NCBI GenBank assembly: GCA_040285855.1 | Contig: JAUFOQ010000002.1 | Location: 868,001 to 932,000 of the forward strand | Source of the DNA: Eukaryota sp. GEM-RC1 | Lineage: Eukaryota | Direction of reading: 5' to 3' | DNA: 64,000 nt | Shown: positions 1 through 64,000 of the stretch, in pieces | Numbering within the stretch: position 1 is the stretch's first letter | Layout: each line of letters begins with the position of its first letter | Notes under the pieces: model-generated | Databases searched by the model: none | The model's input: only the letters and a program-made list of their open reading frames with translations | Told to the model about the DNA's origin: nothing | Program-made: the position numbers and the translations under genes

Positions 1-3000
1 GTTAACAAATTTCATTACATTTTTAAATCTTAACAAGCCCAGTTTGTTAATAAGTTATGATTGGCATTTAGATACTTTTCCGTTTTTAGTATCACGATGT
101 AAAAAATTAGAAGTTGACATTGATTATACAATTGATGATTACATTTCTTCTCTTCCATCTTGGTTCCATAGATGGTGCAAACCAACGGAAATTGGTCCTT
201 TTATTCCCTTGACTTGAATTCAGTATTGAAGAAGTTGTATGTCTTTAGAGGTGGTCGGTTTTTGGAAATCGTGACAACAATTATGATGGACATGAATAAT
301 CATTTGAGAACATTTGAAAGTTTTGACAAGGAAAATGTATTCCTTAAGAGAATATTTCATTCTTTAGACAATCCTCTAGTGTCAGTTGAAGAAATGAAAG
401 TGAAAACTGAAGAACGTCAGAACAAGGAGCCATCTGTAAAACTAAAACCCAAGGCTGAAATCGAGATTCGACTGTTAGCAGAATTAACAAAACTTAATGA
501 ACTTTGGGAATCTACAACTTCAAGAGCCACCTTGTTATTGAACTCAATCAATAAGCTGTATTTGATACAATACCTTCTCTTTGATCTTCTCGATGAAAAG
601 AAACAAAAATTAAGAGAACGACCACCAATGAAGGCGGTGAAGAAACGATTAGATAATGTTGTATCAAAGACTAAAGCGAATTGGATGGAATCTTGTGCTA
701 AGAGAGCTCATCAAGTCAGAGTTCGTGGTACACATATGTTGAAACATTTTTTCATAACTAAGTTTCACAACTCTTTAATTTTCGACAAGGTCAAAGAGAT
801 ACTACCTCCCACTGATTACATTTTCACTGTTAAAGAAGAAATTGAAACAGACACTGAAGTTTCAGACACTGAACAAACAGAAATTTTAAGTGAAGAGTTT
901 GTGCCTCAACAATTAGAAGAAACTGAATTGCCTGTATCTTCAGACCCTCATTTTGTTTTCGATCGTACCATTGAATCGGAAATTTTAGATGAAGACAGTG
1001 GAATTTTAGAAGAAGACGGTGATGAAAATGAAACTGGTGAACCTGAACTTGACCTTTTTACTAAAATTCAAATTACCAAATTTGAATTACCAGACTGGGG
1101 AGCCTACTTTAAGAAGGGTCCAATGGGACAACTGTTGGCCATGATGTGGATTCCAAATCACCAATTTTTCAACAGTATTGATCATATTAAAACTGTGGAA
1201 AACTCTTTAAACAACATCATTTCTAATGTAAAAACAACAACTACAAAGAAGGAGTTCGCCCAACACTTCCTATCAAACTACATCCCTCTGTTAGAAACTG
1301 CTGGTGAAATGGTTGGTAAAGATAGGATCGTGTTTCCAAGTGGACTATATTTGGCTAATCCTCTCGGTTACGTTGCAACCGAAATTATTACAAATTATAA
1401 GAACAACATGAGCCAACACTTCCATGAATATGTTTTTCAAGTTTTTAATTTGGTTACTCAAAAGAAAGAGAGAATGGAAGCTATTACCGACAAAACTGAA
1501 AGACAAGAACTCTGTCAAAGGATTAATGAAGTTAGAGAATTGATTATTAATGGTCAAATTTCCAAAATTAATTTTGAAGATAAGCAAGTTTTTACCAATC
1601 CGGAATCTCACTTGAGTATATTATTCTTCAATTATTTGTTCAATTATTTTGAGGGAAAGATGGAGAAAACGATCTACTATGCTGAAAAGAGTGATCCGTT
1701 ATACTTTTTAAGTCATGCACTGTATTTGAACCGTCTCATTGAAGACTATTGTCCTGGTGTAAGAGCAAACAATCCTTTCCCATTGTCTAAATCTTTAATT
1801 CCAAATCATATCAGGTTCGATACGCAATGGTTCCACGAATTATTTCGTAGGGATATTACCCAACCTGTTAAATATAATGAAGTACGGAAGAATATTTGGG
1901 ATTCAGTATTAAAACCTCAGGCTATTCCAGAGTCATTATCCTATGACTTTAAATACACTTCAATTTCGTCAGACGGTTTAAGTTGTAGTTTGTTGATGAT
2001 GAGGAAAGATTTACTTGATGAAAATGGAAATACTCGTGAAAATGTTACAGCAGTTAATCTTGCTTCAAATGAACGATATATTGATTCCTTAGGTGAAGAT
2101 GAAATTGAAGAACTGAATTTAAAATCTAAGAGAATTGTTGCTGTTGACCCCAACCAACATGATCTCATGTATTGTGCCAGTTTAAAAACTGATGAGGAAG
2201 AATCGTGTGAGAAACTTAAAGTTGATGAAACAACACAATTAATAGAAAATGGAATGGCCAATGCTTGTGTTACAGAAATTGATCTTGCTTCCAATGAACA
2301 ATCTATTGATTCCTCAGGTGAGAAGGAAATTGAGCCCAAGCCAGTTACCCTAGTTAGAACAAGAAAGATTGCTCCATTGTCTTCTAAGAAAAGGGGAAGT
2401 TTAAAAAAAATGAAAAAACAATTAAATGATTGGAAGCAAGACACTAACCCACAACCTGTAAAGTGGAAAAGGCGTGACAAATGGAAGGTGTTCCGATACA
2501 CTGCTGGGGAGAGAAAGGCAGATCTTAACAAATCTAAATGGAAACCAAGAAAAAAATCAGCCATCACAGTTCCAAAAGAATTGACAAAGAAAGAAAAAAA
2601 AGAAAAAAAGCTAAAAAAGAACGAAAGGAAAAACGAAATTTCAAAAAACATGAAAGGAAACGTCGCAACAGAGGAATTGTCGAATTGACGGAAAGCAAAC
2701 GATTACAGAGGTACTCAACTGAGTTTGAGAAGAGTGTGTGGAATGGTCAGAAAATACTGGATTCCTACAGTTCAGATACTCCAAGAAGAAAATCATGTAA
2801 ATTGGAAGAATTTTGAAGATACATTGTTAACAATGAAGTTTTCTGTGCATTAATGAGAACAACCACAACTGGAAAAGCAACTGCTGAAGGATTACATCAA
2901 AAGAAAGGACCATCAAAGAAACTACCTAAGAAAGGACCAACTCAACAAATACCTGCTGCAGCTGAAGGTCTTTATGAAGAAAATTTTTTTAGACGTAGAC

Positions 3001-3855
3001 GCCTTACCCAATATTCAAGAAAAGAACGAAATGAACAAAACTTGGTCCACAGATTAGCTCTCCAATATGGTGATCCCAATGAAGTCGTTGTTGGTTTTGG
3101 GGATTGGAATGACACTCAATTCCGAAGAAGAAGGGGTAAGGCAAGTACAGTAAAAGGAGCGACTCTTCGAAACTTGCTAAGAAAATTTGGATTTAAAGTT
3201 TTCTTAGTTGATGAATTTATGACAAGCAAATGTTGCTCTGCTTGTGCTGCTGAAAACCAGGAAGGTATCTGTTCCAATCCTGACTTTGTCAAAGTCATTG
3301 ATCCTCTGTGGAAGAAGAAGGTACAGAAGGAGGAGAAGAAATTGAAAAAAGAAATTATGGAACACAATCAATTAGGCAATGTTGTGAAACGTAATTTTGA
3401 AGATGAATGGACCAAACAGTTGCCATTCATGAAAGCAAGGTTGAAGAGCAAAAAAGTCTCACCATGGGGCTTAGTCCAATGTGCTAAATGTCATGTCCTC
3501 TGGAATAGAGACTTCAACTCTGCTATTAACATTTATAACATTGTAAATGGAATTATCCAAGGTCAAGGTAGACCTGCTGTCCTCGAGAGACCAAAATCTC
3601 AAACAATAACTATCGAGGATGGTGGGATTACAGATCAGGTTCCCAAGAAGAAGAAGAGTGTGAGTAAGTGTCAGTATTGTCATATGGAAGGTCATACAAC
3701 GGCAAAGTGTCCTCAAAGACCTGTGCCTCCTAAAAGTCCCTCGCAAATGTAGTGAATGTAGGCAACCAGGACATGATAGAAGAAACTGCCCAAGTAAGAC
3801 CCAGAAAGATGTACCCAAAGACTCACAAGTAGAGAATGAAGAACCGGAATCCTGA
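1..3855 (+). CDS. Fanzor1 (TnpB-like RuvC nuclease), copy 1; 5' part lies before the window; split by indels
   Basis: Motifs SISSDGLSCSL, RuvC-I RIVAVDPNQHDL, VVGFGDW, RuvC-II FLVDEFMTSKCCSAC, CAKC and RuvC-III LWNRDFNSAINI. Colinear with the copy at 48873-52750. Frame breaks near 200, 2550-2600 and 3735, plus an in-frame TGA at 2814. The frame after 3735 reads KVPRKCSECRQPGHDRRNCPSKTQKDVPKDSQ...ES* (stop 3853-3855), matching the end of copy 2. Confidence 0.9.
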
Positions 3856-3983
3856 ATCTTATAAGTTAGCTCGTCCTAAAAGGCTTGCAAATGAGTGGCT
3901 CATTGTGGTTCGCAATGTGGATCACAATGTGCCAAACTGTGGAGAGAATGTATTATGCATTTGAAATGAAAACCACAGATCGG
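3856..3983 (+). ncRNA. Putative Fanzor omegaRNA scaffold (right end of copy 1)
   Basis: Non-coding blocks shared with copy 2 (AAGTTAGCTCGTCyTAAAAG, AAACTGTG, TTATGCATTTGrAATGAAA, CACAG). Stems TGGC..GCCA (3896-3934) and CTGTGG/CCACAG (3937-3978). Similarity stops just after CACAG. Confidence 0.75.
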
Positions 3984-4049
3984 TTACTCCTTTACTACTA
4001 CCGGTAGTTTCTCTGTTCTTTAAACGGAGTCTAACTACAACTCTGACTA

Positions 4050-4433
4050 ATGGCTTCTTTCCCAATTGTGAGAATCACACAAAAACTCGAGTATTGGTAC
4101 AATCTTCTTCAAACGGAGATCAGCGAAATAGACAAAGACGTTCGGATGCTTCTTCAACTCTCACACAAATATAACACAAAGGCCTTCAATCCATCCATCA
4201 ATAAACTTCGTTCTAAGCAGGAACTCCGCTCCACTTACGTCTCAAAAATTGAAACTGTGATGAAGCTACACAGTTTGCACGTGGATACTGGCAAATCGCT
4301 CATCAAGAAACTTACAAACGAATTCTCAGACGTGGAAGTTCAATATCACATCAATGAGAATGATCAAGACAACGCGCTCGGATCTTCAAAAATTATTACT
4401 CAATCCTATATTCCGATATCCAACGATATTTAA
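4050..4433 (+). CDS. Hypothetical protein (127 aa, helical/coiled-coil-like)
   Basis: Clean ATG-initiated ORF converging on the SNF2 gene; no recognised motif. Confidence 0.55.
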   Translation: MASFPIVRITQKLEYWYNLLQTEISEIDKDVRMLLQLSHKYNTKAFNPSINKLRSKQELRSTYVSKIETVMKLHSLHVDTGKSLIKKLTNEFSDVEVQYHINENDQDNALGSSKIITQSYIPISNDI

Positions 4434-4482
4434 TGTTTTGTAATTATTGAATTTTTGTATTATATGTATTTGGCGATTTTGT

Positions 4483-7114
4483 CTAACTCGAATAAAATGT
4501 TTTTTCCAAAATCTGAGCAAAATCGTCACTAGTATTACTGACTTTTCTTGTCGTAAATGCTCCGTCTAACAACTGTGAATTTAACTCAGCCTTCTTTTTG
4601 GCAGTTTCCAATATAGCTTCATCAATTGTTGATTGAGCAACTAATCTATATACTGTAACATCTTTAGTCTGTCCAATACGATGACAACGATCTTCTGCTT
4701 GTGAATCATTTTGTGGATTATAATCAGAATCAAAGAAGATTACAGTGTCCGCAGAGGTTAAGTTTATCCCTACTCCGCCAGCTTTTGTAGACAGGAGAAA
4801 CACCTTAATGTCCTGTTCGTCATTGAAGGTGTTGATGATGTCCTGTCTATCTAAAGTTGGAGTCTGACCGTCCAACCGACAGAATTCCAACCCCAGAGAG
4901 TTGCAGAATCGCTCTAAAACATTTAAAATTGTAGTGAATTGGGAAAATATTAGAATTCGATGATTTTTGAGAACAAGCTCTGGTACAAGAGTTTTGAGCT
5001 GAAGAAACTTTCCACTCGACCATAAGAGTTGATCATCACTCAAACAAAACCTCTGAGTCTTTTGATGCAAATAACATAAATCATCTATATCAATATCACA
5101 GAGAAAGGTCATATTGAATCGAACATCGTCTAGAGAGGGTTTTTCTTTAACTCCTGGACCAGCAAACATTGTTTTCGATATTTTTTTGAGTTCGGTAAAG
5201 CTCAATGAGTGTAGAGTTTTCACTAATTGTTCAAATCGAGGTCCAGTGTAATGAATTCGGAAAAACTGGGGATGGTTAGCAGCTTTTCTTAACTGCATTA
5301 CAATATTTTGAAGATTTTTCTTACTAATTTCTGATAAAAACGACAGCAACCCCGATGATCCCTCTGTTTGAAGCTCCTTTGCAATAATTCCCTTATAAAC
5401 ATCCGTTTGTTCCGCTGTCATTGAACAAGGTATCACATGCTCTGTTTTCTTTGGTAAATGAGGGGCCACTGTCTTCTTCAACCGTCGTAAAATGAAAGGA
5501 CCTAGAATTCTTCGGAGTTGTGCACGACGTTTTTCTTTCTTCTTCTGTACTTTCTCCTCTTCAGTTTCTTGTTCCACTTCAACCACAAGTTCTTGGTCTT
5601 CTTCTTCGTCCTGAAGGCTTAGAGCATCCATTTCGTCCAAAGGGAGTGAATCCACAGAGAAACCTTTGAAAACTGTGGGCATGAGAAAAGATAGTAGCGA
5701 CCATAGTTCTTTTAAATTATTTTGGATAGGTGTACCAGTTAACAATAGTCGATGATTGCAATCAAATGACGTGATACGTTGATGCCGCAGCGATGACGCG
5801 TTTTTAATTCCTTGTGCTTCATCGAGAATTAAATAATCGAACTTCAGTTTCTTAAAAAACTTCTTCTCTGTTTTTTGACATACTAAATTATAAGTACTAA
5901 TCATAACATTTGGCAGTCTATTACTCTTCCTCATTTTCTTAATCCTAGATTGATAATAGAGACGTTCATCAAGAGTTCCGTAATAAACAAAGACTGAGAG
6001 CTCAGGACAAAACTTCTCAAATTCATTCTCCCAATTAGAAACAATTGAGGAAGGTACAATAATCAAATGAGGTCCCTGAGAAATCTGTTCTTCTGATAAC
6101 AAAGCTAGGAAAGAAATCAAAGAGATCGTCTTTCCTAATCCCATTTCATCAGCAAGAATCCCATTGACTTTGTGTTGGTGTAGTAGATACATCCAATTCA
6201 ATGCAACAACTTGATGTTTGTGCAGAGTTCCCTTAAATATCGTAGGGATATTAACCATCATTGATTCTGAATCATCAAACAAGTCCTTACTTTCCAAGGC
6301 CTTCATTAATCTAAGACGATGACGTTCTGATTCATCAATCAAAAACTCTAAAGATCCATCATGTTCATGCTCTGATTCTGATGATTCTGATTCTAATTCA
6401 TCGTTTAGAGGGGGGAGTGGCTTGAGGAGCATCCAGTTTATCTAATACTTTAGCAAAAGATCGTTTTGGTTTTGGTTTTTTAACTGGTGATTGAGGTACT
6501 TCGTCATCAGAGTCAATAAGAACACGTGATTTCTTTTTAGGTTGAGTATCAAGAGCCATTGAAGAGTGACATCTCTTGTGGTAAGACTCTAGTGCTTGAA
6601 GTCCAGTCATTCGGATAGGTTTAGGTGGACAAGAAGGTTTTGAGTCCTGAGATGAAGTTGGAGAAGAGACCTTGTTGAAAGGGGAATCAATAGAACGAGA
6701 GAATAGTGAAGGAACTCGTTGAGGTGTGGGCTGAGTTGAGACTATTTTGTTGAACTCTTCAGTTGTACTGTTTAGGATGGGTTGTTGTGCAAGAACAGAT
6801 TTGATTTTGGCATGTAGCTTTGACAGAGTGTCGTTACGTTGTTGGATGATGGCAGGTGGTGGCTTGGATTTAGGTTTTGTAGGTGTACGAATGAGATCAA
6901 ACATTGAGGGAGAAGATGGAGGCGTTGGAGTGTCAAGGTATTCATCTTCTAATAAGAGGTCAGTCTTCTGTTTGGAACGAGCAGCGTTAGAGTTGGACTC
7001 TTGGTCAGAAAACTCTGGGTCAGAATCAGATAAATACTCATCTGCTTCGGAAGAGCTACTTCCAGCAGATGACAGTAGTGTATCAGAGTGAGGAGATGTA
7101 CATTCCTCAGACAT
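4483..7114 (-). CDS. SNF2-family chromatin remodeller, Fun30/SMARCAD1-like
   Basis: Motifs GILADEMGLGKT, LILDEAQ, LLLTGTPIQNNL, FSQFT, LLSTKAGGVGINL and QAEDRCHRIGQ. The acidic/Ser-rich N-terminal ORF (MSEECTSPH, ATG 7114) joins through one frame change near the G6 run at ~6410. Confidence 0.9.
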
Positions 7115-7119
7115 TCCAA

Positions 7120-7130
7120 GTGCAGGGAAA
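7120..7130 (-). promoter_or_regulatory. TTTCCCTGCAC motif upstream of the SNF2 start codon
   Basis: The same 11-mer occurs in sense orientation upstream of ATAD2 (33947-33957) and PIF1 (57997-58007). Confidence 0.5.
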
Positions 7131-7173
7131 GGGGAATTTTCAGTTTTCCAAACCAAACAATACCAAAAGCACA

Positions 7174-10014
7174 ATGACCATCACTGCTGATCAGCTTACA
7201 CAGTTGTTTAATGCTGTACAAAGTGGCGATCAACATCTACGTGAATCCGCAGAAAAATCACTGTTTTCGCTGCACAAAACACCTAATCTTCTTCCCACTT
7301 TACTTCAATACATCTCTGATCCTAAATTCACCGTAAATCAACGAATTCTGGCGTGTGTGAGTGCAAAGCAGGCTGTAGTGCGTGAATGGCGGATATCAAC
7401 TGGTGCGATCCCAGATTCTGACAAGTCTATTACCAAACAAGTTCTTCCCGATCTGTTTCTCACTGACGATCTTCTCTTGTGTGATAACATTGCTGATGTC
7501 GCAGCCAAAATCATGCGTAAAGAAACTCTCAAATCTTGGCCAGAGTTCCCCAGCATTCTAGTCCAAAGATCCAAACAATACATCCAAGAAAACAAGACCC
7601 CCACTTGTTTCCTTCTAGGACTCAGCGCTGTTGTCCGTGAGCTTTCTTCCATGTGTCTCTCATCTGATCGTCGTCTCTACTATTCCCTCTCTATCTCTCT
7701 TACTTCAGATCTTCTGTCCATCATTGCTTCTCTTATTCCCAAGACTGACTTCCAGTCTACTTCAATCAAGAACCAACCTCTTCTAATATGTCTTTCTACC
7801 GTGCAAACACTTCTTGACACTGGTGTCTGTGGATCTGATGACGAGTCTGTCCCCTCATTGCTTCGGAATGTAGTAGAGATGACTATCATGTTTGTTTCTA
7901 ACGTGACTATTTCTCCAAAGACAGTTGGATCAGCATCAGTAGAGCTCGTTTTGGAGGTTGTGCAGGGAGTTCTTTCGATAAACCCCGTTGTATTAGACCA
8001 ACATGTCAAGAACTTCTTGGTTTATGCTCTTCAAATAATGTCTACGTGGCCTAAAGTTGATGAATTATTATACAGCACTGTTTGTAATTTTATTAGTGAT
8101 GTCATTATTTCTAAAAATAGACTTCGACAGATTGATAGAGACGTGAACGAGCTCTTCTCTCAATCATCTCTTGTTCAGATGTTCACTCACTTAGTTTGTT
8201 ATGGACTATCTCCATTCTATGACTCAAAACTATCAGATTTGATTGATGTCGACCCTGAAGAATTCCACAGAAAGTCAATACACGACCCTCCGTTGTTCTT
8301 AGTTGGAAGTAGAAACTTAGTGTCTGTTCTTTTCGCAGAGTTAGAGAAGGAGTCCAAGGCAGCAGTGTTTGAAGTGTTGGGAACTCAGTTTCCGAATTTG
8401 ACTGCATCACGTGAGGATTTTGAACTGGTGAAAAAGATTGATGGGATTCTTGAGCTTCTTTCGTTGGGTGCACATTCCTTTTTTGGAAAGGAGGCACGTG
8501 ATTTGATTCCCGTGTTGCAAGGACTGTCAATCATGGTTCAACACGAGCACCCTGCAATTAGACGACGAATTGGGCTGTTGATCGCTGCTTACTCTTTTGT
8601 TGTTGCTGGAGAAGAAGAATTTTTAAAAACAGTATTTGAATTATTTAATGATTCAAATCTACTCGTCCGTTTTGCTTCATGGGAAGCTCTACATGCTCTA
8701 CTGACAGAACATCAATCTGTCGTCAATCATCGACAATTGATTGATAAAAATGGGGAATTTCTGATTAAATCAATGGTGGAATCAGTTAAAGAGCTGTCTT
8801 CAGATGAATTGTTGAAAAGAGTTTGTAATTTGATTATGGATATTTCTACGATTCTAAAATCAAATATTTTAAATTTCTTGGAACCCATTCTGTCATTGGC
8901 CCCTACTTTCTGTTCACGGTCATCAATCAAATCTGAATTCATCGCTCTCTTAAAGAGGATATGCTTTCAAATCGGCAGCAACTCACCAATTCTTTGGAGT
9001 ATTTCATTTACAATCTTTAATTCAGTATTTCCATCACGTTTGCCTGATTCCTTGGAGGTTGAAGACTGCACTCAGTTGTACCTCGCTTTACTCAGAAATT
9101 GTCCGTCATCCGGAGTCGAACCATCATCAGTTGGTCAATTACTCTCTTTTATCCAACATATACCAAAGCTACTAAACCTTGAACTGAGGTTACTACCAGT
9201 GTTTATGCAGGTTATATTTGCTGCTGCTTTGCTTGGTGGCCCAGAGTTTTGTAAACAACATTGTACTATTTTTGCTAAAATTCTGGAAGAAACTGTTAAA
9301 ATTGCCACGGATCGGGCGGTAGTTATGGTTCTAACTACATTTGATCTTCTTTTGCTATTTGCTTCCTCCGAGATTTGTAATCACGCTCAATCAACTTTGA
9401 TTGAAGTGTTTTCAACTGTTATTGAGGTGGGTCAAGGTGAAATTGATGACGATATCTCTGCAGTTTTGATTGCAGGATTTTCTTCTCTCGGATGCCGTCT
9501 ACTATACTCCAATCCACCATTATTCATGGAAATAATTAAAAATTTAAATAATCAGTTAGAGTGGTCACAAAATTTCTTTTATTTCCTTTCTACATCACTG
9601 GAATACTTTGACGTCGTTCTTGACTATCACAAACAAAAAGTAATCATGTCAGCAGTATTATTTGCTTTAGAAAACGACGATACGGGTACTGTCTTCTCCT
9701 TAATTTCACCAATTGTTTCCTCTCTATCCACCCTACTCTCCAGTCAAACTGAATCTGACCCTAATCGTGAGGTGTTTAGCTTTATTCTGCACGCTGATGA
9801 TGATCTCTATGACGAGGATGAGATGGTTGCAGATGGTCAACTACCTGAGAACGAGAGGAAATCGCAACTGTTACAAATTGATCCAATTATTTCATTAGAT
9901 TTGAAATCTTGGTCAAAACGCATCTTACCCATTGCTATTTCCAAATTTCCAGCCCAGTGGGAGAACTTAAAAAGCGCTGTTAACGAAAGACAATGGGATG
10001 TTATAATGAGTTAA
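7174..10014 (+). CDS. Importin-beta family protein, importin-11/Kap120-like
   Basis: IBN_N-like N-terminus (RESAEKSL...RILACVSAKQAVVREWR, AKIMRKE...WPEF) and long HEAT-like helical body. Likely ATG at 7174, only 59 nt from the divergent SNF2 ATG. Confidence 0.8.
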   Translation: MTITADQLTQLFNAVQSGDQHLRESAEKSLFSLHKTPNLLPTLLQYISDPKFTVNQRILACVSAKQAVVREWRISTGAIPDSDKSITKQVLPDLFLTDDLLLCDNIADVAAKIMRKETLKSWPEFPSILVQRSKQYIQENKTPTCFLLGLSAVVRELSSMCLSSDRRLYYSLSISLTSDLLSIIASLIPKTDFQSTSIKNQPLLICLSTVQTLLDTGVCGSDDESVPSLLRNVVEMTIMFVSNVTISPKTVGSASVELVLEVVQGVLSINPVVLDQHVKNFLVYALQIMSTWPKVDELLYSTVCNFISDVIISKNRLRQIDRDVNELFSQSSLVQMFTHLVCYGLSPFYDSKLSDLIDVDPEEFHRKSIHDPPLFLVGSRNLVSVLFAELEKESKAAVFEVLGTQFPNLTASREDFELVKKIDGILELLSLGAHSFFGKEARDLIPVLQGLSIMVQHEHPAIRRRIGLLIAAYSFVVAGEEEFLKTVFELFNDSNLLVRFASWEALHALLTEHQSVVNHRQLIDKNGEFLIKSMVESVKELSSDELLKRVCNLIMDISTILKSNILNFLEPILSLAPTFCSRSSIKSEFIALLKRICFQIGSNSPILWSISFTIFNSVFPSRLPDSLEVEDCTQLYLALLRNCPSSGVEPSSVGQLLSFIQHIPKLLNLELRLLPVFMQVIFAAALLGGPEFCKQHCTIFAKILEETVKIATDRAVVMVLTTFDLLLLFASSEICNHAQSTLIEVFSTVIEVGQGEIDDDISAVLIAGFSSLGCRLLYSNPPLFMEIIKNLNNQLEWSQNFFYFLSTSLEYFDVVLDYHKQKVIMSAVLFALENDDTGTVFSLISPIVSSLSTLLSSQTESDPNREVFSFILHADDDLYDEDEMVADGQLPENERKSQLLQIDPIISLDLKSWSKRILPIAISKFPAQWENLKSAVNERQWDVIMS

Positions 10015-10048
10015 TACAAAGTAAGATGTTCATAATTACAACTGTTAT

Positions 10049-10906
10049 TCAACCAGCAAATAATTGGGTAAAATAAAATGTTGGTCCAGACTTATAAACA
10101 CCAATCCCACACTTTGAAAAACTTCCTAACAGGTTCTTTCGATGTCCAGGACTATCAATCCACCCGTCAACAGCAGTAGCAGCAGGATCAGCGACATTGG
10201 TGCTCATTGCAACGTTCTCTGCAGCAGTTCTGAAGGAAAACCCAAACTGAGCAGTGCGTTGATCGAAACCTTTATGAGAAAAAAAAACTTTCTCACACAT
10301 GTTCTTAGAGTGTACAACTCCAATGTCAAACATTCGTTGGTTCCACTGTAAAGCAGGAAGTTTATGTTTTGCTCTAAACTCATTAGTACGACGGAGACAC
10401 TCCTTCCCAAGCCTAAGTGGATCTAAAATGGTGTTGTCAATTGTGTGAACACTAGAGCGGTCACTAGTGGAATCAGAAGCAGGAACAAAGGATTCTTGTG
10501 CTTGTTGAAGGGATGCGAAAGTAGTAGGTTTTCTGGGTTTCTTGTTTCTCTGCCAACGATCTTGCTGTATCTTTCGGATGTCTGACAGTGAACCTTGTTT
10601 AGGTTGAGATTTTGGAACACCTATACGATTGATCCGAGCTTGGTGGAGCTTTCTAAGTTCTGAATTGGTAAGTTTGGTTGAACAAACAGTAGACAGAGGT
10701 TGAGATATAGGAGGAATATGAGGAGAGTCTTCAAAGTGAACTGGATCCTTTGGTTTATCATCCTGAGATTGGACCGAAGTGTGTCTGTTCTGCAGTTCTA
10801 AGCATTCGTCTATTACGGAATTCATTTCAGAGTGCTTGTCAAGAACATAAGTGACTTGTTGCAAACTAAGATTTGGAAACATCTGTTGAAGTGTGTCAGG
10901 ATCCAT
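10049..10906 (-). CDS. CAP/SCP domain protein with N-terminal CUE-like domain
   Basis: TNEFRAKHKLPALQWN, HSKNM, FSH, AENVA, WIDSPGHRKNLL and YFTQLF are CAP motifs. LQQMFPNL...VIDECLEL is CUE-like. Confidence 0.85.
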   Translation of the reverse strand: MDPDTLQQMFPNLSLQQVTYVLDKHSEMNSVIDECLELQNRHTSVQSQDDKPKDPVHFEDSPHIPPISQPLSTVCSTKLTNSELRKLHQARINRIGVPKSQPKQGSLSDIRKIQQDRWQRNKKPRKPTTFASLQQAQESFVPASDSTSDRSSVHTIDNTILDPLRLGKECLRRTNEFRAKHKLPALQWNQRMFDIGVVHSKNMCEKVFFSHKGFDQRTAQFGFSFRTAAENVAMSTNVADPAATAVDGWIDSPGHRKNLLGSFSKCGIGVYKSGPTFYFTQLFAG

Positions 10907-11044
10907 TATCTGTACGTACAGGAAAAATAAATGAAGGTTCTAGTTGGTAAACGTTAGTAGTTCTAAGTCTCAACTGGATTGATAACTACTACAGCAGTAG
11001 AAGAATGCAACAGTACTCACTTACAGTGGAATTTCTCTGTCCAC

Positions 11045-11431
11045 ATGTACAACTTTGAGCCGAAACTGATTTCTAAGCCGTTTGCTGAAGCTCTTGAGGA
11101 GGTCAAGAAAGTCATTACTGATACTGGTTTTACCATTGTTTCCGAAATCCCTGTGTCTGACAAAATCCGCAACAAACTAGGTGTCGACTACTCTAATTAC
11201 ACCATCATTGGATTCTGTCAAGTGAAGATCGCCAAGGCTCTCATTGATGCTGAGCCCCACATTGGAACAATGCTCCCCTGCAATTTGGTCATCCGTGAAA
11301 CTGAGACTAACGTCTGTGAAGTTGCGGTTGTTGATCTTGCAAAATCTCTCTCCGTTGCCAATAACCCCGATCTTGCCCCCATTCTCGAGGAAGCAAATGC
11401 TTTACTCGCCAAGTTGCATTCTGCTTTGTAA
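11045..11431 (+). CDS. DUF302 family protein (prokaryote-like)
   Basis: PFAEALEEVKKVITDTGF...KLGVDYSNYTIIGFCQ...AEPHIGTMLPCNLVIRE matches the DUF302 pattern. Confidence 0.85.
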   Translation: MYNFEPKLISKPFAEALEEVKKVITDTGFTIVSEIPVSDKIRNKLGVDYSNYTIIGFCQVKIAKALIDAEPHIGTMLPCNLVIRETETNVCEVAVVDLAKSLSVANNPDLAPILEEANALLAKLHSAL

Positions 11432-11749
11432 GGGTTGTTTTATGTAAACAAAATAAATTGTCTGTTAATTCATGTTGTTTTTTCCAAAAGAACTGCCACT
11501 TTGAGGTTCCACTCAGGAATACTAATTAGGAATCTTAAATAGTTTAGCTCATATAAAGTGTGAACTGTAGCGATTGAACGGTGTCACACAAAACTTTGTA
11601 CACTCTTTATGTTTTCTACCTGTGTTGATAACTAATATAGTGACTTTTCAAGAAGGTTTTCATTTGCGTTCACAGATAATTTGTTATTTGTTATTTTGAG
11701 ATTGGTATTTGAACGACAGTACATCAGTCATTTAGAGTTTTTATCAAAG

Positions 11750-12400
11750 GCGCAAACAATCAAATCATTGTCCCAAATCATTTCTTAGACATGCATGACA
11801 TTGATCTCAATCTGGTTTCCGAGTGTACTTACATTACACGGATGTTTGGAAAAATGTGATCCAGAACAAGAGTTGTTTGAAATAGTGTCATAAAATTGTG
11901 TAATACATTGTTTGAAAAACAGTAATTGCAATTGAAAAGGTTACAATGGGGAATGGAGAATCCATTGTGATTTACAAATTGATATATTGAACAAGAATTG
12001 AAGTGCTTTCAAATGATGTCAGAGCTCAAAAATGCTTAAAGCTCATGGATTTCTTGTTGAACCCATATTCAGTAAGATCGGTCTTGATTAAATTAATAAT
12101 TGGCGTCGCACACTTACATTGTGCATTTATTGATTCCAATCAAATGATCGTTGATGTTACAACATTGGTTCCATGTGCTCAAAATTATGCAAACTCCTTG
12201 ACGGCAAACGATCTTGATAGCTGAAAAACATAAAGTAGATCTGAACTACTAGATTCTAATCACGTTGCTAAGCTCAAACAAAAACGTAGTCAAAATACAT
12301 TTGTTCCATTTACTTTTTGCTATTTTGGTAGTATGGACTTCTCAGTTTTAAATTGATGTTTAGGTCTAATCGCCAGTGTAAGTCTCAGAATAATATGTTC
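11750..12400 (+). pseudogene. Degenerate RLE-endonuclease end of a non-LTR retrotransposon
   Basis: Broken frames give MLKAHGFLVEP, QMIVDVTTLVPCAQNYA and VPFTFCYFGSM, resembling the relic at 45.6-46.7 kb. Confidence 0.5.
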
Positions 12401-12940
12401 AACTTATCAATTTGGCAAAACCGTTTGATTTTGTAACTGTTCCGGTCGATGTCCACAATTAAACTAACTTACGCAAAGGTGTTCTAGAACAGTGGTTCTT
12501 GTTGATGATGACGGATTCACAAAAATGCGCAGAAAATCGCGCAGTTGTAGTATTTCATTTCTGAATAATTGGCACATTTGACAATTAAATCACTGTTGTA
12601 CTGTGAACGTTCCAAGAAATGCATAATTTAGAAACTTGCTGATAAACTACCGGACTACATCGAGGCTCCCACTAAGCTGTATTCAAAAATGTCTCTATTC
12701 AGAGGAAGACTGTAGATTCTAATAGCAGTCCTAAATGAAATAAAATGCTCTACATGTACTCTTGAACATCGATACGGTGCAGTATTAATTTATTTAAGTT
12801 GCATTCAGAACTATATAACAGTGTAAATCCGATAGAACTTTGTCTGCTCTATATGATAGTTTATTAATACTACGACGATAATTAATACTAATAGATGAGA
12901 AATCTACACCCAGGCAATACAAATGTACAAAATTCTCCAA

Positions 12941-15134
12941 CTAAAAACCGTTCTTTGAAAGGAACTTACTGATGACATTTGCAGTTCCTATACGCTTCTT
13001 TCCATTAAGAGTTCCCTTCTTCGTTCGATACATGTGAGACAATGTCTTAAGACTTCGTATTCCCGATGGATATCTCAAGAATATCTTACAGACAACATCA
13101 ACAGAATGCCAAGAACAAAGCTTATCAAAACAACGAATTGCAATGAAATGAGGTGCTTCTTGCTCCGAATTAAGATTGAGCGCCTCCAAACACCTTTCAA
13201 CCAAGTCCTTCCGAAGATCCTTCTTGAGAGCTTCAGGGAGTGGAAGTGGGGGCACATGAGTTCCACTAAGAGAATTGTCGATAAGAAGTGAGTAATCACT
13301 GGAAAAATTCATTAGAGTATTTCGAGTGGTGGAGTTAAGAGCAGGTGTTGACAAATCCGACATTGATGCGAAATCTAGGAGTAAATACAGCAAGTTATTA
13401 CCAAACAAATGTCCCGTCTTTCTTTCTAGTAGGGATAGAATTTCAAAAGAATCTTGGGTGTCATCAGAAGAGGCATTCTTGTTCCAAATTTCAGAAAGGA
13501 AAATGAAAAGTCGAGAATTATAAAGGGCCAGTTGTCGGTCAATATTTCCCATATCAAAGGAACTGAACGAATTAAACATGGAGTTCATCAATAAACTCAA
13601 AAGATTTTCCCGATAGAAACTGTCTCGTGACGCAACAGTGGAATCGTAGTATTGGTCTTCTCCAGTATTACCAAAGGAATATCCACTTAGAGGGAAAAGG
13701 AAGGAGATTGCCATGAGAACAACATCCACAAAACGAAGTTTGATGGAAATTTCACGATATTCATTTAAGAACAACCGACGTTGATTCAAGAATCGAATTA
13801 GTAAAAATAGTAAAAACACAGTATTTTCAGTTTCACAAACTCTTTCAAATACCTCAACCCAACTTGGATGAATATATGGAGTAGAAGTTGACCATTCATT
13901 TCCATAAGCGTGGTCACTGACACTTTCAAACATGGAGAGGAGCATTTCAATAGGAGATCTGGATCCTTCTAGTAACAACTGGCGATGTTCAGGGGCAAGA
14001 ACATTATCAAATAAATCCAGGCATTCGTCAGATATAGCATAATCCTTTTGGGATTCACGCAGTTTTCGGATGTCTCTGAGAAAGCGAATTCCATGTGCAG
14101 CATACATTACATGAGCATCGTAATGACGTGACAGGTCTGGAATCTCAAAGTACTTCTGGTCTATATAAAACATGGGTTCTTTCAACTGAGTATTTAAGTA
14201 AACAGCGTCATGACGAAGTTTACCAAAACCAGCAGAATTAGTACAAGTGATGGGAGCTAGAAGTTCAGTTGATATGTCATAGCGGTCTTTAGCATTCTGA
14301 ACAGCAGCAGCAGCATCAGGATTGTTAGCCAGAAAGTCAATCCACTTAGACACATTCTCATCAGACTGGAAGAAGTTCAAGACGTCAGAATAGAATTGAG
14401 TAAGGTTATGTTGTTGGAAGTGTTCAACGGCAAATTCACTACATTTGGGATGAGTGATAGAGTGCAGGGCAATGAGTTTCTCAAAGGCTAAGAATCTTTG
14501 GTCGAATATCAACACAAAGGCATCTTCTCCCTGAGTCATTTTCTTATACGCATTCTTCAAGCCAAAATCACCTTGAAAAAGGCAGCTCTGCACCCTCTGT
14601 GGAAGAAGAAGTGGATGCCAGCAGAGAAAGCAGCGTGAGAATCATTCTGACGAACCTCTTCAGCAATATGGTGGGGTATACTGCCGTTGGGTACGAACTG
14701 CACCTTGTTCATGTGTTCTCCCTCGGGATCGTTGACATCAAGAGCACACCAGATCACATGGTTTTCTAACTTGAAAGGAGTTGGACTATTTTGTCTTCTT
14801 TCGATTTTACTGGGGCGATGTTCAAGATTTGGCTGAGAGGGCAGTTCATCGACACGGAAGGCACCAAAGCTTCTGTAGTACAAGACGAAGTAAATGTTGT
14901 GGCGATTGAACACAGAGAAGAAATGGCGGAACAATTTGTTCACAGCGAGGCCAGAATAACCGTCAGCAAAATCAGGAATGAGTTGTTCAACAAGTTGACG
15001 GCAGAAATCGTTTTGACGTCTACAACAAGATACAAAGGTTTTCCTTGATTGAGAGTTACCAGACGATCTTCCAGTGCCTGTGACACGTACTCATTGGATC
15101 TATTGATTAAGAACGGGAACCAGCCTTTTAGCAT
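12941..15134 (-). CDS. Hypothetical protein, possibly a degenerate PIN/XPG(asteroid)-like N-terminus; three ORFs joined by two frame changes
   Basis: Abutting ORFs 14940-15209, 14557-14943 and 12941-14593. MLKGWFPFL...LYLVVD and AFVLIFDQRFLAF loosely recall PIN motifs. Confidence 0.55.
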
Positions 15135-15202
15135 GTTGAAGAAAATTCTAGTCGAATTTAATTTTCGGAATTCTATTTTATTTCTATTATCGTTATCGTC
15201 GC

Positions 15203-15832
15203 AATACAAGCAACCTTAAATACTATACAAGCATACCCTTTACTATGCTTGTATTCGAACCTGCTTGTATTAGGGTCCTTTAAATCTCTCTGTTGTATAA
15301 TGGAATATTAATCATGACAAGATCACCCAGATTGGAATGTACATTTAATAAAGTCAATCAGTTATCTATAAAATATATTCAAAATATACTGATCAATCCT
15401 GACAGACAAGTGGATTAATCGAACCAACATAAACATCAAAATATGACACGTCCACGTATTCTTGGTCAAACAAGGTTTTCGTTATCTCGTAAATTATCGG
15501 TCACCGTTAAATCAAACGCTTCCTTAAAGCAAGTGGCTATAGAAGAAATATAATTGCAAAAATTGAGGAACTTCAGTGTACCATTATTTCCTAGAATTTT
15601 AGTTATTCTTGTGTTACAGACTTGTCCAACAGGTGTTCAAGTCTTTATGCAAATTAACGAGCTACAGTCATTCTTAACTAGTAAATGAAAGCTATTAATA
15701 AGTGTTTATTATGACCCACCTCGGTTTTATATAAAGAGATCAGTAATTATTATGCTAACAGTATGTTTTATAAGAAATCTGTGAGTTTATTTTGTGAAAC
15801 AATACAAGCATACCCTCTACTATGCTTGTATT
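15203..15832. repeat. Two copies of a palindromic hairpin ATACAAGCATA-N8-TATGCTTGTAT
   Basis: Copies at 15225-15254 (nested in outer arms 15203-15212 and 15262-15271) and at 15801-15832. Confidence 0.8.
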
Positions 15833-16145
15833 GGATTCTTGCTGATATTGGAACCTCGACGATAGTTACAAGGTGGAACTAATCCCTTATACATTCATCA
15901 TCTTCAATTTTTTCACCGCATTATTATATTCAATTTCAAAACCTTCTTGTTTTTCTAAACTTTTGTCAATACTGCTTTGTATATTAACAACCTTTTCTTC
16001 TTCTTCTACAAATTTACTTTTACGTAATCAATTAAATCATGGTTACAACATTGCTGGAAATTATGAATTGGAAATTGAATTACATGTATTATTATTACAA
16101 GCAGAATTTCACAGTTTTGGAAATTATAAGAATTATGCACCACAC

Positions 16146-16454
16146 CAGGGGTGTGAAAGCAATATTGATTTTCCAATATTGATTTTCCTTCTTTGAAGTG
16201 GAGCAATATTTATTGTTTTTATTGAGACATGCTGCATTATTGCCAATATACTTGGAGTTGATCTTTTCGTTCTTTTGCTTCACAGTTCTGTACTTTGCTC
16301 CAAGAAAAACCGGTTTGTTGTCTTATGCGTTTGGGAATGGTTTGATCAGAATTGTTTCCAGTTGGTAGAATACCATCCGTAACAACAAATCAGGTAGAAT
16401 TTACTTTGTGGCTGAAATATATTTATTTATTGTATTATTATTTTCACACCCCTG
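16146..16454. mobile_element. hAT-like MITE
   Basis: TIR CAGGGGTGTGAAA / TTTCACACCCCTG. Internal sequence is shared with the element at 35980. No TSD seen. Confidence 0.75.
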
Positions 16455-16606
16455 GTACTGTTAACCAGGAATTATCTGTGTCTAGAGCTTCATCGCTTTT
16501 ATTGTGATATTTCTCGTTGTCCCTTTCGTCTGTAAACAATATTAGGATATACAAAAATACAAACAAATATGGTTTAATTGAGTTGATTTCGATTCTTATT
16601 TAATGA

Positions 16607-19600
16607 ATGTACAAGTACAAGTCCAGACCTCCTTCTTCTAAGGAATCGTCTGTTCTTCTTAGTACAACTCAGGAACCTACAGCCAATGTACAGTACCCGT
16701 CATCTTCTCTCACTCCTGATTTACTAGATCCTCTATTTATCTCCTCTGTTGATGCATCTCCGTTCTCTACATCCCACAACATCAAAAGTTTTTTCAATCC
16801 TGAAAACGACACGCATTTCTTTTCAGATGACAGCTGTGATGATGTATCAATTGATAACGAAGCTTTAAAACGGCTAAACTTCATCAAAGCCAACCCTTTC
16901 TCTGTACCTTATCCTCAACCTGTTTCCAATTCCTATTCTTCCCTAGTAAAACAAACACCTAGAACAATGCGGAAAGTTCTGACTGGTAAAACTGGAGTCC
17001 GTCCTGTCCGACCTCAGGATATCAACTATACTCAACTAAACCAAGGAACTGAAACCTTTTCTGGGACCAATAGAAGTGCCTCAGCTAAACCTTTTAGTAA
17101 ATCTGTTTCTCAAACTGTAGCTCAGCTTCTTTCAAAAAGACCAAAAAGTGAACAAGTTTCTTTTAGAAAACAACTAATTTCCTCTTCTCATGAAGGTGAT
17201 ACCACTGAAGAACATGGTGGCAACTCCAATGTCATCATTGACGATGAATCTAATCACTTTAAAACTGTCAATCAAATTGATGTGATTGAAGAAGCAGATC
17301 TCCAAGATGACGATCTCAGTGGAAGTTCTGAAGAGGAAATGACCAAAGTGGAGGTTCCACAGAGTCTAAGTAAACAAAAGAGTTATATTGAAGGGTTTGA
17401 AGAGTTGGGAATGAAAGAACCCAGCGAATTAAATTCTAAAAATTTAAATAATTCCGGACCTAGCGTATTGTTTGCTGGTCCTCAGCGGTCTTCTGATGAT
17501 CTTATTCATGATCCTTTTAAAGGGTTATTTAATTCAATTAACACAACCACACTATTGGATTTTGACAAAATTGCAAATGTGAAACATTTTAAGTTAGTTG
17601 AAGGAACGACGAAAAGTTTGTTGGAACATGTGGAAAAAAGTTTGAACGACTCGAAGGAAATCAATCGTGATGACGTTACTTTCCAAATTGGTTTGTTGAA
17701 TGAGCTGAAAATTATGTTAGAGAATTTCGACCATGAGCTATATTTCCAAAACGAGTTAAAAACCCTTCCAGACTACCTATTACGAGAACGATTGTTGAAT
17801 GTCACGCGAGATTACGAAACAATCAAATCAAAAATCGGTGATTATAGAGAAATGAATTCTCTTCTTGACCTCAGACTCCAGTCAATGGAAAAAGCTCTCA
17901 TGGAAATACTCAACAAATTCCTAGCAGAAAAAAGAAGAGTTCTGACTTACAGAATCAATTAAAACTAATTCTTTCTTCAGAAAAGATGAACCTACCCTCG
18001 CATCTAAGTCTCCTCCTCTATCTCACAAAGAAGGTTCTAAACCTCAAGAACAAGAGACGGTCTCGTTGTTCTCTGTTAATGAAGATTTGTCAGTTTCCAG
18101 AGCCACCAACACTTACTCTCTTTCTTCCTTAAAACTCGCTCAGGTCTCTGAGGTTGGGGTTAGTGCTAGTGTAAAGACCAAGGACATAGGAGTGACCGCC
18201 TTTATTGACAGTGATTTAATGCGGGCTGATGTTTTGGCGATTCCTTCCTATTTTAGATCATCACAGTCGCAATCAAATATTGAGACCGATCAATCACCAC
18301 GAGCTGATAATAATGATCTTAAAGCTGAGGACGCTTTTGTGTATGCATCACAGTCACGTCGACAGTCGTATATTGATTACGGTGACAGACAATCAAGGAG
18401 TCCATCATTTGACAGGTCATATACCGTTTCTGATCAAGAAATTAATACATTAGTGACTCACACTTCTAGTGTGTCGACTCAGGCCAGTTTACAACCCGTA
18501 CATGACGATTTCCATTCAAATCATGATGATTTATGTCTTAATTGTGAAGCCTTGAAGGTCAAACTTGCTGTTCTTGAAGACGCTTCATCAATATATACCA
18601 AAGAACTTAATGTTGTAAAACAACGCCTTTCCAGGAGCCTTTCAGTGTCTAACTTGAGTTTCAGCTTTGAAGACAAAGAATCACAAACAAATTCTTCAAA
18701 GGAAAAAGAGTTATCCATTTGTAATCTTCATTTCAATCACTTCTTTTCTAAGACGTTACCTTCCTCAAAGCAGTCACTCAAAGCACTCTCTCCTTTAGAA
18801 ACTCCTCCACGGTCAGCTTCATCAGTTAATGGACTTTATACAGTCAACTTGGAGTCCCAAGGAGTTCAGACTGAAAATGAAGAGATATATGATGAAGAGA
18901 TTGAGGATGATGGTTCTAGTGTTGTTTCTGTTTCAGGAAAGAGAAACAACCAAGAAGGAACATGTCTAGATCTATAAAAAAGCAAGCTGGACAGACTGAG
19001 GTCTCAGCGACAGAGTCAATTGATTCGTCAGAGGAAAACTCTTTAGAGGATCAGGTTCCAATTACTGCATCATTTGTTGACGTCGTCACAAACAACACTC
19101 ACAGTAGCGATGACGTTTCCGTGATTGATCCTTCACATTCTCCACGTGAACAACCACGTGATGACCACTCACGTCTTCAAGTCAGTCATTTAATTAGCTA
19201 TACAATGATAGGTTCTGGTTCTAAACAGATCCCCCCTCAGTCAAACTACCAAAAGAGTAAGAAAAAGTCAAGTTCTATCAGTTCAAAAGCTTCCTTCAGT
19301 AGATGTTGACAGTAATGTTAAAGTCTGCAGAAGGTCCAACATTCCTTCAATTCGTAGCTTTCACTCGATCTCTACTCAAGTGTGGAAGAAAAGATCTTTG
19401 AAAATGTGTAGAATTATTTCAGCGACAATGCATGATACTGCCAAGTCTGTTTTCTCCCGTCCACCATCCTCTTTCGGAAGTTCAACGTCTCTGACATCGG
19501 CTCCCTTTAGAATTGATTTATCAGGGTCGAATCAGCTCCCTGATTATAGTGATGACGAATCAAGTGATTCTGATTACAATCAACCAATCAAAAGAGATGG

Positions 19601-19694
19601 TCCTGGATTTATTATTCATTCTGTATGCCCTTCATCGCCATTACTTTCAACACCATTTAAGAAGGAATTCAAGAAATTTAAAAAACTAAGGTAA
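16607..19694 (+). CDS. Large Ser-rich/coiled-coil hypothetical protein, split into 4 ORFs
   Basis: Consecutive same-strand ORFs 16607-17962, 18066-18977, 18962-19309 and 19380-19694 with similar composition. Confidence 0.55.
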
Positions 19695-19784
19695 ATTATA
19701 TTCTGCTAATATCAAGTGATGATAAGAAGTAGCGAAATTTCTAATCAAATTTCGTACATATTCTTCAAAAAATTATACTAATCA

Positions 19785-20636
19785 TCAACTGGTCTTTTCA
19801 TTTCCCCTACCAACATCACAAATAGCCTCCATCACCTTCCCAAAGGACGAAAATACTGGCAAAATATTCTGTCCAAACGTCGTCTTTGAAGTTAAGATCG
19901 GAGGTACATCTTCCTTTAAGGTCTCATTGTCTTCATAGTCACTACTACTTCCGGTATCTATACTAAAGGTACAGGTTTTCCCTTTACCTAGCTTAAAGAA
20001 TGTCGTTGGAGTCTTGAACAGCATTGGAATAGAACTGTGTGAGCATCGAAGGAGTCCTATAGAGACTTCATGATTGAGTAAGTGATAGACAGGATGAATG
20101 AGTTCTACTTTAAAGAAGAATTGTTGGAGGATGTGTTTGGTGATTGCAATACAGGTCTGTGTATAAATGTATTTCTGGACAATCATAGTTGGGTTTTCAA
20201 GCTTCAGAAAGCTGTTTATCAGAGCTCGGAAGAATACGTCGTTTAGCTGTACATGTACAAGAGTTGTATCCAGATTAGCAAAACATTGCTCAAATAAAAG
20301 ATCAATGTCGAAAGCAGATAGAACATCTTTGGGCAGTGAAAACAGAGAACAAACATGGCAGTTTAGTTGAGGCTCTGGCTGACAGAAGATGCAGGAATCT
20401 TGAGCATAAGATTGGTGTGAAGCGATGTCAGCCAAGTCATAGAGATCTTGTTTCGTCAGATACAGAAATTGGAGATAGTGGGTGGTATGCTTGAGAAGTT
20501 CGACTAGATCATGTTGTTTTGGACTTGAACATATAAAGTTCAGAATATCAAGAAGATGTCCGCTGGGCATTAGGAAATATCGGCAGAAATCATGAACATT
20601 CGCAGGTAACGTTCGTAAAATAATTTGAATAAACAA
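19785..20636 (-). CDS. Hypothetical protein
   Basis: 283-aa ORF divergent from the CDK gene, with a CxxC...CxxC motif; start uncertain. Confidence 0.5.
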   Translation of the reverse strand: MFIQIILRTLPANVHDFCRYFLMPSGHLLDILNFICSSPKQHDLVELLKHTTHYLQFLYLTKQDLYDLADIASHQSYAQDSCIFCQPEPQLNCHVCSLFSLPKDVLSAFDIDLLFEQCFANLDTTLVHVQLNDVFFRALINSFLKLENPTMIVQKYIYTQTCIAITKHILQQFFFKVELIHPVYHLLNHEVSIGLLRCSHSSIPMLFKTPTTFFKLGKGKTCTFSIDTGSSSDYEDNETLKEDVPPILTSKTTFGQNILPVFSSFGKVMEAICDVGRGNEKTS

Positions 20637-20756
20637 TAACTATAGCAGTATAGAATAATTAGGCCATTGAATGGCATGTGAAGAAAAAACTGGCAAAGAA
20701 AGTTCGTGGAATAAGTCATGTAAAACAATTCGCTTCAATTCTGCATTGTCTTTCGA

Positions 20757-21727
20757 ATGAATCAGATCAACAACGTTCAGGCTCAGCGTTATAATCGTGT
20801 ATGACTACTTTGCGCATCAACTCATTGTAGATCGAAAAGGTTGGCGAAGGAACATATGGTGTCGTCTACAAATGTAAGGATACTGAAACTGGCCAACTTG
20901 TGGCCTTGAAGAAGATCCGTCTCGAAAATGAAGACGAGGGCATTCCTTCCACCGCCATTCGTGAAATATCTTTGCTCAAGGAGTTACGCCATCCCAACAT
21001 TGTTCGCCTCGAAAACATCATTCACAATGATTCCCGACTTTATCTCGTCTTCGAATTTCTCGATCAAGATTTGAAGAAACATGTAGATGCTCTTGGTGGT
21101 CAGAGACTTTCACCTGTTCTCGTTAAATCCTATCTCTTTCAGTTACTTGCTGGTATTGAGTTCTGTCATGCTCACCGTGTCTTGCATCGTGATCTCAAGC
21201 CCCAAAATCTTTTAATCGACCGTCAAGGTTGCCTTAAGCTGGCTGATTTTGGTCTTGCCCGTGCCTTTGGTATTCCTGTTCGTAAGTATACTCATGAAGT
21301 TGTTACTCTTTGGTACAGAGCCCCTGAAATCCTTCTCGGAGCCCAACACTACGCAACCCCTGTTGATATCTGGTCTGTTGGCTGCATCTTTGCTGAAATG
21401 GTTAAAGGAACTGCATTATTCCCCGGTGAATCTGAAATTGAACAACTCTACAAGATTTTCCAAGTTTTAGGAACTCCTAATGAAGATATTTGGCCCGGAG
21501 TCTCAAGTCTTCAGGATTACTGTGATGCTTTCCCTCAATATGCCCCTAAGTTGCTGAGTGAAATTGTTCCTACTCTGTGTCCTGCTGGTTTAGACCTCAT
21601 GAAGAAAATGTTGATCTATGAACCTGGAAGACGCATCAGTGCCAAGGAAGCATTACGTCATGAGTATTTCAATGATCTTCCCAATCGTGAGCAGATGTAT
21701 AACTATGCCACTTCCGGCAACTACTAA
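20757..21727 (+). CDS. CDC2: Cyclin-dependent kinase, PSTAIRE type (CDK1/2-like), with one 32-nt intron at 20799-20830
   Basis: Motifs [41 protein letters not shown] and [14 protein letters not shown]. Removing GTATGA...TTGTAG joins [14 protein letters not shown] to [10 protein letters not shown] in frame. Confidence 0.95.
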
Positions 21728-22001
21728 TTAATTGAAAGTATGGAGAAATTGGACTTCTCGCATACTTTTTTAAATAAATTGTATTTTTTTCCATATTCTG
21801 AATGTACTTTTAATGATGAGATGTATGCTGATATGAATGTTGAAAGTGTGGTTCATGTCGGACACTTTGTGGCTAGAAGTAACAAGATTCTGAACCATTA
21901 GCTCAAAAACCTGACGTGCCTATCACAAGAATCTTCTGTTTTCTCCCACCAACTGCCTTTATGCAATTCAACATAGTTTTCTCCTTTCTCCTATCTTTCT
22001 T

Positions 22002-23180
22002 ATGACCACCTTTCAGTTTTCCGAACTTGAACAAGGACGTAAAAAACATAATGCTCTGAAGTGGAATATGGATTGCCAAAAGAATCCACTCCATGAAGGC
22101 CACATTCCCATGTGGATTGCTGATTGCGATTTCCCTTGTGATCCTAATGTTTTGGAGAAGGTTAGAGAAAGACTTCAACATCCCACCTTTGGTTATACAT
22201 ATGCACCAAAGACCTTGTTCACCTCATTCGTATCATGGGCATCACGTCGCTATGTAGGTGGTGATCTTGTTGATCCTGACCTCTGCACTGTTTGTCCTTC
22301 AATAGTAACTGCCCTGGCTCATTGCATCCGAGCTTTCTCCACTGGCTCCGTACTGATCAACACACCTATTTATCCGCCTTTTAGTGCCCTTCCAACCGCT
22401 CAAAAGCAGAAGTTGCTAACTAGTACTCTTGTTCGAGATACTGACAATGTCTACCGTTTAGATATGGAGGACCTAGAAGCGAAACTGAAGGAGGCTTCTG
22501 TCTATCTTCTCTGCCATCCCCAAAACCCTGGAGGTTGTGAGTTTCCCTCTTCTGATTTGGATAAAGTAGCTGAACTTGCCGCCAAATATAACGTTTTTGT
22601 TGTCTCTGATGAAATCCATGGCGATCTCTCCTTGACTGAGGATAAGCATCATACCTTCCTTTCATTTGCTCAGAAACACGGAACTCGTACAGCATCTTGT
22701 TTCTCCCCATCAAAGAGTTTCAATCTAGCTGGCTTTGTTACTTCCATCATTGCTTTCTCTAATCCTGATGATCAGGGGTTGTTTAACAATGCACTTCAGG
22801 AGTCTGGAATCCACGGGGTGAATTGTCTTGGGCCGGTTGCCTGTCAAGCTGCTTATGATCATGGACATGATTATCTAGAAGGGGTTATCCAGAAATTGAA
22901 TGACAACATTGATCTTTTGGTTTCCGGTCTAGCTGATTACACTCATTTCATCATACCAATCAGACCAAAGTTTGGATTTTTGATTTGGTGTGATTGCTCT
23001 GGAATCAGTAGTGATCCCAAAGTGATTAATGATTTTTTCAACAATTGTGGTATTGCTGTTTGTAATAGTACAATGTTTGGACCAGGATCTGAGATATTTG
23101 TTCGGTTGAACATTGGCTGTAGAAAAGAGTTGGTGGTTGAAGCGATTGCTCGTATTACAGGCGCCTTGAAGAAGTTGTAG
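22002..23180 (+). CDS. PLP-dependent cystathionine beta-lyase/aminotransferase, MalY/PatB family (bacteria-like)
   Basis: Motifs LKW, IPMWIADCDF, FGYT, LCHPQNPGG, SDEIHGDL, SPSKSFNLAG and FVRLNIGC. Confidence 0.9.
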   Translation: MTTFQFSELEQGRKKHNALKWNMDCQKNPLHEGHIPMWIADCDFPCDPNVLEKVRERLQHPTFGYTYAPKTLFTSFVSWASRRYVGGDLVDPDLCTVCPSIVTALAHCIRAFSTGSVLINTPIYPPFSALPTAQKQKLLTSTLVRDTDNVYRLDMEDLEAKLKEASVYLLCHPQNPGGCEFPSSDLDKVAELAAKYNVFVVSDEIHGDLSLTEDKHHTFLSFAQKHGTRTASCFSPSKSFNLAGFVTSIIAFSNPDDQGLFNNALQESGIHGVNCLGPVACQAAYDHGHDYLEGVIQKLNDNIDLLVSGLADYTHFIIPIRPKFGFLIWCDCSGISSDPKVINDFFNNCGIAVCNSTMFGPGSEIFVRLNIGCRKELVVEAIARITGALKKL

Positions 23181-23995
23181 TTTTCTAGTTTTTGTACTTT
23201 AGTATTTCTAAATACTTTTTAATCTTACTGTTTTTGATTTAGAAACAAATATTCTAGTGTTGTTAGTACTAAGACAAAGGATCAAACTTGCTGTCTGCAC
23301 GTTTTTGTTCGTTTCTAGTTTTTAGTCAGCTTTCAAAACTGTTTTCTTCCATTCTTGCCAGTCTTTCGAATACTTCAAATGATCTGAGAAAGAGGACGCT
23401 GATGTATCAAAGTACGTACAGATTACTCCGGTCAGATATACCGGAAGTTCAACAGGTCGGATGTTTAATTGGAAGAGTAAAGTTGCTTTTTCACTGTAAA
23501 GTCGATGTATAGGTACAGTATATTCTCGATTGAGTGTCGCCCTAATAGCACACCTTAAATCGAGGGTATACTGTGTGTATGTTGATTATATTTTGGCCAA
23601 TTTGTTTGGTAGTCACTAGTCTCGGAATTAAATAGCTCATTTGATAGTTTGTTTTAATCAAAAAAGCAGGGATTTGTGTGCGGAGAAAAACACTCAACAA
23701 GAAAACAAGAAATAAATTGTTTTAATAATCTTTATTTCCATTTAGCTTCATGTTGTGTGTGGCTGAGCACACCAATCCTCTTATCATTATCTACTTACTG
23801 AATTTTGGTAACAGGAGAGAATTGGAGATGTCTCCAAGGTTCGCATGTTTCAAATGCCTGCATTCACTGAATCAGACATATCTGCTTCTGCTGAAGTTCG
23901 TGAACTGTTTGGTCAGCTCCAGGAAATACTATCTAATTTCTCAGAAAGAGTTACAGCGGAATTAGACTTTACTCACACAAATCAGCATTTGTAGT

Positions 23996-25809
23996 ATGAA
24001 CCAACAAGTTCTAAGTCAACGGTATAGAGCATTTGTTGAGCCAGAATTTCTGTACACACTTTTTAAGATTTATACAACTTATTTTGGAAACATTATGCAA
24101 ACTCATAGATACATAGAGCGAAAGCTTTCGATACCTCTTCCAGTAGTCTTTCATCTTCTTCGCAATGAAGGTTCTCTAGTTAAATCCATAAGAAAAGATA
24201 CTGATACCTTGATCATTGTCAGTTACGCTGGTAAACCAGGCCTGGTTCTAGTCCGTGGCCCTCCTGAAGGCGTCCAAAATGCTTGTTTCCGTATACTTAC
24301 AGAATGGGATCGTATAGCATCTAAGAGCAGACTCAGCAGAATCATGTACCTCCCGGGCGTATCTCCCACATCGATGTTCTCATTCATCTCATACGATCCC
24401 TTCCTCTCTACATCCTACAGATTCCATCAGCCTCATTACGTCCTTCAATGCATAGATTCCGCTGCTTCTACCACCCCAACTCCTCTTCAACAGGATCTTG
24501 ACTCTTTCAACCGTCTAATCTCTTCCTTCCTCTCCAACCCAACATCAATCGACGCTGCCTCCTTTGAACAACCCCCTTTTAGAGCTGTCACCACCTCTTC
24601 CGATCAGTTCTTCAAGCTCTCTCAACATTTCCTCTCTTGTTTACCTGCTACGGGAATCACAAAGCTCAAGGCCAGGGCTATCCCGGGAAGAGTTGTTTTC
24701 CATTCAGTTGATAGTGAGTTCTTAAACAATTCCTTTTCTTTTGAACAATTCAAAGAGGGTCTTGTTGAAGGAAAGTTCTCCATGGGCTTTTCTCCTGGTT
24801 ACAATACTTCTAGAGCTGAGTTTGCTAAGGAATTGACAGAGATTGGTCACAAAGAGAACGCCACTGTTTTCTCAGATGTAGTTAGACTTTACACTGTCCC
24901 TGAGGAAGCTAGCATTTCTGAGTATAACACCCGATACACACAGTTTCAAGAGTCGAAGAAGACTGAAGATTCAACCGAGGATGAAGATTCATTTGAGTTG
25001 GATATGCCTTTTCCTGTTAATGTTCTTGTATCACGTCATTCTAATGACACGCAGAACTTCTGTATACGATCTTCTGGGAAAGTGATTTGTAAGCTTCCAA
25101 TCATTCTGAGCCATTCCTTCCGAAATCAGGCAGCGAATGAACGTTATGGATGTGATGTGCAAGTCAATATCAGTGCTCCAACTGTCAGTTTAAGCAAGAG
25201 TCAGTATAGGGAAGTTTTGAGGGTGTTGCAGCAAATGAAGTCTTTTCAGTGAATCAACCTTTTGAGTTGGAGAACTTGCCTGAATGGTCAACAATCACGC
25301 CACCCACCAATCCAGTTGTCTTCTATCCAACCCCCAATCCACAACAAATGAGCTTTACTAAAACAATCTTGACGTCACCCAACCATTCACTTTCTGTTTT
25401 TGTCCCTCAAATGACTAATTATTTTGTTTTGGAAAGATTCCCTTATGTTCCAGTCAGTTATGACCCTGATGACGTCACTCTCTTTGGTCTGCCAGATATG
25501 CGGTCAGATATTGTACCTTATCTTGGACTGAAATCAGCTAGTTATTCTGAGGATGATTGTATCAATTGTGATTCCCCATTATTTGATTTAACAAATGAAA
25601 ATGAATTTATTAAATTAGAACTGTTGGCTTTTCAGGCTTCAGAATTGGTATCTGAGATATTAAAAAAAGAAATGTTTAATTTCGATAAGGCTTCATTGGG
25701 TCACAAATTAGTTGATCACGTGGCAGAAGGTCCAAAGAAACAAGTAGAAAGCCCAAAAAGACAAACTGATAGTCCAAAAGAACGTTCAAAAGAAGCAAAA
25801 ATTTACTAG
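23996..25809 (+). CDS. Hypothetical protein with a degenerate KH-like domain (two overlapping ORFs)
   Basis: LLRNEGSLVKSIRKDTDTLI...VLVRGPPEGVQNA resembles a KH fold lacking GxxG. Frame change near 25245. Confidence 0.55.
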
Positions 25810-25833
25810 ACTGTAAATTTCAATTTTGATAAA

Positions 25834-26733
25834 TTATTTTCTTAAAAAACGTTGAGCATTAGCTTCACAAACTCTTTCCACTTCCTCCACATCAATCTTT
25901 TTGACAGCAGCAATAACTTCACACACCTGAACAACATTACAAGGTTCATTCCTATCCTTCACCATTGCTCCAGTCACATACCGCTCCCTCTTCACTGTCT
26001 TGTGTTTAGTTGATACAAACTCGAAAGAAGGATGTGTGGCTTTAATGGAGCAGTAGGGAGCATCGGTTTCTAGTAGAAGTCTGTCAAGAGGAAGTTGTTT
26101 AACAGCTTCAAGCCCTTCTTTTGTTCTTAAAGAGCATCCATTGATACCAATGTAGCTTCCTTTACTTAAGAACTGATCCATGGCTTCAACACCATCTGTA
26201 AAGCTGTGAATGACGGAATCCCTGGAAGAGAAGATACTGCTGTAATCCGATATGAAATTGAGCATATCAGAAGTGGAATTGCGACTATGTAAGAACAGTG
26301 GTAGTTGTTTATGATCTTCAGCCACAAGTGTCTTTAGTTGGAGATCAAAAATGTCATGCTGTTGTTGCTTGGAACTGAACTTGAAACGGTCATAGTCTAA
26401 ACCCATTTCACCTAAACAAGAGATGTAGGAAGATGATCGAACAATGTCTTGCATTTCTGCAATGTACTGGTCTACATTGCCCTGTTTAAGAACTTGACTT
26501 GATCGGGTTGGATGAATTCCAACTGTTGTTGAGAGATGCTCATGCTGTGAACAAAGGTTTAAAGCTGCTTTTGTATCAGCAAGAGTGCCAGAAGTTACAA
26601 TGATGTGATTAACATTAGCTTCAAGTGATCGATTGATAACATGAGTGAGGTCAGCATCATGCACTTTCTTCCCAAAGTAGAAGCCCTGGAAAGCTCCGTC
26701 TGTCAGATTAGCTCCAATGTCAGTGAAGGGCAT
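25834..26733 (-). CDS. TATDN1: TatD family DNase (TATDN1-like)
   Basis: Motifs DIGANLTD, TVGIHPTR, GEMGLDYDR, LPLFLHSR, HSFT, IGINGCSL, ETDAPYC and RNEPC. Confidence 0.92.
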   Translation of the reverse strand: MPFTDIGANLTDGAFQGFYFGKKVHDADLTHVINRSLEANVNHIIVTSGTLADTKAALNLCSQHEHLSTTVGIHPTRSSQVLKQGNVDQYIAEMQDIVRSSSYISCLGEMGLDYDRFKFSSKQQQHDIFDLQLKTLVAEDHKQLPLFLHSRNSTSDMLNFISDYSSIFSSRDSVIHSFTDGVEAMDQFLSKGSYIGINGCSLRTKEGLEAVKQLPLDRLLLETDAPYCSIKATHPSFEFVSTKHKTVKRERYVTGAMVKDRNEPCNVVQVCEVIAAVKKIDVEEVERVCEANAQRFLRK

Positions 26734-26949
26734 TGTTGAGAATATTACACAAAAAAAAATCAATTTACCGGAACAATCTACTTAACAAACCTTCGGGGCC
26801 TAAATCGGAGGCAGCCAGTTTTTTTTAGAGTGACAGCCATATGCTTTAAACAGGGAATAACAAGAATGACGTACACCATCATGAATAACTGAACGTAGAT
26901 GAATCAAAATACATAATTTCATCAACTAAAACAGTGTTATCTGAATTAG

Positions 26950-27200
26950 TTTTCAGTAAAACTTTGATTTATTTCCAATAATTGATTAACACACTGTACT
27001 AAATAGTACCGTGCACACTCAATGCAGGAATCGAAAAACGAAGTCGTTGAATACTTTTGCAAACGGATTAACTGTTGTAAAATCAACCACAAGTTGAGAG
27101 GAATCCAAGAAGGGAGCAATTGGATCAGCTTGCCGAGAAACAAACACGATATTTACTATCTAATCCTTCAGTTCATCTTCAATGTTACAGCGAAATAGCA
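26950..27200 (-). pseudogene. RLE retrotransposon relic
   Basis: Minus-strand frame RQADPIAPFLDSSQLVVDFTTVNPFAK matches the R-x-D...D-x-T...P RLE core seen in the other relics. Confidence 0.45.
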
Positions 27201-27785
27201 TAGTTACTAATGTAAGTAGCAAAGATCACACTAAGAAAACAACATAATCCCCCAGCAAAAACCTAACTGCTGGGTTAACTCAAGGGAAATGTTTTGATTA
27301 TTGCTGTGAGCAGTCACTGAGATTTGAACTGGAAACGATGGCATAGAACCATTGAACTAGCACGACCTCTTTCATTATTTTTTCGTTGTGTGATGTAATT
27401 AGAATACAGGTTGCTGCTTCATCTAATTATGCAGTTGAAGTAATGTTATTGAATACATACTGCTCTGGTGTTTCGATCATTCGGTATTTCAATTTATGGG
27501 AATTTGGGTTCTGCAGCTCAAACGCTTTTGTCATGTTTTAATCGATTGTGTTGAGAATTTGGCAAGATGTTTAAGATTAGTTTTTGGAGGGATCGTCTCG
27601 TTTTTTTTAAATTTCGTTCAATGTTTCAGTATTTCAACGGAGTTGTTGTTACCTTCAGTCGTTTTGAGAAAAAATTCGTTTTGTCAGAATCAATTCCTGA
27701 GATATATTCTGAAAAAATGAAGATTTTGAAAAGATATTGTATCTTAACTGAAAAATATCGCCAGGAAAAAATACAAACCAAGCTG

Positions 27786-27838
27786 TGGTACAGCCTACCC
27801 TCCCTGGGGTGACCTTAATGGGAGGGTAGACTGTACCA
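27786..27838 (-). other. GC-rich 19-bp hairpin
   Basis: On the minus strand: TGGTACAGTCTACCCTCCC-N15-GGGAGGGTAGGCTGTACCA, with a single G.U pair. Confidence 0.8.
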
Positions 27839-28119
27839 GATTTTATGACCTTTGTCATTTCCAAAGCGGTATATTTCCAACACAAAAGAATCTAAACATC
27901 AATTTGATCGCCAAAGAAATCACAGTTTGTTTAAATGATTTTTCGATGTAATTCTTCTAAAACTGCAATCATCTGTAAAAAAAGTAGTTTCAATAGTTTC
28001 TTCTATTAATTAAGGTGATCTTCTCGAAGATTAATTAACTGTAGCATACTGATAGAAAGTCAGACACAATTATCATTTCAATCATCAATCAAATAACTCT
28101 CATACAAGTAATTGATTTA

Positions 28120-28932
28120 TCACATCCACTGATTAGCTGCCTGAATATCTTTCACTACTTGACAAACTGGTTCTCCAGAAATTTGCCAGTGATGAGGTGG
28201 ATTGATATTCCAGTCCACGTGTTGACGAAACCAAGACTCAGAGCAGATTTCGGTATGGACACCCCAGTCGATAGAGCAAGAGGAAGAAGGAATTGCAAAT
28301 GTTGTGCTGGAAGCCGTATTTGAAAGAGAGTCTGTATGATCAACCTGAATACAACCCAATTCAGCTTCACAACCTAATGGATTATTTGGATTTTGTAGAT
28401 CGCCATAAAGAGGACAATTACGATAGCGATGATGACAGATAGCACCACAGCAAGTCCATCGTCCTGGAAGTAGAAATGGATATGCATTAGCTATGCACAT
28501 CTGACCACCAGAATCAATTAGAGAAACCCCATATGTCAGTTTACCAGCAACATCAACAGGAAGTTCATGGATCCCTTCCTTTGGATGTGTCCTACATTTT
28601 AAAGCAGGATCATAAAAGCTCAGACACCGAGCGCACTTATGTGTAGAACAATTCAGAAACAATACATGAAACAGGGATTCAGTTTGGCAGCTAGGACAAA
28701 AATGTGCAAAACGGAAAGCTTCCTCATCGTCATCTCTTGGATGTTGTTCAATGGATTGTTGGTTTGTGGAAAACGAACTCAGTGACGTAGATTTATCCCC
28801 TGAAGACGATAAAGACTGTTGGATTTCTGGAAAGTGGCGAAGACAGAATTGTTCCGAACAACTGAAGCATTCAACATGAGGAACGACACCAGCCTGCGAA
28901 CCAAATGAATGATGACAGATTTTGCAGGACAT
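28120..28932 (-). CDS. Cys/His-rich zinc-finger protein
   Basis: Motifs CKIC, CFSC...FCLRH, CPSC, CARC...CRTHP and WTCCG...GC...H. Confidence 0.7.
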   Translation of the reverse strand: MSCKICHHSFGSQAGVVPHVECFSCSEQFCLRHFPEIQQSLSSSGDKSTSLSSFSTNQQSIEQHPRDDDEEAFRFAHFCPSCQTESLFHVLFLNCSTHKCARCLSFYDPALKCRTHPKEGIHELPVDVAGKLTYGVSLIDSGGQMCIANAYPFLLPGRWTCCGAICHHRYRNCPLYGDLQNPNNPLGCEAELGCIQVDHTDSLSNTASSTTFAIPSSSCSIDWGVHTEICSESWFRQHVDWNINPPHHWQISGEPVCQVVKDIQAANQWM

Positions 28933-29181
28933 CAGATTCGATTTGATTAAGCAAATGAATTTGTAGATTCAATAATTCTCTGTAGTAAATGCTATTACTC
29001 TGACAAATCACTGGGTCTAACTCCTAGACCCAGCTCCAAATGATGTTTTGTTTCTGTCATGTAAACACAAAAGCGTCAATCTACAAATTTATGTCTCCAG
29101 CTTTAATGTATTTTTCAAACATCCAAAACAATTGAATCTGTTGGAAACTCAAAACACTAAGAGGGACAAGTAACTGCTAGT

Positions 29182-29670
29182 CTATTTGCTAGTTTGAATG
29201 ATATACATGAGGAAATTCAACGTTGACACAAGTGCAAAACAAACAAACTTGTTACCAAGTTTTGGGACAGGACCAGTAAGTAGCATGTGGAGAACGACTG
29301 ACAAGTAAACTCCAGAGAATAACCAACAACATAGCATTGAAACATGAAACAAATTCGTAAAAGCAAGAGAAAAAGGGCCTGTGTGTCGAAAGACAACATA
29401 CTGATAGAGACTAATATAAGAACTCGTGCAGGCAACATAAGTTCCAGCAATAGCTACGAGTAATAACCGATTTCTTGGAGAGGGTATTTCGTTCTTCTCG
29501 GTATAGAAAAAGCTTATACAAACATTCACCAAAGTGGCTACTAGCGGATAAATTGTGTTGTGAAACAACGGCAAATTGTCAAAAATCGGAATTAGAAGCA
29601 TCAGACTTTGTAATACAGCTATGAGGATCATTTGAGAACTCGTAGGACTTCTGTTTCTGTCGTCGTCCAT
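29182..29670 (-). CDS. Small multi-pass membrane protein
   Basis: 162-aa ORF with about 5 hydrophobic segments. Confidence 0.6.
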   Translation of the reverse strand: MDDDRNRSPTSSQMILIAVLQSLMLLIPIFDNLPLFHNTIYPLVATLVNVCISFFYTEKNEIPSPRNRLLLVAIAGTYVACTSSYISLYQYVVFRHTGPFSLAFTNLFHVSMLCCWLFSGVYLSVVLHMLLTGPVPKLGNKFVCFALVSTLNFLMYIIQTSK

Positions 29671-30412
29671 TTATTGAAACAAGACAAGAGGGTACTGAGA
29701 CAGCAATCATGAAAGTCCGATTTTCTTGTACAATACTGTAGATGTGTTTACTGTTGATTTTATCTGTAGATGTGTTTACTGGTGATTTTATCTGAGTAAA
29801 CTGTATAGTTGGATTGACAACTGTAGAATGTCTGAATTTCTCTCGTTCAGTTGAGTGTATCATTTGTATTTACCATTGATTTATTCTAATTTCGCTATAT
29901 TTTTGTGTTGTATGACAGAAAGTAGCCTCGTTGTCTGTCTGAAAGAAAGTGATGTCCAAACAGCCCAAAGTCATCGTAATCGTAAGGCAAACAAATTGTA
30001 ACCGTGACCTATTGTCTCTTAAATTTGGGATTTAAAAACATGCCCTTTTAGAAACACTAAAGCCCTAAATCTGTCCGAAAGCTGTTTTGACTGGTCAGTA
30101 TTGATCAATGTAAACACTTGGCGAAAGTATCGTTTACTTTCCAAAACTAAAGTTAAATTCAATTATTCTTGATCAAGAGCACTTGTTGATAATGGATGTT
30201 ATATGTAGGTGATCTCATATGCTAATGTGATTGACCATAGACTAGTACTGCGGATCAGCAGTTGGAAGTTCTTTATGAGCAAGTTCTGATGGGTAAATAG
30301 TTTACCAGTCACAACTTACAAGTTATGTGCACTACACGGTAAAATTACTCTGCATCACAACGCCAGCGCGCAGAATCTTCTTTATATATATTTTGACAAG
30401 TAGACGGTTTCT

Positions 30413-30743
30413 TTACAAATATGCTCCGTGAATCGTGATGTTTTGAGGTTCACAAATACGTTCCCGAAGCAAAAACTCTTTGACTTCATCTCTGTTATCT
30501 CCTGTGGTACACAACACTCTACCCACTTCGGGATCTTCTTCGATATACCCTCCAACGTTTAATTCACGCTTGAGAACGGTCAAGATCTTCTCCATATCGA
30601 AATTCTGAGGTTGCAGTAATTTGTTTGTTTCTTCGTTGAAGAGACCGAATGTGTACAATATCTCTTCTATCTATTCTACCAGACATCTTCGCAAAAGGTT
30701 CTTCTCCAGTACCGAAGTACAACGAATCTGTTTTCCGAGACAT
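30413..30743 (-). CDS. Translation initiation factor eIF1/SUI1-like (one frame break)
   Basis: IVHIRSLQRRNKQIT, then in another frame FDMEKILTVLKRELNVGG...DPEVGRVL..GDNRDEVKEFL...ITIHG. Confidence 0.8.
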
Positions 30744-30865
30744 GTCAAAAGTGAATTGATGTCAAACGAGCTATCTTGAAGAAGTTTTCTTTCGGATATC
30801 TACTCAACTCGAGGAACTAATACAAAACAAGAGAATTAAAAAACGAAGTGTTTATTAGATCAACA

Positions 30866-33800
30866 TTAAGGTTTTTCAGAAGTAATTCGAGGAACGTTCA
30901 GACTCTTCCTAAAGGAATCAATTTTTGATACAACTGCCGATTCGGTAGATGTTTTGGACAACTGAACAAGCAAATGGTCCACCTTTTGTTGATATTCAAT
31001 AATCTTACTAAAATTCTGTTCAAAAACACACCGTGTTAACACTGGTACTAAGCTCAAAAGTTCCTTTGTTACAGATTCTTTGGTCAACAAACAAATCTTT
31101 GGTATTGGTGTAGGTAAATTACAACTATCAAACCTCTTTACACTTGAGAACAGACAATCTCGATCATTAGAAGACATCATACTCACCTCAAGTGAAGCTA
31201 ATATCGAACACTTCTGAGCTTGAAACTTCTCTATTTGAGAATGAATCTCCAAAGACTTTACTGACAATTTCTTAGGAATAAACTCTAACCTCTCTTCAAA
31301 AGTGTCAAACAAATCAGACATTCTAGATTGAATCAGCTTCTTTTCAGCAAAACTTAGCAAACAATACTTTGGCGCCAAAACTCTTAACAAGTTATCCCTT
31401 AATAATAACAAATCATTCCTAAAGTGAACAGCTGTTGGATAGACAGAATCATCAACTCTAGTTACAATATCTAACAAGCAAATAGGACGAGGTACTGTTT
31501 CAATTTCTGAATAGTCAGGAACAAAGGAATCCTCCACAAAACAAGTAAATCTGGATGTTAGGAATCTAACAACTTCTCTAAATTCCATTCGTAGCTTTCT
31601 CAAATACTTCTCTTGAGATTGTTTTAGGTCTACAATCTGAGTATTAATTGCGGATAACTCAGCAGTACTTGATTGAGGAATTGTTTCAGTAACTTCAGTA
31701 AAGCTCACTGGGAGTTGCTCGTATTCTTGGAAACTTAGCACTCTAGACTTAATGTAATCGTGATAAAACAACGAGATACAATCTGGTAAGAAAGGTTTAA
31801 GTTCAAAACACAATGAATTGGACTCAAATAGACCCTGAACAGAAGGATATAGAGCATCCAAGTGAACAAAAGACGTGGAAATGAAGAACACATTGTTCTG
31901 GAGGAAGAAGGAATTACTCATGAAATTAGTCAACATTGAAGCACAAGTTGAAGACAATTCTTCGAACCATTGAGGAATATTACCTAAGAACAGGACTGAA
32001 TCACTTTGACTTCCAGAGACTTGGTTTAGAATTGAGTGGAGACCGTGTTCAGCACAGAAGTGTTGATCAGAGAACAGTTCAGGAGCAGAAATGTCATAGA
32101 ATTGTACAATGTTTAATTGATCCAAGATCATTGCACTCAAAACAGACTGACCAAAATCTCCATTTCCATGTAAAAGAAACTTTGAAATCCCAGGAGATTC
32201 CTTCTTGGGAACAGGGACTAACCCAAACCATTCTTGAGACTGAGATGAAAGAACAACCTCGGAAGCTAAGGGATCGATCATTGGAACTGAGGCATCTACA
32301 CTGCAGTTGGAAGGAAAAGTGACAGAATTTTCCAGCCAGTTTTTCAACTGATTCGGTAAATCTGTCTTTAAATAGAGAACAGAATTCGCTATTAGAAGCG
32401 TTGATAGTTGGAATCCTCTTTCTGGTACTCCTAAGAACAGATGGACCGACTCTGTTCAGAGCTAACATAAAGTCAGCTTCGTTAACTTCAAAGTTACGTT
32501 CAAAACCATGTACTTTTGAGGAAGTTAAAGAAAGATAAGCTTCAGGAAAGGTTCTTCTAATACAATTCATAACAGACTCTGCACACAAAGCCCTTAAGTC
32601 CGCACCACTAAATTCCTTAGTCTTTCGAACTAACACACTAAGCAACTCACTATCAGGCGGATTCTTCCATTTCCTTGTATAAATATTTAAAATATCTAAT
32701 CTCCCATGCTCATTAGGTAACTCGAACAACACTTCCCTATCAAACCTTCCCGGTCTTCTCAGTGCAGGATCGATATTATCAGGTCTGTTAGTAGCTGCTA
32801 GAACAAACACATTACCACGATCCTCAACTCCATCAATAAGAGCCAGTAGAGTGCTAACAACACTTGAGTAATGATTATCTGACCTACTGTTTCTAGGAGG
32901 TGTGAGCCCATCAATCTCATCAAAAAAGATTACTGATGGTGAGTGTTTCTTAGCTGCTTCAAACATTAAACGAAGCTGTCTCTCAGCTTCACCAACGTAT
33001 TTCGACATTATATCTGAACCTTTCCTAATAAAGAAGTTAAGTCCACTAACAGAGGCCAGAACTCTCGCCAGTAAGGTTTTACCAGTCCCCGGGGGTCCTA
33101 CTAAAAGGATTCCCTTTGGTGGAGTGACATCGAAGTGATTGAAGACATCGGGATAGAGGGAGGGGAGAATGATGGCCTCTTTGAGTGATCTGATTGTATC
33201 AGTGAGGCCGCCTACCATTGACCAATCAAACTCGTCGCTATCAAATTTGATTGGCTTGATGACGTCGACTGGTGTTCGTTTGTTATCAGCGTCAGAATCA
33301 CTAGAACTATCTGACGAGTCGTTTCCATTGACTAGTTCCTTTCTAGGCCAAACAGAAGACAGGGTTGTCCTTAAACGAGGACGACGACCTGTTGTAGCGA
33401 CAGTCAGGGGCTTTTTAGCTTTAGCCAAGGAGTCACGATCACGGAGAACAATTTTACGTGTAGATGCACGACTTTCAACCCTCTTTTGGGATGATTTTCG
33501 ACGAGAACGACGAGGTTTAGCGGGTTCTTCCTCAAAAGCAGAAGCTGAGTCTATATCAGAGGAGATGACAACAGGTTCTTCATCAGAAAGACAAGAAGAG
33601 TAGAGTTGGCTCTTGGGGTTTTGAGAATTGTCAAAGAGATCAGAATCCAAGTCATCAGGAGATTTAGCCTTTTTAGCAGGAGCTTGGGGGAAAGAAGCTG
33701 TCCTTTGCGAGTCTGAGTAGCTGGAACCTCAGACTCGTCAGAAGAAGAGAAGTCATTGGTAGTGGAGAATTGGATTTCTTCAACTTCGCTGTCGGAGGAT

Positions 33801-33907
33801 GATGACTGCGACACAGATACATCAGAGAGAGTTACTTGCTTTCGAGCGAGACGACGTGGTCTGGAACTTGACCGTGTGCTGTTTCGGGACCGTGTATTGT
33901 ATGGCAT
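30866..33907 (-). CDS. ATAD2/Yta7-like AAA+ ATPase with bromodomain (two frame breaks)
   Basis: Motifs GPPGTGKTL, RKGSDIMSKYVGEAERQLR, FFDEIDGL, SVVSTLLALIDG and PALRRPGRFDRE. Second AAA-like LLHGNGDFGQ; bromo-like VPDYSEI...PICL...Y...FRNDL. Confidence 0.9.
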
Positions 33908-34025
33908 AGAAGTGGGAGAAACTTAGTTGAAGGAAGACTGGTCTAGGTGCAGGGAAAAGTTAAAGTCAGTTTGCAAGAACACAGAAATTTTTGTCTGAAA
34001 AATTACTTACTAGTAGATGCAATAC

Positions 34026-34958
34026 CAGGGATACCGAAAAACATATTGCAATTATATTGCAAGAATATTTAATTGCAATAAATATATTGTGGTTTGCGAA
34101 CATTGCATTAAATATATTGATATTGTCGCCCGTTACAATAAATATATTACAATATTGCCAATACTCTACAGTGATTATAAATTGTTCTATAATGTGCTGC
34201 ATGTAACGTTATACGTTCCTGTAAGTAAATTGAGTGTGGTTACAAATTATTTGTTAAGCAGAAAGATTTATTGTTGATGGAAGCAGATACTAGAGCGAAG
34301 CTGATCTTCATATGAAACAAGAATAATCTACAAACAAAATACAACAACACAGAAACAGATCCCGTGTTTAAACTCCGAATCATTATTCAGTTGTTGAATG
34401 TATTTGGATATAAGGACACTGACAAATGACGGATTTGATGGTGTTCTCGTCTCAATGTTTTATGCCAAATCTGCAATGTCACAGGTTTTAGAATAGTTCT
34501 TGTGTTTGGTCTATAAACATTGAATTCCTTACTTTTCTATACTTGTTAGTAACAAGTATCATCTTGTTGTTTGTTGTAAGTGTAAAGTAGTAAGAGCTGA
34601 GCTTCAATAGGTTCGGGGATATGGGCCGTTACCTTTAAGGTTACCTAAAAGCCGAAGGGGGTTTCCAATATAAGATAAAGGATCAGACAATATTTTTGCA
34701 CTGGGGTGCTGCCATGAAGTCATAAAAATTTAAGATCATCATGACACTTTGGATCTTCGTAAGTTGGTATATTCACATACTCTAATATCTCTCAAAGTCT
34801 AAGAACACAAGAACCAACTTGTTCTGTGAATTATACGAGTCCAAATATTGCATTATATTACAATAACTTCAGTCTTGCAATAAATATAGTGTACTAGTGG
34901 AACAGGCACAATATGTATTGCAATATATGACACTATAGTATAATTTTCGGTATCCCTG
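34026..34958. mobile_element. Non-autonomous TIR element (hAT-like termini)
   Basis: Perfect 15-bp TIR CAGGGATACCGAAAA and ATTGCAAT subterminal repeats. Only ATAC is duplicated at the flanks. Confidence 0.8.
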
Positions 34959-34979
34959 ATACAAGAATATATTAAAATG

Positions 34980-35370
34980 TACTTATAAATGTAACACAAG
35001 TGCATGATGTACTATCAAATGATCATCAATTTGTGAAATGATTTTCAATGTTGCTGTTGCAAGTAATTGCCGATTGCTCATTACTAATGTGTCATTAGCT
35101 AGGATGTAGCCGCTACAGAACTTATCGAGCTTGTATGCATGATACTTTAAGAGAAATACAAACAGATACATGCTATGTTTAAGTCCTACAAAATGCAATC
35201 AATTGTTGAACCAGTTCTAAAACTTTTTAGAAATACATAATTGCAGCGACGAAAAACAAAACCAATTTTTTCGTGAAATGGGAGCAGACGTTGTTGTCAG
35301 TTCTTCTTCAGACAAAATATATGTTGTCGATGTGCTGGTTGTTTATATTTGCAAAGAGACATCCTAAAAC
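34980..35370 (+). pseudogene. Degenerate copy of the RLE retrotransposon at 45.6-46.7 kb
   Basis: GAGCAGACGTTGTTGTCAGTTCTTCTTCAGACAAA... (ADVVVSSSSDKIYVVDV) matches RRADVVVPSSSDKLFVVDV. Confidence 0.7.
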
Positions 35371-35743
35371 TGTAAATTGAAGAAGGGAGCAAAAATACAC
35401 ATCAAAATAAATGCTAATAAACACTAAACACAGAACATTCCTGGTCAACACTACCATAATTCTTATAGAACTGCATCATAATTGATTTAATAAACTTAGG
35501 CATCGAACAGAACAGAGAAAAAATTAAACAATCATGACAAATTGATAAGTTAAATATCTTATTCTGAGACTCAAAATCAGTTACAAACTGAGATGCCGTT
35601 TCACCGATACAGTGTACCACCGAAAATAGAAATGGCAACTGGAACAATTACAAATTTTTTAGTGTTGTCATTTTCACTATTAGTGTTAAGGTATTTTGAT
35701 CCAAATTCTATAGGTTCAAATTCTATGGGTTGAATATCCCCAT

Positions 35744-37213
35744 TGGGACTGTGCAGGTTCGGGTTTAGGTTTCAAACCAAACCTAGCTGAACCTAAACAT
35801 TTTTTCATAAAACCAAACCAAACCTAAACCTAATAAAAGCAAACCTAAACCTTTAGTTTCAGAACTGTAGGAAAATGAAACACATTCAATTTCAATAACC
35901 CTCTGACGCTTACATTATATATGAACGATCTTAACGCTTCTATTGACGAGAACTTTTCTGAAATTCTTAAGTCTTAAGGCAGGGGTGGGAAAACAATATT
36001 GCTCTCCCAATATTGCAATAAATATTGCTTCCATATTTATTGCCGCTCTTTGAGGTGGAGCAATATTTATTGTTACACCGGTTAATTATCGCAATTGTTG
36101 CAATAATGGTCAATTTACTTTGAGTTGTTCATTTCGTAGTTTTGCATCACCATTTGGACTTCCAAAACCATTGTTGTTGTCTTATGTGTTTAAATATAGT
36201 GAGAGTTGATTTATCGTTGATGATTTCTAGTTGGTGTATTGTCATAATGTCTGTCATTTGAGCTCAGTTCAACTGTTAACTAAAAGTACAATGTAAATTC
36301 TTTCTCTCACACTTCTGATTCTACATTGTCATAATTGCTTCTAACGACGAAGCCCAAAGAAACAGCACTATTCTATTATACGAAGTTAGATCCTCAACCA
36401 AGAAATACTCATTGAGAGCAAAGGAAAAAAAAGAGTCTCGGTACATTGATTTAAACTTTATTCCTTCTACCTCTAACATATGTGAACGAATGTTCAGTAA
36501 ATTAAAAAGAGTGATCAATTGCCACAGATTTTCTCTTAAGCCTTCGAGTCTTGAAATGCAAATATTGATGAAGGAGAACAGTGACTTTTGGGATGAAGCT
36601 ACTTTAAACATATCATGAGCAGTACAAAATACAAATTCGAAGATGTAGATAATGGTATTGAGATTATTTCGGATATTTCTGATGATGAGGAACAATAGAA
36701 TACATGTATGTGAGTTTTTTGTAATTAATACATAATATGATTCATATTGTTGCATTATTGCAATATTGCAATATTGGTCCAATAATTGCAATATTTATTG
36801 GCACTATTTCAGAATTGCAATATTTATTTTGTGGCTAAACAATATTTATATTTATTGCAATATTGTTTTCCCACCCCTGTCTTAAGGATTGGAGACGATT
36901 TTTCGAAAAGAAAAGTAGCACCACTAGTAGTTGTTTGTGATACTTGAGCATTAATAACAAAGCTTATCTAGTACTACCGTAAGAACAACTTTATTTTGAC
37001 AGTGTTCCACTGAACTACAGTGTATTTTTAATTCATAATACATATCGGGTTTACTAGGTTTAAACCTAAACCTTTTTTTTTACAAAACCTAGCTGAACCT
37101 AAACCTAAAACTTAAAAACCTAGCTGAACCTAAACCCATTTTTGGAAAACCAAACCAAACCTAAACCAGGTTTGGGGTTTGAAACTTTTGAAACCCAAAC
37201 CTGCACAGTCCTA
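35744..37213. mobile_element. hAT MITE (outer)
   Basis: TIR TrGGACTGTGCAGGTTyGGGTTT, 8-bp TSD ATCCCCAT and AAACCT subterminal repeats. Confidence 0.92.
35980..36879 (+). mobile_element. Non-autonomous hAT element nested in the previous one
   Basis: Perfect TIR CAGGGGTGGGAAAACAATATTGC, TSD TCTTAAGG and a dimerisation-domain relic FIPSTSNICERMFS...RFSLKPSSLE. Confidence 0.95.
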
Positions 37214-37289
37214 ATCCCCATTTTACCAATTCCCACAAACTCTTTTTACTTATGGGATATACTTTTGAAATGCTTTGGGACTCAGGACA

Positions 37290-37630
37290 AACAGCCCTCA
37301 CTTTGGTGTCTTCCGAAGCGTGGACTCGTTAAGTCGAGTCTTATCAACAGGAATAATAGTCTTATTACAATAAGATACGTAATTGGTTGCTATCTGTATT
37401 TGGACCATACTTTGTTGCATTTCGTTGGCTTAGTGCATTCCTACAGCTTCAGAAACCTTCCTGTCAAGAGGACTTTCGGGTATGAAGAGAATCAAATCAC
37501 TAAAATCACGCACGTGAGATAAGAAAGACACTGTATCCGGGTTGGTGTTTGGTCGACACTCACTCCTCTTACCTAAGAGCGTACCGATGTTGCCTCACCC
37601 GGGTACTTCATATAAAGGGTCTATGACCGC
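37290..37630. ncRNA. Candidate structured RNA of unknown class
   Basis: Dense set of stems: GACTCG/CGAGTC, TCTTAT/ATAAGA, GTGTCTT/AAGACAC, CTTCA/TGAAG, GTATCCGGGT/ACCCGGGTAC, CTCTT/AAGAG and GGTC/GACC. Confidence 0.4.
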
Positions 37631-38016
37631 AAAGCTTACGTATTACCCTGGGATCTTTTTCTTCCACTAGGTGATAATACAGACACCAGAGGATGAGTAT
37701 CATCTTCAACAATGATCACACTCCTCATCACGACAGTCAATGATGATAGCTCCTTCATGAAACAAGTCAGAAGATTTAGGGTGAGAGTGAGTGATAGGAA
37801 ATGTAAGATCAGACACGTAAAAAACACGTTTCCGAAACGTGGAAACGTTTCCGAAACGTTTCGTGTAACACTAATAGAATCTTCGGCAACTTGGGATAAG
37901 TCTCATCATTTCTCTCTCTTGTTTCCTTTCAACTTTGATGCAATCCTTATTGTCCTCTGACACTAACCTTTTTGGGTTTTCCGTGTCTACTGTATGTTGT
38001 ATACACACTCGGTCTA

Positions 38017-41000
38017 ATGTCAGAATGTAACTTTTGATGATGGAAACAATCTGCCGTCAGAAATAGCATCTAAGCTCGAAGATGTTGAACGTTCTGCCAA
38101 AATGGAACTCGGTAGTCCCTCCGCTCCTCTAATCCTTGCTGTAGCTCCCGTAAGCTCCACTCCTGCAAGTCCCTTCAGCATTAGTTTGTTCAAACTCTTG
38201 ACATTTCATACTAGTTTACAACGTTGGGCTGAATGACGAAATTGTTGCAAGCGAGCTCGCTTCAGGTAGTTCTCCTTCCCTAACTTACGACCGCTACCGT
38301 CGTTGTATTAAATCCTTTGCAACCACAGTTCTAGGAATCCCCGATCAAGATTTTGGTAACATTTCCCGTGGATTCAACTCCGATATTAGTGTTATTGAAA
38401 TGAAGAGCGTAGTTGACAAGTACCTACAGCTGATCCTTGACTCTGGTACCTCTTTCCCTCAGAATTGTCACGAACAGCTTTGCATGGTTATTTAATGTTT
38501 GTTGCAAACTAATGAACAAGTAAGAATAGATGTTGTTTCTGTAGCCTGTGTGGGAACTGATGAACCTATTATTTTGAGTGCAACTTCTGCCGGCAATTAT
38601 GAAGTTGCCGAATATCCATTTGTTGATAACGATGGTCCTGAATGCGCAGTCCAATTGGAACCTCTTCCTGACTATGCAGCTAATGTTAGTCCTTTAAGAA
38701 AAGGTATGAACTTTTTCGCTAAGGGACGTACTAGAATGGTCATTGGTGGGCTTGCCCTAATTGCTGTTGTTCTTCTTGCAATAGTATTTTCCATGATGTA
38801 TATGGGTAAGGACAGTGTTCATTCTCTCAAACTGACTTTTGTCAATGAAAAGACCAAACACCTATTCCAAATGTAGTTGTACAATCTTTGCATCAAAATT
38901 TTGGAAGCAAAAAGTAATAACAAAGGAGTCGTTACTATTCCTATGGCAGCATCAGTGGAATCTGAAATATTGGTTATGCATCTCAATTTCTTTGATCGTC
39001 AACTTACATTTACTCTTGAAGATTCTTTTGAAGATACTATATCCTTGAAAAGTCATGGTTTTGTGTCTTCTTTTGCTAGTGGATCTATTACTGGCTATGA
39101 TGCTTCATTCGGTCTTGATGTAGAAATTCCTTCTATGCTCAATAATGTCAACATTACTGTCATTGATGAAAATGCTTTCAAATCTAAAGGTATAGTTTCG
39201 GTTGTTATTCCTGACACTGTCTTGGAGATCCGACAATCTGCTTTCGAGTCCAATAGTCTACAGTCAGTATTCATTCCAAATGATGTTACGATTATCTCGC
39301 CGTCGGCATTTGCTAATAATCTTTTGGAGTCTGTTTCATACGGAAGTGGTGTCACTTCTATTGGTACGAATGCCTTCACTTTCAATCAATTGACTACTCT
39401 CGATCACCCCTTTTATTGGAAACCACAGGTAACAATTTGAAGAACGTTCTATCATCATTTCCCACACTTCTCGATGGTGTCACTACTATTGAAGACGGTG
39501 CTTTCCAAGCCAATCATTTGACAGCGCTCGTCGTTCCCAACAGTGTTATTAGTATTGGAGCTTCTGCTTTTAGTGGTAACCAGCTAACTGAAGTAACATT
39601 TGGAAGTGCACTGCAATCTCTTGGAGAAAACGTCTTTGAAGATAATCTCTTAACATCAGTTGAACTACCTGACAGTCTCCTTGAAATTGGAAGCTCGATT
39701 TTCAAGGGAAATCACATCACTTCTGTAAGTCTTGGAACTGGTATTACAACCATCGGAGATTATGCTTTTGATGGACACAATTTGACATCAATTACTCTTG
39801 GAAGTGCAGTAGTACACATCGGAACTGCTGCTTTTAGACGTAATCGTTTTACCTCGATCGTTATTCCCAACAGTGTCACATTTATTGGAGATTTGGCGTT
39901 TAGTTCCAATATGTTGAATGAAATTACATTTGGATCTTCTAGTTCTCTTGAACATATCGGAGGTTCTGCTTTTAGAGATAATCATTTGACTTCACTCAGT
40001 ATTCCTAACTCTGTTGCTTTTATTGGAGCCTCTGCTTTCAAGGGAAATCAACTAAGTACTCTTGTTCTTCAATATGGTGTCACATCTATTGGAAATTCTG
40101 CTTTTGAAGATAACCATGTAAGTTCTCTCGTTATTCCCAATTCTGTTGTTGCTATTGGAGATTCTACATTCCGTAACAACAAGTTGACTGGTGTTCAATT
40201 TGGTTCTTCTCTTGAACATATCGGAAATGCTGCTTTTGAACATAACACATTACCATTCCTGGTCGTTCCCAACTCTGTTTCTACTGTTGGTGAGGCTGCA
40301 TTCCGTAATAATGAGTTGACTTCTATCACATTCGGAACAAATTTCCAACATATCGGAACTTCTGTGTTTGAAAATAACCTATTAACTGCTCTTACCATTC
40401 CTCTCAGTGTCATTACCATTGGAGATTCATCTTTCAAGAACAACCTTCTCGATACACTTACTCTTCCTAACACTGCCATCTCCTTAGGAGACTCTGCTTT
40501 TGAAAATAACAAATTAGCACATGTCACAATTCCTGTCGGTGTAACAACCGTTGGAGATTTCGCTTTCCGTAACAATCAGTTAATTACTATTACACTGGGT
40601 ACTCCTCTTCAACATATTGGAAGTGCTGCTTTTGAAAACAACAAAATAGCAGCAGTCAACATTCCTAATAGTGTCACAAGTATGGGAGATGCTGCTTTCC
40701 GTAACAATCTGATTGCTGGTATTACATTCGGAACTGGTCTTGATCATATTGCAACTTCTACTTTTGAAATTAATCGAATGGGAGCAATCGATATTCCTGC
40801 ATACATTATTACTATTGGAGACTTGTCTTTCAAAAAGAATATTATATCGAGTGTGACTATGTATCAAGGAACTACATCCATTGGAAATTCTGCTTTTGAA
40901 GACAATATAATTGACACTCAAAGTATCCCTCACACTGTTGAAACTATTGGAGATTCTGCATTCCGTAATAATAGGGTGGCTTCGCTTACAATGGGAACTT

Positions 41001-42118
41001 CTGTTAGACATGTTGGAAGTACTGCTTTTGAAGACAATATAATTGACACTCAAAGTATCCCTCACACTGTTGAAACTATTGGAGATTCTGCATTCCGTAA
41101 TAATAGGGTGGCTTCGCTTACAATGGGAACTTCTGTTAGACATGTTGGAAGTACTGCTTTTGAAGACAATATAATTGACACTCAAAGTATCCCTCACACT
41201 GTTGAAACTATTGGAGATTCTGCATTCCGTAATAATAGGGTGGCTTCGCTTACAATGGGAACTTCTGTTAGACATGTTGGAAGTACTGCTTTTGAAAACA
41301 ATCTCTTACACACGCTCAACATTCCCAACTCTGTCGAAACTATGGGATACGCTGCATTCCGTAACAATAAGTTGACCGCCATTTCATTTGGAACTGCTTT
41401 TAATCACATTGGACCTTCTGTCTTTGAAAATAACATGTTTACCACACTCAATATTCCTTACACTGTAATCACTATTGGAGACTCATCTTTCAAGGGAAAT
41501 CCAATCGGTACTCTTAATCTTGTTAATGACATCACCTCTATTGGAAATTCTGCATTTGAAAGTAATCAAATATCCGCGCTTGCTATTCCTTCTTCTGTTG
41601 TTGCTATTGGAGATTCTGCCTTCCGTAACAACGGTTTGACTAGTCTGTCATTCGGAGCTGGTCTTGAACATATCGGAACTGCTGCTTTTGAAAGTAATCA
41701 AATACCCACACTCTCTATTCCTACATCTCTCACTACCATTGGAGATTTTGCATTTGCTTCAAATACGTTGACCACTTTAACTTTTGAAGGAACCTCACTC
41801 GTTACTGTTTCAGCTTCAACTTTCTCTTCAAACCTGCTGAAATCCGTGACTATTCCGCAAGGAGTCACTTTGATTGATGCTTCTGCATTTTTAAACAATC
41901 TTTTTGAATCTGTTGTTATCAGTAGCTCTGTTGAAACCATTTCTGAAAATGCCTTTTCTTGTACTCCTGATGATCAGTTTACATCTATTCAAATTGATGT
42001 AAATGGTGCTGATGTTCATGCTGAGGCTTTCCCTTCTAATTTCGCTGATGTATATGGTAATAATGGAGCAGGTTCTTATACTAGAGGAGCTGATTTAATG
42101 TGGACACTTGCAGCATAG
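38017..42118 (+). CDS. BspA-like (TpLRR/LRR_5) leucine-rich repeat surface protein with N-terminal TM anchor; several frame breaks
   Basis: About 40 repeats of LxxxxIPxSVxxIGxxAFxxN, TM segment MVIGGLALIAVVLLAIVFSMMYM and a probable 31-nt intron at 38184-38214 (GTTTGT...CTAG). The 5' structure is uncertain. Confidence 0.85.
40890..41296 (+). repeat. 132-bp tandem repeat x3 (two LRRs per unit)
   Basis: Identical unit starts GACAATATAATT at 40901, 41033 and 41165. Confidence 0.95.
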
Positions 42119-42266
42119 GCGTGTTAAATAAACGATAATAATTTACATACAGTACTCTTTATTATACAAGTATTTCTTCACCAACAACTACACCGTCCAT
42201 TTAACTTCAATGTCACTGACTCTTCCTGCCCACATATGAAGTAATATCAGTGAATTCAGAAAATTC

Positions 42267-43490
42267 TAGGGTTGTTCATGGATGACCATCCATCCACGAA
42301 ATCCATCATCCATCCATTGTAAATGAGGTTTTCGCTCACCCACATGGATCATGGATGGTCCTTCTTCAGCCATACATATTTCTTAGTTTTTTCATTACTG
42401 AAATAGAAGAACTTGCTGAATGTAGTATAATCAATCATACCTGAGATATACTAATACATATACACTGTATACGATTGTATATACAATGTTTATACAAGAC
42501 CCCTCATTTGTATACCAATGTGTATATTTCTGTATATTTGGAGCAATACAGGAAGTGTCCAATATTGCATAAGTATCCCTTCTAGGTGTGTACAAATCCA
42601 TCTTTTAGTAATACGATTTAGACATATCTAGCAATGTTGGAAGTATTGGAGACTAAATGTTGAAAAGCAAACTTCTTACTGGTACATTTGCTACTTCAAA
42701 ATATGGACTCTTTTACAACATACTATTTAGAAGAATTCACATGTATAGCTCTCCTCTCCTCTTCTGTTTCTCTTCAGTCCGTTGTTACACTGATGGATGC
42801 TCCCATTTTCAGCTTCACCTTTCATCTATCAAGACACTGATTTATCTAACGTGCTGGACAGTGCCTCTTGAACTTGAAAAGACGAACATGTTAAAGAGTG
42901 AATTCCTCTCAATACCAGCAGAAATAGAATGAGTTGTTTCTACCTTTAAATTAAGAGATAAGTTTATGTTGCTGTAACATTTTCAGGCATCTTATACCCA
43001 AACAGTTGCTGTATATTATTGTATATACATGTATATTTCTCTGGAGTCTGTGTATATCTCAGGTATGTAATCAATTGCACACCGAAAGCGTGCAGAGGTC
43101 AGCATTAGTTCGTAAAAAGGTTTGCAATGTTATTCATTTTTGCACGTTCAAGACTGGGTTATGACTTTGTCGAAACTTCTTTACGTTTAAAGTCATGGAA
43201 CAAGAAGAGAGAATTGTTCAAATAACTCAACACTTTAAGTTTGTATCTAATGATCATAATAAATGTTTTATTCAAATTTGATTCTAGGCCTGCGCAAGAT
43301 GGATTTTTTGCTGAGAGTCTATTTTGATTTGTTGCTTCTACACTTGGTTACAAAACGTAAGTAGAATAAAGTATCTTGTTTAAAAGAGTGTCTTTAACGT
43401 AAAAGAAATTTTTATACTTGCAATCCGTGGATTCGGCTGGATGGATGGATGGAGGATGGATGTGGGTCACTATGAGTGATCCATGGATCT
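42267..43490. mobile_element. hAT-like MITE, right TIR truncated
   Basis: Left end TAGGGTTGTTCATGG with ATCC repeats, mirrored by GGAT repeats at 43425-43490. Confidence 0.65.
42436..43067. mobile_element. hAT MITE (nested)
   Basis: Perfect TIR CATACCTGAGATATAC and TSD TAATCAAT. Confidence 0.92.
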
Positions 43491-43647
43491 ATTTAAATAT
43501 TGAAATGTTATTGCATAAAAATATTTATTTTTTTCCATCACATATTGAAATATTTATTTTTTGTCAAGTCTGATTGCAACATTTATTGTTCGTCATGATA
43601 TTTATTGCAATATTTCATTGTTTCTACCAAAGTGCGAAACCATGTTC

Positions 43648-44789
43648 CAGGAATGTGTATTATCGATATCTTTTATTTATCTTTTGTTGGGCAACTTCGA
43701 TAAATATATTGTCAGGGGAAAATATCTTATTTATTTATCGACTATTGAGCCATGAATCGATAAATATATCTTTGATAATTGAATGATATACAATATAAAT
43801 ATGAAAGATATCTCTATTAATAAACTACGTTTACTAAACTTAACGCATTTCCAAGCCCCACGCGTATATCTGTGCTCAGTCTTTGGAGGGGTTGGGGCAG
43901 AATAAGCTAACATAAAGTGGAAGTTGGCAACTTTGGCATAACCTATAGCCGCAAAGTTTTTTCGGGACAACTTATGGGCCATGATGGAATTATGCAGCGG
44001 CAAACAATTTCTCCAACATCATTTATCACTCCTCACAGCATTTTGGAATACACCGATTGCTTCAATTAGTCTCACTGGAAAGTAGTCTCAGTGAGACTAA
44101 TTCCGATATAACAGTTTCTATTTTGACCTCCCAAGTATTACTACTTTGGTTGTTTTTAACGAGAAAGATGCAACAAAAATACATTTGATTGAATGAACTT
44201 TTACAGTTAGAAGAACTTGTACACTGATAAGATCAACTTAAAACTCAACTTGAAAATCTGATTCCTCTCTGAACACTCTGTATCATATGTTCTAGCTTCA
44301 TCCGTAGCTTTAAGGCCCAAAGCATCTTCCAAGGTCCAACTGAAAATGGTACAGGAGTTTGGCATTGATATAACTTGAACATTGATCTTCAAGAAACACA
44401 GATGTAACAAGGGCAGAGTTTATTTGTTAAAGAGATTAATAACTCAAATTAGAGAGACGGTTTTTAAAAAACAAACGATGCCATGGAATGATGTATTTAG
44501 TGAGACTAGTACAACTGCGAAACAATTAGCAATTACTCTCACTAATTACGATACGTGACCAGTGAAAGTGACGTAACTGAAACAATCATTCGTCTTTCAG
44601 AGAAATCACTCACTGAAACCAGAAAAATGTTCTAATTGGTCTCCAAAAATATCTTTCTTTATCGCAATATATCGGAATATTGTTGGCGACAGTCGATCAA
44701 TATATCTTTCAGAATTTTTGGGTCGATAAGATATCGATAAGTAGATATATCGTTATCGAACAATAAGATTTTATCGATACACATTCCTG
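43648..44789. mobile_element. hAT MITE (nested)
   Basis: TIR CAGGAATGTGTAT, TSD CCATGTTC and ATCGAT subterminal repeats. Confidence 0.92.
44051..44557. mobile_element. Pogo-derived MITE
   Basis: TA|CACCG...AATTAGTCTCACTGGAAA...GTCTCAGTGAGACTAATT matches the left end of the pogo element at 61914. Right end is degenerate and approximate. Confidence 0.65.
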
Positions 44790-45599
44790 CCATGTTCTCT
44801 ACAATTACAGAAGGTACATTTCTTGTATCTAGTGCTGATTCTTACGGTCAATGAAGGTTTTTGGTTCTTCTCCTTGGTTATAGTAATGTGAAACATACAA
44901 TTTCTGAACTTTCGTTCTTTGCTGAACATATTTCTGTTCTTTTCACATGAATTTGAAACCGCAGCACGTGACATTGTTATACTTCAAGCTCATGGATCGG
45001 CAGCCTGAATCAGTTCCAGCTGGCAAGGTTGCATGTCAACGTAAATACTGCACTGCCAGCAACCCTTTCATCCTGTTCGTGAAGAAGCATTCCTATTACA
45101 CCACCTTCTGTCCCCGTTGTTTCGGTTTTTAATACGATGTGATTCCATAAAATAAATATTATGATAAGTACAAAAGAATAGGTAACGTCTTTAGTCATCG
45201 AACTCAAAGAAGAGTTGTGTCACAGAAATATTTATGGAATGTTGCAATAATTGCAATATGTATTTATTAGTCAACTGTATTGCAATATTTATTGCTTGAA
45301 CTGAACCTGTTGAAATATTTATTGTTGACCATGATATTTACTAGTATTTAAATATTTTTTCCAACCCCTAAATAAAAGGGTACTTTCGAACTGAAGTTTC
45401 TAGGTTTTTTTGCAGAAAAACACGTACACACGCGGTGTTTTTTTTGCGTGTTTAGTTGCGTGTTTTTGAAAGAGACTGTGTCCGTGTCTACGCGTGTCTT
45501 CGAACACTGCTGTAACCACAGGAAAATATATTAATTACAAGAATTTCGTATTACATTGTTTTTTTTGGAAATAGTTTTATTATAAATGTAATAGATCAA

Positions 45600-46700
45600 A
45601 CAACTAAAATTTGATATCATTAAAACAACACCCATCGCTATCAAACCTTACAACAGCTTTGTCCTCATAAAACGAACTCACTGCTAATAAAGCCTTGGAG
45701 ATGATTAGGGGAACTGTTTTAAAAATAGTAAAAACGATCCGATTCAACCATAACATATGATCAAAACGTTTGTTCATCCTATTTTTTACGATTCTTCCGA
45801 AATCGTTTAAAGAATTCAATGCACTTTTTCCTAAACGTCCGTAAATTGAAATAGCAAAGGGGATAATTCGTACTCAACATGTTTTACATGTTTTAAAGCC
45901 ATCAATGGTTTATTGTACTTATCCTGTTTGGCCTGTTCAGAAATGTCTGAAGGAGAAGTTTCAGACGAAGCGTTCTTTAAAGATGTCTTCTTACAAACAT
46001 CCACTGACACTACATCAACAACAAACAATTTGTCTGAAGAAGAAGGGACAACAACATCTGCTCTCCGTTTGCCAAAAAATTGGTTCTGTTTTTCGACATT
46101 ACTATTATTACTTGGTTCTAAAGATCTTAGAAGTGGTTCAACAAATGACTCAATTTTGTAAGACTTACACATAGCATGTATTTGATCTCTTACAGCATCA
46201 TGCATACACGCTCGATAAGTTATGTAGCGATTACAACTTAACAGATGAGAAAACGTTAATTGTTTTCCACATCTATATTGAAGATCATTTGACAAATTAT
46301 ATTGCCATAAATCACAACGAAGTCTCATTGTAGTGGTACATTGATGATCATTTAACAACAAACCATATACTTGTGGAATTTGATTAATTAATGCCACAGT
46401 AGAACTCTCCTTTAAATCAATTTAAAAATTCTAAATTATTATTACATTGTATTATTATTTACTAATAAAAATGTTGGAATGAAGCAAGCTATTCGAAATT
46501 ACTTGAGTTTAGACCTGAGTCGGAGTTTCAATTGGGAGTCAACAATACAATCAGACTGCTTAAAAAGTGGGATCCTTACGCCACCAACACCAAGCAACAA
46601 AGACTGTCAATGGACGAACTCTCAACATTTGATTTATTAGTTAGATCATAGTATTGATAGTTCCAGAAGCAGTTGTAGGAAGATTACCAAATTACAAATG
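45600..46700 (-). pseudogene. 3' part of an RLE-type (CRE/SLACS-like) non-LTR retrotransposon
   Basis: Zinc knuckle CG...HLLSC, HDAVRD, VEP, RRADVV...VVDV and EQAKQDKY fit a restriction-like endonuclease. No RT domain visible. Confidence 0.8.
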
Positions 46701-46727
46701 TATACATTGTACAAGGTTCCTTATTCT

Positions 46728-48617
46728 CAGGGATGGGAAATATTGAATTTCCAATCGAATATTGCCAATCATCATCAATATATATTGATTGATCCGCTGT
46801 TTTTCAATATCAATATATTGCCAGAATTGCCAATACAATATGTCTCTAATAAAACAACATATTTACTTTTTCTTCCCTTACATGCCTGACAATAAAGTCG
46901 TTTGGGGGGTCTTTTATACCCTGTAGTCAACAATTGACAGCCATGAAACCTGGAAATGTGTGTGTGGAGAGATCCGAAAACGAAACACTTAGAGTTCATT
47001 CCTGCAACTTCTGTTGAAGTGGAAAGATTATTTTCTCGCATTACTAGTAAGCTTTTTAAGGGCCAAAATCGATTTTGTTTATCGTCAGCAAGATTTGAGC
47101 AATAGGCATGGCTGCTCTTCAATCGAATGTGAACACTTTTAGAAATGCTTGCCAATCCCACTGGTCTGAAGAAGATGAAATCGTTGATGGAGATGGAGTT
47201 TAGAGTCTCAAACATACATGTTGATCACACTCGTTTTGTCAGTGTGATCACAATCACAACCACAATCACAACCACATCACACGATCACATGTGATCACAA
47301 TCACAAATTATGATCACAAATACTGTTTATTGGGAAAAATCAAGTTGATAATGATGTATTATAATATTTATACATATCGAATCGAACTTACATAACCCTA
47401 CAGCTTTCTTTTGCGAACACGATCTATTTCACTGACCTGAGACCAATCTACATCAATGTGCTCCTCCATATCTGCTCCTTCGATCACAAAAGCTTCTCCA
47501 ATATACTCTTATCATCCTCATCCTCATCGTCATCTGTGATGTCGTCAAAAACATCTCTCAAATCAACATTTGCTACCACATCCATTGTATCTGCCGGTTG
47601 TTCTTCTTCTGCCAACAACACTAAAGACCCATATTTCCACATCCAAAAGAACATCCCCCACTCTAGATTTGGTCTCCAGTATTTAGTTGAGAATACCGAG
47701 ATTCAAATTTTTGGGTTCTTGTTTTAGAAGAGGAGTATTGAAATGAATAATCGTCATGTCATCCAAATCATCGTTGGTCAATTTCAAGTTGTTTCAAGTT
47801 GAAATTTTCAACCTTCTTTGGACACCTGGAAGTCAAATGAAGACCAATTCCTTTCTGTTGTAGATGCTGAACCAGTATGGCCTGTTATTCTTTGAGCTAA
47901 TTGACTCAACTGTGGATAAAGCTGTCTACCAACAGAGTACCACCATTGATGGATAGCGAAATTAATGACTTCAGAAGTAGTAAGTTTTGTGGTAAAATCT
48001 ATTGTATGATATAGTATTGTTTGATATCTTATAGCACCCTTGACATTGAAAGTCTTCCTTACCTGATGTGTTTTCATGAACTTTCACGAGCTGGTAAAGC
48101 GGATTGTCCTTGTTACAATCGGATTGGAGAAAAGGAAGTGATGTCATTGTTCGGAAAGGGTAAATGTAGTTTTCGAGCACCAGATTAGACTCTAAACTTG
48201 TGCTCTATACTGTAGAGTGTTGTTGAACAATTAAAACTGGTCTAGGTTTATCACATACATGTATTATATAAATGACGTCACTTCAGTATGGATCACATTT
48301 GAATCACAAGTGATGTGATCACAAATAAAAGGCCAGTGTGATCACATGTGATCACAATCACAATGTGATCACATGTGTTTGTGATCCACAAGTATGGTCT
48401 CAAAACTTAAGACTATTTGTTCGCAACAAATTGTTGCATTTCTTTTGTAGTATAAAATTTAGATAGGTTTTGTTTTGATATCTTTCATTAATTTAAGTGT
48501 ATTAACTATACAATCTACATATTGCAATATTGGCAATATATTGGAGCCACTACTGTATTGATTGGTGAGCTGTTTTCCAATACCAATATATTGCCAATCC
48601 AATATTTCCTATCCCTG
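46728..48617 (+). mobile_element. Non-autonomous hAT element (outer)
   Basis: TIR CAGGGATrGGAAATATTG, TSD CTTATTCT and relic FIPATSVEVERLFS at ~46990. Confidence 0.92.
47213..48396 (-). mobile_element. Non-autonomous hAT element (nested)
   Basis: TIR CATACwTGTkGATCACA, TSD GTCTCAAA and relic WWYSVG..YPQLSQLA...SASTTERNWS. Confidence 0.92.
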
Positions 48618-48714
48618 CTTATTCTCGGTGAGAATCACTTAACTTCAGTTCTACTTCTACAATGTGTAGAAGTGTAGTATTTTTTCTGAGATTTCTTTTC
48701 TTTTCTCTTTCTTA

Positions 48715-48872
48715 CCACTGTGAATTTCATTCCAAATGCATAAAGGCATAACCCTTCACATTTTCATGATCTCATGAGCAAGCTCGTAAGCAAACTCATG
48801 AGCAAAATTCACAGTTTGACAAATAAATGTCCTCATTCGCAAAGTCTTTTAAGACGAGCTAACTTCATAGAT
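48715..48872 (-). ncRNA. Putative Fanzor omegaRNA scaffold (right end of copy 2)
   Basis: Homologous to 3856-3983. Perfect 10-bp closing stem CTGTGAATTT/AAATTCACAG (48718-48727 with 48805-48814), with inner hairpins. Confidence 0.75.
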
Positions 48873-51800
48873 TCAAGATTCCTGATCTTTCTGGTTTACG
48901 TGTGAGTCCTTGGGTACATCTTTCTTAGGCTTATTTGGACAAGTTGCTCTGTTATGTCCAGGTTGAAAACATATACCACACTTGTTAGGACCTCTGACTT
49001 TTGTTAGAGGACGCTTTGCTTTACCCTTACCCTTACTCACAGTCTTTTTCTTAGGAATCTGATCTGTATTCCCGCCATCCACGACAGGTGTTGTTTGAGA
49101 TTTTGGTCTCTCGAGGATGGCAGGTCTACCTTGACCTTGAATGGTTCCATTTACAATATTGTAAATATTGATAGCAGAATTGAAGTCTCTATTCCAGAGA
49201 ACATGGCATTTAGCACATTCAACTAAGCCCCATGGTGAGACTTTTTTGCTCTTCAATCTTTCTTTTGATAATGGCAACTGGTCTGTCCATTCTTCATCAA
49301 AGTTACGCTCCACAATATTGTGTAATTGATTGTGTTCCATAATTTCCTTTTTTAATTCTTTCTCTTCCTTCTGTAACTTCTTCTTCCAATGAGGATCAGT
49401 GACTTTTATCCTTTCAGGATTGGAACAGATACCTTCGTCGTTTCTGGAAACACATGCAGAGCAACATTTGCTGGTCTTAAATTCATCAACTAGGAACACT
49501 TTAAATCCAAATTTTCTCAATAATGTCCGAATTGAAGCACCTTTCACAGTCGATGCTTTACCTCTTCTTCGACGCAAAGCAGTGTCGTTCCAGTCTCCAT
49601 ACCCAACAACGACTTCATCTGGGTTTCCAAACTGGAGAGCAAATCTGTGAAGCATGTTTTTCTCACTTCGTTCCTTTCTTGAATATTGTGTGAGACGATT
49701 CCTTCTAAACCACCTTTCTTCGTAAATTCCTTCAGTATTTCTTTGATCAGTAGTGGGTGATCGTAGTAAAGAACAGGTAATTTCTTTACCAAGAACAAAA
49801 GCAGAATACAGAGTCAAATCACAAGATTTACTGCCTGGCGAGTTAGAGCCCCATTGATCTAAAATTTGTTGCCCATTTATGTCAATGCGTCTGCCATCTG
49901 GACTGTGAATAAATTGGGTAGAATATTGTTGTAACCGTTCGGATTCAGATAAACAGTAGAGATTGTATAGTCTTATTTTCTTCTCCAGCTTCCTCTTCTT
50001 TCTCTTAGCTCTTTTTCTTTCCTTCCTTGTTTTTTTCTTTTCCATGGAGACTTTTTAATATCGGCATTGCGCTCCCCAGCAGTGTATCTGAATACTTTCC
50101 AATTGTCTCGATTTTTCAACTTGACAGTTGTTGGTTTGTCAATAGTGGGTGCGTCTTTCCAATCCTTCAATTCCTTTTTTAATTTTTTCAAGCTTCCTTT
50201 TTTCTTTGAAGATTTTGGAGAAATCTTTCTTCTTCTGAGATTGGCTGATGTATCGAAACCTTCGATTTCCTTTTCCTCCTTAGATTTTAAAGAAGCACAA
50301 TACATCAAATCATGCTGATTAGGATCAATAGCAACAATTCTTTTGGATTTCAAATTTAAGTTTTGAATTTCTGTGGAACTCAAAGAATCAATGTACCTTT
50401 CAGTAGCTGTGTAGTCAACTGCTTTCACCTTCTTATGAGGATTTCCTTTCCCATCAAGCAGATCTTTCCGCATCATTATTAAACTACAACTAACTCCATC
50501 TGTAGAAATAGAACTGTATTTGAAGTCATGAGACAATGACTTTGGAAGACACTTTGGTTTCAAAACTGAGTGCCAAATATCTTTTCGAACGTCATCAAAG
50601 CTTCCTTTAATTTCTGATGCATAAACTTCTTTAAACCATGTAGTATCCAATCTGATATGATTAGGAATCAATGATTTTGTTAGAGGAAAAGGATTATTGG
50701 CAGTAACACCAGGACAAGAGTCTTCAACAAGACGTTTCAAATACACTGCATGACTTAAGAATTTCAAAGGATCTACTTTTTCAGCATAATAGATTGATTT
50801 CTCCATTTTACCTTCAAAAAAAGTAAACAAATAGTTAAAAAATAGTAAACTCAGTCTAGACTTGGGATCAGGAAACACTTCAACATCTTGAAAATTAATT
50901 TTTGAAACTTCCCCATTAATGATCAACTGTCTGATTTCATTAAGCTTTGTACACAACTCTTGTCGTTGATTCTTATCACTAAGCTTGTTAAGTCTATCTT
51001 TTTCAGGGTAACCAAATTAAATACTTGAAAAACATATTCGTGAAGATGTTCACACATGTTGGTCTTGTAATTTGTAATAATTTCTGTTCCCATGTAATGC
51101 AATATACGAGATAAACGATGACTACTGGGAAACACAATCCTATCAAGTCCAACGGAATCAGCAGCTAGTTCTAAACGAGGAATGTAATGCATCAAGAAGT
51201 GTTGAGCAAACTGATTTTGAGTTGAGCCATCATTTGTGTTAGAAATTATGTTTGTTAACGATTCTTGTACAGTCTCAATATGATTCTGATTGTTTACAAG
51301 TTTGTAGTCCCTAATCGTCATCATAGATAACACTTGTTCCATTGATTTCAACGTAAAAAAATTCTTCCAGTATGGCAATTCAATTTTGGTAGTTTGAATT
51401 TTAGTCCAAAGGTCAGGTTCAGGTTCAGCACTCGCATCTTCAATATTTTCTAATTTAACGGGAGGAGCAGTAGCATCGATAGACTCTGAATGTACATCTG
51501 TTTCTTCTTCAGTTGACTCATCTGTATCAGAATGCATTTCTTGCTTAACAGTTACATTTGGAACAGTAGCAGGCAGTAACTTCTGAATGTAACCTAAAAT
51601 ACCTGAATGGTGAAAATTATGAACAAAAAAATGTTTCAAAAGAGAGAACCACGGACTCTTACTTGATGAGCTCTCTTAACACGAGATTCAATCATTCTAA
51701 TTTTGGATTTCATGATAACATTGTCCAGTCGTTTCTTAACCACTTTCATTGGTGACTTTGAACGTAAGGTTTGCTTTTTGGGATCCAATAGGTCAGCCAA

Positions 51801-54800
51801 CAAGTACTCAATCAGAGGTAATTGTTGAATTGAGTTCATCAACAATAGCGGTCTTGTCGATTCCTTGGCCCAAAGTTCATTTACTTTTCCAAATTTCGAA
51901 TAAATTTCTTTTTAATCTTATCGACCTTCACTTTGGGATTGTCTGGAACTAAAACATTAATACTGTCAATTATGCCATGCAAGTTTTGGACATTATTGAC
52001 CAATTGAACTTCATCAGGATCAGAGTCATGATTAAGATCTTCCAAGCGTTTGACAGTTTCATTTTTAGAAAAATTATTCATTTCAAGAAAAATTTGAACA
52101 ACATTTTCCAAAAAACGGCCACCAGTAAAGACATAAAAATTCTTCAGTACAGCATTCAAATCGAGACTAAAAAACGGACCAAAAGTTGTTTCCTTACACC
52201 ATTTGTTGAACCAAGAGGGAATATAGGGTTTAAATTCTGGAAAAGTAAACGTTGTATTGATTTTGAGGACTTTACAACGTGATACAAGAAAGGGAAATGT
52301 ATCTAAATGAAAATCATAACTCACAAACAATCGTGGACAATGTTGAGTTATGAAGGAAATGAAGTTTTTAAGCATACTGGATTCACTATCTGAAATATGT
52401 AAAGTACACAAATCCAAGTTTGTAGTATCAAAATTGTTATGAGAAAATAAATGTTTTTCATTAAACTCATTATGATCAATGATCTGGATGAAAATTGATA
52501 CAATCGGATCAACAGAAGAATCACGTTTAACTTCTAATTGATCTTCAGCTTCAACTTCAACAGTTTCAATGTCATCATCATCTTGAACAAGTTGAACATT
52601 TCTGCCATTAATTCTTTCTTTTTGGCAAAATCACTTTGAACATGAATTAAACAAAAAGTTGGCAGATTGTTCCAAAGTAGAGGGGATTTAAGAAAGTCTT
52701 GAATTTGTATTTCTTGTTCGATAACCTCAGTGTGTAGATTTACTTCCATATTAAGAATTTCTTTTGAATTGGCGATGGATACGACATAATGGAGGCCTGT
52801 GATTTTTGTGGTAGTTCAGAAGGTGGTAGTTCAGTTAATGATGATAGTTCAGATGGCGATGATAGTTCAGGTAGTGATAATTCAGATGATTCCAATGTGG
52901 ACATACGGCGGTGAGTCTTTCGTATTGGAGTGGCACCAGTTGAAACAAGGGAGCTGGTAGTTCTAAATTTACTTCGTTTAATTAAAGGTGAACCTCGTGG
53001 TGATGGAATATCAGAAATTTTGGCCTTACTTTTTTTAGTGCTTAAACCAGTAGATGTTTTAGTGCTAGCAAGACGTTTACCTGAGATTGGTGACGCAGAA
53101 ACATGCGACAACTCAACAGGACTAAAAGTTTCAAAATGTTCCAAAATTTTTACTTCGAGACTCATGAACATCAATAGTGGTGCAACACAGCAGTTCTTTA
53201 ACATCAGTCCACCTTATGACCACAGATTGATCTACATTCATTAAAAGTTCAATGTATTCGAGAACACAAAAACCAGAGTCAGTTAGAGTATGTTTGATAT
53301 TTGATGGAATAAACCGTATGTCTCTGATTTCAAGGACTGATGAAACTGAATAAATTTGTGACACAATTGAAAATAAATTGGAGGAAGTTGGTGCAACTGG
53401 CGTTTGGTTAGCAGGAAATTCTCTGGCATAATCATCCTCATCGTAGGTCGGATCAATGAATAAAATATGACTTGTATGAGATGAAATGATCAGAATAATT
53501 AAACCCCAATGACGACCATCAGCATTAAGATCGCACATTGCACTATTGACAGGAACAAGTAGCATTTGTTGGTGTTTCTTTTCACCACATTGGAAGAATT
53601 TCTGCGTCAAAAAATCTGAAAGTGGATATTTATCATAGGGTTGGTCACCATATAATAACGGATATAAATCAGTTGGCCTAATTACATAGTCATAAAAGAT
53701 TAAACCTGTTGATTCCACAAGTATTTTGGAATATTTGATGAACAATTGATCGTCAACATAAGTAAACAATTTCTGAATCTGTTTACGGAGATCTGCAGCA
53801 TTAAGTTCATTGTTAACTTGGATTAAAGCACGTTCAATAGATATCAAAGATAGATTGATGCGATCCCTTGAAATGAGTTCAACAAATTTTTGAATATAAC
53901 CAATAACATAAATACCACAGTGATTAGGAGTCTGTGTCTTGGTGATGTTGACCCTCTGTACGTTCAATGTTACTTTCCTACATAATTCATCTACAACAGA
54001 ACTTAGATAAGAAGAACCAACAATTGGATCCACAAATATCGCGTTGTTTTCCGCACAGTCTATTACCATTAGACCCCAATGAACTCCTCCAGATCCACCT
54101 GTTGTATTCATAGCATCGTTGAGAGGAACAGCGAAGTATCTGGTGCTTCTCTCCCGAGCGTCATCAATCTTGTTTTGGCAGTATCCATCAGTGAAAAAAT
54201 CTGACCACATCTCACCGGGAGTAATGAAATAGCATTCCCAATCGAGGTTTGCTTCTTTGAATAGGTGTTTTGAGTATTCGGAAAAGGCGTAATCATCTAT
54301 CCATTGGCCAGGATTCAGATACTCTAGGGAGTCTTTGGACCACGGTCCGGGATTGGACTCAATGTCACCGTCGGCGGTGAGGTCTTTTGGGGACGGATGT
54401 CTACACGGTTTTTCAATAGTACTCGTCCGGTAGACAGAGAGTGAGAGTAATAGTGATGGAAGAATGACTTGAAACAGAGGATGAGACGAGATCAATGTAC
54501 ACGAAGAGGAGAAATTTAAGAAGGGTTGTAAGAGCAATTGGTAGCAACAGAATTGCAACTTCCTTGACACAACACCAAGAACTACATGATCCATTCGAGA
54601 GTCAAACCGCACAATGGATTGACTGTCGAAATAGTTATAAAATCCCGTAGCATTGAAGACGAAGGAACACAATTTGACGTAGCTTATGGGGGAGGGACTC
54701 AGCAACAGCGTAATGGCGACGGGATTCAAGAGACTTGGCAGCAACTCGTAGCAACACAATTGGGGCTTCTTTGGCAACACAAAAGCGGACCTTGACACAA

Positions 54801-55278
54801 CACCAAGAACTACATGATCCATTCGAGAGTCAAACCGCACAATGGATTGACTGTCGAAATAGTTATAAAATCCCGTAGCATTGAAGACGAAGGAACACAA
54901 TTTGACGTAGCTTATGGGGGAGGGACTCAGCAACAGCGTAATGGCGACGGGATTCAAGAGACTTGGCAGCAACTCGTAGCAACACAATTGGGGCTTCTTT
55001 GGCAACACAAAAGCGGACCTTGACACAACACCAAGAACTACATGATCCATTCGAGAGTCAAACCGCACAATGGATTGACTGTCGAAACAGTTCAAAAATC
55101 CCGTAGCATTGAAGACGAAGGAACACAATTTGACGTAGCTTATGGGGGAGGGACTCAGCAACAGCGTAATGGCGGAACTAGAGAACTTGAGCACCGTTTC
55201 CAACATTTGAACCAACCAAGAGTCAATCCGCACAATGGATTGACTGTTGGAGTAGTTTAACGTTTGTAACAGAGACAT
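48873..55278 (-). CDS. Fanzor1 polyprotein, copy 2: leader - 2A - 2x SENP8/Ulp1-like - PolB exonuclease-like - RuvC Fanzor - zinc knuckle (8 frame segments)
   Basis: RuvC motifs RIVAIDPN, GYGDW, FLVDEFKTSKCCSAC and LWNRDFNSAINI. Seven joins (~53140, 52780, 52615, 51885, 51640, 51000, 50033) are each repaired by +/-1 nt in a homopolymer; three are confirmed by the unbroken frame in copy 1. Confidence 0.8.
54343..54384 (-). other. 2A / StopGo ribosomal-skipping motif DLTADGDIESNPGP
   Basis: Exact match to D(V/I)ExNPG|P, in frame and directly before the protease domain. Confidence 0.9.
54562..55174 (-). repeat. 228-bp tandem repeat (~2.7 units) in the leader upstream of 2A
   Basis: Near-identical units with a 228-nt (76-codon) period, plus a partial copy at ~55219-55250. 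Confidence 0.95.
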
Positions 55279-55759
55279 CAAGTACTAGCGGAGTGGCAAG
55301 GAAAATGGATTCTGATAAAAAAAGCGCTACCCTGACTGTGCTCTTCACTTGAGATCCTTAGGTGACATTTTGTCCTTAACTCACATTTTCACTCCCAATT
55401 TTAGGCCCAATTTATGATACTGTGTATATCGGGTCATAATCAGTTGTTTTCTTGTTCTTTGGGTTTTACACAGTTATTTGTTATACAAAGAATCAATATT
55501 GATACACGAAAGTAAGATCAATGAAATCACTTAAATTTTCTTCATATCATTGTGTATTGGGTTTTTAGTTTAGACGCTTTCGAAATTTCAAGTACGGAAT
55601 GCGTACTTCAAATCGCTTCAAGTCCACTTTCCGTACATGAGATTGGAAAAATGAGTAAAAACATATTTAAATGCACTCACGAATTCAACAATATTCCTAA
55701 ACTGAAGCCAGTATATTTTAAAAGTATTAACTGATTTTTAATTATGCTTCAAAAACCAA

Positions 55760-56335
55760 AATTAATGTGACTATCATCAACTAAAAATCAGTTTAATTCT
55801 TGGCTTCATCTATCTTTTTGTATCGTCACCACTTCTCTGCTAAGTTGTACTTTACGGAGAGTATCATCATTTGGTTTATAGATACTGAAATGTAAGGATC
55901 TTTTATGAGAGAACACGAGTGTCTTTTATGAACAAGTAAGCGATGAAAAGTTGAGGGTGTCACGCTTCTATTGAGATAAGTGTGAACTACTTTGGAGATT
56001 TCGTGTAGGAACAAGAGGTTTCTGGGAAAGAACATTCTCAATAAAATCACCGTCATCATTACTGAGAATACAACGGGAGTCCTGAGGATGTACTAGTTTG
56101 GGGTTAAAGAGATCTTTGATTCATCTACAGATAGTTGTTTGGTGAACCCAGAATACTTGAGAAATTTCGGACTGAGAGCGTCCAAGAAAGAAGTAAGTAT
56201 AAAGAGCACCAACTCTGGTATCGGAAGTGGTGTGATAACGGAGTTTTTTCAAGTCAGCTATGGCAACATCATCCAGAGGCCGAAGTTCCCTCCTTAGTTG
56301 AGGCAGTTCAGTAAAAGATCAGATTTATAGGGCAT
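55760..56335 (-). pseudogene. IS630/Tc1-like transposase relic (N-terminal HTH region)
   Basis: Broken frames read YHTTSDTRVGALYTYFFLGRSQSEISQVFWVHQTTICR*IK...FIENVLSQKP/LLFLHEISKVVHTYLNRSVTPSTFHRLL. Confidence 0.6.
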
Positions 56336-56797
56336 ATCAGCTTGACAAAAATGAAAGACTAGAAGTGAAAATTCTTGATAAGCACCCGAAATAAAATCCA
56401 CAGTAATCAGACAGATGAAGAAAATGTCATAAGTGAAGATAATAGATGTGTTGTTAAGTATGTCAGAAGAAAATCTATAAAATTCCTCCCTTCATATGAT
56501 CATCAGCAACACTTTCAAGAACAAGAGGAACACTGCAATTACGACACTCCTCGACATTCAAATACCGGCTCTTACAGAAACATATGGCCTTTCGTGTGGG
56601 CTGACTCTCCTGCCATGGACGCTCAGTAGAATCAGGATAAGGAATCCTGGTCTATATAAAGTGAAAACTCCTGTGAAAAAGGAGAAAGTCCCGAAAATAT
56701 TAGCTGAACTTTCAACTTTTTGTGAAAACTTCATCTCTGCCATTGCATTGGTTTTTTCTTTGAACCAACCAAAGTCATTTTAATTAATTTCAATGGC

Positions 56798-57790
56798 GTG
56801 TGTACCGAACAAACTGTATCTAACCCTTTGGATACAGCCCCATGTGATAATTTTGTAAAAATATTAAAACAAAAATGGGATCTCTCACTTCAAGAGTCTG
56901 AGACTGTTCCAGTTGCTCATGAAGTTACAGAATCAATTTCAACTGACTTAACAGTTGAACTTTCTGAACCTGTTGCTTTAGAACAAGTTGATGTTACTAT
57001 TCAAACAGAATGTACTCTTGACTCAAGTACTGAACTTTCTGAATCTGTTGAACTTACTGTGGCTCTATCACAATCTCGAAATCCTTTGGACGCTATCCCA
57101 GTTAAAGAATTTAACCGTGTATTTTATTGTGAAGCTAATAGAAAATTGTGGGGAAAATCATCTAGGGAATTATTGGAAATTCTTCAGAACGATGATGAGT
57201 CTACAGATGATGATGATGAAGATGAAGATGATGAAGAAAACGAAAATGAAGAAAACAATTTACAAGTATTGTCAGCCAGTGATGGAGACGCTTGCTTTAG
57301 TTATTGGTGTAGCATCCCAAAAGGGGTTTGTAAGGTCTTACTATCTACTGAAACTGAAGTTATGATTAATGATCCAGAACATTATGCCAGAAAAAATGCT
57401 TGGGAACTGTTAAATGTGGTTGTTACACAGCAAATGAAGATTTTATGTCCTCTGTGTGCTTTTGGGGACCCCATTGGGTCACATAGAGGAGTTGGACATT
57501 TTTTCTTGGTGGAATGGTTCTTTGATTTAAATTCTCGAAATCATATTTTTAACATATATGATAGTATGAACTTTTCATGTATGAAGAAATTTATTATTTT
57601 ACCTTTTCGAACCTTGTTAAGGAACATCAACAGTGGAGGGAGGATCAGGAATTACCTTGGATTTAGTGAAACAGAAGCACAAGGTACCTTATCTTCAGAT
57701 AGAATGGCATCAACGAGTGCTAGGAGAGAGATCTCATGTTTGATTTGTAAGATCAAGGGGGTGACTTTAAAAGACTCGGATATGTATTGA
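56798..57790 (+). CDS. Ulp1/C48 protease-like protein, apparently truncated (His and Asp present, catalytic Cys not seen)
   Basis: KILCPL...GHFFLVEW...FNIYDSM after an acidic stretch; no QxxxxDCG follows. Confidence 0.5.
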   Translation: MCTEQTVSNPLDTAPCDNFVKILKQKWDLSLQESETVPVAHEVTESISTDLTVELSEPVALEQVDVTIQTECTLDSSTELSESVELTVALSQSRNPLDAIPVKEFNRVFYCEANRKLWGKSSRELLEILQNDDESTDDDDEDEDDEENENEENNLQVLSASDGDACFSYWCSIPKGVCKVLLSTETEVMINDPEHYARKNAWELLNVVVTQQMKILCPLCAFGDPIGSHRGVGHFFLVEWFFDLNSRNHIFNIYDSMNFSCMKKFIILPFRTLLRNINSGGRIRNYLGFSETEAQGTLSSDRMASTSARREISCLICKIKGVTLKDSDMY

Positions 57791-58043
57791 AGTGCTCGAA
57801 AGTAGTCCAAGGACAAGAAACATTGCTTGTCATCAAGCTCAATCTCAGCACCAACATCACATTTTACAAAGACATATAATTTGACATATGAGACGATAGA
57901 AAGCTGATGATGGTAGAATAAGCTGCTAAGAATCAGCTAAGAACCATCATATTCCATACAGTTGAGGTAGATATATAATTTATAATGAAAGGAAAGTTTC
58001 CCTGCACAATCTGCATCTTAAACATCACCACTTCACACACTCA

Positions 58044-60089
58044 ATGTCCATTATCAACACACTTACAGACGAACAGGCTCACGTCTTCCAAGCTATAACT
58101 CATGCTAGACCTTCTAAGCGTAAGAATTTCTTCATTACTGGTGGTGCCGGATCGGGCAAGTCTTACCTACTGTACTGTCTTAAACAGTGGTGGTCTAATG
58201 CGGGTTCCAAGCTAATGAGACCCAATGGCCATGTCTTTTTTACTGCTACTACTGGTGTTGCTTCCACTGTCTTTGGTGGTCAAACCCTACACTCTCTCTT
58301 TGGTTATAATTTTATCCGTAATGAAAAACCAATATCTGATGTCATTCGCTCTATGCCTTCAAGTGTTAAGTCTGTTTTACGAACAATTAGTGCTCGAAAT
58401 TCAATGCTTGTTATTGATGAAATTTCAATGTTGACTGCTGAATTATTCAACAGAGCATCTGATATATTTAAAGATTTAATGAAGTCTCAGTTACCATTTG
58501 GTGGACTTCAAGTTGTAATTTTTGGTGATTTTTTGCAACTTGCACCAATTGTAAAGTCTGATTCAAACACACGTAAGGTCCTTCAACTTTCAGACTTTAC
58601 GTTTTCATCACAGTCTTGGAAGGATTTGAATTTAAATTTTATTGAATTATCTGGAAGTATTCGACAACAAAGTGATGTCAATTTTTATAATTTTTTGAAT
58701 GAACTACGTCTCGGACTTTTTGATGACTATATGAAACATATTTTATTGAAACATAAGTCATTAGCCAAAAATATTGAAAGTCCAACCAAATTATTTGCTA
58801 GAAACAAGGATGTCGCAGACGAAAATTTAAAGCAATTTGAATTATTATGTGAACAAGGGAATGAAAATGTTGAATTTCATTCCCTCGATAAGTTCAATGA
58901 AACCTTAATTAAATCAGAAATTGGTAAAAGTTGGGCATTTGGTAAGCCTAATGAGGAACAAATGGAAAAGGCTGTTGGTTTAAATTTAAAAAAATTATCA
59001 AGTAGGCTAAACGATTTTGCCGAACAAAAATTTCACTGTGTCGTCGGGGGTTTGGTAATGTTTACCCAAAACAAACCAGATCTGGGCCTAGTAAATGGGT
59101 CAAAAGGCAAAATTATTGATTTCTCTGAAAGTTCACATTTCATTAATGTAAGATTCGGGAGGGACGAAGAACCAATCAAAATTATTCCGACTAAATTTGA
59201 AATTGAGGTGTTGAATGAGAAGAAAAAGCCTGTTATTATAGCATCCCGATTGCAATATCCTCTTCGTCCTTGTTGGGCAATAACAGTCCATAGATCTCAG
59301 GGTCTAACAATTGAAGGAATTGAAGTTTCCTTAAATTTTTGGGAGTATGCCCAATTGTACGTCACATTGAGTAGGGTGAAGAATTGGAACTCAATTAAAA
59401 TTTTAGATATTTCTTCCAGATTTCCCAAACCAAGAATTGATCTTTATCAGTGGTATTATTCCACTTTTCACCCCCCTCGACCAGTTACAAAACCTCTTTA
59501 TCCTTTGTCTTTACAAAATGAAAATATTGTTAGAAATTGGCCTTCTGTGTTGAAAACTTTTGATGCCTTTTCGTCCAATATGATTTCTAGTGTTGGTGAT
59601 AGTATGGAAACTGTTGATGTTCTTGATCCAGTCAATGAAGAAATTGAGGAAGATTTGGTGGAAAAAGATGTTCCAAGTATTGAAAATTTGAATACCACTT
59701 CTAATTCAGTTTTAGAATTATTCGATAATGAAGTTGTTGTCTCTGGAAGTGATGGTGGAGATGACGAAACTGATGATGATGACGATGCGTCGTCTAGTAT
59801 GAATGATTTTGTTGTGAATGATGATGAAGATGAGTGTCTCAATGGTCAAAGTGTAAGTGCCATCAATTCTGATTTAATTTTTACCAAGCCTGTGCCAAAA
59901 CTGAAAAAAACAACAGTTACTACTTTGCCTAAATTGAGACCAAATCTATTGTCTCGAAATACTCTCAAACCAAATTTGAATTTACCTAGTTTGAAATTAT
60001 CAAAAAAGTTACAGATCATGAGGACACTGAAGTCGTCAACAGAATATCAAATTCACTTGATCTTCAGACAGACTTTGAAAACAACTTGA
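58044..60089 (+). CDS. PIF1-family 5'-3' DNA helicase with acidic C-terminal tail
   Basis: Motifs FITGGAGSGKS, TATTGVAS..FGGQTLHS, VIDEISM, PFGGLQVVIFGDFLQLAPI, RQQSD, LVNGSKG, QYPLRPCWAITVHRSQGLT and QLYVTLSRV. Confidence 0.93.
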   Translation: MSIINTLTDEQAHVFQAITHARPSKRKNFFITGGAGSGKSYLLYCLKQWWSNAGSKLMRPNGHVFFTATTGVASTVFGGQTLHSLFGYNFIRNEKPISDVIRSMPSSVKSVLRTISARNSMLVIDEISMLTAELFNRASDIFKDLMKSQLPFGGLQVVIFGDFLQLAPIVKSDSNTRKVLQLSDFTFSSQSWKDLNLNFIELSGSIRQQSDVNFYNFLNELRLGLFDDYMKHILLKHKSLAKNIESPTKLFARNKDVADENLKQFELLCEQGNENVEFHSLDKFNETLIKSEIGKSWAFGKPNEEQMEKAVGLNLKKLSSRLNDFAEQKFHCVVGGLVMFTQNKPDLGLVNGSKGKIIDFSESSHFINVRFGRDEEPIKIIPTKFEIEVLNEKKKPVIIASRLQYPLRPCWAITVHRSQGLTIEGIEVSLNFWEYAQLYVTLSRVKNWNSIKILDISSRFPKPRIDLYQWYYSTFHPPRPVTKPLYPLSLQNENIVRNWPSVLKTFDAFSSNMISSVGDSMETVDVLDPVNEEIEEDLVEKDVPSIENLNTTSNSVLELFDNEVVVSGSDGGDDETDDDDDASSSMNDFVVNDDEDECLNGQSVSAINSDLIFTKPVPKLKKTTVTTLPKLRPNLLSRNTLKPNLNLPSLKLSKKLQIMRTLKSSTEYQIHLIFRQTLKTT

Positions 60090-60170
60090 ACAATACTTAT
60101 AGTATTGCAATGCAGACAGAAACAAAGGTTCTCACAATTGTCCACGTCCACAATATTGTACCAGAGAAAA

Positions 60171-61912
60171 GGTAAATTGACAAGTTACCAGACAACATTG
60201 GGTAAATTGACAAAACTTTTTGAGGAATTGTCGCACGACATTTTTTTTCTCGTGTCATAAAGATTGTCACTATATCATCAATTTTGAACGTCAATTACAA
60301 GTTTTTATTGATGCAGAATATCATCATATAACTACTGAGTTCTGGGTTGACGGCGTGGTGGCTCATCGTTCTCTACACAAGTTCTTCTGTTATGGCCCCG
60401 TTGTCCACACACAGTACACGTTACCCTTCTGTCGATATTCTGGATATCAGCTCGAACAACCTCGTTGGAAGTTTGGTTTCTTGAAGGATTTCGTGGTCTG
60501 CCTCTTTGAGGGATATCTTGTCTTCTCGGATTCTCAGGTCGTTGTTGCTCGGATAACAACTGTTTCAGTTTAGGGATCAATAAGCCCTTCTGGATGGAGG
60601 AAAGACTCTCAATGCTGTTCCAAAGAAACATCAGTTCAGAAGAGGTATCAAGAGGGGGATCTTGAGGAATTGGAGGATCTAACATAGCAATAGATGGCTC
60701 TGGGTTTAATTGCCATTGAGGATGGAAAGAGTTGACAGAAAGCTGCTCATCAGCAGCGACCGGCAGCAGTGACCGGCCCATTGGTGTAATCTACTTAGCC
60801 ACTGACTGTCAACATATTTTACAAGTGAATGTTCCTCACCTAGAGTGGATACAATTGTTTCCCAAGTTGCAAAAAAATCTTCTTCTGATGCTGCATAAGC
60901 CATCTGCTTAAAACAGTTGTTGAATGAGTCTAATTCTTGACTCAAACCAAAGCACTTCATCTCTTTGGTTTCATGATGTGCCATAAGCACAATAAATGAC
61001 TCGCATGTGGCACTAAAGATTGGATTGCATTACACAACGCCAAATCTCTGTCAGTAACCACAACAGACAATTCAGCCATAGATGCGAAAACATTTTGAAA
61101 TGCCTGTAATGCCCATCTGTAGTCATTTTCCGTTTCAGTGGCAAGAAAAGCAAATGCTAGAAACAGTGACTTATTCTGCATTGTTTTTGTGCCATATACA
61201 AGCAATGGCATTGAATGGATATTTGCATTGTACGTACAGTCCAAAGATAGCACGTATTTGTACCTATTACCTAGTTCAACAGCATCAATGTGTGTAAGAA
61301 ACAGATTTCTCACAGTGTTATCTTCATTGAAGCAGACATCGTACTTCCAATCTGCTCTAGTTTCAAGAGTTCTGAATAAACTGTCAATCTCGCGGAGACC
61401 ATCTGTCTGAATTTTTTTCCATCTCTTTTCCAATTGCTAAGTTCATCATACAAGAGAGGACACGCTGAGATATCGAGGGCATCAGGGGTTCGAGAGGGAT
61501 ACAGGACTCTAAGGGTTTTCAGGATATCACGTGAGGTTTGACCAGAAGCACAAAGACTGTGAATTTCTTGAGAATGATCAAGGCTCCACCAACGTCGGAA
61601 AGTAGCATGAGCGGCTAAGTTTTCAACAAAGGAGTGTTGAGAGTGGATCCCATCAGTGTCTACGTTGCGCCAAAAGCCATCCTTGAGGTGGATATAAATG
61701 CGAAACGTGCACCCTGTTTTCTTGGACTGGTTATGAGCAGCATATCCACGATTTTCCCTGTCACAAATGAGATAGCAGTAGGAATCACCAGAAGATCTAA
61801 GACTTAGAGCAAAACCTTGTTCAAAAGCCCATCGTCTGAGTGTTTGCTCTAGATCGTCTCGAGTGTCAAACTCGTAAAGAGGTGGCTTTGTAATTCGAGG
61901 ATCCTGTGACAT
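60171..61912 (-). mobile_element. MULE/Mutator (FAR1-like) transposase, internally deleted and frameshifted
   Basis: WAFEQGFAL...SKKTGCTF, LDCTY...MPL, AFAFL..E...Y.WAL, VTDRDLAL...LLCLWHI and C-terminal RGRP...CTVCGQRGHNRRTC. The catalytic-E/SWIM region is missing. GGTAAATTGACAA repeats at 60171 and 60201 mark the probable end. Confidence 0.88.
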
Positions 61913-61913
61913 A

Positions 61914-64000
61914 CACCGGCGGCAGTAATTAGTCTCACTGGAAAATTAGTCTCACTACAAAATTAGTCTCAGTGAGACTAATTATGTCCTGGACCTTTCA
62001 GAATCGCCCAAGTGAGACTAATTATGTCATGAATCCAACAACCTTAAAATTATCCATGTTTATCATTCTACAGTAGTATTTTATTTAACACCCATATTCA
62101 ATTACATGCAATTGTGTTCAGACAATGAATACATCTAATTTACTCTTCTTCACAATAAAAACCATCTTATCTGATATGAACAACCCTTTCTCATCATCTC
62201 CTCTTGAACGAGCATTTGCACGTGTTGAACGCTCAGTGCAAAACAATCAAGTCTTACCCCCAAACGCTTCTGATGCCAATAATCCCCCACTTGTACAAAT
62301 TGATGACGTACATCCCTCTCAAGAAATCGAAAACGCCTCGCAATCGAATGAGCCTGATAAATTACCAAAAACAGGAACTAAAAGAAGGGTTCAGCAAGTA
62401 TCCACTAAACAAGCACGCAAAACAGTTCTTCAATGGATGGAAAATTGGGTAGTGGAGCAAGACACTGATAAAGGCTTGATGGCTGCAGCTATCAAACAGT
62501 TTCCTGATCACTTCAGGGCGTCTCCAAACGCAAACATTAAAAAAAGCGTCTAACTGGTGGAAAGAACGTCATTCCTTCTACAGAAGCTTAGAAACCGAAA
62601 AGCTTTCACTGCAAAGAGTGCAAAACAGCACCGTAAAGAAAGTTTTGTTGAAGGCGAACAGCGGACGTGGAAGAAAAAGAGCAGCGTGGGTTGATTGGCT
62701 CCACAAAGAACTGCTACGAGAGTTTGAGTTCATGAAGAAGGCCGGTTGTAAGATGGATACAAGTATATTAGAAGATGTGGCGAAATATGTCCTAAGATCA
62801 AGAAATCATGCCATCTTCCAGCCAGACTGGATTGATCCTGACAACAAGTCAGACAAGACTCTTATTGACCGTATTCAAGCGAAATGGATTCATCAGTTCA
62901 TGGTTCGTTTCAACATTGTTCCTAGAACACAGACGGGAAAACTGTCTGTTGGTGCAGTGAAACAGGAAGAAATTGAAAGGGCTGTTGCCTTTCATTTAGG
63001 AAATGTATCGAGAATGTTTGCTCAAGGATTAGATGACCGTCAAATTTGCAATTTTGATGAAACCCATTTTCGAATTAATATGGACAACAAAAAAACCTTG
63101 GGTTTTATTGGTGATGAAGAAGTGCGATATACTGATGTTGTTAGTGGCTCTCAAGGAATGACGTTAGTAGTCAAGTTGACTGGTGGCCCAAACGCTCGTA
63201 TTGATGTTCCTTTTATTATTTTTCAGAATCAGGCTGAAAGTCACCCGATCAAAAACATTGGTGATAAAGATCCTGGAGTGGCATATCGAACAGCCAAGAA
63301 GGGTTTTATGACTTCAACAAAGTTTGCAGAGTATTTTGAGGAACGAAGAGTGAACAAACGACTCACTAACAACAAGCAGCAAATATTGTTTTGTGACAAC
63401 GTCCCCACTCACAAACTGACTCCAAGAGTGAAGAATGCATTGACCCGCTTGAATGCTGTTGTAAGCTTCCTTCCGCCAAATGCAACCCACCTTGTACAGC
63501 CATGTGATACTTTCATCATTGCTATGATTAAAAAAGCATGGTCTCAATCTTGGGATAGGAAAAAACTGGAAATGACACAACTCGGTGATTTCAGCAACTC
63601 TGGTAAGCTTCCAAATCCAGGTAAAAAGTATTTCTTACAGCTTGCGAAACAAGTTGTTCAAGATATCAATCGAAAGAGAAATGAGAACGGGGATTCATTT
63701 GCTAGAGTGGCCATGATGAGATGTGGATTAGGATTGGATGACGAGGGACAATGGAATATCAAGCATTTGAGTCCCGAACTTCAAGCTATCGTGGCAAGAT
63801 ACAGAACTAACTTCGATGGCGAAAGACCGGATAACTACGAAGATGATTATTGGAATGAAATCAGTGATGTGAAAGACGATGGCGACTTTCAAGCTCCTGA
63901 GGATGAATCAGAAGAAGACCATGAAGAAGAAGAAGTGGTCAATGTTCCAGAAGAAGAGATCATTGATTTAATGAGTGACAATGATGATTGCTATACATTA
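61914..64000 (+). mobile_element. Pogo/Tigger-like DDE transposon; transposase from 62125 runs off the window
   Basis: TA|CACCG end with AATTAGTCTCA repeats. After one extra A at ~62545 the frame reads NFDETHF...GFMTS...LFCDNVPTH...FLPPNATHLVQPCD. Confidence 0.9.

Follow-up and report, generated by a model that had tools for sequence, protein, structure and literature searches.

Two genes for Fanzor1, an RNA-guided DNA nuclease of eukaryotes, lie in a 64,000-nucleotide stretch of DNA from Eukaryota sp. GEM-RC1 (the window), and the hairpin region 3' of both stop codons is most likely an omegaRNA scaffold, with or without a pseudoknot. Our folding models make it likely that this scaffold is a set of nested stem-loops lacking a pseudoknot, followed by a guide of about 15 nt that would come from the flank and begin a few bases past the terminal stem. 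The coordinates of the features are collected in Table 1.

In this model, transcription would pass through the right end of the element, and the RNA would be loaded on Fanzor1 and trimmed to a discrete RNA carrying the guide. Cutting of empty sites beside a motif would then help the element to be retained or to home, as with other Fanzors. Less firmly, the GG-TWA found after the terminal stem may represent the element end plus a fixed set of target bases absorbed into the scaffold, and the RNA may start near the stop codon or, should the long-range helix form, 220 nt upstream within the gene. The scaffold would be a new member of a known RNA class; as an omegaRNA it would extend Fanzor1 to metamonads and would offer scaffold and guide boundaries that can be tested. 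The larger value may lie in the protein family, of which unbroken copies are present in a cultured relative (RCL).

Table 1. Features of the two Fanzor1 copies in the window
Feature	Positions	Strand	Remarks
Fanzor1 gene, copy 1	1-3855	+	starts upstream of the window; exonuclease-like remnant, REC/WED, RuvC I-III, zinc finger, two CCHC knuckles
Possible long-range helix, 5' arm, copy 1	3632-3643	+	partner 3846-3859; in coding linker
Likely omegaRNA scaffold, copy 1	3856-3986	+	folding, block conservation, Fanzor1 architecture
Candidate first stem CUCGU/AUGAG	3870-3895	+	invariant in both copies; one of several 5'-half folds; not above shuffles
Proposed pseudoknot, 5' strand	3888-3893	+	partner 3958-3963; disfavoured
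Second hairpin GGC/GCC	3897-3933	+	lengthened by 12-nt tandem repeat (3904-3931)
Terminal stem CUGUGG/CCACAG	3937-3978	+	best-supported helix
Local hairpin within terminal stem	3946-3962	+	holds CAUU of the proposed pseudoknot
Likely guide, copy 1	3984-4002	+	start 3984 or about 3987, possibly 3979
Likely guide, copy 2	48695-48714	-	start 48714 or about 48711
Likely omegaRNA scaffold, copy 2	48712-48872	-	terminal stem 48814-48805 with 48727-48718; 12-nt tandem insert 48771-48806; local hairpin 48763-48734
Fanzor1 gene, copy 2	48873-55281	-	read as one polyprotein region with interruptions, comprising 228-bp repeats, 2A-like motif, Ulp1 domains, linker, exonuclease-like domain, Fanzor1 and CCHC knuckle
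Possible long-range helix, 5' arm, copy 2	49053-49065	-	partner 48869-48883
PolB-type 3'-5' exonuclease-like domain	52094-52408	-	copy 2; acidic motifs degenerate
Ulp1-family (C48) protease domain	53860-54102	-	E = 1.7e-6
2A-like motif GDIESNPGP	54343-54369	-	copy 2; also close to the N-terminus of P0012 and P0157

Predicted structure of the putative right-end RNA

The original prediction had described a scaffold in which short blocks are kept while loop lengths differ, and this description held. All of its motifs were found where it had placed them, both in copy 1 on the + strand (CAAATG at 3888-3893, CATTTG at 3958-3963, CTGTGG at 3937 and CCACAG at 3973-3978) and in copy 2 on the - strand (CGAATG at 48839, CATTTG at 48738, CTGTGAATTT at 48814 and AAATTCACAG at 48727-48718). 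Six ungapped blocks chosen by hand 3' of the stop were identical at 74 of 86 positions, and large insertions occurred only in hairpins. This identity (86%) is barely above that of four-fold-degenerate sites in the final 470 nt of coding sequence in the comparison (30/38). Because identity at four-fold sites climbs near the 3' end, from 25/56 at positions 1531-2550 to 30/38 at 3204-3671, conservation alone says little about the scaffold. The rise itself suggests subfamily recombination or added constraint.

The 125-160 nt 3' of each stop folded well as the sense strand (z = -3.55 for copy 1 and -4.04 for copy 2; 0/200 shuffles were as good). The antisense strand gave z = -0.80 for copy 1 and -3.85 for copy 2, and folding as DNA gave -1.40 and -4.25, respectively. 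Thus, for copy 2, antisense RNA and DNA fold about as significantly as the sense strand, which counts against the nested scaffold. Each of the two long inserts consists of a tandemly repeated 12-nt near-palindrome, located at a different place in each copy; they fold by construction and supply much of the folding energy. Tandem duplication of a 12-nt near-palindrome is a simple route to hairpin extension. The insert-free terminal part of copy 1 had a z of -2.0, with 7/200 shuffles as good, and the 5' halves alone were no better than shuffles (z = +0.67 and -0.35; 147/200 and 60/200 as good). There were no matches to the scaffold in Rfam, and exact scaffold patterns had no matches in viral and metagenome contigs. 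Within the window, these patterns recovered the two known copies and one coding match, with three mismatches, to the second pattern. No shared AATGAAA-like signal was found after 13 other genes of the window.

The terminal stem CUGUGG/CCACAG had pair probabilities of 0.99-1.00 and one two-sided change between the copies. A Watson-Crick helix of at least 6 bp with a two-sided change arose in 0/150 column shuffles, and only this stem (CUGUG/CACAG) beat the shuffles. The second hairpin, GGC/GCC in copy 1 and GAC/GUC in copy 2, has one two-sided change in 3 bp. Its probability was 1.00 in copy 1 and 0.17 in copy 2, where there is a rival hairpin, and GCC/GTC has alternative GGC/GAC partners at 3882 and 3897. 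The compensatory changes claimed for these two helices come to only two pairs altered on both sides, one in each, and two sequences do not amount to measured covariation. RNAalifold, run on an automatic alignment of the two sequences in which the inserts were misaligned, returned no two-sided change. The candidate first stem has 5-6 bp and competing folds, compared to the 7 bp expected for Fanzor1. Inside the terminal stem, CAUU was paired with the adjacent AAUG at a probability of 0.99 in both copies (shuffles of the interior reached this in 29/200 and 20/200 cases), and in copy 2 the inner hairpin has been lengthened independently by a second stem. A single nested model lay within 2.8 (copy 1) and 0.9 (copy 2) kcal/mol of the minimum. 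The nested scaffold is favored by the two-sided change that keeps the terminal stem, by the local hairpin inside it, and by the unrelated flanks beyond.

A pseudoknot between CAAATG (CGAATG in copy 2) and CATTTG had also been proposed, and would have contradicted the idea that this feature was lost in Fanzor1; the evidence points the opposite way. A scaffold with a CRAAUG/CAUUUG pseudoknot, either constant or a protein-induced alternative to the local hairpins, would be new to Fanzor1, and it seems unlikely to us. The six bases are complementary in both copies, both strands fall within conserved blocks, and the sole change, in copy 2, gives a G-U pair. In addition, pseudoknots are invisible to folding programs, and that of Fanzor2 was missed by prediction (PMC11832414). 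But the helix has no two-sided change, and a helix of 6 bp with no more than one G-U pair arose in 11% of shuffles; two such helices together (terminal stem and pseudoknot) arose in 1%. In each copy, either strand has a partner close by, with CAUU held by AAUG in the last stem and AUGAG able to pair with the upstream CUCGU or UAUU, and the independent extension of the inner hairpin in copy 2 also speaks for the local pairing. Freeing the two strands would cost 8.9 and 5.3 kcal/mol, against a gain of about 7 from stacking and before any loop penalty.

The position of the proposed pseudoknot also differs from that in TnpB and Fanzor2, where the last 4-5 bases before the guide (positions -4 to 0) take part (PMC11832414); here the strand ends at least 15 bases upstream of every candidate guide start. 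For a pseudoknot of the TnpB/Fanzor2 type, from the 4-5 guide-adjacent bases, no partner common to both copies stood out in the folds. Fanzor1 RNAs, including the solved ones, are described without a pseudoknot in PMC10432273, PMC11832414, PMC10711439 and the review PMC13565253. Among the relatives analyzed below, nested stems account for all six of the highest covariation scores at mostly complementary positions.

A helix reaching back into the open reading frame had been suggested as well, and it fared differently in the two copies. Both arms are present, and the proposed 5' arm was the best upstream partner in each copy (-13.2 and -12.7 kcal/mol; 2/40 and 1/40 shuffles as good). The helix was populated in copy 2 (0.96) and not in copy 1 (0.00), and the two copies are not independent. 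The 3' arm straddles the stop codon in both copies, in copy 1 because the true stop (3853-3855) lies in another frame. From these models we regard the helix as possible, though somewhat doubtful.

In both copies, a conserved structured region after the gene gives way to a variable flank (n = 2), and the flank most likely supplies the guide, as had been proposed. The flanks past TWA are unrelated between copies (238/300 shuffles scored as well). Similarity had been said to end just after CACAG; this was true of the farther flanks, but GG and then TWA, after three bases at one end and one base at the other, are still common to both. The accompanying premise that a scaffold stops where its element ends does not hold as a rule for Fanzor1, whose scaffold includes the target duplication (PMC10711439, PMC13565253). 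For that reason the guides may start about three bases later than proposed (3987 and 48711), if TWA joins the scaffold. Searched against the rest of the window with up to three mismatches, the candidate guides had one match, of low complexity. Perfect short hairpins were seen in both right flanks, at 3997-4008 (+) and 48644-48664 (-), at unequal distances from the terminal stem. We rejected them as the real element end, since their positions do not correspond between the copies.

The Fanzor1 genes and their surroundings

Both right ends belong to Fanzor genes, as the original prediction had it. A profile of 17 C-terminal sequences matched SpuFz1 (2.5e-35), PpFz1 (9e-24) and GtFz1 (4e-17), with the next match at 0.096, and by this profile ranking we class the predicted products of both genes as Fanzor1 and not Fanzor2 or TnpB. 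Both copies have a split RuvC D-E-D and a zinc finger (DPN, DEFxTSKC, NRD and CxxC...CxxC). The glutamate precedes the C4 zinc finger by six residues in each, the spacing expected of Fanzor1 (PMC3627910, PMC13565253).

In the assembly, neither gene has a continuous frame: copy 1 contains three frame changes (near 205, 2610 and 3740) and one in-frame stop (2814-2816), its true stop lying beyond the two CCHC knuckles, and copy 2 contains seven frame changes. Of these ten frame changes, eight remove a single base, in most cases next to a homopolymer run. One-base losses at homopolymers are the error pattern of nanopore sequencing. The frame changes fit errors of a nanopore assembly, and decay of the genes would also be compatible with these sequences. 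Relatives with unbroken frames (P0006, P0012 and P0157) are available. Programmed frameshifting was considered and rejected; the break positions differ between the copies, and P0003 crosses an A-rich stretch in a different register.

The unbroken relatives indicate how the protein may be built. P0012 (1473 aa; 4 members) and P0157 (1491 aa; 6 members) contain a 2A-like motif, a PolB exonuclease domain (E = 5e-13; nearest structure, Pol delta; atlas 0.94) and then Fanzor1, and the exonuclease domain is likewise present in P0006 (1324 aa). PolB-type exonucleases are marked by the motifs DxE, FD and YxxxD, and these look intact in P0012 and P0157. The exonuclease-like domain of copy 2 is 30% identical to that of P0012 (E = 6e-14). 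Tandem repeats precede the 2A-like motif in copy 2 and also in P0157, and GDIESNPGP fits the definition of such motifs (PMC3708506). Beyond the plan of P0012 and P0157, copy 2 has Ulp1 domains, of which a second, degenerate one appears by eye downstream of the first, and a zinc knuckle. Ulp1 and Fanzor1 may share a single frame in copy 2, although the similarity of the linker reached only E = 0.02 and the junction holds a one-base frame change. A single-sequence AlphaFold model was unusable (pLDDT 33).

As predicted here, the Fanzor1 protein is thus of unusual size, the nuclease being preceded by an exonuclease-like domain. A more far-reaching proposal is a new giant kind of Fanzor1 in metamonads: a 2A-split polyprotein with a natural fusion to a PolB-type 3'-5' exonuclease (and, in some subfamilies, to a Ulp1 protease and RNA-binding knuckles), with an omegaRNA of up to 350 nt starting inside the gene, that would cut and resect its own target and spread with neither inverted repeats nor a classical transposase. 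Taken whole, this proposal is rather improbable. If the fusion is true, it bears on Fanzor homing and on editors that need end resection. No natural fusion of Fanzor with an exonuclease domain was reported in the available text of the literature matches listed, and there was no instance of 2A linked to TnpB among the matches listed for 2A and transposons.

The window is eukaryotic DNA with few introns; its host genes (SNF2, importin, kinase, TatD, BspA repeats) are interspersed with several transposon remnants. A query with the C-terminus of copy 2 returned five proteins, all named Eukaryota sp. GEM-RC1 and the top one 97% identical, and two of the protein clusters, P0001 and P0002, list 26 and 14 members; the longer Fanzor1 relatives are from a source named Eukaryota sp. 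TZLM3-RCL. Skoliomonas sp. GEMRC and RCL are free-living metamonads, with a nanopore assembly corrected with Illumina reads (PMC11316075). By linking these names, Eukaryota sp. GEM-RC1 is likely the metamonad Skoliomonas, an anaerobic protist that has been little studied, and the window likely lies in or near the genome of Skoliomonas sp. GEMRC. There were no matches for Fanzor in Metamonada in the literature searched, nor for Fanzor with Skoliomonas, Barthelona or Trichomonas among the matches listed; the supplementary Fanzor catalogues, outside this search, may list relatives. Nothing bearing on this Fanzor family was present in the available parts of PMC10530073, PMC13434818 and PMC6338049.

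Other elements and repeats were also seen in the window. A separate element at 46728-48617, with 28-nt inverted arms and clusters of the palindrome TGTGATCACA, begins about 100 bp beyond the right end of copy 2. The region 56798-64000 is rich in transposons and includes a PIF1 helicase gene (58044-60089), a broken MULE transposase with a knuckle (60332-61912) and, by eye and in a part-scanned stretch, an additional transposase-like frame (about 62100-64000). A BspA-type leucine-rich repeat gene with 132-bp repeats is located at 38877-42118, and dispersed non-coding repeats, probably small non-autonomous elements, are found at 35028-37215, 45976-46298 and 16146-16548.

Other explanations for the hairpins

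The hairpins could instead be a transposon-end signal read as single-stranded DNA, as in Helitron2 or IS200/605, or an mRNA 3' element, and not mainly a guide scaffold. Helitron2 elements with hairpin ends do carry Fanzor1, and the transposons that host Fanzors include some without inverted repeats (PMC3627910). At copy 2 we found no inverted copy of either right end above the shuffled level in 15 kb upstream, and no target duplication longer than 6 bases (chance level) in 3.6 kb upstream, the two marks of TIR transposons of the Mariner, MuDR and Harbinger types; these searches cover copy 2 only, the left end of copy 1 being outside the window. The strong folding of copy 2 as DNA (z = -4.25) would fit such a signal, as would the PIF1 helicase gene 2.8 kb from the start of copy 2. 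Helitron2 is marked by a RepHel gene and by short, asymmetric inverted repeats, and the Pfam scan found no Rep domain. Copy 1, however, folds well solely as sense RNA, the structure is more than 120 nt long, and this is where characterized Fanzors place the guide RNA (PMC10432273, PMC13565253). We therefore regard this explanation as quite unlikely, while noting that the roles of end signal and guide scaffold are not exclusive.

It is also conceivable that the shared blocks were left by a recent common ancestor, or by gene conversion, at the 3' ends of two decaying copies, with the hairpins as by-products of palindromic tandem duplication. The climb in four-fold identity toward the 3' end, the 12-nt tandem repeats that make up both inserts, and the interruptions in both genes could all be read in this way. 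Such an origin would leave unexplained that in the core two stems 4/4 substitutions are two-sided and keep the pairing, and that the terminal region of copy 1 still folds when the insert is removed. The interruptions, mostly one-base losses at homopolymers, are also what nanopore assembly would give (PMC11316075), and relatives with unbroken frames exist. This account seems very unlikely, and the nested guide scaffold remains the reading that we prefer.

Related right ends and known systems

We compared the window with giant-virus-type Fanzor1 loci (the best 80 of 123 viral and the best 80 of 453 metagenome loci; L001-L160). A parsable C-terminus was present in 152 of the 160, and a recognizable end in 135 of these 152; removal of near-duplicates left 60, and 6 badly aligned ends were dropped, leaving 54 (alignment A6). 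These 54 right ends have a strongly covarying, nested scaffold free of pseudoknots, with a 7-bp first stem within the 3' end of the gene and then a three-way junction. Pairing was possible in 88.5% of cells, and 19 of 25 pairs had a two-sided change (0/500 shuffles; slid controls 31-48%), in a structure that was derived from the same 54 sequences, which favors the fit. Their closing stem takes in four bases past the inverted repeat, and one of these four covaries (42 U-A, 10 A-U and 2 G-U).

By eye, the relatives and the window ends share the order hairpin, AA, stem, inner hairpin, stem, 3 nt and TA, with CUGUG/CACAG in the window replacing CUUUG/CAAAG or CCUUG/CAAGG of the relatives, and CAU in the inner hairpin. 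A covariance model of the 54 relatives (R1) had neither window end among its 20 matches to E = 10; its best local score was 2.6 bits, on the sense strand of copy 1, and none fell over the sense scaffold of copy 2. There was also no convincing counterpart of the closing stem at the window ends. Because of these two results, the likeness is a lead and not support for homology.

The giant-virus-type Fanzor1 proteins (element ends GGTG-TA) resemble those of the window at 27-39% identity over matched RuvC II-III segments of the best-scoring loci, and their right-end scaffold overlaps the 3' end of the gene and has a similar order of stems. They differ in having inverted repeats (for 26/59 ends, a left match fell within the flank retrieved) and in a closing stem to which flank bases contribute, and R1 misses the window ends. 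TnpB (ISDra2) and Fanzor2 (ApmFz2) are similar in that the flank of the right end gives the guide and the RNA may overlap with its gene. In these systems the final 4-5 bases of the scaffold take part in the pseudoknot, in contrast to the one proposed for the window, inside the loop of the terminal stem, and the window protein falls outside these clades. The 2A-bearing polyproteins of non-LTR elements (L1Tc, Ingi, CR1/L2) also have GD(V/I)ExNPGP near the start of a long frame, a motif that alone is insufficient for activity (PMC3708506), but no reverse transcriptase or AP endonuclease was present among the window ORFs scanned.

The best structural relatives are the Fanzor1 proteins of Spizellomyces punctatus, Parasitella parasitica and Guillardia theta (PDB 8GKH, 9CF0 and 9CER). 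The window differs from them in that no terminal inverted repeat was found, in having no Rfam match to the scaffold, and in a protein region of about 1,300-2,100 aa with a 2A-like motif, Ulp1, an exonuclease-like domain and CCHC knuckles. Fanzor1 omegaRNAs have a 7-bp first stem, other stem-loops that vary, and a length of 75-150 nt (PMC11423790). In common with the solved Fanzor1 systems, the window copies have the glutamate six residues before the zinc finger and a likely scaffold of nested stem-loops right after the stop.

Follow-up and report, generated by a model that had tools for sequence, protein, structure and literature searches.

A Fanzor1 transposon family with predicted 2A, protease and exonuclease modules in Eukaryota sp. 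GEM-RC1

Locus and modules of the predicted product

We analyzed a stretch of 64,000 nucleotides (the window) from Eukaryota sp. GEM-RC1, contig JAUFOQ010000002.1, positions 868,001 to 932,000. We assume that the organism is the same metamonad that PMC11316075 (partial text) lists as Skoliomonas sp. GEMRC, and the host of the elements described here is likely a free-living anaerobic protist. On the minus strand, eight overlapping frame pieces run from an ATG at 55278 to a stop codon at 48873 (Table 1). Their tiled conceptual product has 2,136 aa, in agreement with the initial annotation, which had described gapless frames of about 2,100 codons. One surplus base is present at join J1 (~53150) and one base is lacking at each of J2 to J7 (~52765, 52620, 51888, 51642, 51003 and 50040). 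Every join had been ascribed to a single-nucleotide homopolymer indel. All seven are indeed located at A or T runs of at least four, but residues in sister copies suggest that the base absent at J2 is not necessarily one of the run. The domain order was recovered as proposed, with the reservations that the second C48-like domain is not matched by Pfam on its own and carries Ser in place of Cys, and that the exonuclease domain lacks its catalytic acids. In the second copy, copy A, an ORF at 172-2685 (plus strand, 838 aa) already joins the end of the exonuclease domain to RuvC-I; a frame break at ~3721 (plus strand) falls between two zinc knuckles.

Table 1. Positions in the window of the two element copies, their predicted modules and a host gene used as error control
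Feature	Position	Strand	Remarks
Copy A (A-type subfamily, 69-78% DNA identity)	1..3978	+	truncated by the window edge within the exonuclease domain; right end same as that of the copy ending at 48718
ATAD2/Yta7-like host gene	30869-33922	-	split over overlapping frames; error control
Putative 15-nt guide	48703..48717	-	flank directly outside the right end; unpaired; differs from copy A
Putative omegaRNA scaffold	48718..48880	-	closing stem terminates at the right end, CACAG, 48718
CCHC zinc knuckle and stop codon	48873..48980	-	C-terminal
Fanzor1 nuclease: N-terminal and REC region, RuvC, C4 zinc finger	49090..51749	-	D 50326, E 49484, D 49187; J5-J7 inside
PolB-family 3'-5' exonuclease domain and helical connector	51760..52674	-	catalytic acids lost; contains J3 and J4
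Ser/Lys/Pro-rich linker, probably disordered	52675..53133	-	J1 and J2 at its ends
C48-like domain b	53134..53710	-	His and Asp retained; Ser (53277) for Cys; His for Gln
C48/CE-clan protease a	53764..54342	-	His 54081, Asp 54030, Gln 53934, Cys 53919, all intact
2A/StopGo-type motif DLTADGDIESNPGP	54343..54384	-	predicted skip ahead of the last Pro, codon 54345
Leader ORF: ATG, 76-aa unit x2.7, hydrophobic stretch	54385..55278	-	no recognisable domain
Candidate left terminal inverted repeat	56388..56403	-	13/16 positions match the same copy's right end

The leader contains a 228-bp tandem repeat (2.7 units, 54562-55174, minus strand), is unrelated to the leaders of sister copies and had nothing similar in a protein atlas search (best score 0.78). 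The leaders of P0116 and P0117 are built on a different tandem repeat of ~41 aa, and repeat-built leaders ahead of the 2A seem to be independently recurrent. The DIESNPGP motif that had been placed between leader and proteases is in frame and canonical. For D(V/I)ExNPGP the chance expectation in the six frames of the window is 4e-5, and five proteins carry it in frame inside a long ORF. The complete 14-mer is identical in four copies (the window copy, P0114, P0116 and P0117), while the adjacent proteases are 40% identical and the leaders unrelated; in P0124 the motif is DGDVEANPGP at residue 108. Failure of the 2A to skip, or lack of translation of the repeat leader, would result in a single uncut protein or in a start at a later Met. 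We regard this as very unlikely, since the motif is canonical and invariant over divergent cassettes, keeps its position in P0124 and is preceded by 311 codons of open frame. On the other side stand leaders that differ wholly between copies and match nothing, the many weak or inactive 2A-like motifs of retrotransposons and the dependence of 2A activity on upstream context, such that a canonical motif by itself does not guarantee skipping (PMC3708506, partial text); among the papers listed by a literature search there was no test of 2A in a metamonad.

C48 peptidases are recognized by a His-Asp-Cys triad and an oxyanion Gln. Domain a has all of these residues and a profile match (PF02902, E 2e-5, 25.1 bits against a cut-off of 20.7). 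Among solved structures it matches best a CE-clan effector of bacteria, with NopD type III effector chains at E 1e-6; its initial identification as SENP8 is not supported, and SENP8 gave no match at E<=1. Neither is a reading with two active proteases supported. Domain b is 31-35% identical to active C48 domains, but its catalytic Cys is replaced by Ser in all four copies seen (the window copy, P0004, P0006 and P0007), so that it is likely a pseudo-protease. At least four C48 variants, three of them with the full triad, occupy the protease slot, and they are pairwise only 23-40% identical. Because P0124 combines 2A, exonuclease and Fanzor1 without any protease, the proteases appear to be swappable inserts behind the 2A that lie outside the family core. 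The CE clan includes viral maturation proteases, and C48 is placed directly behind the 2A as viral proteases are. The C48 protease could thus process its own polyprotein in viral style, freeing the exonuclease-Fanzor part and leaving host modifiers alone. Such self-processing is decidedly unlikely: the identical core exists in P0124 without a protease, the linker has no Gly-Gly site, and swapped cargo accounts better for the divergent variants in the slot than a fixed processing role. As to the virus-like polyprotein proposed at the outset, processing into many parts is not supported, as there is a single 2A site and no support for protease self-cleavage.

The exonuclease domain was detected by PF03104 in frame piece 4 of the window copy (E 4e-6), with scores above cut-off in this piece and in sisters, and PolB structures were matched as well. 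Active PolB exonucleases carry the motifs ExoI (D-x-E), ExoII (D) and ExoIII (Y-x3-D). In the window copy the ExoI position reads H-V-Q (aligned by eye), the ExoII D is replaced by T and YxxxD is absent; as judged from these motifs, its exonuclease domain is likely dead. Catalytic acids are lost in the A, B and C subfamilies. In P0124, ExoI, ExoII and ExoIII acidic motifs are all present, and the ExoII motif decays step by step along the series P0124, P0123 and then the C, A and B types. The N-terminal half of P0124 found PolB exonuclease clusters in the protein atlas at 0.85-0.86, a result that we take as a lead only. P0075, P0123 and P0126 are fragments of additional subfamilies, some with two zinc knuckles, and the exonuclease motif of P0123 is intermediate. 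A scan for the exonuclease motif found it in none of 90 metagenome stretches and in one of 47 viral stretches, the latter a match of 39 aa.

The Fanzor1 core with its intact D/E/D triad was confirmed. The RuvC E is located six residues ahead of the C4 zinc finger (Cys at 49466), just as described for Fanzor1 with its split RuvC D/E/D (PMC13565253, partial text), and a TNB zinc finger was found in piece 8 (Pfam E 1e-8). The published Fanzor1 motif D-X(125,275)-[TS][TS]xx-C4-X(5,50)-RD (PMC3627910, partial text) is kept in order; its first gap slightly exceeds the range in B-type copies (283) and in P0124 (281), with a Lys-rich insert, and is within the range in C-type copies (254). The C-type sister P0108 (1,182 aa) extends from the exonuclease to RuvC-II and matches archaeal PolB as well as the solved structures of SpuFz1, GtFz1 and PpFz1 (E 3e-14 to 3e-10). 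Kinship to characterised Fanzor1 proteins spans REC and RuvC. A HMMER search of 1.84 billion representatives gave 194 matches at E<=0.001, and those listed were mostly Fanzor-like proteins of 600-800 aa. The CCHC knuckle noticed earlier is present at the C-terminus, although it stays under the Pfam cut-off (E 0.007).

Fanzors have been described to use a 3' RNA with a guide derived from the flank (PMC13565253, partial text). The structured 3' end reported in the initial annotation was recovered, with a folding z of -4.75 for the 48873-55278 copy and of -3.48 for copy A; two further segments that were tried gave -2.16 and -3.08. The closing stem contains one compensated pair between the two copies, which are similar up to the common CACAG and divergent beyond. 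From these two copies, the structured 3' end and the unconserved flank of 14-15 nt fit a putative Fanzor omegaRNA with its guide. No Rfam family reached threshold, and the best guide target within the window had 13/15 matches. At the locus neither a target-site duplication nor a confirmed left end was found, and no transposase is present inside the element. The family is multi-copy and occurs on at least 12 contigs, as told apart by length in up to 15 records per cluster.

Sister copies and the origin of the frame breaks

A sister-protein search returned seven matches, all of them family members and five of them named Eukaryota sp. GEM-RC1, as are all named sisters that read through a join. 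By cluster, the C-terminal part of the B-type is represented by 26 records, the A-type by 14 and a C-type by 13 (mixed fragments). Joins were judged from sister gene models, that is from proteins and not from sister DNA, by motif over 263 proteins with variant spellings missed. Records that read through and records with the same break numbered 3 and 1 at J1, 4 and 0 at J2, 3 and 1 at J3, 7 and 1 at J4, 8 and 1 at J5, 4 and 8 at J6, and 4 and 13 at J7; at J1, J4, J6 and J7 one of the broken records is the piece from the window itself, and P0007 and P0074, which look predictor-spliced, were left out at J2, J3 and J7. A single ORF, as had been supposed, is thus borne out by sisters that cross every join and by the unbroken 1,473-aa relative P0124. 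Three proteins that read through J7 have 644 aa, the length expected after correction by one base, and there is therefore no intron at J7. A GT..AG intron of 181 nt over J2 and J3 was ruled out by the read-through sisters at both joins, and this stretch encodes the first exonuclease strand.

The initial annotation had named copies lacking the upstream domains as evidence against the fusion. P0114, P0116 and P0117 keep 2A and protease, so that this objection does not apply to them, but P0124 has no protease and the C-type models start just before the exonuclease. P0117 unites leader, 2A, C48, linker, exonuclease and Fanzor N-terminus in one ORF of 997 aa, and P0046 and P0055 extend from the exonuclease through RuvC-I. 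The 2,136-aa product was pieced together from such overlapping sisters, and 2A, protease and complete Fanzor never occur in one record. P0124, the sole protein above 840 aa among the 150 matches listed, is unbroken and contains 2A, linker, PolB exonuclease (PF03104, E 5e-13) and an entire Fanzor that includes D/E/D. A search with the copy A ORF among proteins of 1,468-4,190 aa yielded no family member in 6,633 candidates; it was weak, as P0124 was missed too. A quick tree with midpoint root, built on 82 rows out of 93 because 11 were too short, unites the six family cores and one fragment in a clade (SH-aLRT 99), in which the branch that holds P0124 splits off first. Because P0124 splits earliest and ExoII decays stepwise from it, a core of 2A, exonuclease and Fanzor1 is likely ancestral. 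The exonuclease was then likely inactivated later and the proteases inserted behind the 2A.

Hence we conclude that the element is a member of a multi-copy Fanzor1 transposon family with a single long gene. As far as sequence comparison can tell, the domain architecture is real, previously undescribed and built on a bona fide Fanzor1. We are highly confident that the family architecture is real, whatever the cause of the breaks in the window copy.

The breaks in the 48873-55278 copy could be due to assembly errors of the long-read homopolymer type, to true mutation or, at J7, to programmed frameshifting. We consider assembly error probable. For the named sisters, MinION R9.4 reads were used for the assembly, which was corrected with Illumina reads afterwards (PMC11316075, partial text). 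All seven breaks are at runs of at least four and six are single-base losses, no homologous stretch of this copy contains an in-frame stop, and similar breaks occur in the host ATAD2-like gene and in a PIF1 repeat family, in which one A-run is broken in six records and open in five. One A-run in the A-type copies is likewise broken in five and open in two. The proteins that read through J7 disagree on which A-run is the longer one, P0090 and P0099 against P0097 and P0098. These observations speak against the view that, although the architecture is real, decay has turned the window copy and many others into pseudogenes, with true mutations amplified from defective masters. We rate this view as rather unlikely, even though it agrees with the shared breaks at J7 and J6, an in-frame TGA in copy A (2814-2816, plus strand) before RuvC-II, the loss of catalytic residues from protease b and the exonuclease, and the Illumina correction of the assembly.

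That J7 represents programmed -1 frameshifting on an A-AAA-AAA heptamer, which would limit nuclease output, is highly improbable. An in-frame A7 run is found at the matching place in both window copies, and the J7 break recurs in 13 records. However, J7 is open in four B-type records, in the C-type P0076, P0101 and P0108 and in P0124, the break position shifts among adjacent runs, and the sequence past J7 is purine-rich with no stimulatory fold evident by eye.

Known systems and proposed function

The family resembles the Fanzor1 proteins SpuFz1, GtFz1 and PpFz1 in sequence match, D/E/D, spacing from E to zinc finger and a structured 3' end with an unconserved flank behind it. According to PMC10711439 (partial text), known Fanzor1s are up to about 800 aa long, whereas here the Fanzor moiety alone has ~960 aa, is preceded by leader, 2A, proteases and exonuclease (together ~1,170 aa), and ends in a CCHC tail. 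Like the 2A-bearing non-LTR retrotransposons L1Tc, Ingi, CR1, L2 and Rex1, it bears a canonical D(V/I)ExNPGP close to the start of a long ORF in a mobile element (PMC3708506, partial text). Unlike these, it has no reverse transcriptase or APE, the 2A stands ahead of protease, exonuclease and RNA-guided nuclease, and the element is presumably a DNA element. Intact C48 domains as transposon cargo are known from the Ulp1-like proteases of Kaonashi MULEs and from other transposable elements (PMC6117577, partial text), but here they are fused in frame to a Fanzor, in single or tandem cassettes that can be swapped and of which one is likely inactive. With the PolB proofreading exonucleases of Pol delta and archaeal PolB the family shares PF03104, and P0124 aligns to Pol delta at ~365-489 including ExoII; it differs in the absence of a polymerase domain, in the Fanzor fusion and in the loss of the acids in the A, B and C subfamilies. 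TREX2-SpCas9 is reportedly an engineered 3'-5' exonuclease tethered to an RNA-guided nuclease; in contrast, the present fusion is natural, PolB-derived and transposon-encoded, and its activity is predicted.

We compared 131 other Fanzor loci from metagenome and viral contigs (51/51 and the best 80 of 123), 93 of which had at least 2.5 kb upstream. Exonuclease, C48 and 2A were found in none of them, and the longest ORF had 821 aa. The literature, including the available parts of PMC10530073, PMC10432273, PMC3627910, PMC10711439 and PMC13565253, likewise yielded no natural fusion of Fanzor to a protease, exonuclease or 2A, in line with the earlier statement that no description of this architecture was known; supplements or Repbase might list long Fanzors.

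Given these findings, we consider it fairly likely that the locus holds a Fanzor1 transposon gene, its breaks being most likely assembly errors, that gives rise to a 2A-released leader and a protease- and exonuclease-tethered RNA-guided nuclease. Skipping at the 2A would free a leader of 311 aa and leave a protein of ~1,825 aa beginning at the protease, in which an active C48a, a likely dead C48b and a likely dead PolB exonuclease are tethered to the nuclease. The Fanzor would bind the 3' RNA with 15 nt of flank as its guide and cut empty target sites, and repair would copy the element back, as in the homing role proposed for TnpB and Fanzor (PMC13565253, partial text). Judged by its domains, the protein likely functions as such a homing-type nuclease with a tethered ubiquitin-like-protein protease. 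For the protease substrate and the exonuclease role we infer from analogy. The protease probably acts on chromatin or repair proteins near the cut, or on its own protein, and would take off SUMO, NEDD8 or ubiquitin; removal of ubiquitin-like marks would counter host control. C48b could bind these marks but leave them intact. The exonuclease may have been active in the ancestor, trimming 3' ends of the cut or the guide RNA, and may now be a nucleic-acid-binding module. More tentatively, we propose a new Fanzor1 lineage with a core of 2A, proofreading exonuclease and RNA-guided nuclease and a swappable protease slot, which would cut the guided site, shape the ends by the exonuclease (predicted to be active in P0124), remove host ubiquitin-like marks and reach dozens of copies by homing, perhaps without a transposase of its own.

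Published descriptions present Fanzors as compact nucleases of 500-800 aa with a single purpose. The present family shows in-frame accessory enzymes, and its gene product is likely two to three times the usual Fanzor size, with its own protein-editing tools. The natural exonuclease fusion parallels engineered Cas9-exonuclease editors, and the swappable proteases point to conflict with host control of chromatin or repair. A StopGo motif is present in a presumed DNA transposon, and 2A sequences have been reported chiefly from RNA viruses and retroelements (10.64898/2026.09.24.754024, partial text). With the exonuclease predicted to be active or dead, with no, one or two proteases and with many copies carrying different guides, the family forms a built-in series in which the role of the Fanzor and the processing of breaks can be tested, P0124 being the best candidate for bench work.

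Neighbouring genes and elements

Just upstream of the Fanzor gene, at 56726-61945, lie an Ulp1-like ORF in which a His and Asp motif is visible by eye and Pfam finds nothing, a PIF1 helicase that belongs to a family of 19 records, and a broken MULE transposase. These genes possibly constitute one separate MULE-type element, and their closeness to the Fanzor family by locus tag is weak (by eye). A DDE_1 (pogo-like) transposase in two frame pieces follows at 62089-64000 (plus strand). On the other side, the right end of the Fanzor element adjoins hAT-like subterminal repeats, and 45831-48620 contains remnants of a hAT dimerisation domain and a retroelement-like fragment. A BspA-type leucine-rich repeat gene is present in broken pieces at 38496-42115 (plus strand).

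Follow-up and report, generated by a model that had tools for sequence, protein, structure and literature searches.

A probably inactivated polymerase-type exonuclease domain predicted to be fused to Fanzor1 in a multi-copy element of Eukaryota sp. GEM-RC1

Fanzor1 nucleases are recognized by the series D...TSxx-C4 zinc finger...RD with a rearranged Glu (PMC3627910, PMC13565253) and by a TDG motif in the WED domain (PMC10711439). A homing function has been argued for Fanzor (PMC13565253), and a role in repair for the Ulp1 domain of transposons (PMC2836005). Among family-B polymerases (PolBs), Pol alpha and Pol zeta keep exonuclease domains that are inactivated (PMC7544198). Eukaryota sp. GEM-RC1 is a free-living metamonad whose published assembly is based on nanopore R9.4 reads with short-read correction (PMC11316075). 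In a 64,000-nt stretch of this genome (the window), an earlier note had placed a degenerate PolB exonuclease-like domain N-terminal to two Fanzors. The position was right, but the domain is not merely upstream: it lies in frame with Fanzor (frame 172-2688 in copy B; sibling proteins P0124 and P0133), a fusion that had been missed together with the 2A-Ulp1-exonuclease-Fanzor1 architecture. The element is multi-copy, with a high copy number; the clusters of proteins from its RuvC end contain 26 and 14 members, i.e., about 40 copies in two subfamilies, all labelled Eukaryota sp. GEM-RC1, and the ORFs of the window group with proteins so labelled. In the window, subfamily A is represented by copy A (48.9-55.3 kb) and subfamily B by copy B (1-3.9 kb).

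As reconstructed from the sequence, the gene would be one frame of ~1,720 aa comprising a repeat leader, a 2A-like motif, Ulp1, a linker, the exonuclease-like domain, Fanzor1 and a zinc knuckle. The leader of copy A contains three 228-bp tandem repeats (54562-55245); the repeat unit before the 2A motif differs among copies (P0009, P0018, P0019), and the 2A motif itself is invariant. This motif, GDIESNPGP (54343-54369, minus strand, like all coding features of copy A), is an exact match to the ribosome-skip pattern GD[V/I]ExNPGP, which is described as insufficient on its own and in need of upstream context (PMC3708506). A 2A-like motif was found in 11 of the 24 siblings examined. The following Ulp1/C48 protease domain (53773-54342) scores above the Pfam cut-off (PF02902, E=1.9e-5) and has the His, Asp, Gln and Cys all present. 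It is followed by a second Ulp1-like domain (53140-53770; HWGL at 53511, HTLTDSG at 53292), in which the catalytic Cys reads Ser and which is likely inactive; siblings P0002, P0004 and P0005 have such a domain as well. The protease part varies among copies, being of the active type, the inactive type or both, as in copy A of the window, while the exonuclease-like domain stays beside Fanzor. Between the protease part and the exonuclease-like domain lies a Ser/Pro-rich linker (52691-53130). Within the frame of the element, neither a transposase nor a reverse transcriptase domain was apparent.

The nuclease half is, by its sequence motifs, a Fanzor1. S. punctatus Fanzor1 is the best match of both copy A (48873-51749; E=5e-8 and 6e-13, with the Fanzor1 profile beginning at its start) and copy B (628-3860, plus strand; E=1.4e-10). 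Both have the RuvC D, the rearranged E, the C4 zinc finger and the RD motif, with PF07282 above cut-off, and the WED motif reads TDG in copy A and SDG in copy B. In copy A, an N-terminal helix, REC and WED precede the RuvC-I D (50329-50309), the rearranged E (49490-49470), the zinc finger, RD (49196-49182) and a CCHC knuckle (48980-48939). Copy B is in frame with its exonuclease-like domain to about 2550, and its Fanzor1 is broken near 2549, at an in-frame stop near 2816 and at about 3745. The nearest Fanzors are 86 stand-alone relatives of 626-674 aa from outside GEM-RC1 (core identity 31-39% in the 26 sampled); PF03104 is absent from all 86, and at 79 viral loci no more than 56 open codons precede the Fanzor start. 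For one of the nearest relatives, 188 relatives were found in viral contigs, of which many come from giant-virus bins. Stand-alone Fanzor1 genes of ~655 aa form a large family in giant-virus contigs (L001-L080; 188 matches); at L012 and L013 the matches are about 720 bp longer, suggesting an insertion.

Downstream, copy A has a structured 3' end (48700-48864, minus strand; fold z -5.1 and -5.3), which can be aligned with copy B until the similarity ends at about 48718. The corresponding end of copy B (3850-3995, plus strand) gives a fold z of -3.2, and the two ends have a motif in common where the similarity stops. These structured ends look as would be expected of an omegaRNA scaffold. Terminal repeats were sought for a MuDR-, Mariner- or Helitron-type assignment, and no clear partner for the 3' end of the element was found within the window.

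At 46728-48617, ~100 nt past the Fanzor 3' end, lies a hAT-like element; its terminal inverted repeats are 28 nt long (86%), and it contains a remnant of the hAT dimerisation domain (E=2e-4). Upstream of the element and in the same orientation, broken frames at 55800-56350 (minus) resemble by eye a Tc1/IS630-type transposase with HTH, and could be its cognate transposase; a Pfam scan of these frames gave no supporting match. An ORF divergent from the element (56726-60089, plus) has Ulp1-like motifs, seen by eye and with no Pfam match, ahead of a PIF1 helicase (E=1e-32). A frame-broken MULE transposase at 60200-61950 (minus) includes a CCHC knuckle with 72% similarity to the Fanzor knuckle at the DNA level over 43 nt, and a palindromic motif common to 44064-44102 and 61927-62023 could mark MULE ends, bracketing ~18 kb that include the Fanzor element. 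In addition, a DDE_1 (pogo/Tc1-type) transposase lies at 62480-64000 (plus; E=1e-14), a BspA-type leucine-rich-repeat gene at 38877-42118 (plus) is split over two overlapping frames like the Fanzor element, and the unannotated regions 35028-35369 and 45976-46298 show an inverted 340-bp similarity (73%).

The exonuclease-like domain of copy A extends over 51770-52690. The motifs on which the earlier note was based are all present on the minus strand, namely DSSVDPIVSI (52522-52493), SDSESSML (52393-52370), SYDFHLDTFPFL (52321-52286) and FSLDLNAVLK (52171-52142), as is the homologue LTNFITF...SYDWHLDTFPFL at 2-88 (plus). The limit of 52130 had been set too short: the domain is there, but it reaches past this point to an ExoIII-like helix (51836-51789). 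In copy B, the window edge cuts the domain, leaving its second two-thirds (1-627, plus) with one break near 199. The PolB homology was borne out by the profile search, in which the window ORF scored 26.8 bits against a cut-off of 23 (PF03104, E=4.2e-6) and nine of ten siblings scanned passed with 25.3-33 bits; the tenth, P0018, ends before the core. Five homologues were found for the domain, all with PF03104, three from GEM-RC1 at 93-97% identity and two others at 47%; subfamilies A and B are ~46% identical within it. A pattern resembling ExoII, written after the sequence had been seen, occurs twice in the window and never in 100 shuffles. In a low-confidence model (pLDDT 43), ExoI forms a beta-strand, the core appears to be of alpha/beta type, as in an RNase H-like fold, and a fold search hit a PolB. 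No polymerase family match was found in the scanned window ORFs or siblings, and no polymerase domain follows. The domain is almost certainly a homologue of family-B polymerase exonucleases.

The acids expected to catalyze hydrolysis have been replaced at ExoI and ExoII, and probably at ExoIII. The statement that the ExoI DxE is not evident was correct as to the acids, but the strand itself exists in a neighbouring frame (FCLIHVQSD, 52656-52630), where HxQ takes the place of DxE; the Pfam match of P0004 and P0005 begins here. Across 14 copies, ExoI reads HxQ in 11, ExK in two and DxQ in one, and DxE is intact in none. The catalytic Asp of ExoII (52286-52321) is Thr in 18/18 copies, in a register fixed by ungapped alignments to yeast Pol delta and archaeal PolB. 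At the ExoIII-like helix (51789-51836), Tyr/Asp would correspond to Asn/Gln; the register derives from a weak hhalign profile alignment to a giant-virus PolB (E=0.0099), in which the Asp is Gln in 12 and Lys in five of 17 copies, and an alternative register chosen by eye gives E in subfamily A and K in subfamily B. As a control, the ExoII D is kept in 75/75 giant-virus PolBs, a set chosen by ExoI and ExoIII motifs, so that only ExoII is independent. The domain is thus very probably dead as a catalyst, as had been proposed, with a small chance of rewired chemistry left by an invariant D-x-H-x-D beside ExoII.

The domain nevertheless appears to be maintained. Between copies A and B, the exonuclease core (92 codons, 57% identical) gives dN 0.34, dS 1.21 and a ratio of 0.28 (pN/pS interval 0.33-0.62), which agrees with the purifying selection presumed earlier. 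For the same pair, dN/dS is 0.17 and 0.22 in the Fanzor cores, 0.31 in the Fanzor N-terminus, 0.66 in the exonuclease insert (interval including 1) and 0.20-0.53 in the other inserts, with most linkers likewise below 1; all these figures come from this one comparison, with dS near saturation. Within subfamily A (9-14 copies per region), the exonuclease core, insert and ExoIII helix show 0.02-0.03 differences per site, and the linkers, Ulp1, REC and the ExoI-plus-insert stretch 0.06-0.10. Recombination between modules may contribute to this variation.

Regarding its origin, the polymerase ancestry suggested earlier follows from the homology of the domain to PolB exonucleases. The viral ancestry suggested alongside was not upheld: a profile of the domain brought up no relatives when run against viral and metagenome contigs, and giant-virus PolB profiles scored weakly (E=0.01 and 0.002). 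On sequence similarity, the viral link is one of the Fanzor half and not of the exonuclease-like domain. The best matches among solved structures are archaeal PolB and Pol delta, both weak (E 0.0007 or worse); the longest is Pol delta and includes the DPIVSI stretch. Capture from a cellular delta-like gene would fit these matches. The domain may instead stem from Pol zeta, already inactive, whose ExoII pattern resembles the one found here; neither Pol alpha nor Pol zeta is among the solved-structure matches at E up to 10.

In copy B, the frame 172-2688 contains no stop; it takes in the second half of the domain, the Fanzor start (628) and RuvC-I (2143), and continues beyond. Siblings P0124 and P0133 extend from ExoII past RuvC-I in one predicted frame, and ExoII and the Fanzor start occur together in 11 of 79 sibling proteins. 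P0012 covers 2A to REC and P0164, P0171 and P0172 cover WED to the knuckle, so that the siblings tile ~1,722 aa; these are gene predictions, of which some (P0001, P0009) appear to skip breaks through predicted introns. The profile of the 86 stand-alone relatives starts at residue 762 of P0012, 11 residues after the last helix of the domain. A reading in which the single frame is an artefact of tiling fragments, the domain and Fanzor being separate genes, decayed genes or genes linked solely through programmed frameshifting, is highly improbable. It would draw on the breaks in both window copies, on many siblings ending at the same two A-runs, and on the fact that no single record spans ExoI to RuvC-III, a search for relatives of 1,468-4,190 aa having found none. 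However, the junction is free of stops in the window DNA and in those 11 siblings, and each copy A junction tested is crossed by some sibling, including within the exonuclease-like domain, which single-base breaks near 52621 and 51881 split over three frames. Moreover, the seven breaks of copy A relative to its siblings are six single missing bases and one extra base. With an 8-nt window, 4/4 lie beside runs of at least four (background 23%), and with tighter placing (6-nt window) 3/5 do (background 17.5%). In copy B, two bases are missing, an in-frame stop adjoins a T4 run, and one extra base lies close to the end of the copy. The breaks are probably assembly errors, i.e., uncorrected long-read errors in repeats; many copies break at identical sites, and these common breaks may be real and shared. 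Very probably, the domain and Fanzor are fused in the living gene. The Met conserved where Fanzor begins, and the presence of the protease, would still allow the domains to end up on separate chains.

For such a fusion, binding of 3' ends or nucleic acids as the selected role of the dead domain has a chance close to, if short of, even. The explanation that we favour, in which the domain grips without cutting the 3' DNA ends that Fanzor would make, has slightly lower odds. Ribosome skipping at 2A would drop the variable leader, and the product (Ulp1, dead exonuclease, Fanzor1 and knuckle) would load the omegaRNA from the 3' end of the element. Guided by it, Fanzor would cut the site vacated by the element; the dead domain would hold or shield the cut 3' end, allowing repair to copy the element back (restorative homing), and Ulp1 would act on SUMO-controlled repair or silencing of the host. 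All steps beyond the architecture are ones that we infer, and the last two are the least certain. The complete picture of a self-processing polyprotein that steers repair, in which 2A frees a chain of SUMO-type protease, disarmed proofreading domain and Fanzor, with the dead domain capping cut 3' ends and the host copying the element back, is tentative and on balance unlikely; if true, it would represent a natural Fanzor with a built-in module setting the repair outcome. The Asn of ExoII contacts the DNA end. In the element copies it reads Asp, so that binding of DNA ends would be disfavoured.

The domain could instead be a protein-docking module, with a Pol delta/zeta-like surface that recruits or decoys host replication or repair proteins at the Fanzor cut, which is unlikely yet far from negligible. 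Conservation between the subfamilies reaches well beyond the active site and includes a Trp/Phe-rich stretch, which presumably lies where the beta-hairpin does. The adjoining Ulp1 also points to host proteins, and inactivated exonuclease domains are kept in Pol alpha and Pol zeta (PMC7544198). Nevertheless, the very low identity to cellular PolBs, already apparent from the solved-structure matches, means that a mimicking surface would be much altered. Somewhat less probable still is that a piece of a host gene was captured and, with no specific binding role, serves simply as a folded spacer or stabiliser separating the protease from Fanzor. A dN/dS of about 0.3 could result from selection on folding alone, values below 1 are seen for other inserts in the frame too, and the nearest Fanzor1 relatives do without the domain; on the other hand, no module varies less among the copies of subfamily A, and the domain persists in both subfamilies despite their divergence, even though the protease has been exchanged or inactivated. 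It is very improbable that the domain remains active as a rewired nuclease, trimming Fanzor-cut ends or omegaRNA through non-canonical ligands. DEDDh nucleases do occur in P and piggyBac elements (PMC3627910), the two acids and the His of the motif around ExoII are invariant in both subfamilies, and the first ExoI position is D in one copy and E in two. However, no canonical acid is common to both subfamilies, and of the four positions inferred to bind metal, two are Lys in subfamily B.

Accessory domains welded onto Fanzor by selection point to a step after cutting, and they can be deleted singly to test the homing model. Exonucleases are frequently attached to editors on purpose; a fusion with a disarmed one that arose naturally suggests that protecting the ends is a route to templated repair. 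The family is easily missed, as frame breaks split the protein into hypothetical fragments. In the published literature searched, no example was found of a Fanzor naturally joined to a PolB exonuclease, to Ulp1 or to 2A, and supplements or Repbase could list such loci; the word "exonuclease" does not occur in the main text of PMC3627910, PMC10711439, PMC10530073, PMC13565253 or PMC10432273.

Compared with known systems, the element has the REC/WED/RuvC core and TDG of Fanzor1 (S. punctatus SpuFz1, G. theta GtFz1 and the ~655-aa giant-virus family), as well as the rearranged RuvC Glu immediately ahead of the zinc finger, the RD motif, a structured 3' end and a multi-copy organization. In contrast, the GEM-RC1 protein is extended by ~760 residues at the N-terminus (2A, Ulp1, linker and dead exonuclease), contains several inserts and carries a knuckle at the C-terminus. 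With the exonucleases of family-B polymerases (Pol delta, archaeal B3, giant-virus PolB), the domain has in common the order and spacing of ExoI, ExoII and the ExoIII-like helix and a putative alpha/beta core, whereas it lacks a polymerase domain after it, has lost the catalytic acids and contains inserts after ExoI and before ExoIII. Pol alpha and Pol zeta have dead exonuclease domains, from which the one described here may descend; these retain the fold without catalysis (PMC7544198), as it probably does, but stay inside a polymerase. Ginger1 and Mutator transposases also carry an Ulp1 domain on a mobile-element protein (PMC2836005), and the non-LTR elements L1Tc, Ingi and CR1 an N-terminal 2A motif (PMC3708506), whereas here Ulp1 and 2A ride on a Fanzor nuclease. 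Each part has a precedent, and the combination appears to be new.

What the first reader, a model, noticed from the sequence alone, without database searches (positions are those of the whole stretch)
54343..54384. 2A/StopGo motif in a DNA-element nuclease ORF
Seen: KDLTADGDIESNPGP sits in frame exactly at the border between a repetitive hydrophobic leader and the first folded domain. Known: D(V/I)ExNPG|P causes ribosomal skipping in picorna-like viruses and some non-LTR retrotransposons. Inference: it releases an ~1,800-aa protease-Fanzor protein starting with Pro, and may tune its output.
Basis: partly seen in the sequence, partly recalled or inferred. Interest (0 to 1): 0.8.

Follow-up and report, generated by a model that had tools for sequence, protein, structure and literature searches.

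The report
Ribosome-skipping signal in giant Fanzor elements
A virus-style ribosome-skipping (2A) motif lies in frame between a repeat-built leader and the first folded domain of a Fanzor-nuclease gene, likely of an anaerobic protist; it is kept in related proteins from two species and likely strips the leader from a long, predicted RNA-guided nuclease fusion, although this copy is frameshifted as assembled and skipping is untested.

Summary
Observation confirmed, on the minus strand. DLTADGDIESNPG|P (54384-54343) is the only canonical 2A core in the window (chance about 4e-5). It follows a 311-aa leader built from 228-nt repeats and sits directly before a Ulp1/SENP8-like protease; a PolB-type exonuclease domain and a Fanzor1 nuclease follow. 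The motif is a family trait. 11 of 14 relatives found with the protease query carry it; the other 3 lack the N-terminus. A single 1,473-aa record from a second Skoliomonas species, found through its Fanzor end alone, has 2A + exonuclease + Fanzor1 and no protease. Leaders differ completely between copies while the 2A stays. Best reading: StopGo releases a Pro-starting Fanzor fusion from a disposable, variable leader. Caveats: here the ~1,820-aa product needs seven frameshifts read through (404 aa as assembled; all 6 that could be localised are single-base indels at homopolymer runs). This copy alone, 1 of 28, lacks the upstream aromatic residue. No transposase or element ends at the left were found, and activity is untested. 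2A is known in LINEs; my searches found no report for Fanzor. New variant of a known kind; interest 0.65.

The parts
54343..54384 (-). 2A/StopGo motif DLTADG-DIESNPG|P; predicted skip between Gly (54348-54346) and Pro (54345-54343)
   Evidence: upstream class
54391..54393 (-). Position -17 of the motif: Ser here, Phe (22) or Trp (5) in the other 27 of 28 proteins
54346..55278 (-). Leader frame from the first in-frame ATG to the Gly of the 2A: 311 aa, five in-frame Met, no Pfam family above its curated cut-off
54562..55174 (-). 2.7 x 228-nt tandem repeat (76-aa unit, one Met per unit); only the 2A frame of six is free of stops
53780..54342 (-). Ulp1/C48 protease domain 1, SENP8-like; His, Asp, Gln and Cys present (limits approximate)
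   Evidence: (PF02902, E 1.9e-5)
53200..53700 (-). Second Ulp1-like repeat; His and Asp kept, Ser in place of the catalytic Cys, so likely inactive (limits approximate)
   Evidence: sequence read directly; two stretches for P0005/P0002
52760..53130 (-). Ser/Pro/Thr/Lys-rich linker, after the first frame change (~53150)
52060..52700 (-). PolB-type 3'-5' exonuclease-like domain; acidic motifs look degenerate here, present in P0016 (limits approximate)
   Evidence: (PF03104, E 4.3e-6)
49100..51250 (-). Fanzor1 nuclease, in three frames as assembled; RuvC Asp 50326-50324, Glu 49484-49482, Asp 49187-49185, C4 zinc finger
48933..48983 (-). C-terminal CCHC zinc knuckle (below Pfam cut-off); stop codon 48875-48873
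48718..48850 (-). Structured 3' end, candidate omega-RNA scaffold; likeness to the sister copy ends at CACAG (48718), the likely right end
   Evidence: (z -4.5)
1..3978 (+). Second, 5'-cut copy of the family (exonuclease end to Fanzor, CACAG at 3978), 69-78% DNA identity; its 2A region lies outside the window

Best explanation
This is a family-wide 2A motif at the front of a long Fanzor1 gene, and it likely makes the ribosome skip the Gly-Pro bond, which would cut loose a variable, probably disposable leader and release one Pro-starting fusion protein (optional Ulp1-type protease, exonuclease domain, predicted RNA-guided nuclease). Shown by sequence: the motif, its position, the domains, their order, conservation of the motif against unrelated leaders and diverged proteases, and one unbroken 2A-exonuclease-Fanzor1 record in a second species. 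Inferred: that translation starts at one of the ATGs in the repeat leader; that the repeats are 5' regulatory units whose peptide is a by-product; that the 2A gives the same N-terminus whatever leader or start codon is used; that most frameshifts here are long-read homopolymer errors or recent decay of a once continuous frame; that the element moves with a transposase supplied in trans. This particular copy likely skips less well than its sisters because it lacks the upstream aromatic residue.
For: Only canonical core in 64 kb, chance 3.6e-5. Upstream hexamer DLTADG with Asp12 and Ser15 is motif 4 of Li et al., whose tested representative gave almost 100% StopGo in reticulocyte lysate (PMC12846837 section 10). 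11 of 14 relatives (own protein left out) from the two searches with the 2A+protease region carry the core just before the protease, one as D-T-E; the other 3 start inside protease repeat 2. P0016 (1,473 aa, labelled Eukaryota sp. TZLM3-RCL), found with the Fanzor C-terminus only, has W-RR-NLVLDG-DVEANPGP at residue ~110, then exonuclease and full Fanzor1. Against the window copy, 9 chosen relatives share 10-14 of 14 motif residues but 18-41% of the protease and 0-3 of 24 leader residues. Position -17 is Phe or Trp in 27 of 28, matching the W of the WV(R/K)DLTx[acidic]G signature. Leaders: 42-384 aa, 14 of 28 internally repeated, 11 different units of 23-76 aa, 9 of 11 with a Met; in the window only the 2A frame is open (3.2% of shuffled units are open in a given frame). 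All 6 localisable breaks are single-base indels touching homopolymer runs of 4-5 (background 0.16-0.21 each), each read through by a relative; host-type genes in the window break likewise; the assembly of the named relatives is Nanopore R9.4 plus Illumina correction (bioRxiv 2023.05.03.539051). Third codon positions differ most between the two Fanzor copies (142 vs 93 and 48; 93 vs 52 and 40).
Against: No activity data. No single record spans 2A-protease-Fanzor: the longest protease-bearing relatives end at 789-878 aa, and P0003 and P0016 are gene models whose DNA I could not see (P0003 skips residues at one junction, so it may be intron-bridged). The same out-of-frame tails recur in several copies (P0011, P0012, P0013 and the window; P0001, P0002 and the second window copy), which fits inherited decay as well as systematic error. 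This copy has Ser at -17; W-to-A abolished and W-to-F cut 2.3-fold the activity of class B peptides (PMC12338488), though that is by analogy: the same paper's table files the identical 14-mer as class A, untested. Many 2A-like peptides of LINEs were weak or inactive (PMC3708506). 2 of 30 proteins start at a Met inside the motif, with no open leader called (P0024, P0027), and one relative has a decayed core (P0033). The 17 further 2A+protease proteins came from a profile that contained the 2A, have no organism names, and are not known to precede a Fanzor. Copies are related, so counts are not independent; only in-frame repeats can be seen in proteins.
Confidence: 0.55

Rival explanations
1. The 2A is active, but its main job is to lower the amount of downstream nuclease by ribosome drop-off (self-restraint of a toxic DNA cutter); leader removal is secondary. 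Compatible in part with the best reading.
For: Proposed for L1Tc and other LINE 2As (PMC3708506 section 14); 59-70% of tested retrotransposon 2A-like peptides reduced protein abundance (bioRxiv 2026.06.17.732966 section 13). Phe instead of Trp in 22 of 28 would give partial activity by analogy.
Against: The tested motif-4 example skipped at almost 100%; attenuation does not explain why the unrelated leaders stay in frame and open.
Confidence: 0.15
2. In this lineage the long frame is really broken: the 2A-protease front is a separate short gene or the family has decayed, so no protease-Fanzor fusion is made; only the protease-less form of the second species is one protein.
For: Seven frame changes here, others in the second window copy; shared out-of-frame tails across copies; no protease-bearing protein above 878 aa among 3 hits of 3,227 long candidates; P0009 and P0010 end just after the protease.
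Against: Each of 6 localised breaks is read through by some relative and lies at a homopolymer run; overlapping records tile 2A to RuvC-I; host-type genes show the same breaks.
Confidence: 0.13
3. The motif is an inactive relic picked up from an RNA virus or a LINE and spread among copies by recombination; the protein is made from a downstream ATG or as an unskipped fusion.
For: The closest metagenome matches to the peptide are in RNA-virus contigs (L001, L002); leaders and proteases are shuffled between copies at the motif (P0013 and P0009 pair a P0001-type leader with other protease types), which could homogenise it; Ser at -17 here.
Against: Kept in a second species whose Fanzor is only 36% identical, with changes at free positions and retention of the aromatic, Leu, Asp-Gly and core; none of 15 proteins starts between the motif and the end of protease domain 1; a downstream start would cut off the W-I-D-D motif.
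Confidence: 0.1
4. The leader is itself a functional product (membrane, secreted or ORF1-like peptide) and the 2A makes the element bicistronic.
For: Open frame of 311 codons where five other frames are closed; Odon et al. suggest 2A can replace a separate ORF1.
Against: No shared sequence or length among leaders; hydrophobicity as expected from base composition, best 19-residue window 1.55; no Pfam family above cut-off.
Confidence: 0.07

Closest known systems
2A-like peptides of APE-type non-LTR retrotransposons (L1Tc, Ingi, CR1, Crack, L2; Odon et al. 2013, PMC3708506, passages and section 14 read)
   Same: 2A near the N-terminus of a mobile element's long ORF, directly before the first folded domain; a range of active and decayed versions; some LINEs with 2A-like peptides also carry deubiquitinase domains.
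   Different: No APE or reverse transcriptase here; the downstream enzyme is a Fanzor1; leader 42-384 aa and often tandem-repeated, against about 40-80 aa; DLTxDG upstream type.
StopGo upstream motif 4 (DLTxDG) of RNA viruses (Li et al. 2026, PMC12846837, section 10 and passages read)
   Same: DLTADG before DIESNPGP, Asp at p12, Ser at p15; aromatic residue at the W position in the family.
   Different: Cellular mobile element, single motif; Phe in most copies, Ser in this one. Rao et al. list the identical 14-mer as class A, origin unclassified, untested.
Fanzor1 (SpuFz1 8gkh, PpFz1 9cf0; Bao and Jurka 2013 PMC3627910; Saito et al. 2023 PMC10432273; passages read)
   Same: D...[TS][TS]xx-C4 zinc finger...RD motif, best solved-structure hits are Fanzor1, structured non-coding 3' end.
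   Different: 2-3 times longer through N-terminal protease and exonuclease domains and a 2A; nearest other Fanzors are 732-747 aa or about 612 aa in viral contigs, 0 of 20 loci with a 2A core.
Unclassified MCi-2 Fanzor1 elements of Mucor circinelloides (PMC3627910, passage read)
   Same: Variable 5' regions joined to a conserved Fanzor-coding 3' part; no recognisable terminal inverted repeats.
   Different: No 2A, protease or exonuclease mentioned in that paper's main text (protease 0, exonuclease 0); MCi-2A/2D have 11-12-bp target duplications, none found here.
Ulp1-carrying mobile elements (NeSL and Utopia-1_TSP retrotransposons; PMC4640811, passages read)
   Same: [quoted passage not shown]
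   Different: Those are reverse-transcriptase elements; here the protease is fused ahead of a Fanzor1 and behind a 2A.

Membership tests
2A/StopGo peptide | Core D(V/I)ExNPG|P | tested here: met
   DIESNPGP at 54366-54343
2A/StopGo peptide | Recognised upstream context (motif 4 DLTxDG, Asp12, Ser15) | tested here: met
2A/StopGo peptide | Aromatic residue at the W position of WV(R/K)DLTx[acidic]G | tested here: not met
   Ser in this copy; Phe/Trp in 27 of 28 proteins. Not part of the core definition; importance shown only for class B peptides
2A/StopGo peptide | In frame within an ORF, with start codons upstream | tested here: met
   five in-frame Met upstream, 311 codons open; actual translation not testable
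2A/StopGo peptide | Co-translational skipping at Gly-Pro | not testable with these tools
   needs a reporter or N-terminal proteomics
Fanzor1 | RuvC Asp-Glu-Asp with TSxxC4 zinc finger and RD motif | tested here: met
   IAIDPN-type Asp, DEFKTSKCC, WNRD read; PF07282 E 1e-8; invariant columns
Fanzor1 | Closer to Fanzor1 than to Fanzor2/TnpB | tested here: met
   only SpuFz1 (E 5e-8) and PpFz1 (E 1e-4) hit in the PDB search; no tree built
Fanzor1 | omega-RNA at the element's right end | tested here: inconclusive
   conserved, structured 3' end closing in a CUGUG/CACAG stem in both window copies, z -4.5 and -2.4; the automatic two-sequence consensus did not recover it; no Rfam family above gathering score; expression not seen
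Fanzor1 | Intact coding frame | tested here: not met
   seven frame changes as assembled; unbroken in the relative P0016
Fanzor1 | RNA-guided DNA cleavage | not testable with these tools
   needs biochemistry
Ulp1/C48 protease (clan CE) | His-Asp-Cys triad with Gln | tested here: met
   domain 1: HWG, FVDP, QTPNHCG; domain 2 has Ser for Cys
Known DNA-transposon superfamily (Tc1/mariner, Helitron, MULE, hAT) | Own transposase | tested here: inconclusive
   none inside the gene or in P0016; a broken HTH fragment at 56264-55829 scores 0.80 to HTH_33 clusters, a lead only
Known DNA-transposon superfamily (Tc1/mariner, Helitron, MULE, hAT) | Terminal inverted repeats or target-site duplication | tested here: not met
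   nothing above 8-nt chance matches within 55200-57200; left end not known, so it may lie elsewhere
2A-bearing non-LTR retrotransposon | Reverse transcriptase and APE or RLE endonuclease in the same ORF | tested here: not met
   no such Pfam family in the six main frames of the element or in P0016

The most novel reading that the evidence does not exclude
A distinct class of giant Fanzor1 elements in skoliomonads in which StopGo frees an RNA-guided nuclease fused to a working 3'-5' exonuclease and, in some lineages, a de-SUMO/de-NEDD8 protease, from an exchangeable tandem promoter-ATG leader whose copy number sets expression. The fusion would cut at guide-matched empty sites, trim the ends and disarm host silencing, so that the element spreads by homing-like repair with little or no need for a transposase.
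Probability: 0.15. Interest if true: 0.87.

Novelty: new variant of a known kind. Interest (0 to 1): 0.65.

Why it matters
StopGo is known from RNA viruses, retrotransposons and a few genes; in the searches made here it has not been reported for Fanzor/TnpB or for a DNA-type element. If active, it shows translational recoding controlling a eukaryotic RNA-guided nuclease, extends StopGo to a deep metamonad lineage, and offers a natural Trp/Phe/Ser series at one exit-tunnel position with many unrelated leaders, which makes the open question of why mobile elements keep N-terminal 2As directly testable. The Fanzor1-exonuclease(-protease) fusion is itself an architecture I did not find described, and the unbroken 1,473-aa relative is a ready candidate for biochemistry.

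Tried and rejected
No whole genome is held for the window, so copy number, linkage of 2A to Fanzor across copies and the left end stay open. No sequencing run was listed, so the frameshifts could not be checked against reads. The cluster look-up could not be made, so the unnamed relatives have no organism. Metagenome scan with the 2A+protease alignment: 2 loci of 133 pattern matches, both RdRP-bearing contigs matching the 2A only. Viral contigs: nothing for P0016; 20 loci with ordinary Fanzor relatives, none with a 2A core. ESM Atlas gave no usable hit for P0016 250-1473. Single-sequence fold of the 404-aa product was unusable (pLDDT 40) and was not searched. Ribozyme or other RNA family in the leader: no Rfam match above gathering score; the repeat unit folds no better than shuffles (z 0.2). 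Leader as signal or membrane peptide: rejected on composition. Programmed frameshifting as the cause of the breaks: considered; seven shifts, relatives reading straight through, and no full X_XXY_YYZ slippery site (pattern recalled) at the shared junction near 52620 make it unlikely. Earlier-finding look-ups by place and sequence were empty.

Full report
Observation. The coordinates 54343-54384 read DLTADGDIESNPGP on the minus strand, in a stop-free frame 55284..53131. It is the only D[VI]ExNPGP in the six frames of the window, where 3.6e-5 are expected from residue frequencies. Upstream lies a 311-codon leader from the ATG at 55278, mostly a 2.7-copy array of a 228-nt unit. Only the 2A frame of the array is free of stops (0 against 3-15 in the other five); 3.2% of 20,000 shuffled units are open in a given frame. 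The leader's hydrophobicity (0.52) is within what shuffled T-rich DNA gives (0.43 +/- 0.28). The Ulp1/C48 domain starts right after the final Pro, so the border claim is right.

Anatomy. After the motif come a SENP8-like protease with its His, Asp, Gln and Cys, a second copy with Ser for Cys, a low-complexity linker, a PolB-type exonuclease-like domain, a Fanzor with all three RuvC acids and the C4 finger, and a zinc knuckle. The best solved relatives of the nuclease are the Fanzor1 proteins SpuFz1 and PpFz1; of the protease profile, a rhizobial NopD domain and SENP8. A second family copy at window 1-3978 shares the 3' end up to CACAG; each end folds into a structure closed by a CUGUG/CACAG stem of different length (z -4.5 and -2.4), a candidate omega-RNA, though the two-sequence consensus fold did not recover it. 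No reverse transcriptase, transposase, terminal repeat or target duplication was found; a broken HTH fragment upstream is a weak lead. 'DNA element' is therefore inferred from the Fanzor1 identity.

The long frame. Pro codon to final stop is 1,823 codons, but as assembled the frame ends after 404 aa and changes seven times. Six junctions could be localised against relatives that read through; all six are single-base indels (five missing, one extra) touching runs of 4-5 identical bases, against a background of 0.16-0.21 per site. The seventh (~50040) lies in an A-rich stretch with no close in-frame relative. Host-type genes in the window (SNF2, AAA/bromodomain, BspA) also change frame at such runs (that these are single chains is recalled). 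All named close relatives are labelled Eukaryota sp. GEM-RC1, a Skoliomonas, a free-living anaerobic metamonad, whose assembly was made from Nanopore R9.4 reads with Illumina correction (bioRxiv 2023.05.03.539051, section 5 and passages); the host is likely this organism or a close relative. Assembly error is thus plausible, but slippage mutations fall in the same places, some tails are shared between copies, and no reads were available.

Conservation. Two searches with the 2A+protease region returned 15 proteins, one the window's own; 11 of the other 14 carry the core directly before the protease (one as DTE) and 3 begin inside protease repeat 2. The strongest evidence is independent of the motif: a search with the Fanzor C-terminus for longer proteins gave 3 hits, of which P0016 (1,473 aa, Eukaryota sp. 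TZLM3-RCL, 36% identity) is one record with a ~110-aa leader ending WRRNLVLDGDVEANPG|P, a linker, an exonuclease with its acidic motifs in place and a full Fanzor1, and no protease; the other two are 732-747-aa Fanzors without 2A. So the 2A travels with the Fanzor and the protease is optional. A profile search of 1.84 billion representatives gave 28 of the top 150 with a core: 23 in front of a Ulp1-like domain (17 new, unnamed) and 5 multi-2A polyproteins; that profile held the 2A, so this count is enriched by design, and linkage of the 17 to Fanzors is unknown. For 9 chosen relatives the motif keeps 10-14 of 14 residues while the protease keeps 18-41% and the leader 0-3 of 24. Leaders run 42-384 aa; 14 of 28 are internally repeated, with 11 different units, 9 holding a Met. 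Two further proteins start at a Met inside the motif and one has a decayed core. Ordinary Fanzor relatives in viral contigs are about 612 aa and 0 of 20 loci hold a core.

Is it active? DLTADG with Asp12 and Ser15 is upstream motif 4 of Li et al., for which the tested example reached almost 100% StopGo and whose signature begins with a Trp (PMC12846837 section 10). At that position 22 of 28 proteins have Phe, 5 Trp, and only the window copy has Ser. In class B peptides W-to-A abolished and W-to-F reduced activity 2.3-fold (PMC12338488 passages); this applies by analogy only, since that paper's table lists the identical 14-mer as class A, untested. The family is likely active; this copy is doubtful.

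Mechanism. Most likely the 2A acts as an N-terminal insulator: ribosomes start at any in-frame ATG in a leader that expands, contracts and is swapped between copies, and StopGo releases the same Pro-starting Fanzor fusion. The promoter role of the repeats, the skipping and the supply of a transposase in trans are inferred. Attenuation, as proposed for LINE 2As (PMC3708506 section 14; bioRxiv 2026.06.17.732966 section 13), may be added. Rivals are real decay or separate genes, an inactive relic, and a functional leader peptide.

Novelty. N-terminal 2As in LINEs are known, as are Ulp1 domains on retroelements and Fanzor1 elements with variable 5' regions. I found no report of 2A in a Fanzor or DNA-type element: searches (Fanzor + ribosomal skipping: 0 papers), 81 and 101, seen as listings; term counts in the main texts of four 2A surveys (Fanzor and TnpB 0 in the three where asked; transpos and nuclease 0 in the fourth), in Odon et al. 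(DNA transposon 0) and in two Fanzor papers (exonuclease 0; protease 0 or methods only); supplements of two surveys held no label of these organisms. The library lacks most subscription papers, and I did not see the supplements of Li et al. or of the Fanzor catalogues, which could list these proteins. Verdict: new variant of a known kind, interest 0.65.

Noticed in passing
window 6398-6441, 32094-32455, 39320-39440: Host-type genes (SNF2 helicase, AAA/bromodomain protein, BspA leucine-rich repeat) change frame near homopolymer runs, suggesting uncorrected indels across the assembly.
   Followed up: partly
P0016 residues ~275-560; window 52060-52700: Fanzor1 fused to a PolB-type 3'-5' exonuclease domain; acidic motifs present in P0016, degenerate in the window copy. 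Not found described in the Fanzor papers checked.
   Followed up: partly
P0001, P0009, P0013, P0003, P0010: Leader types and protease types are mixed between copies with the 2A as the fixed joint, pointing to recombination at the motif.
   Followed up: partly
window 55829-56264 (-): Broken Tc1/IS630-like helix-turn-helix fragment just upstream in the same orientation; Atlas HTH_33 score 0.80, lead only.
   Followed up: partly
window 55729-55793 and 55585-55613: Two hairpins (15-nt and 12-nt arms) upstream of the leader; either could mark the element's left end.
   Followed up: no
window 45831-46421 (-) and ~35000-35370: Two related fragments that look like the restriction-like endonuclease end of a non-LTR retrotransposon (motifs recalled).
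   Followed up: no
window 47808-48083 (-), 48519-48607: hAT-like dimerisation-domain relic (recalled motif) and a long hairpin directly beyond the element's right end.
   Followed up: no
window 56726-64000: Mobile-element cluster: ORF without Pfam family with a protease-like GHF..W..IYDS stretch (56726-57790), Pif1 helicase (57966-60089), broken MULE (60330-61945), DDE_1 transposase (62480-64000).
   Followed up: no
L001:4100-4190, L002:5870-6200: RNA-virus-like metagenome contigs carry near-identical DLTADG-type 2A peptides, a possible source class for the motif.
   Followed up: partly
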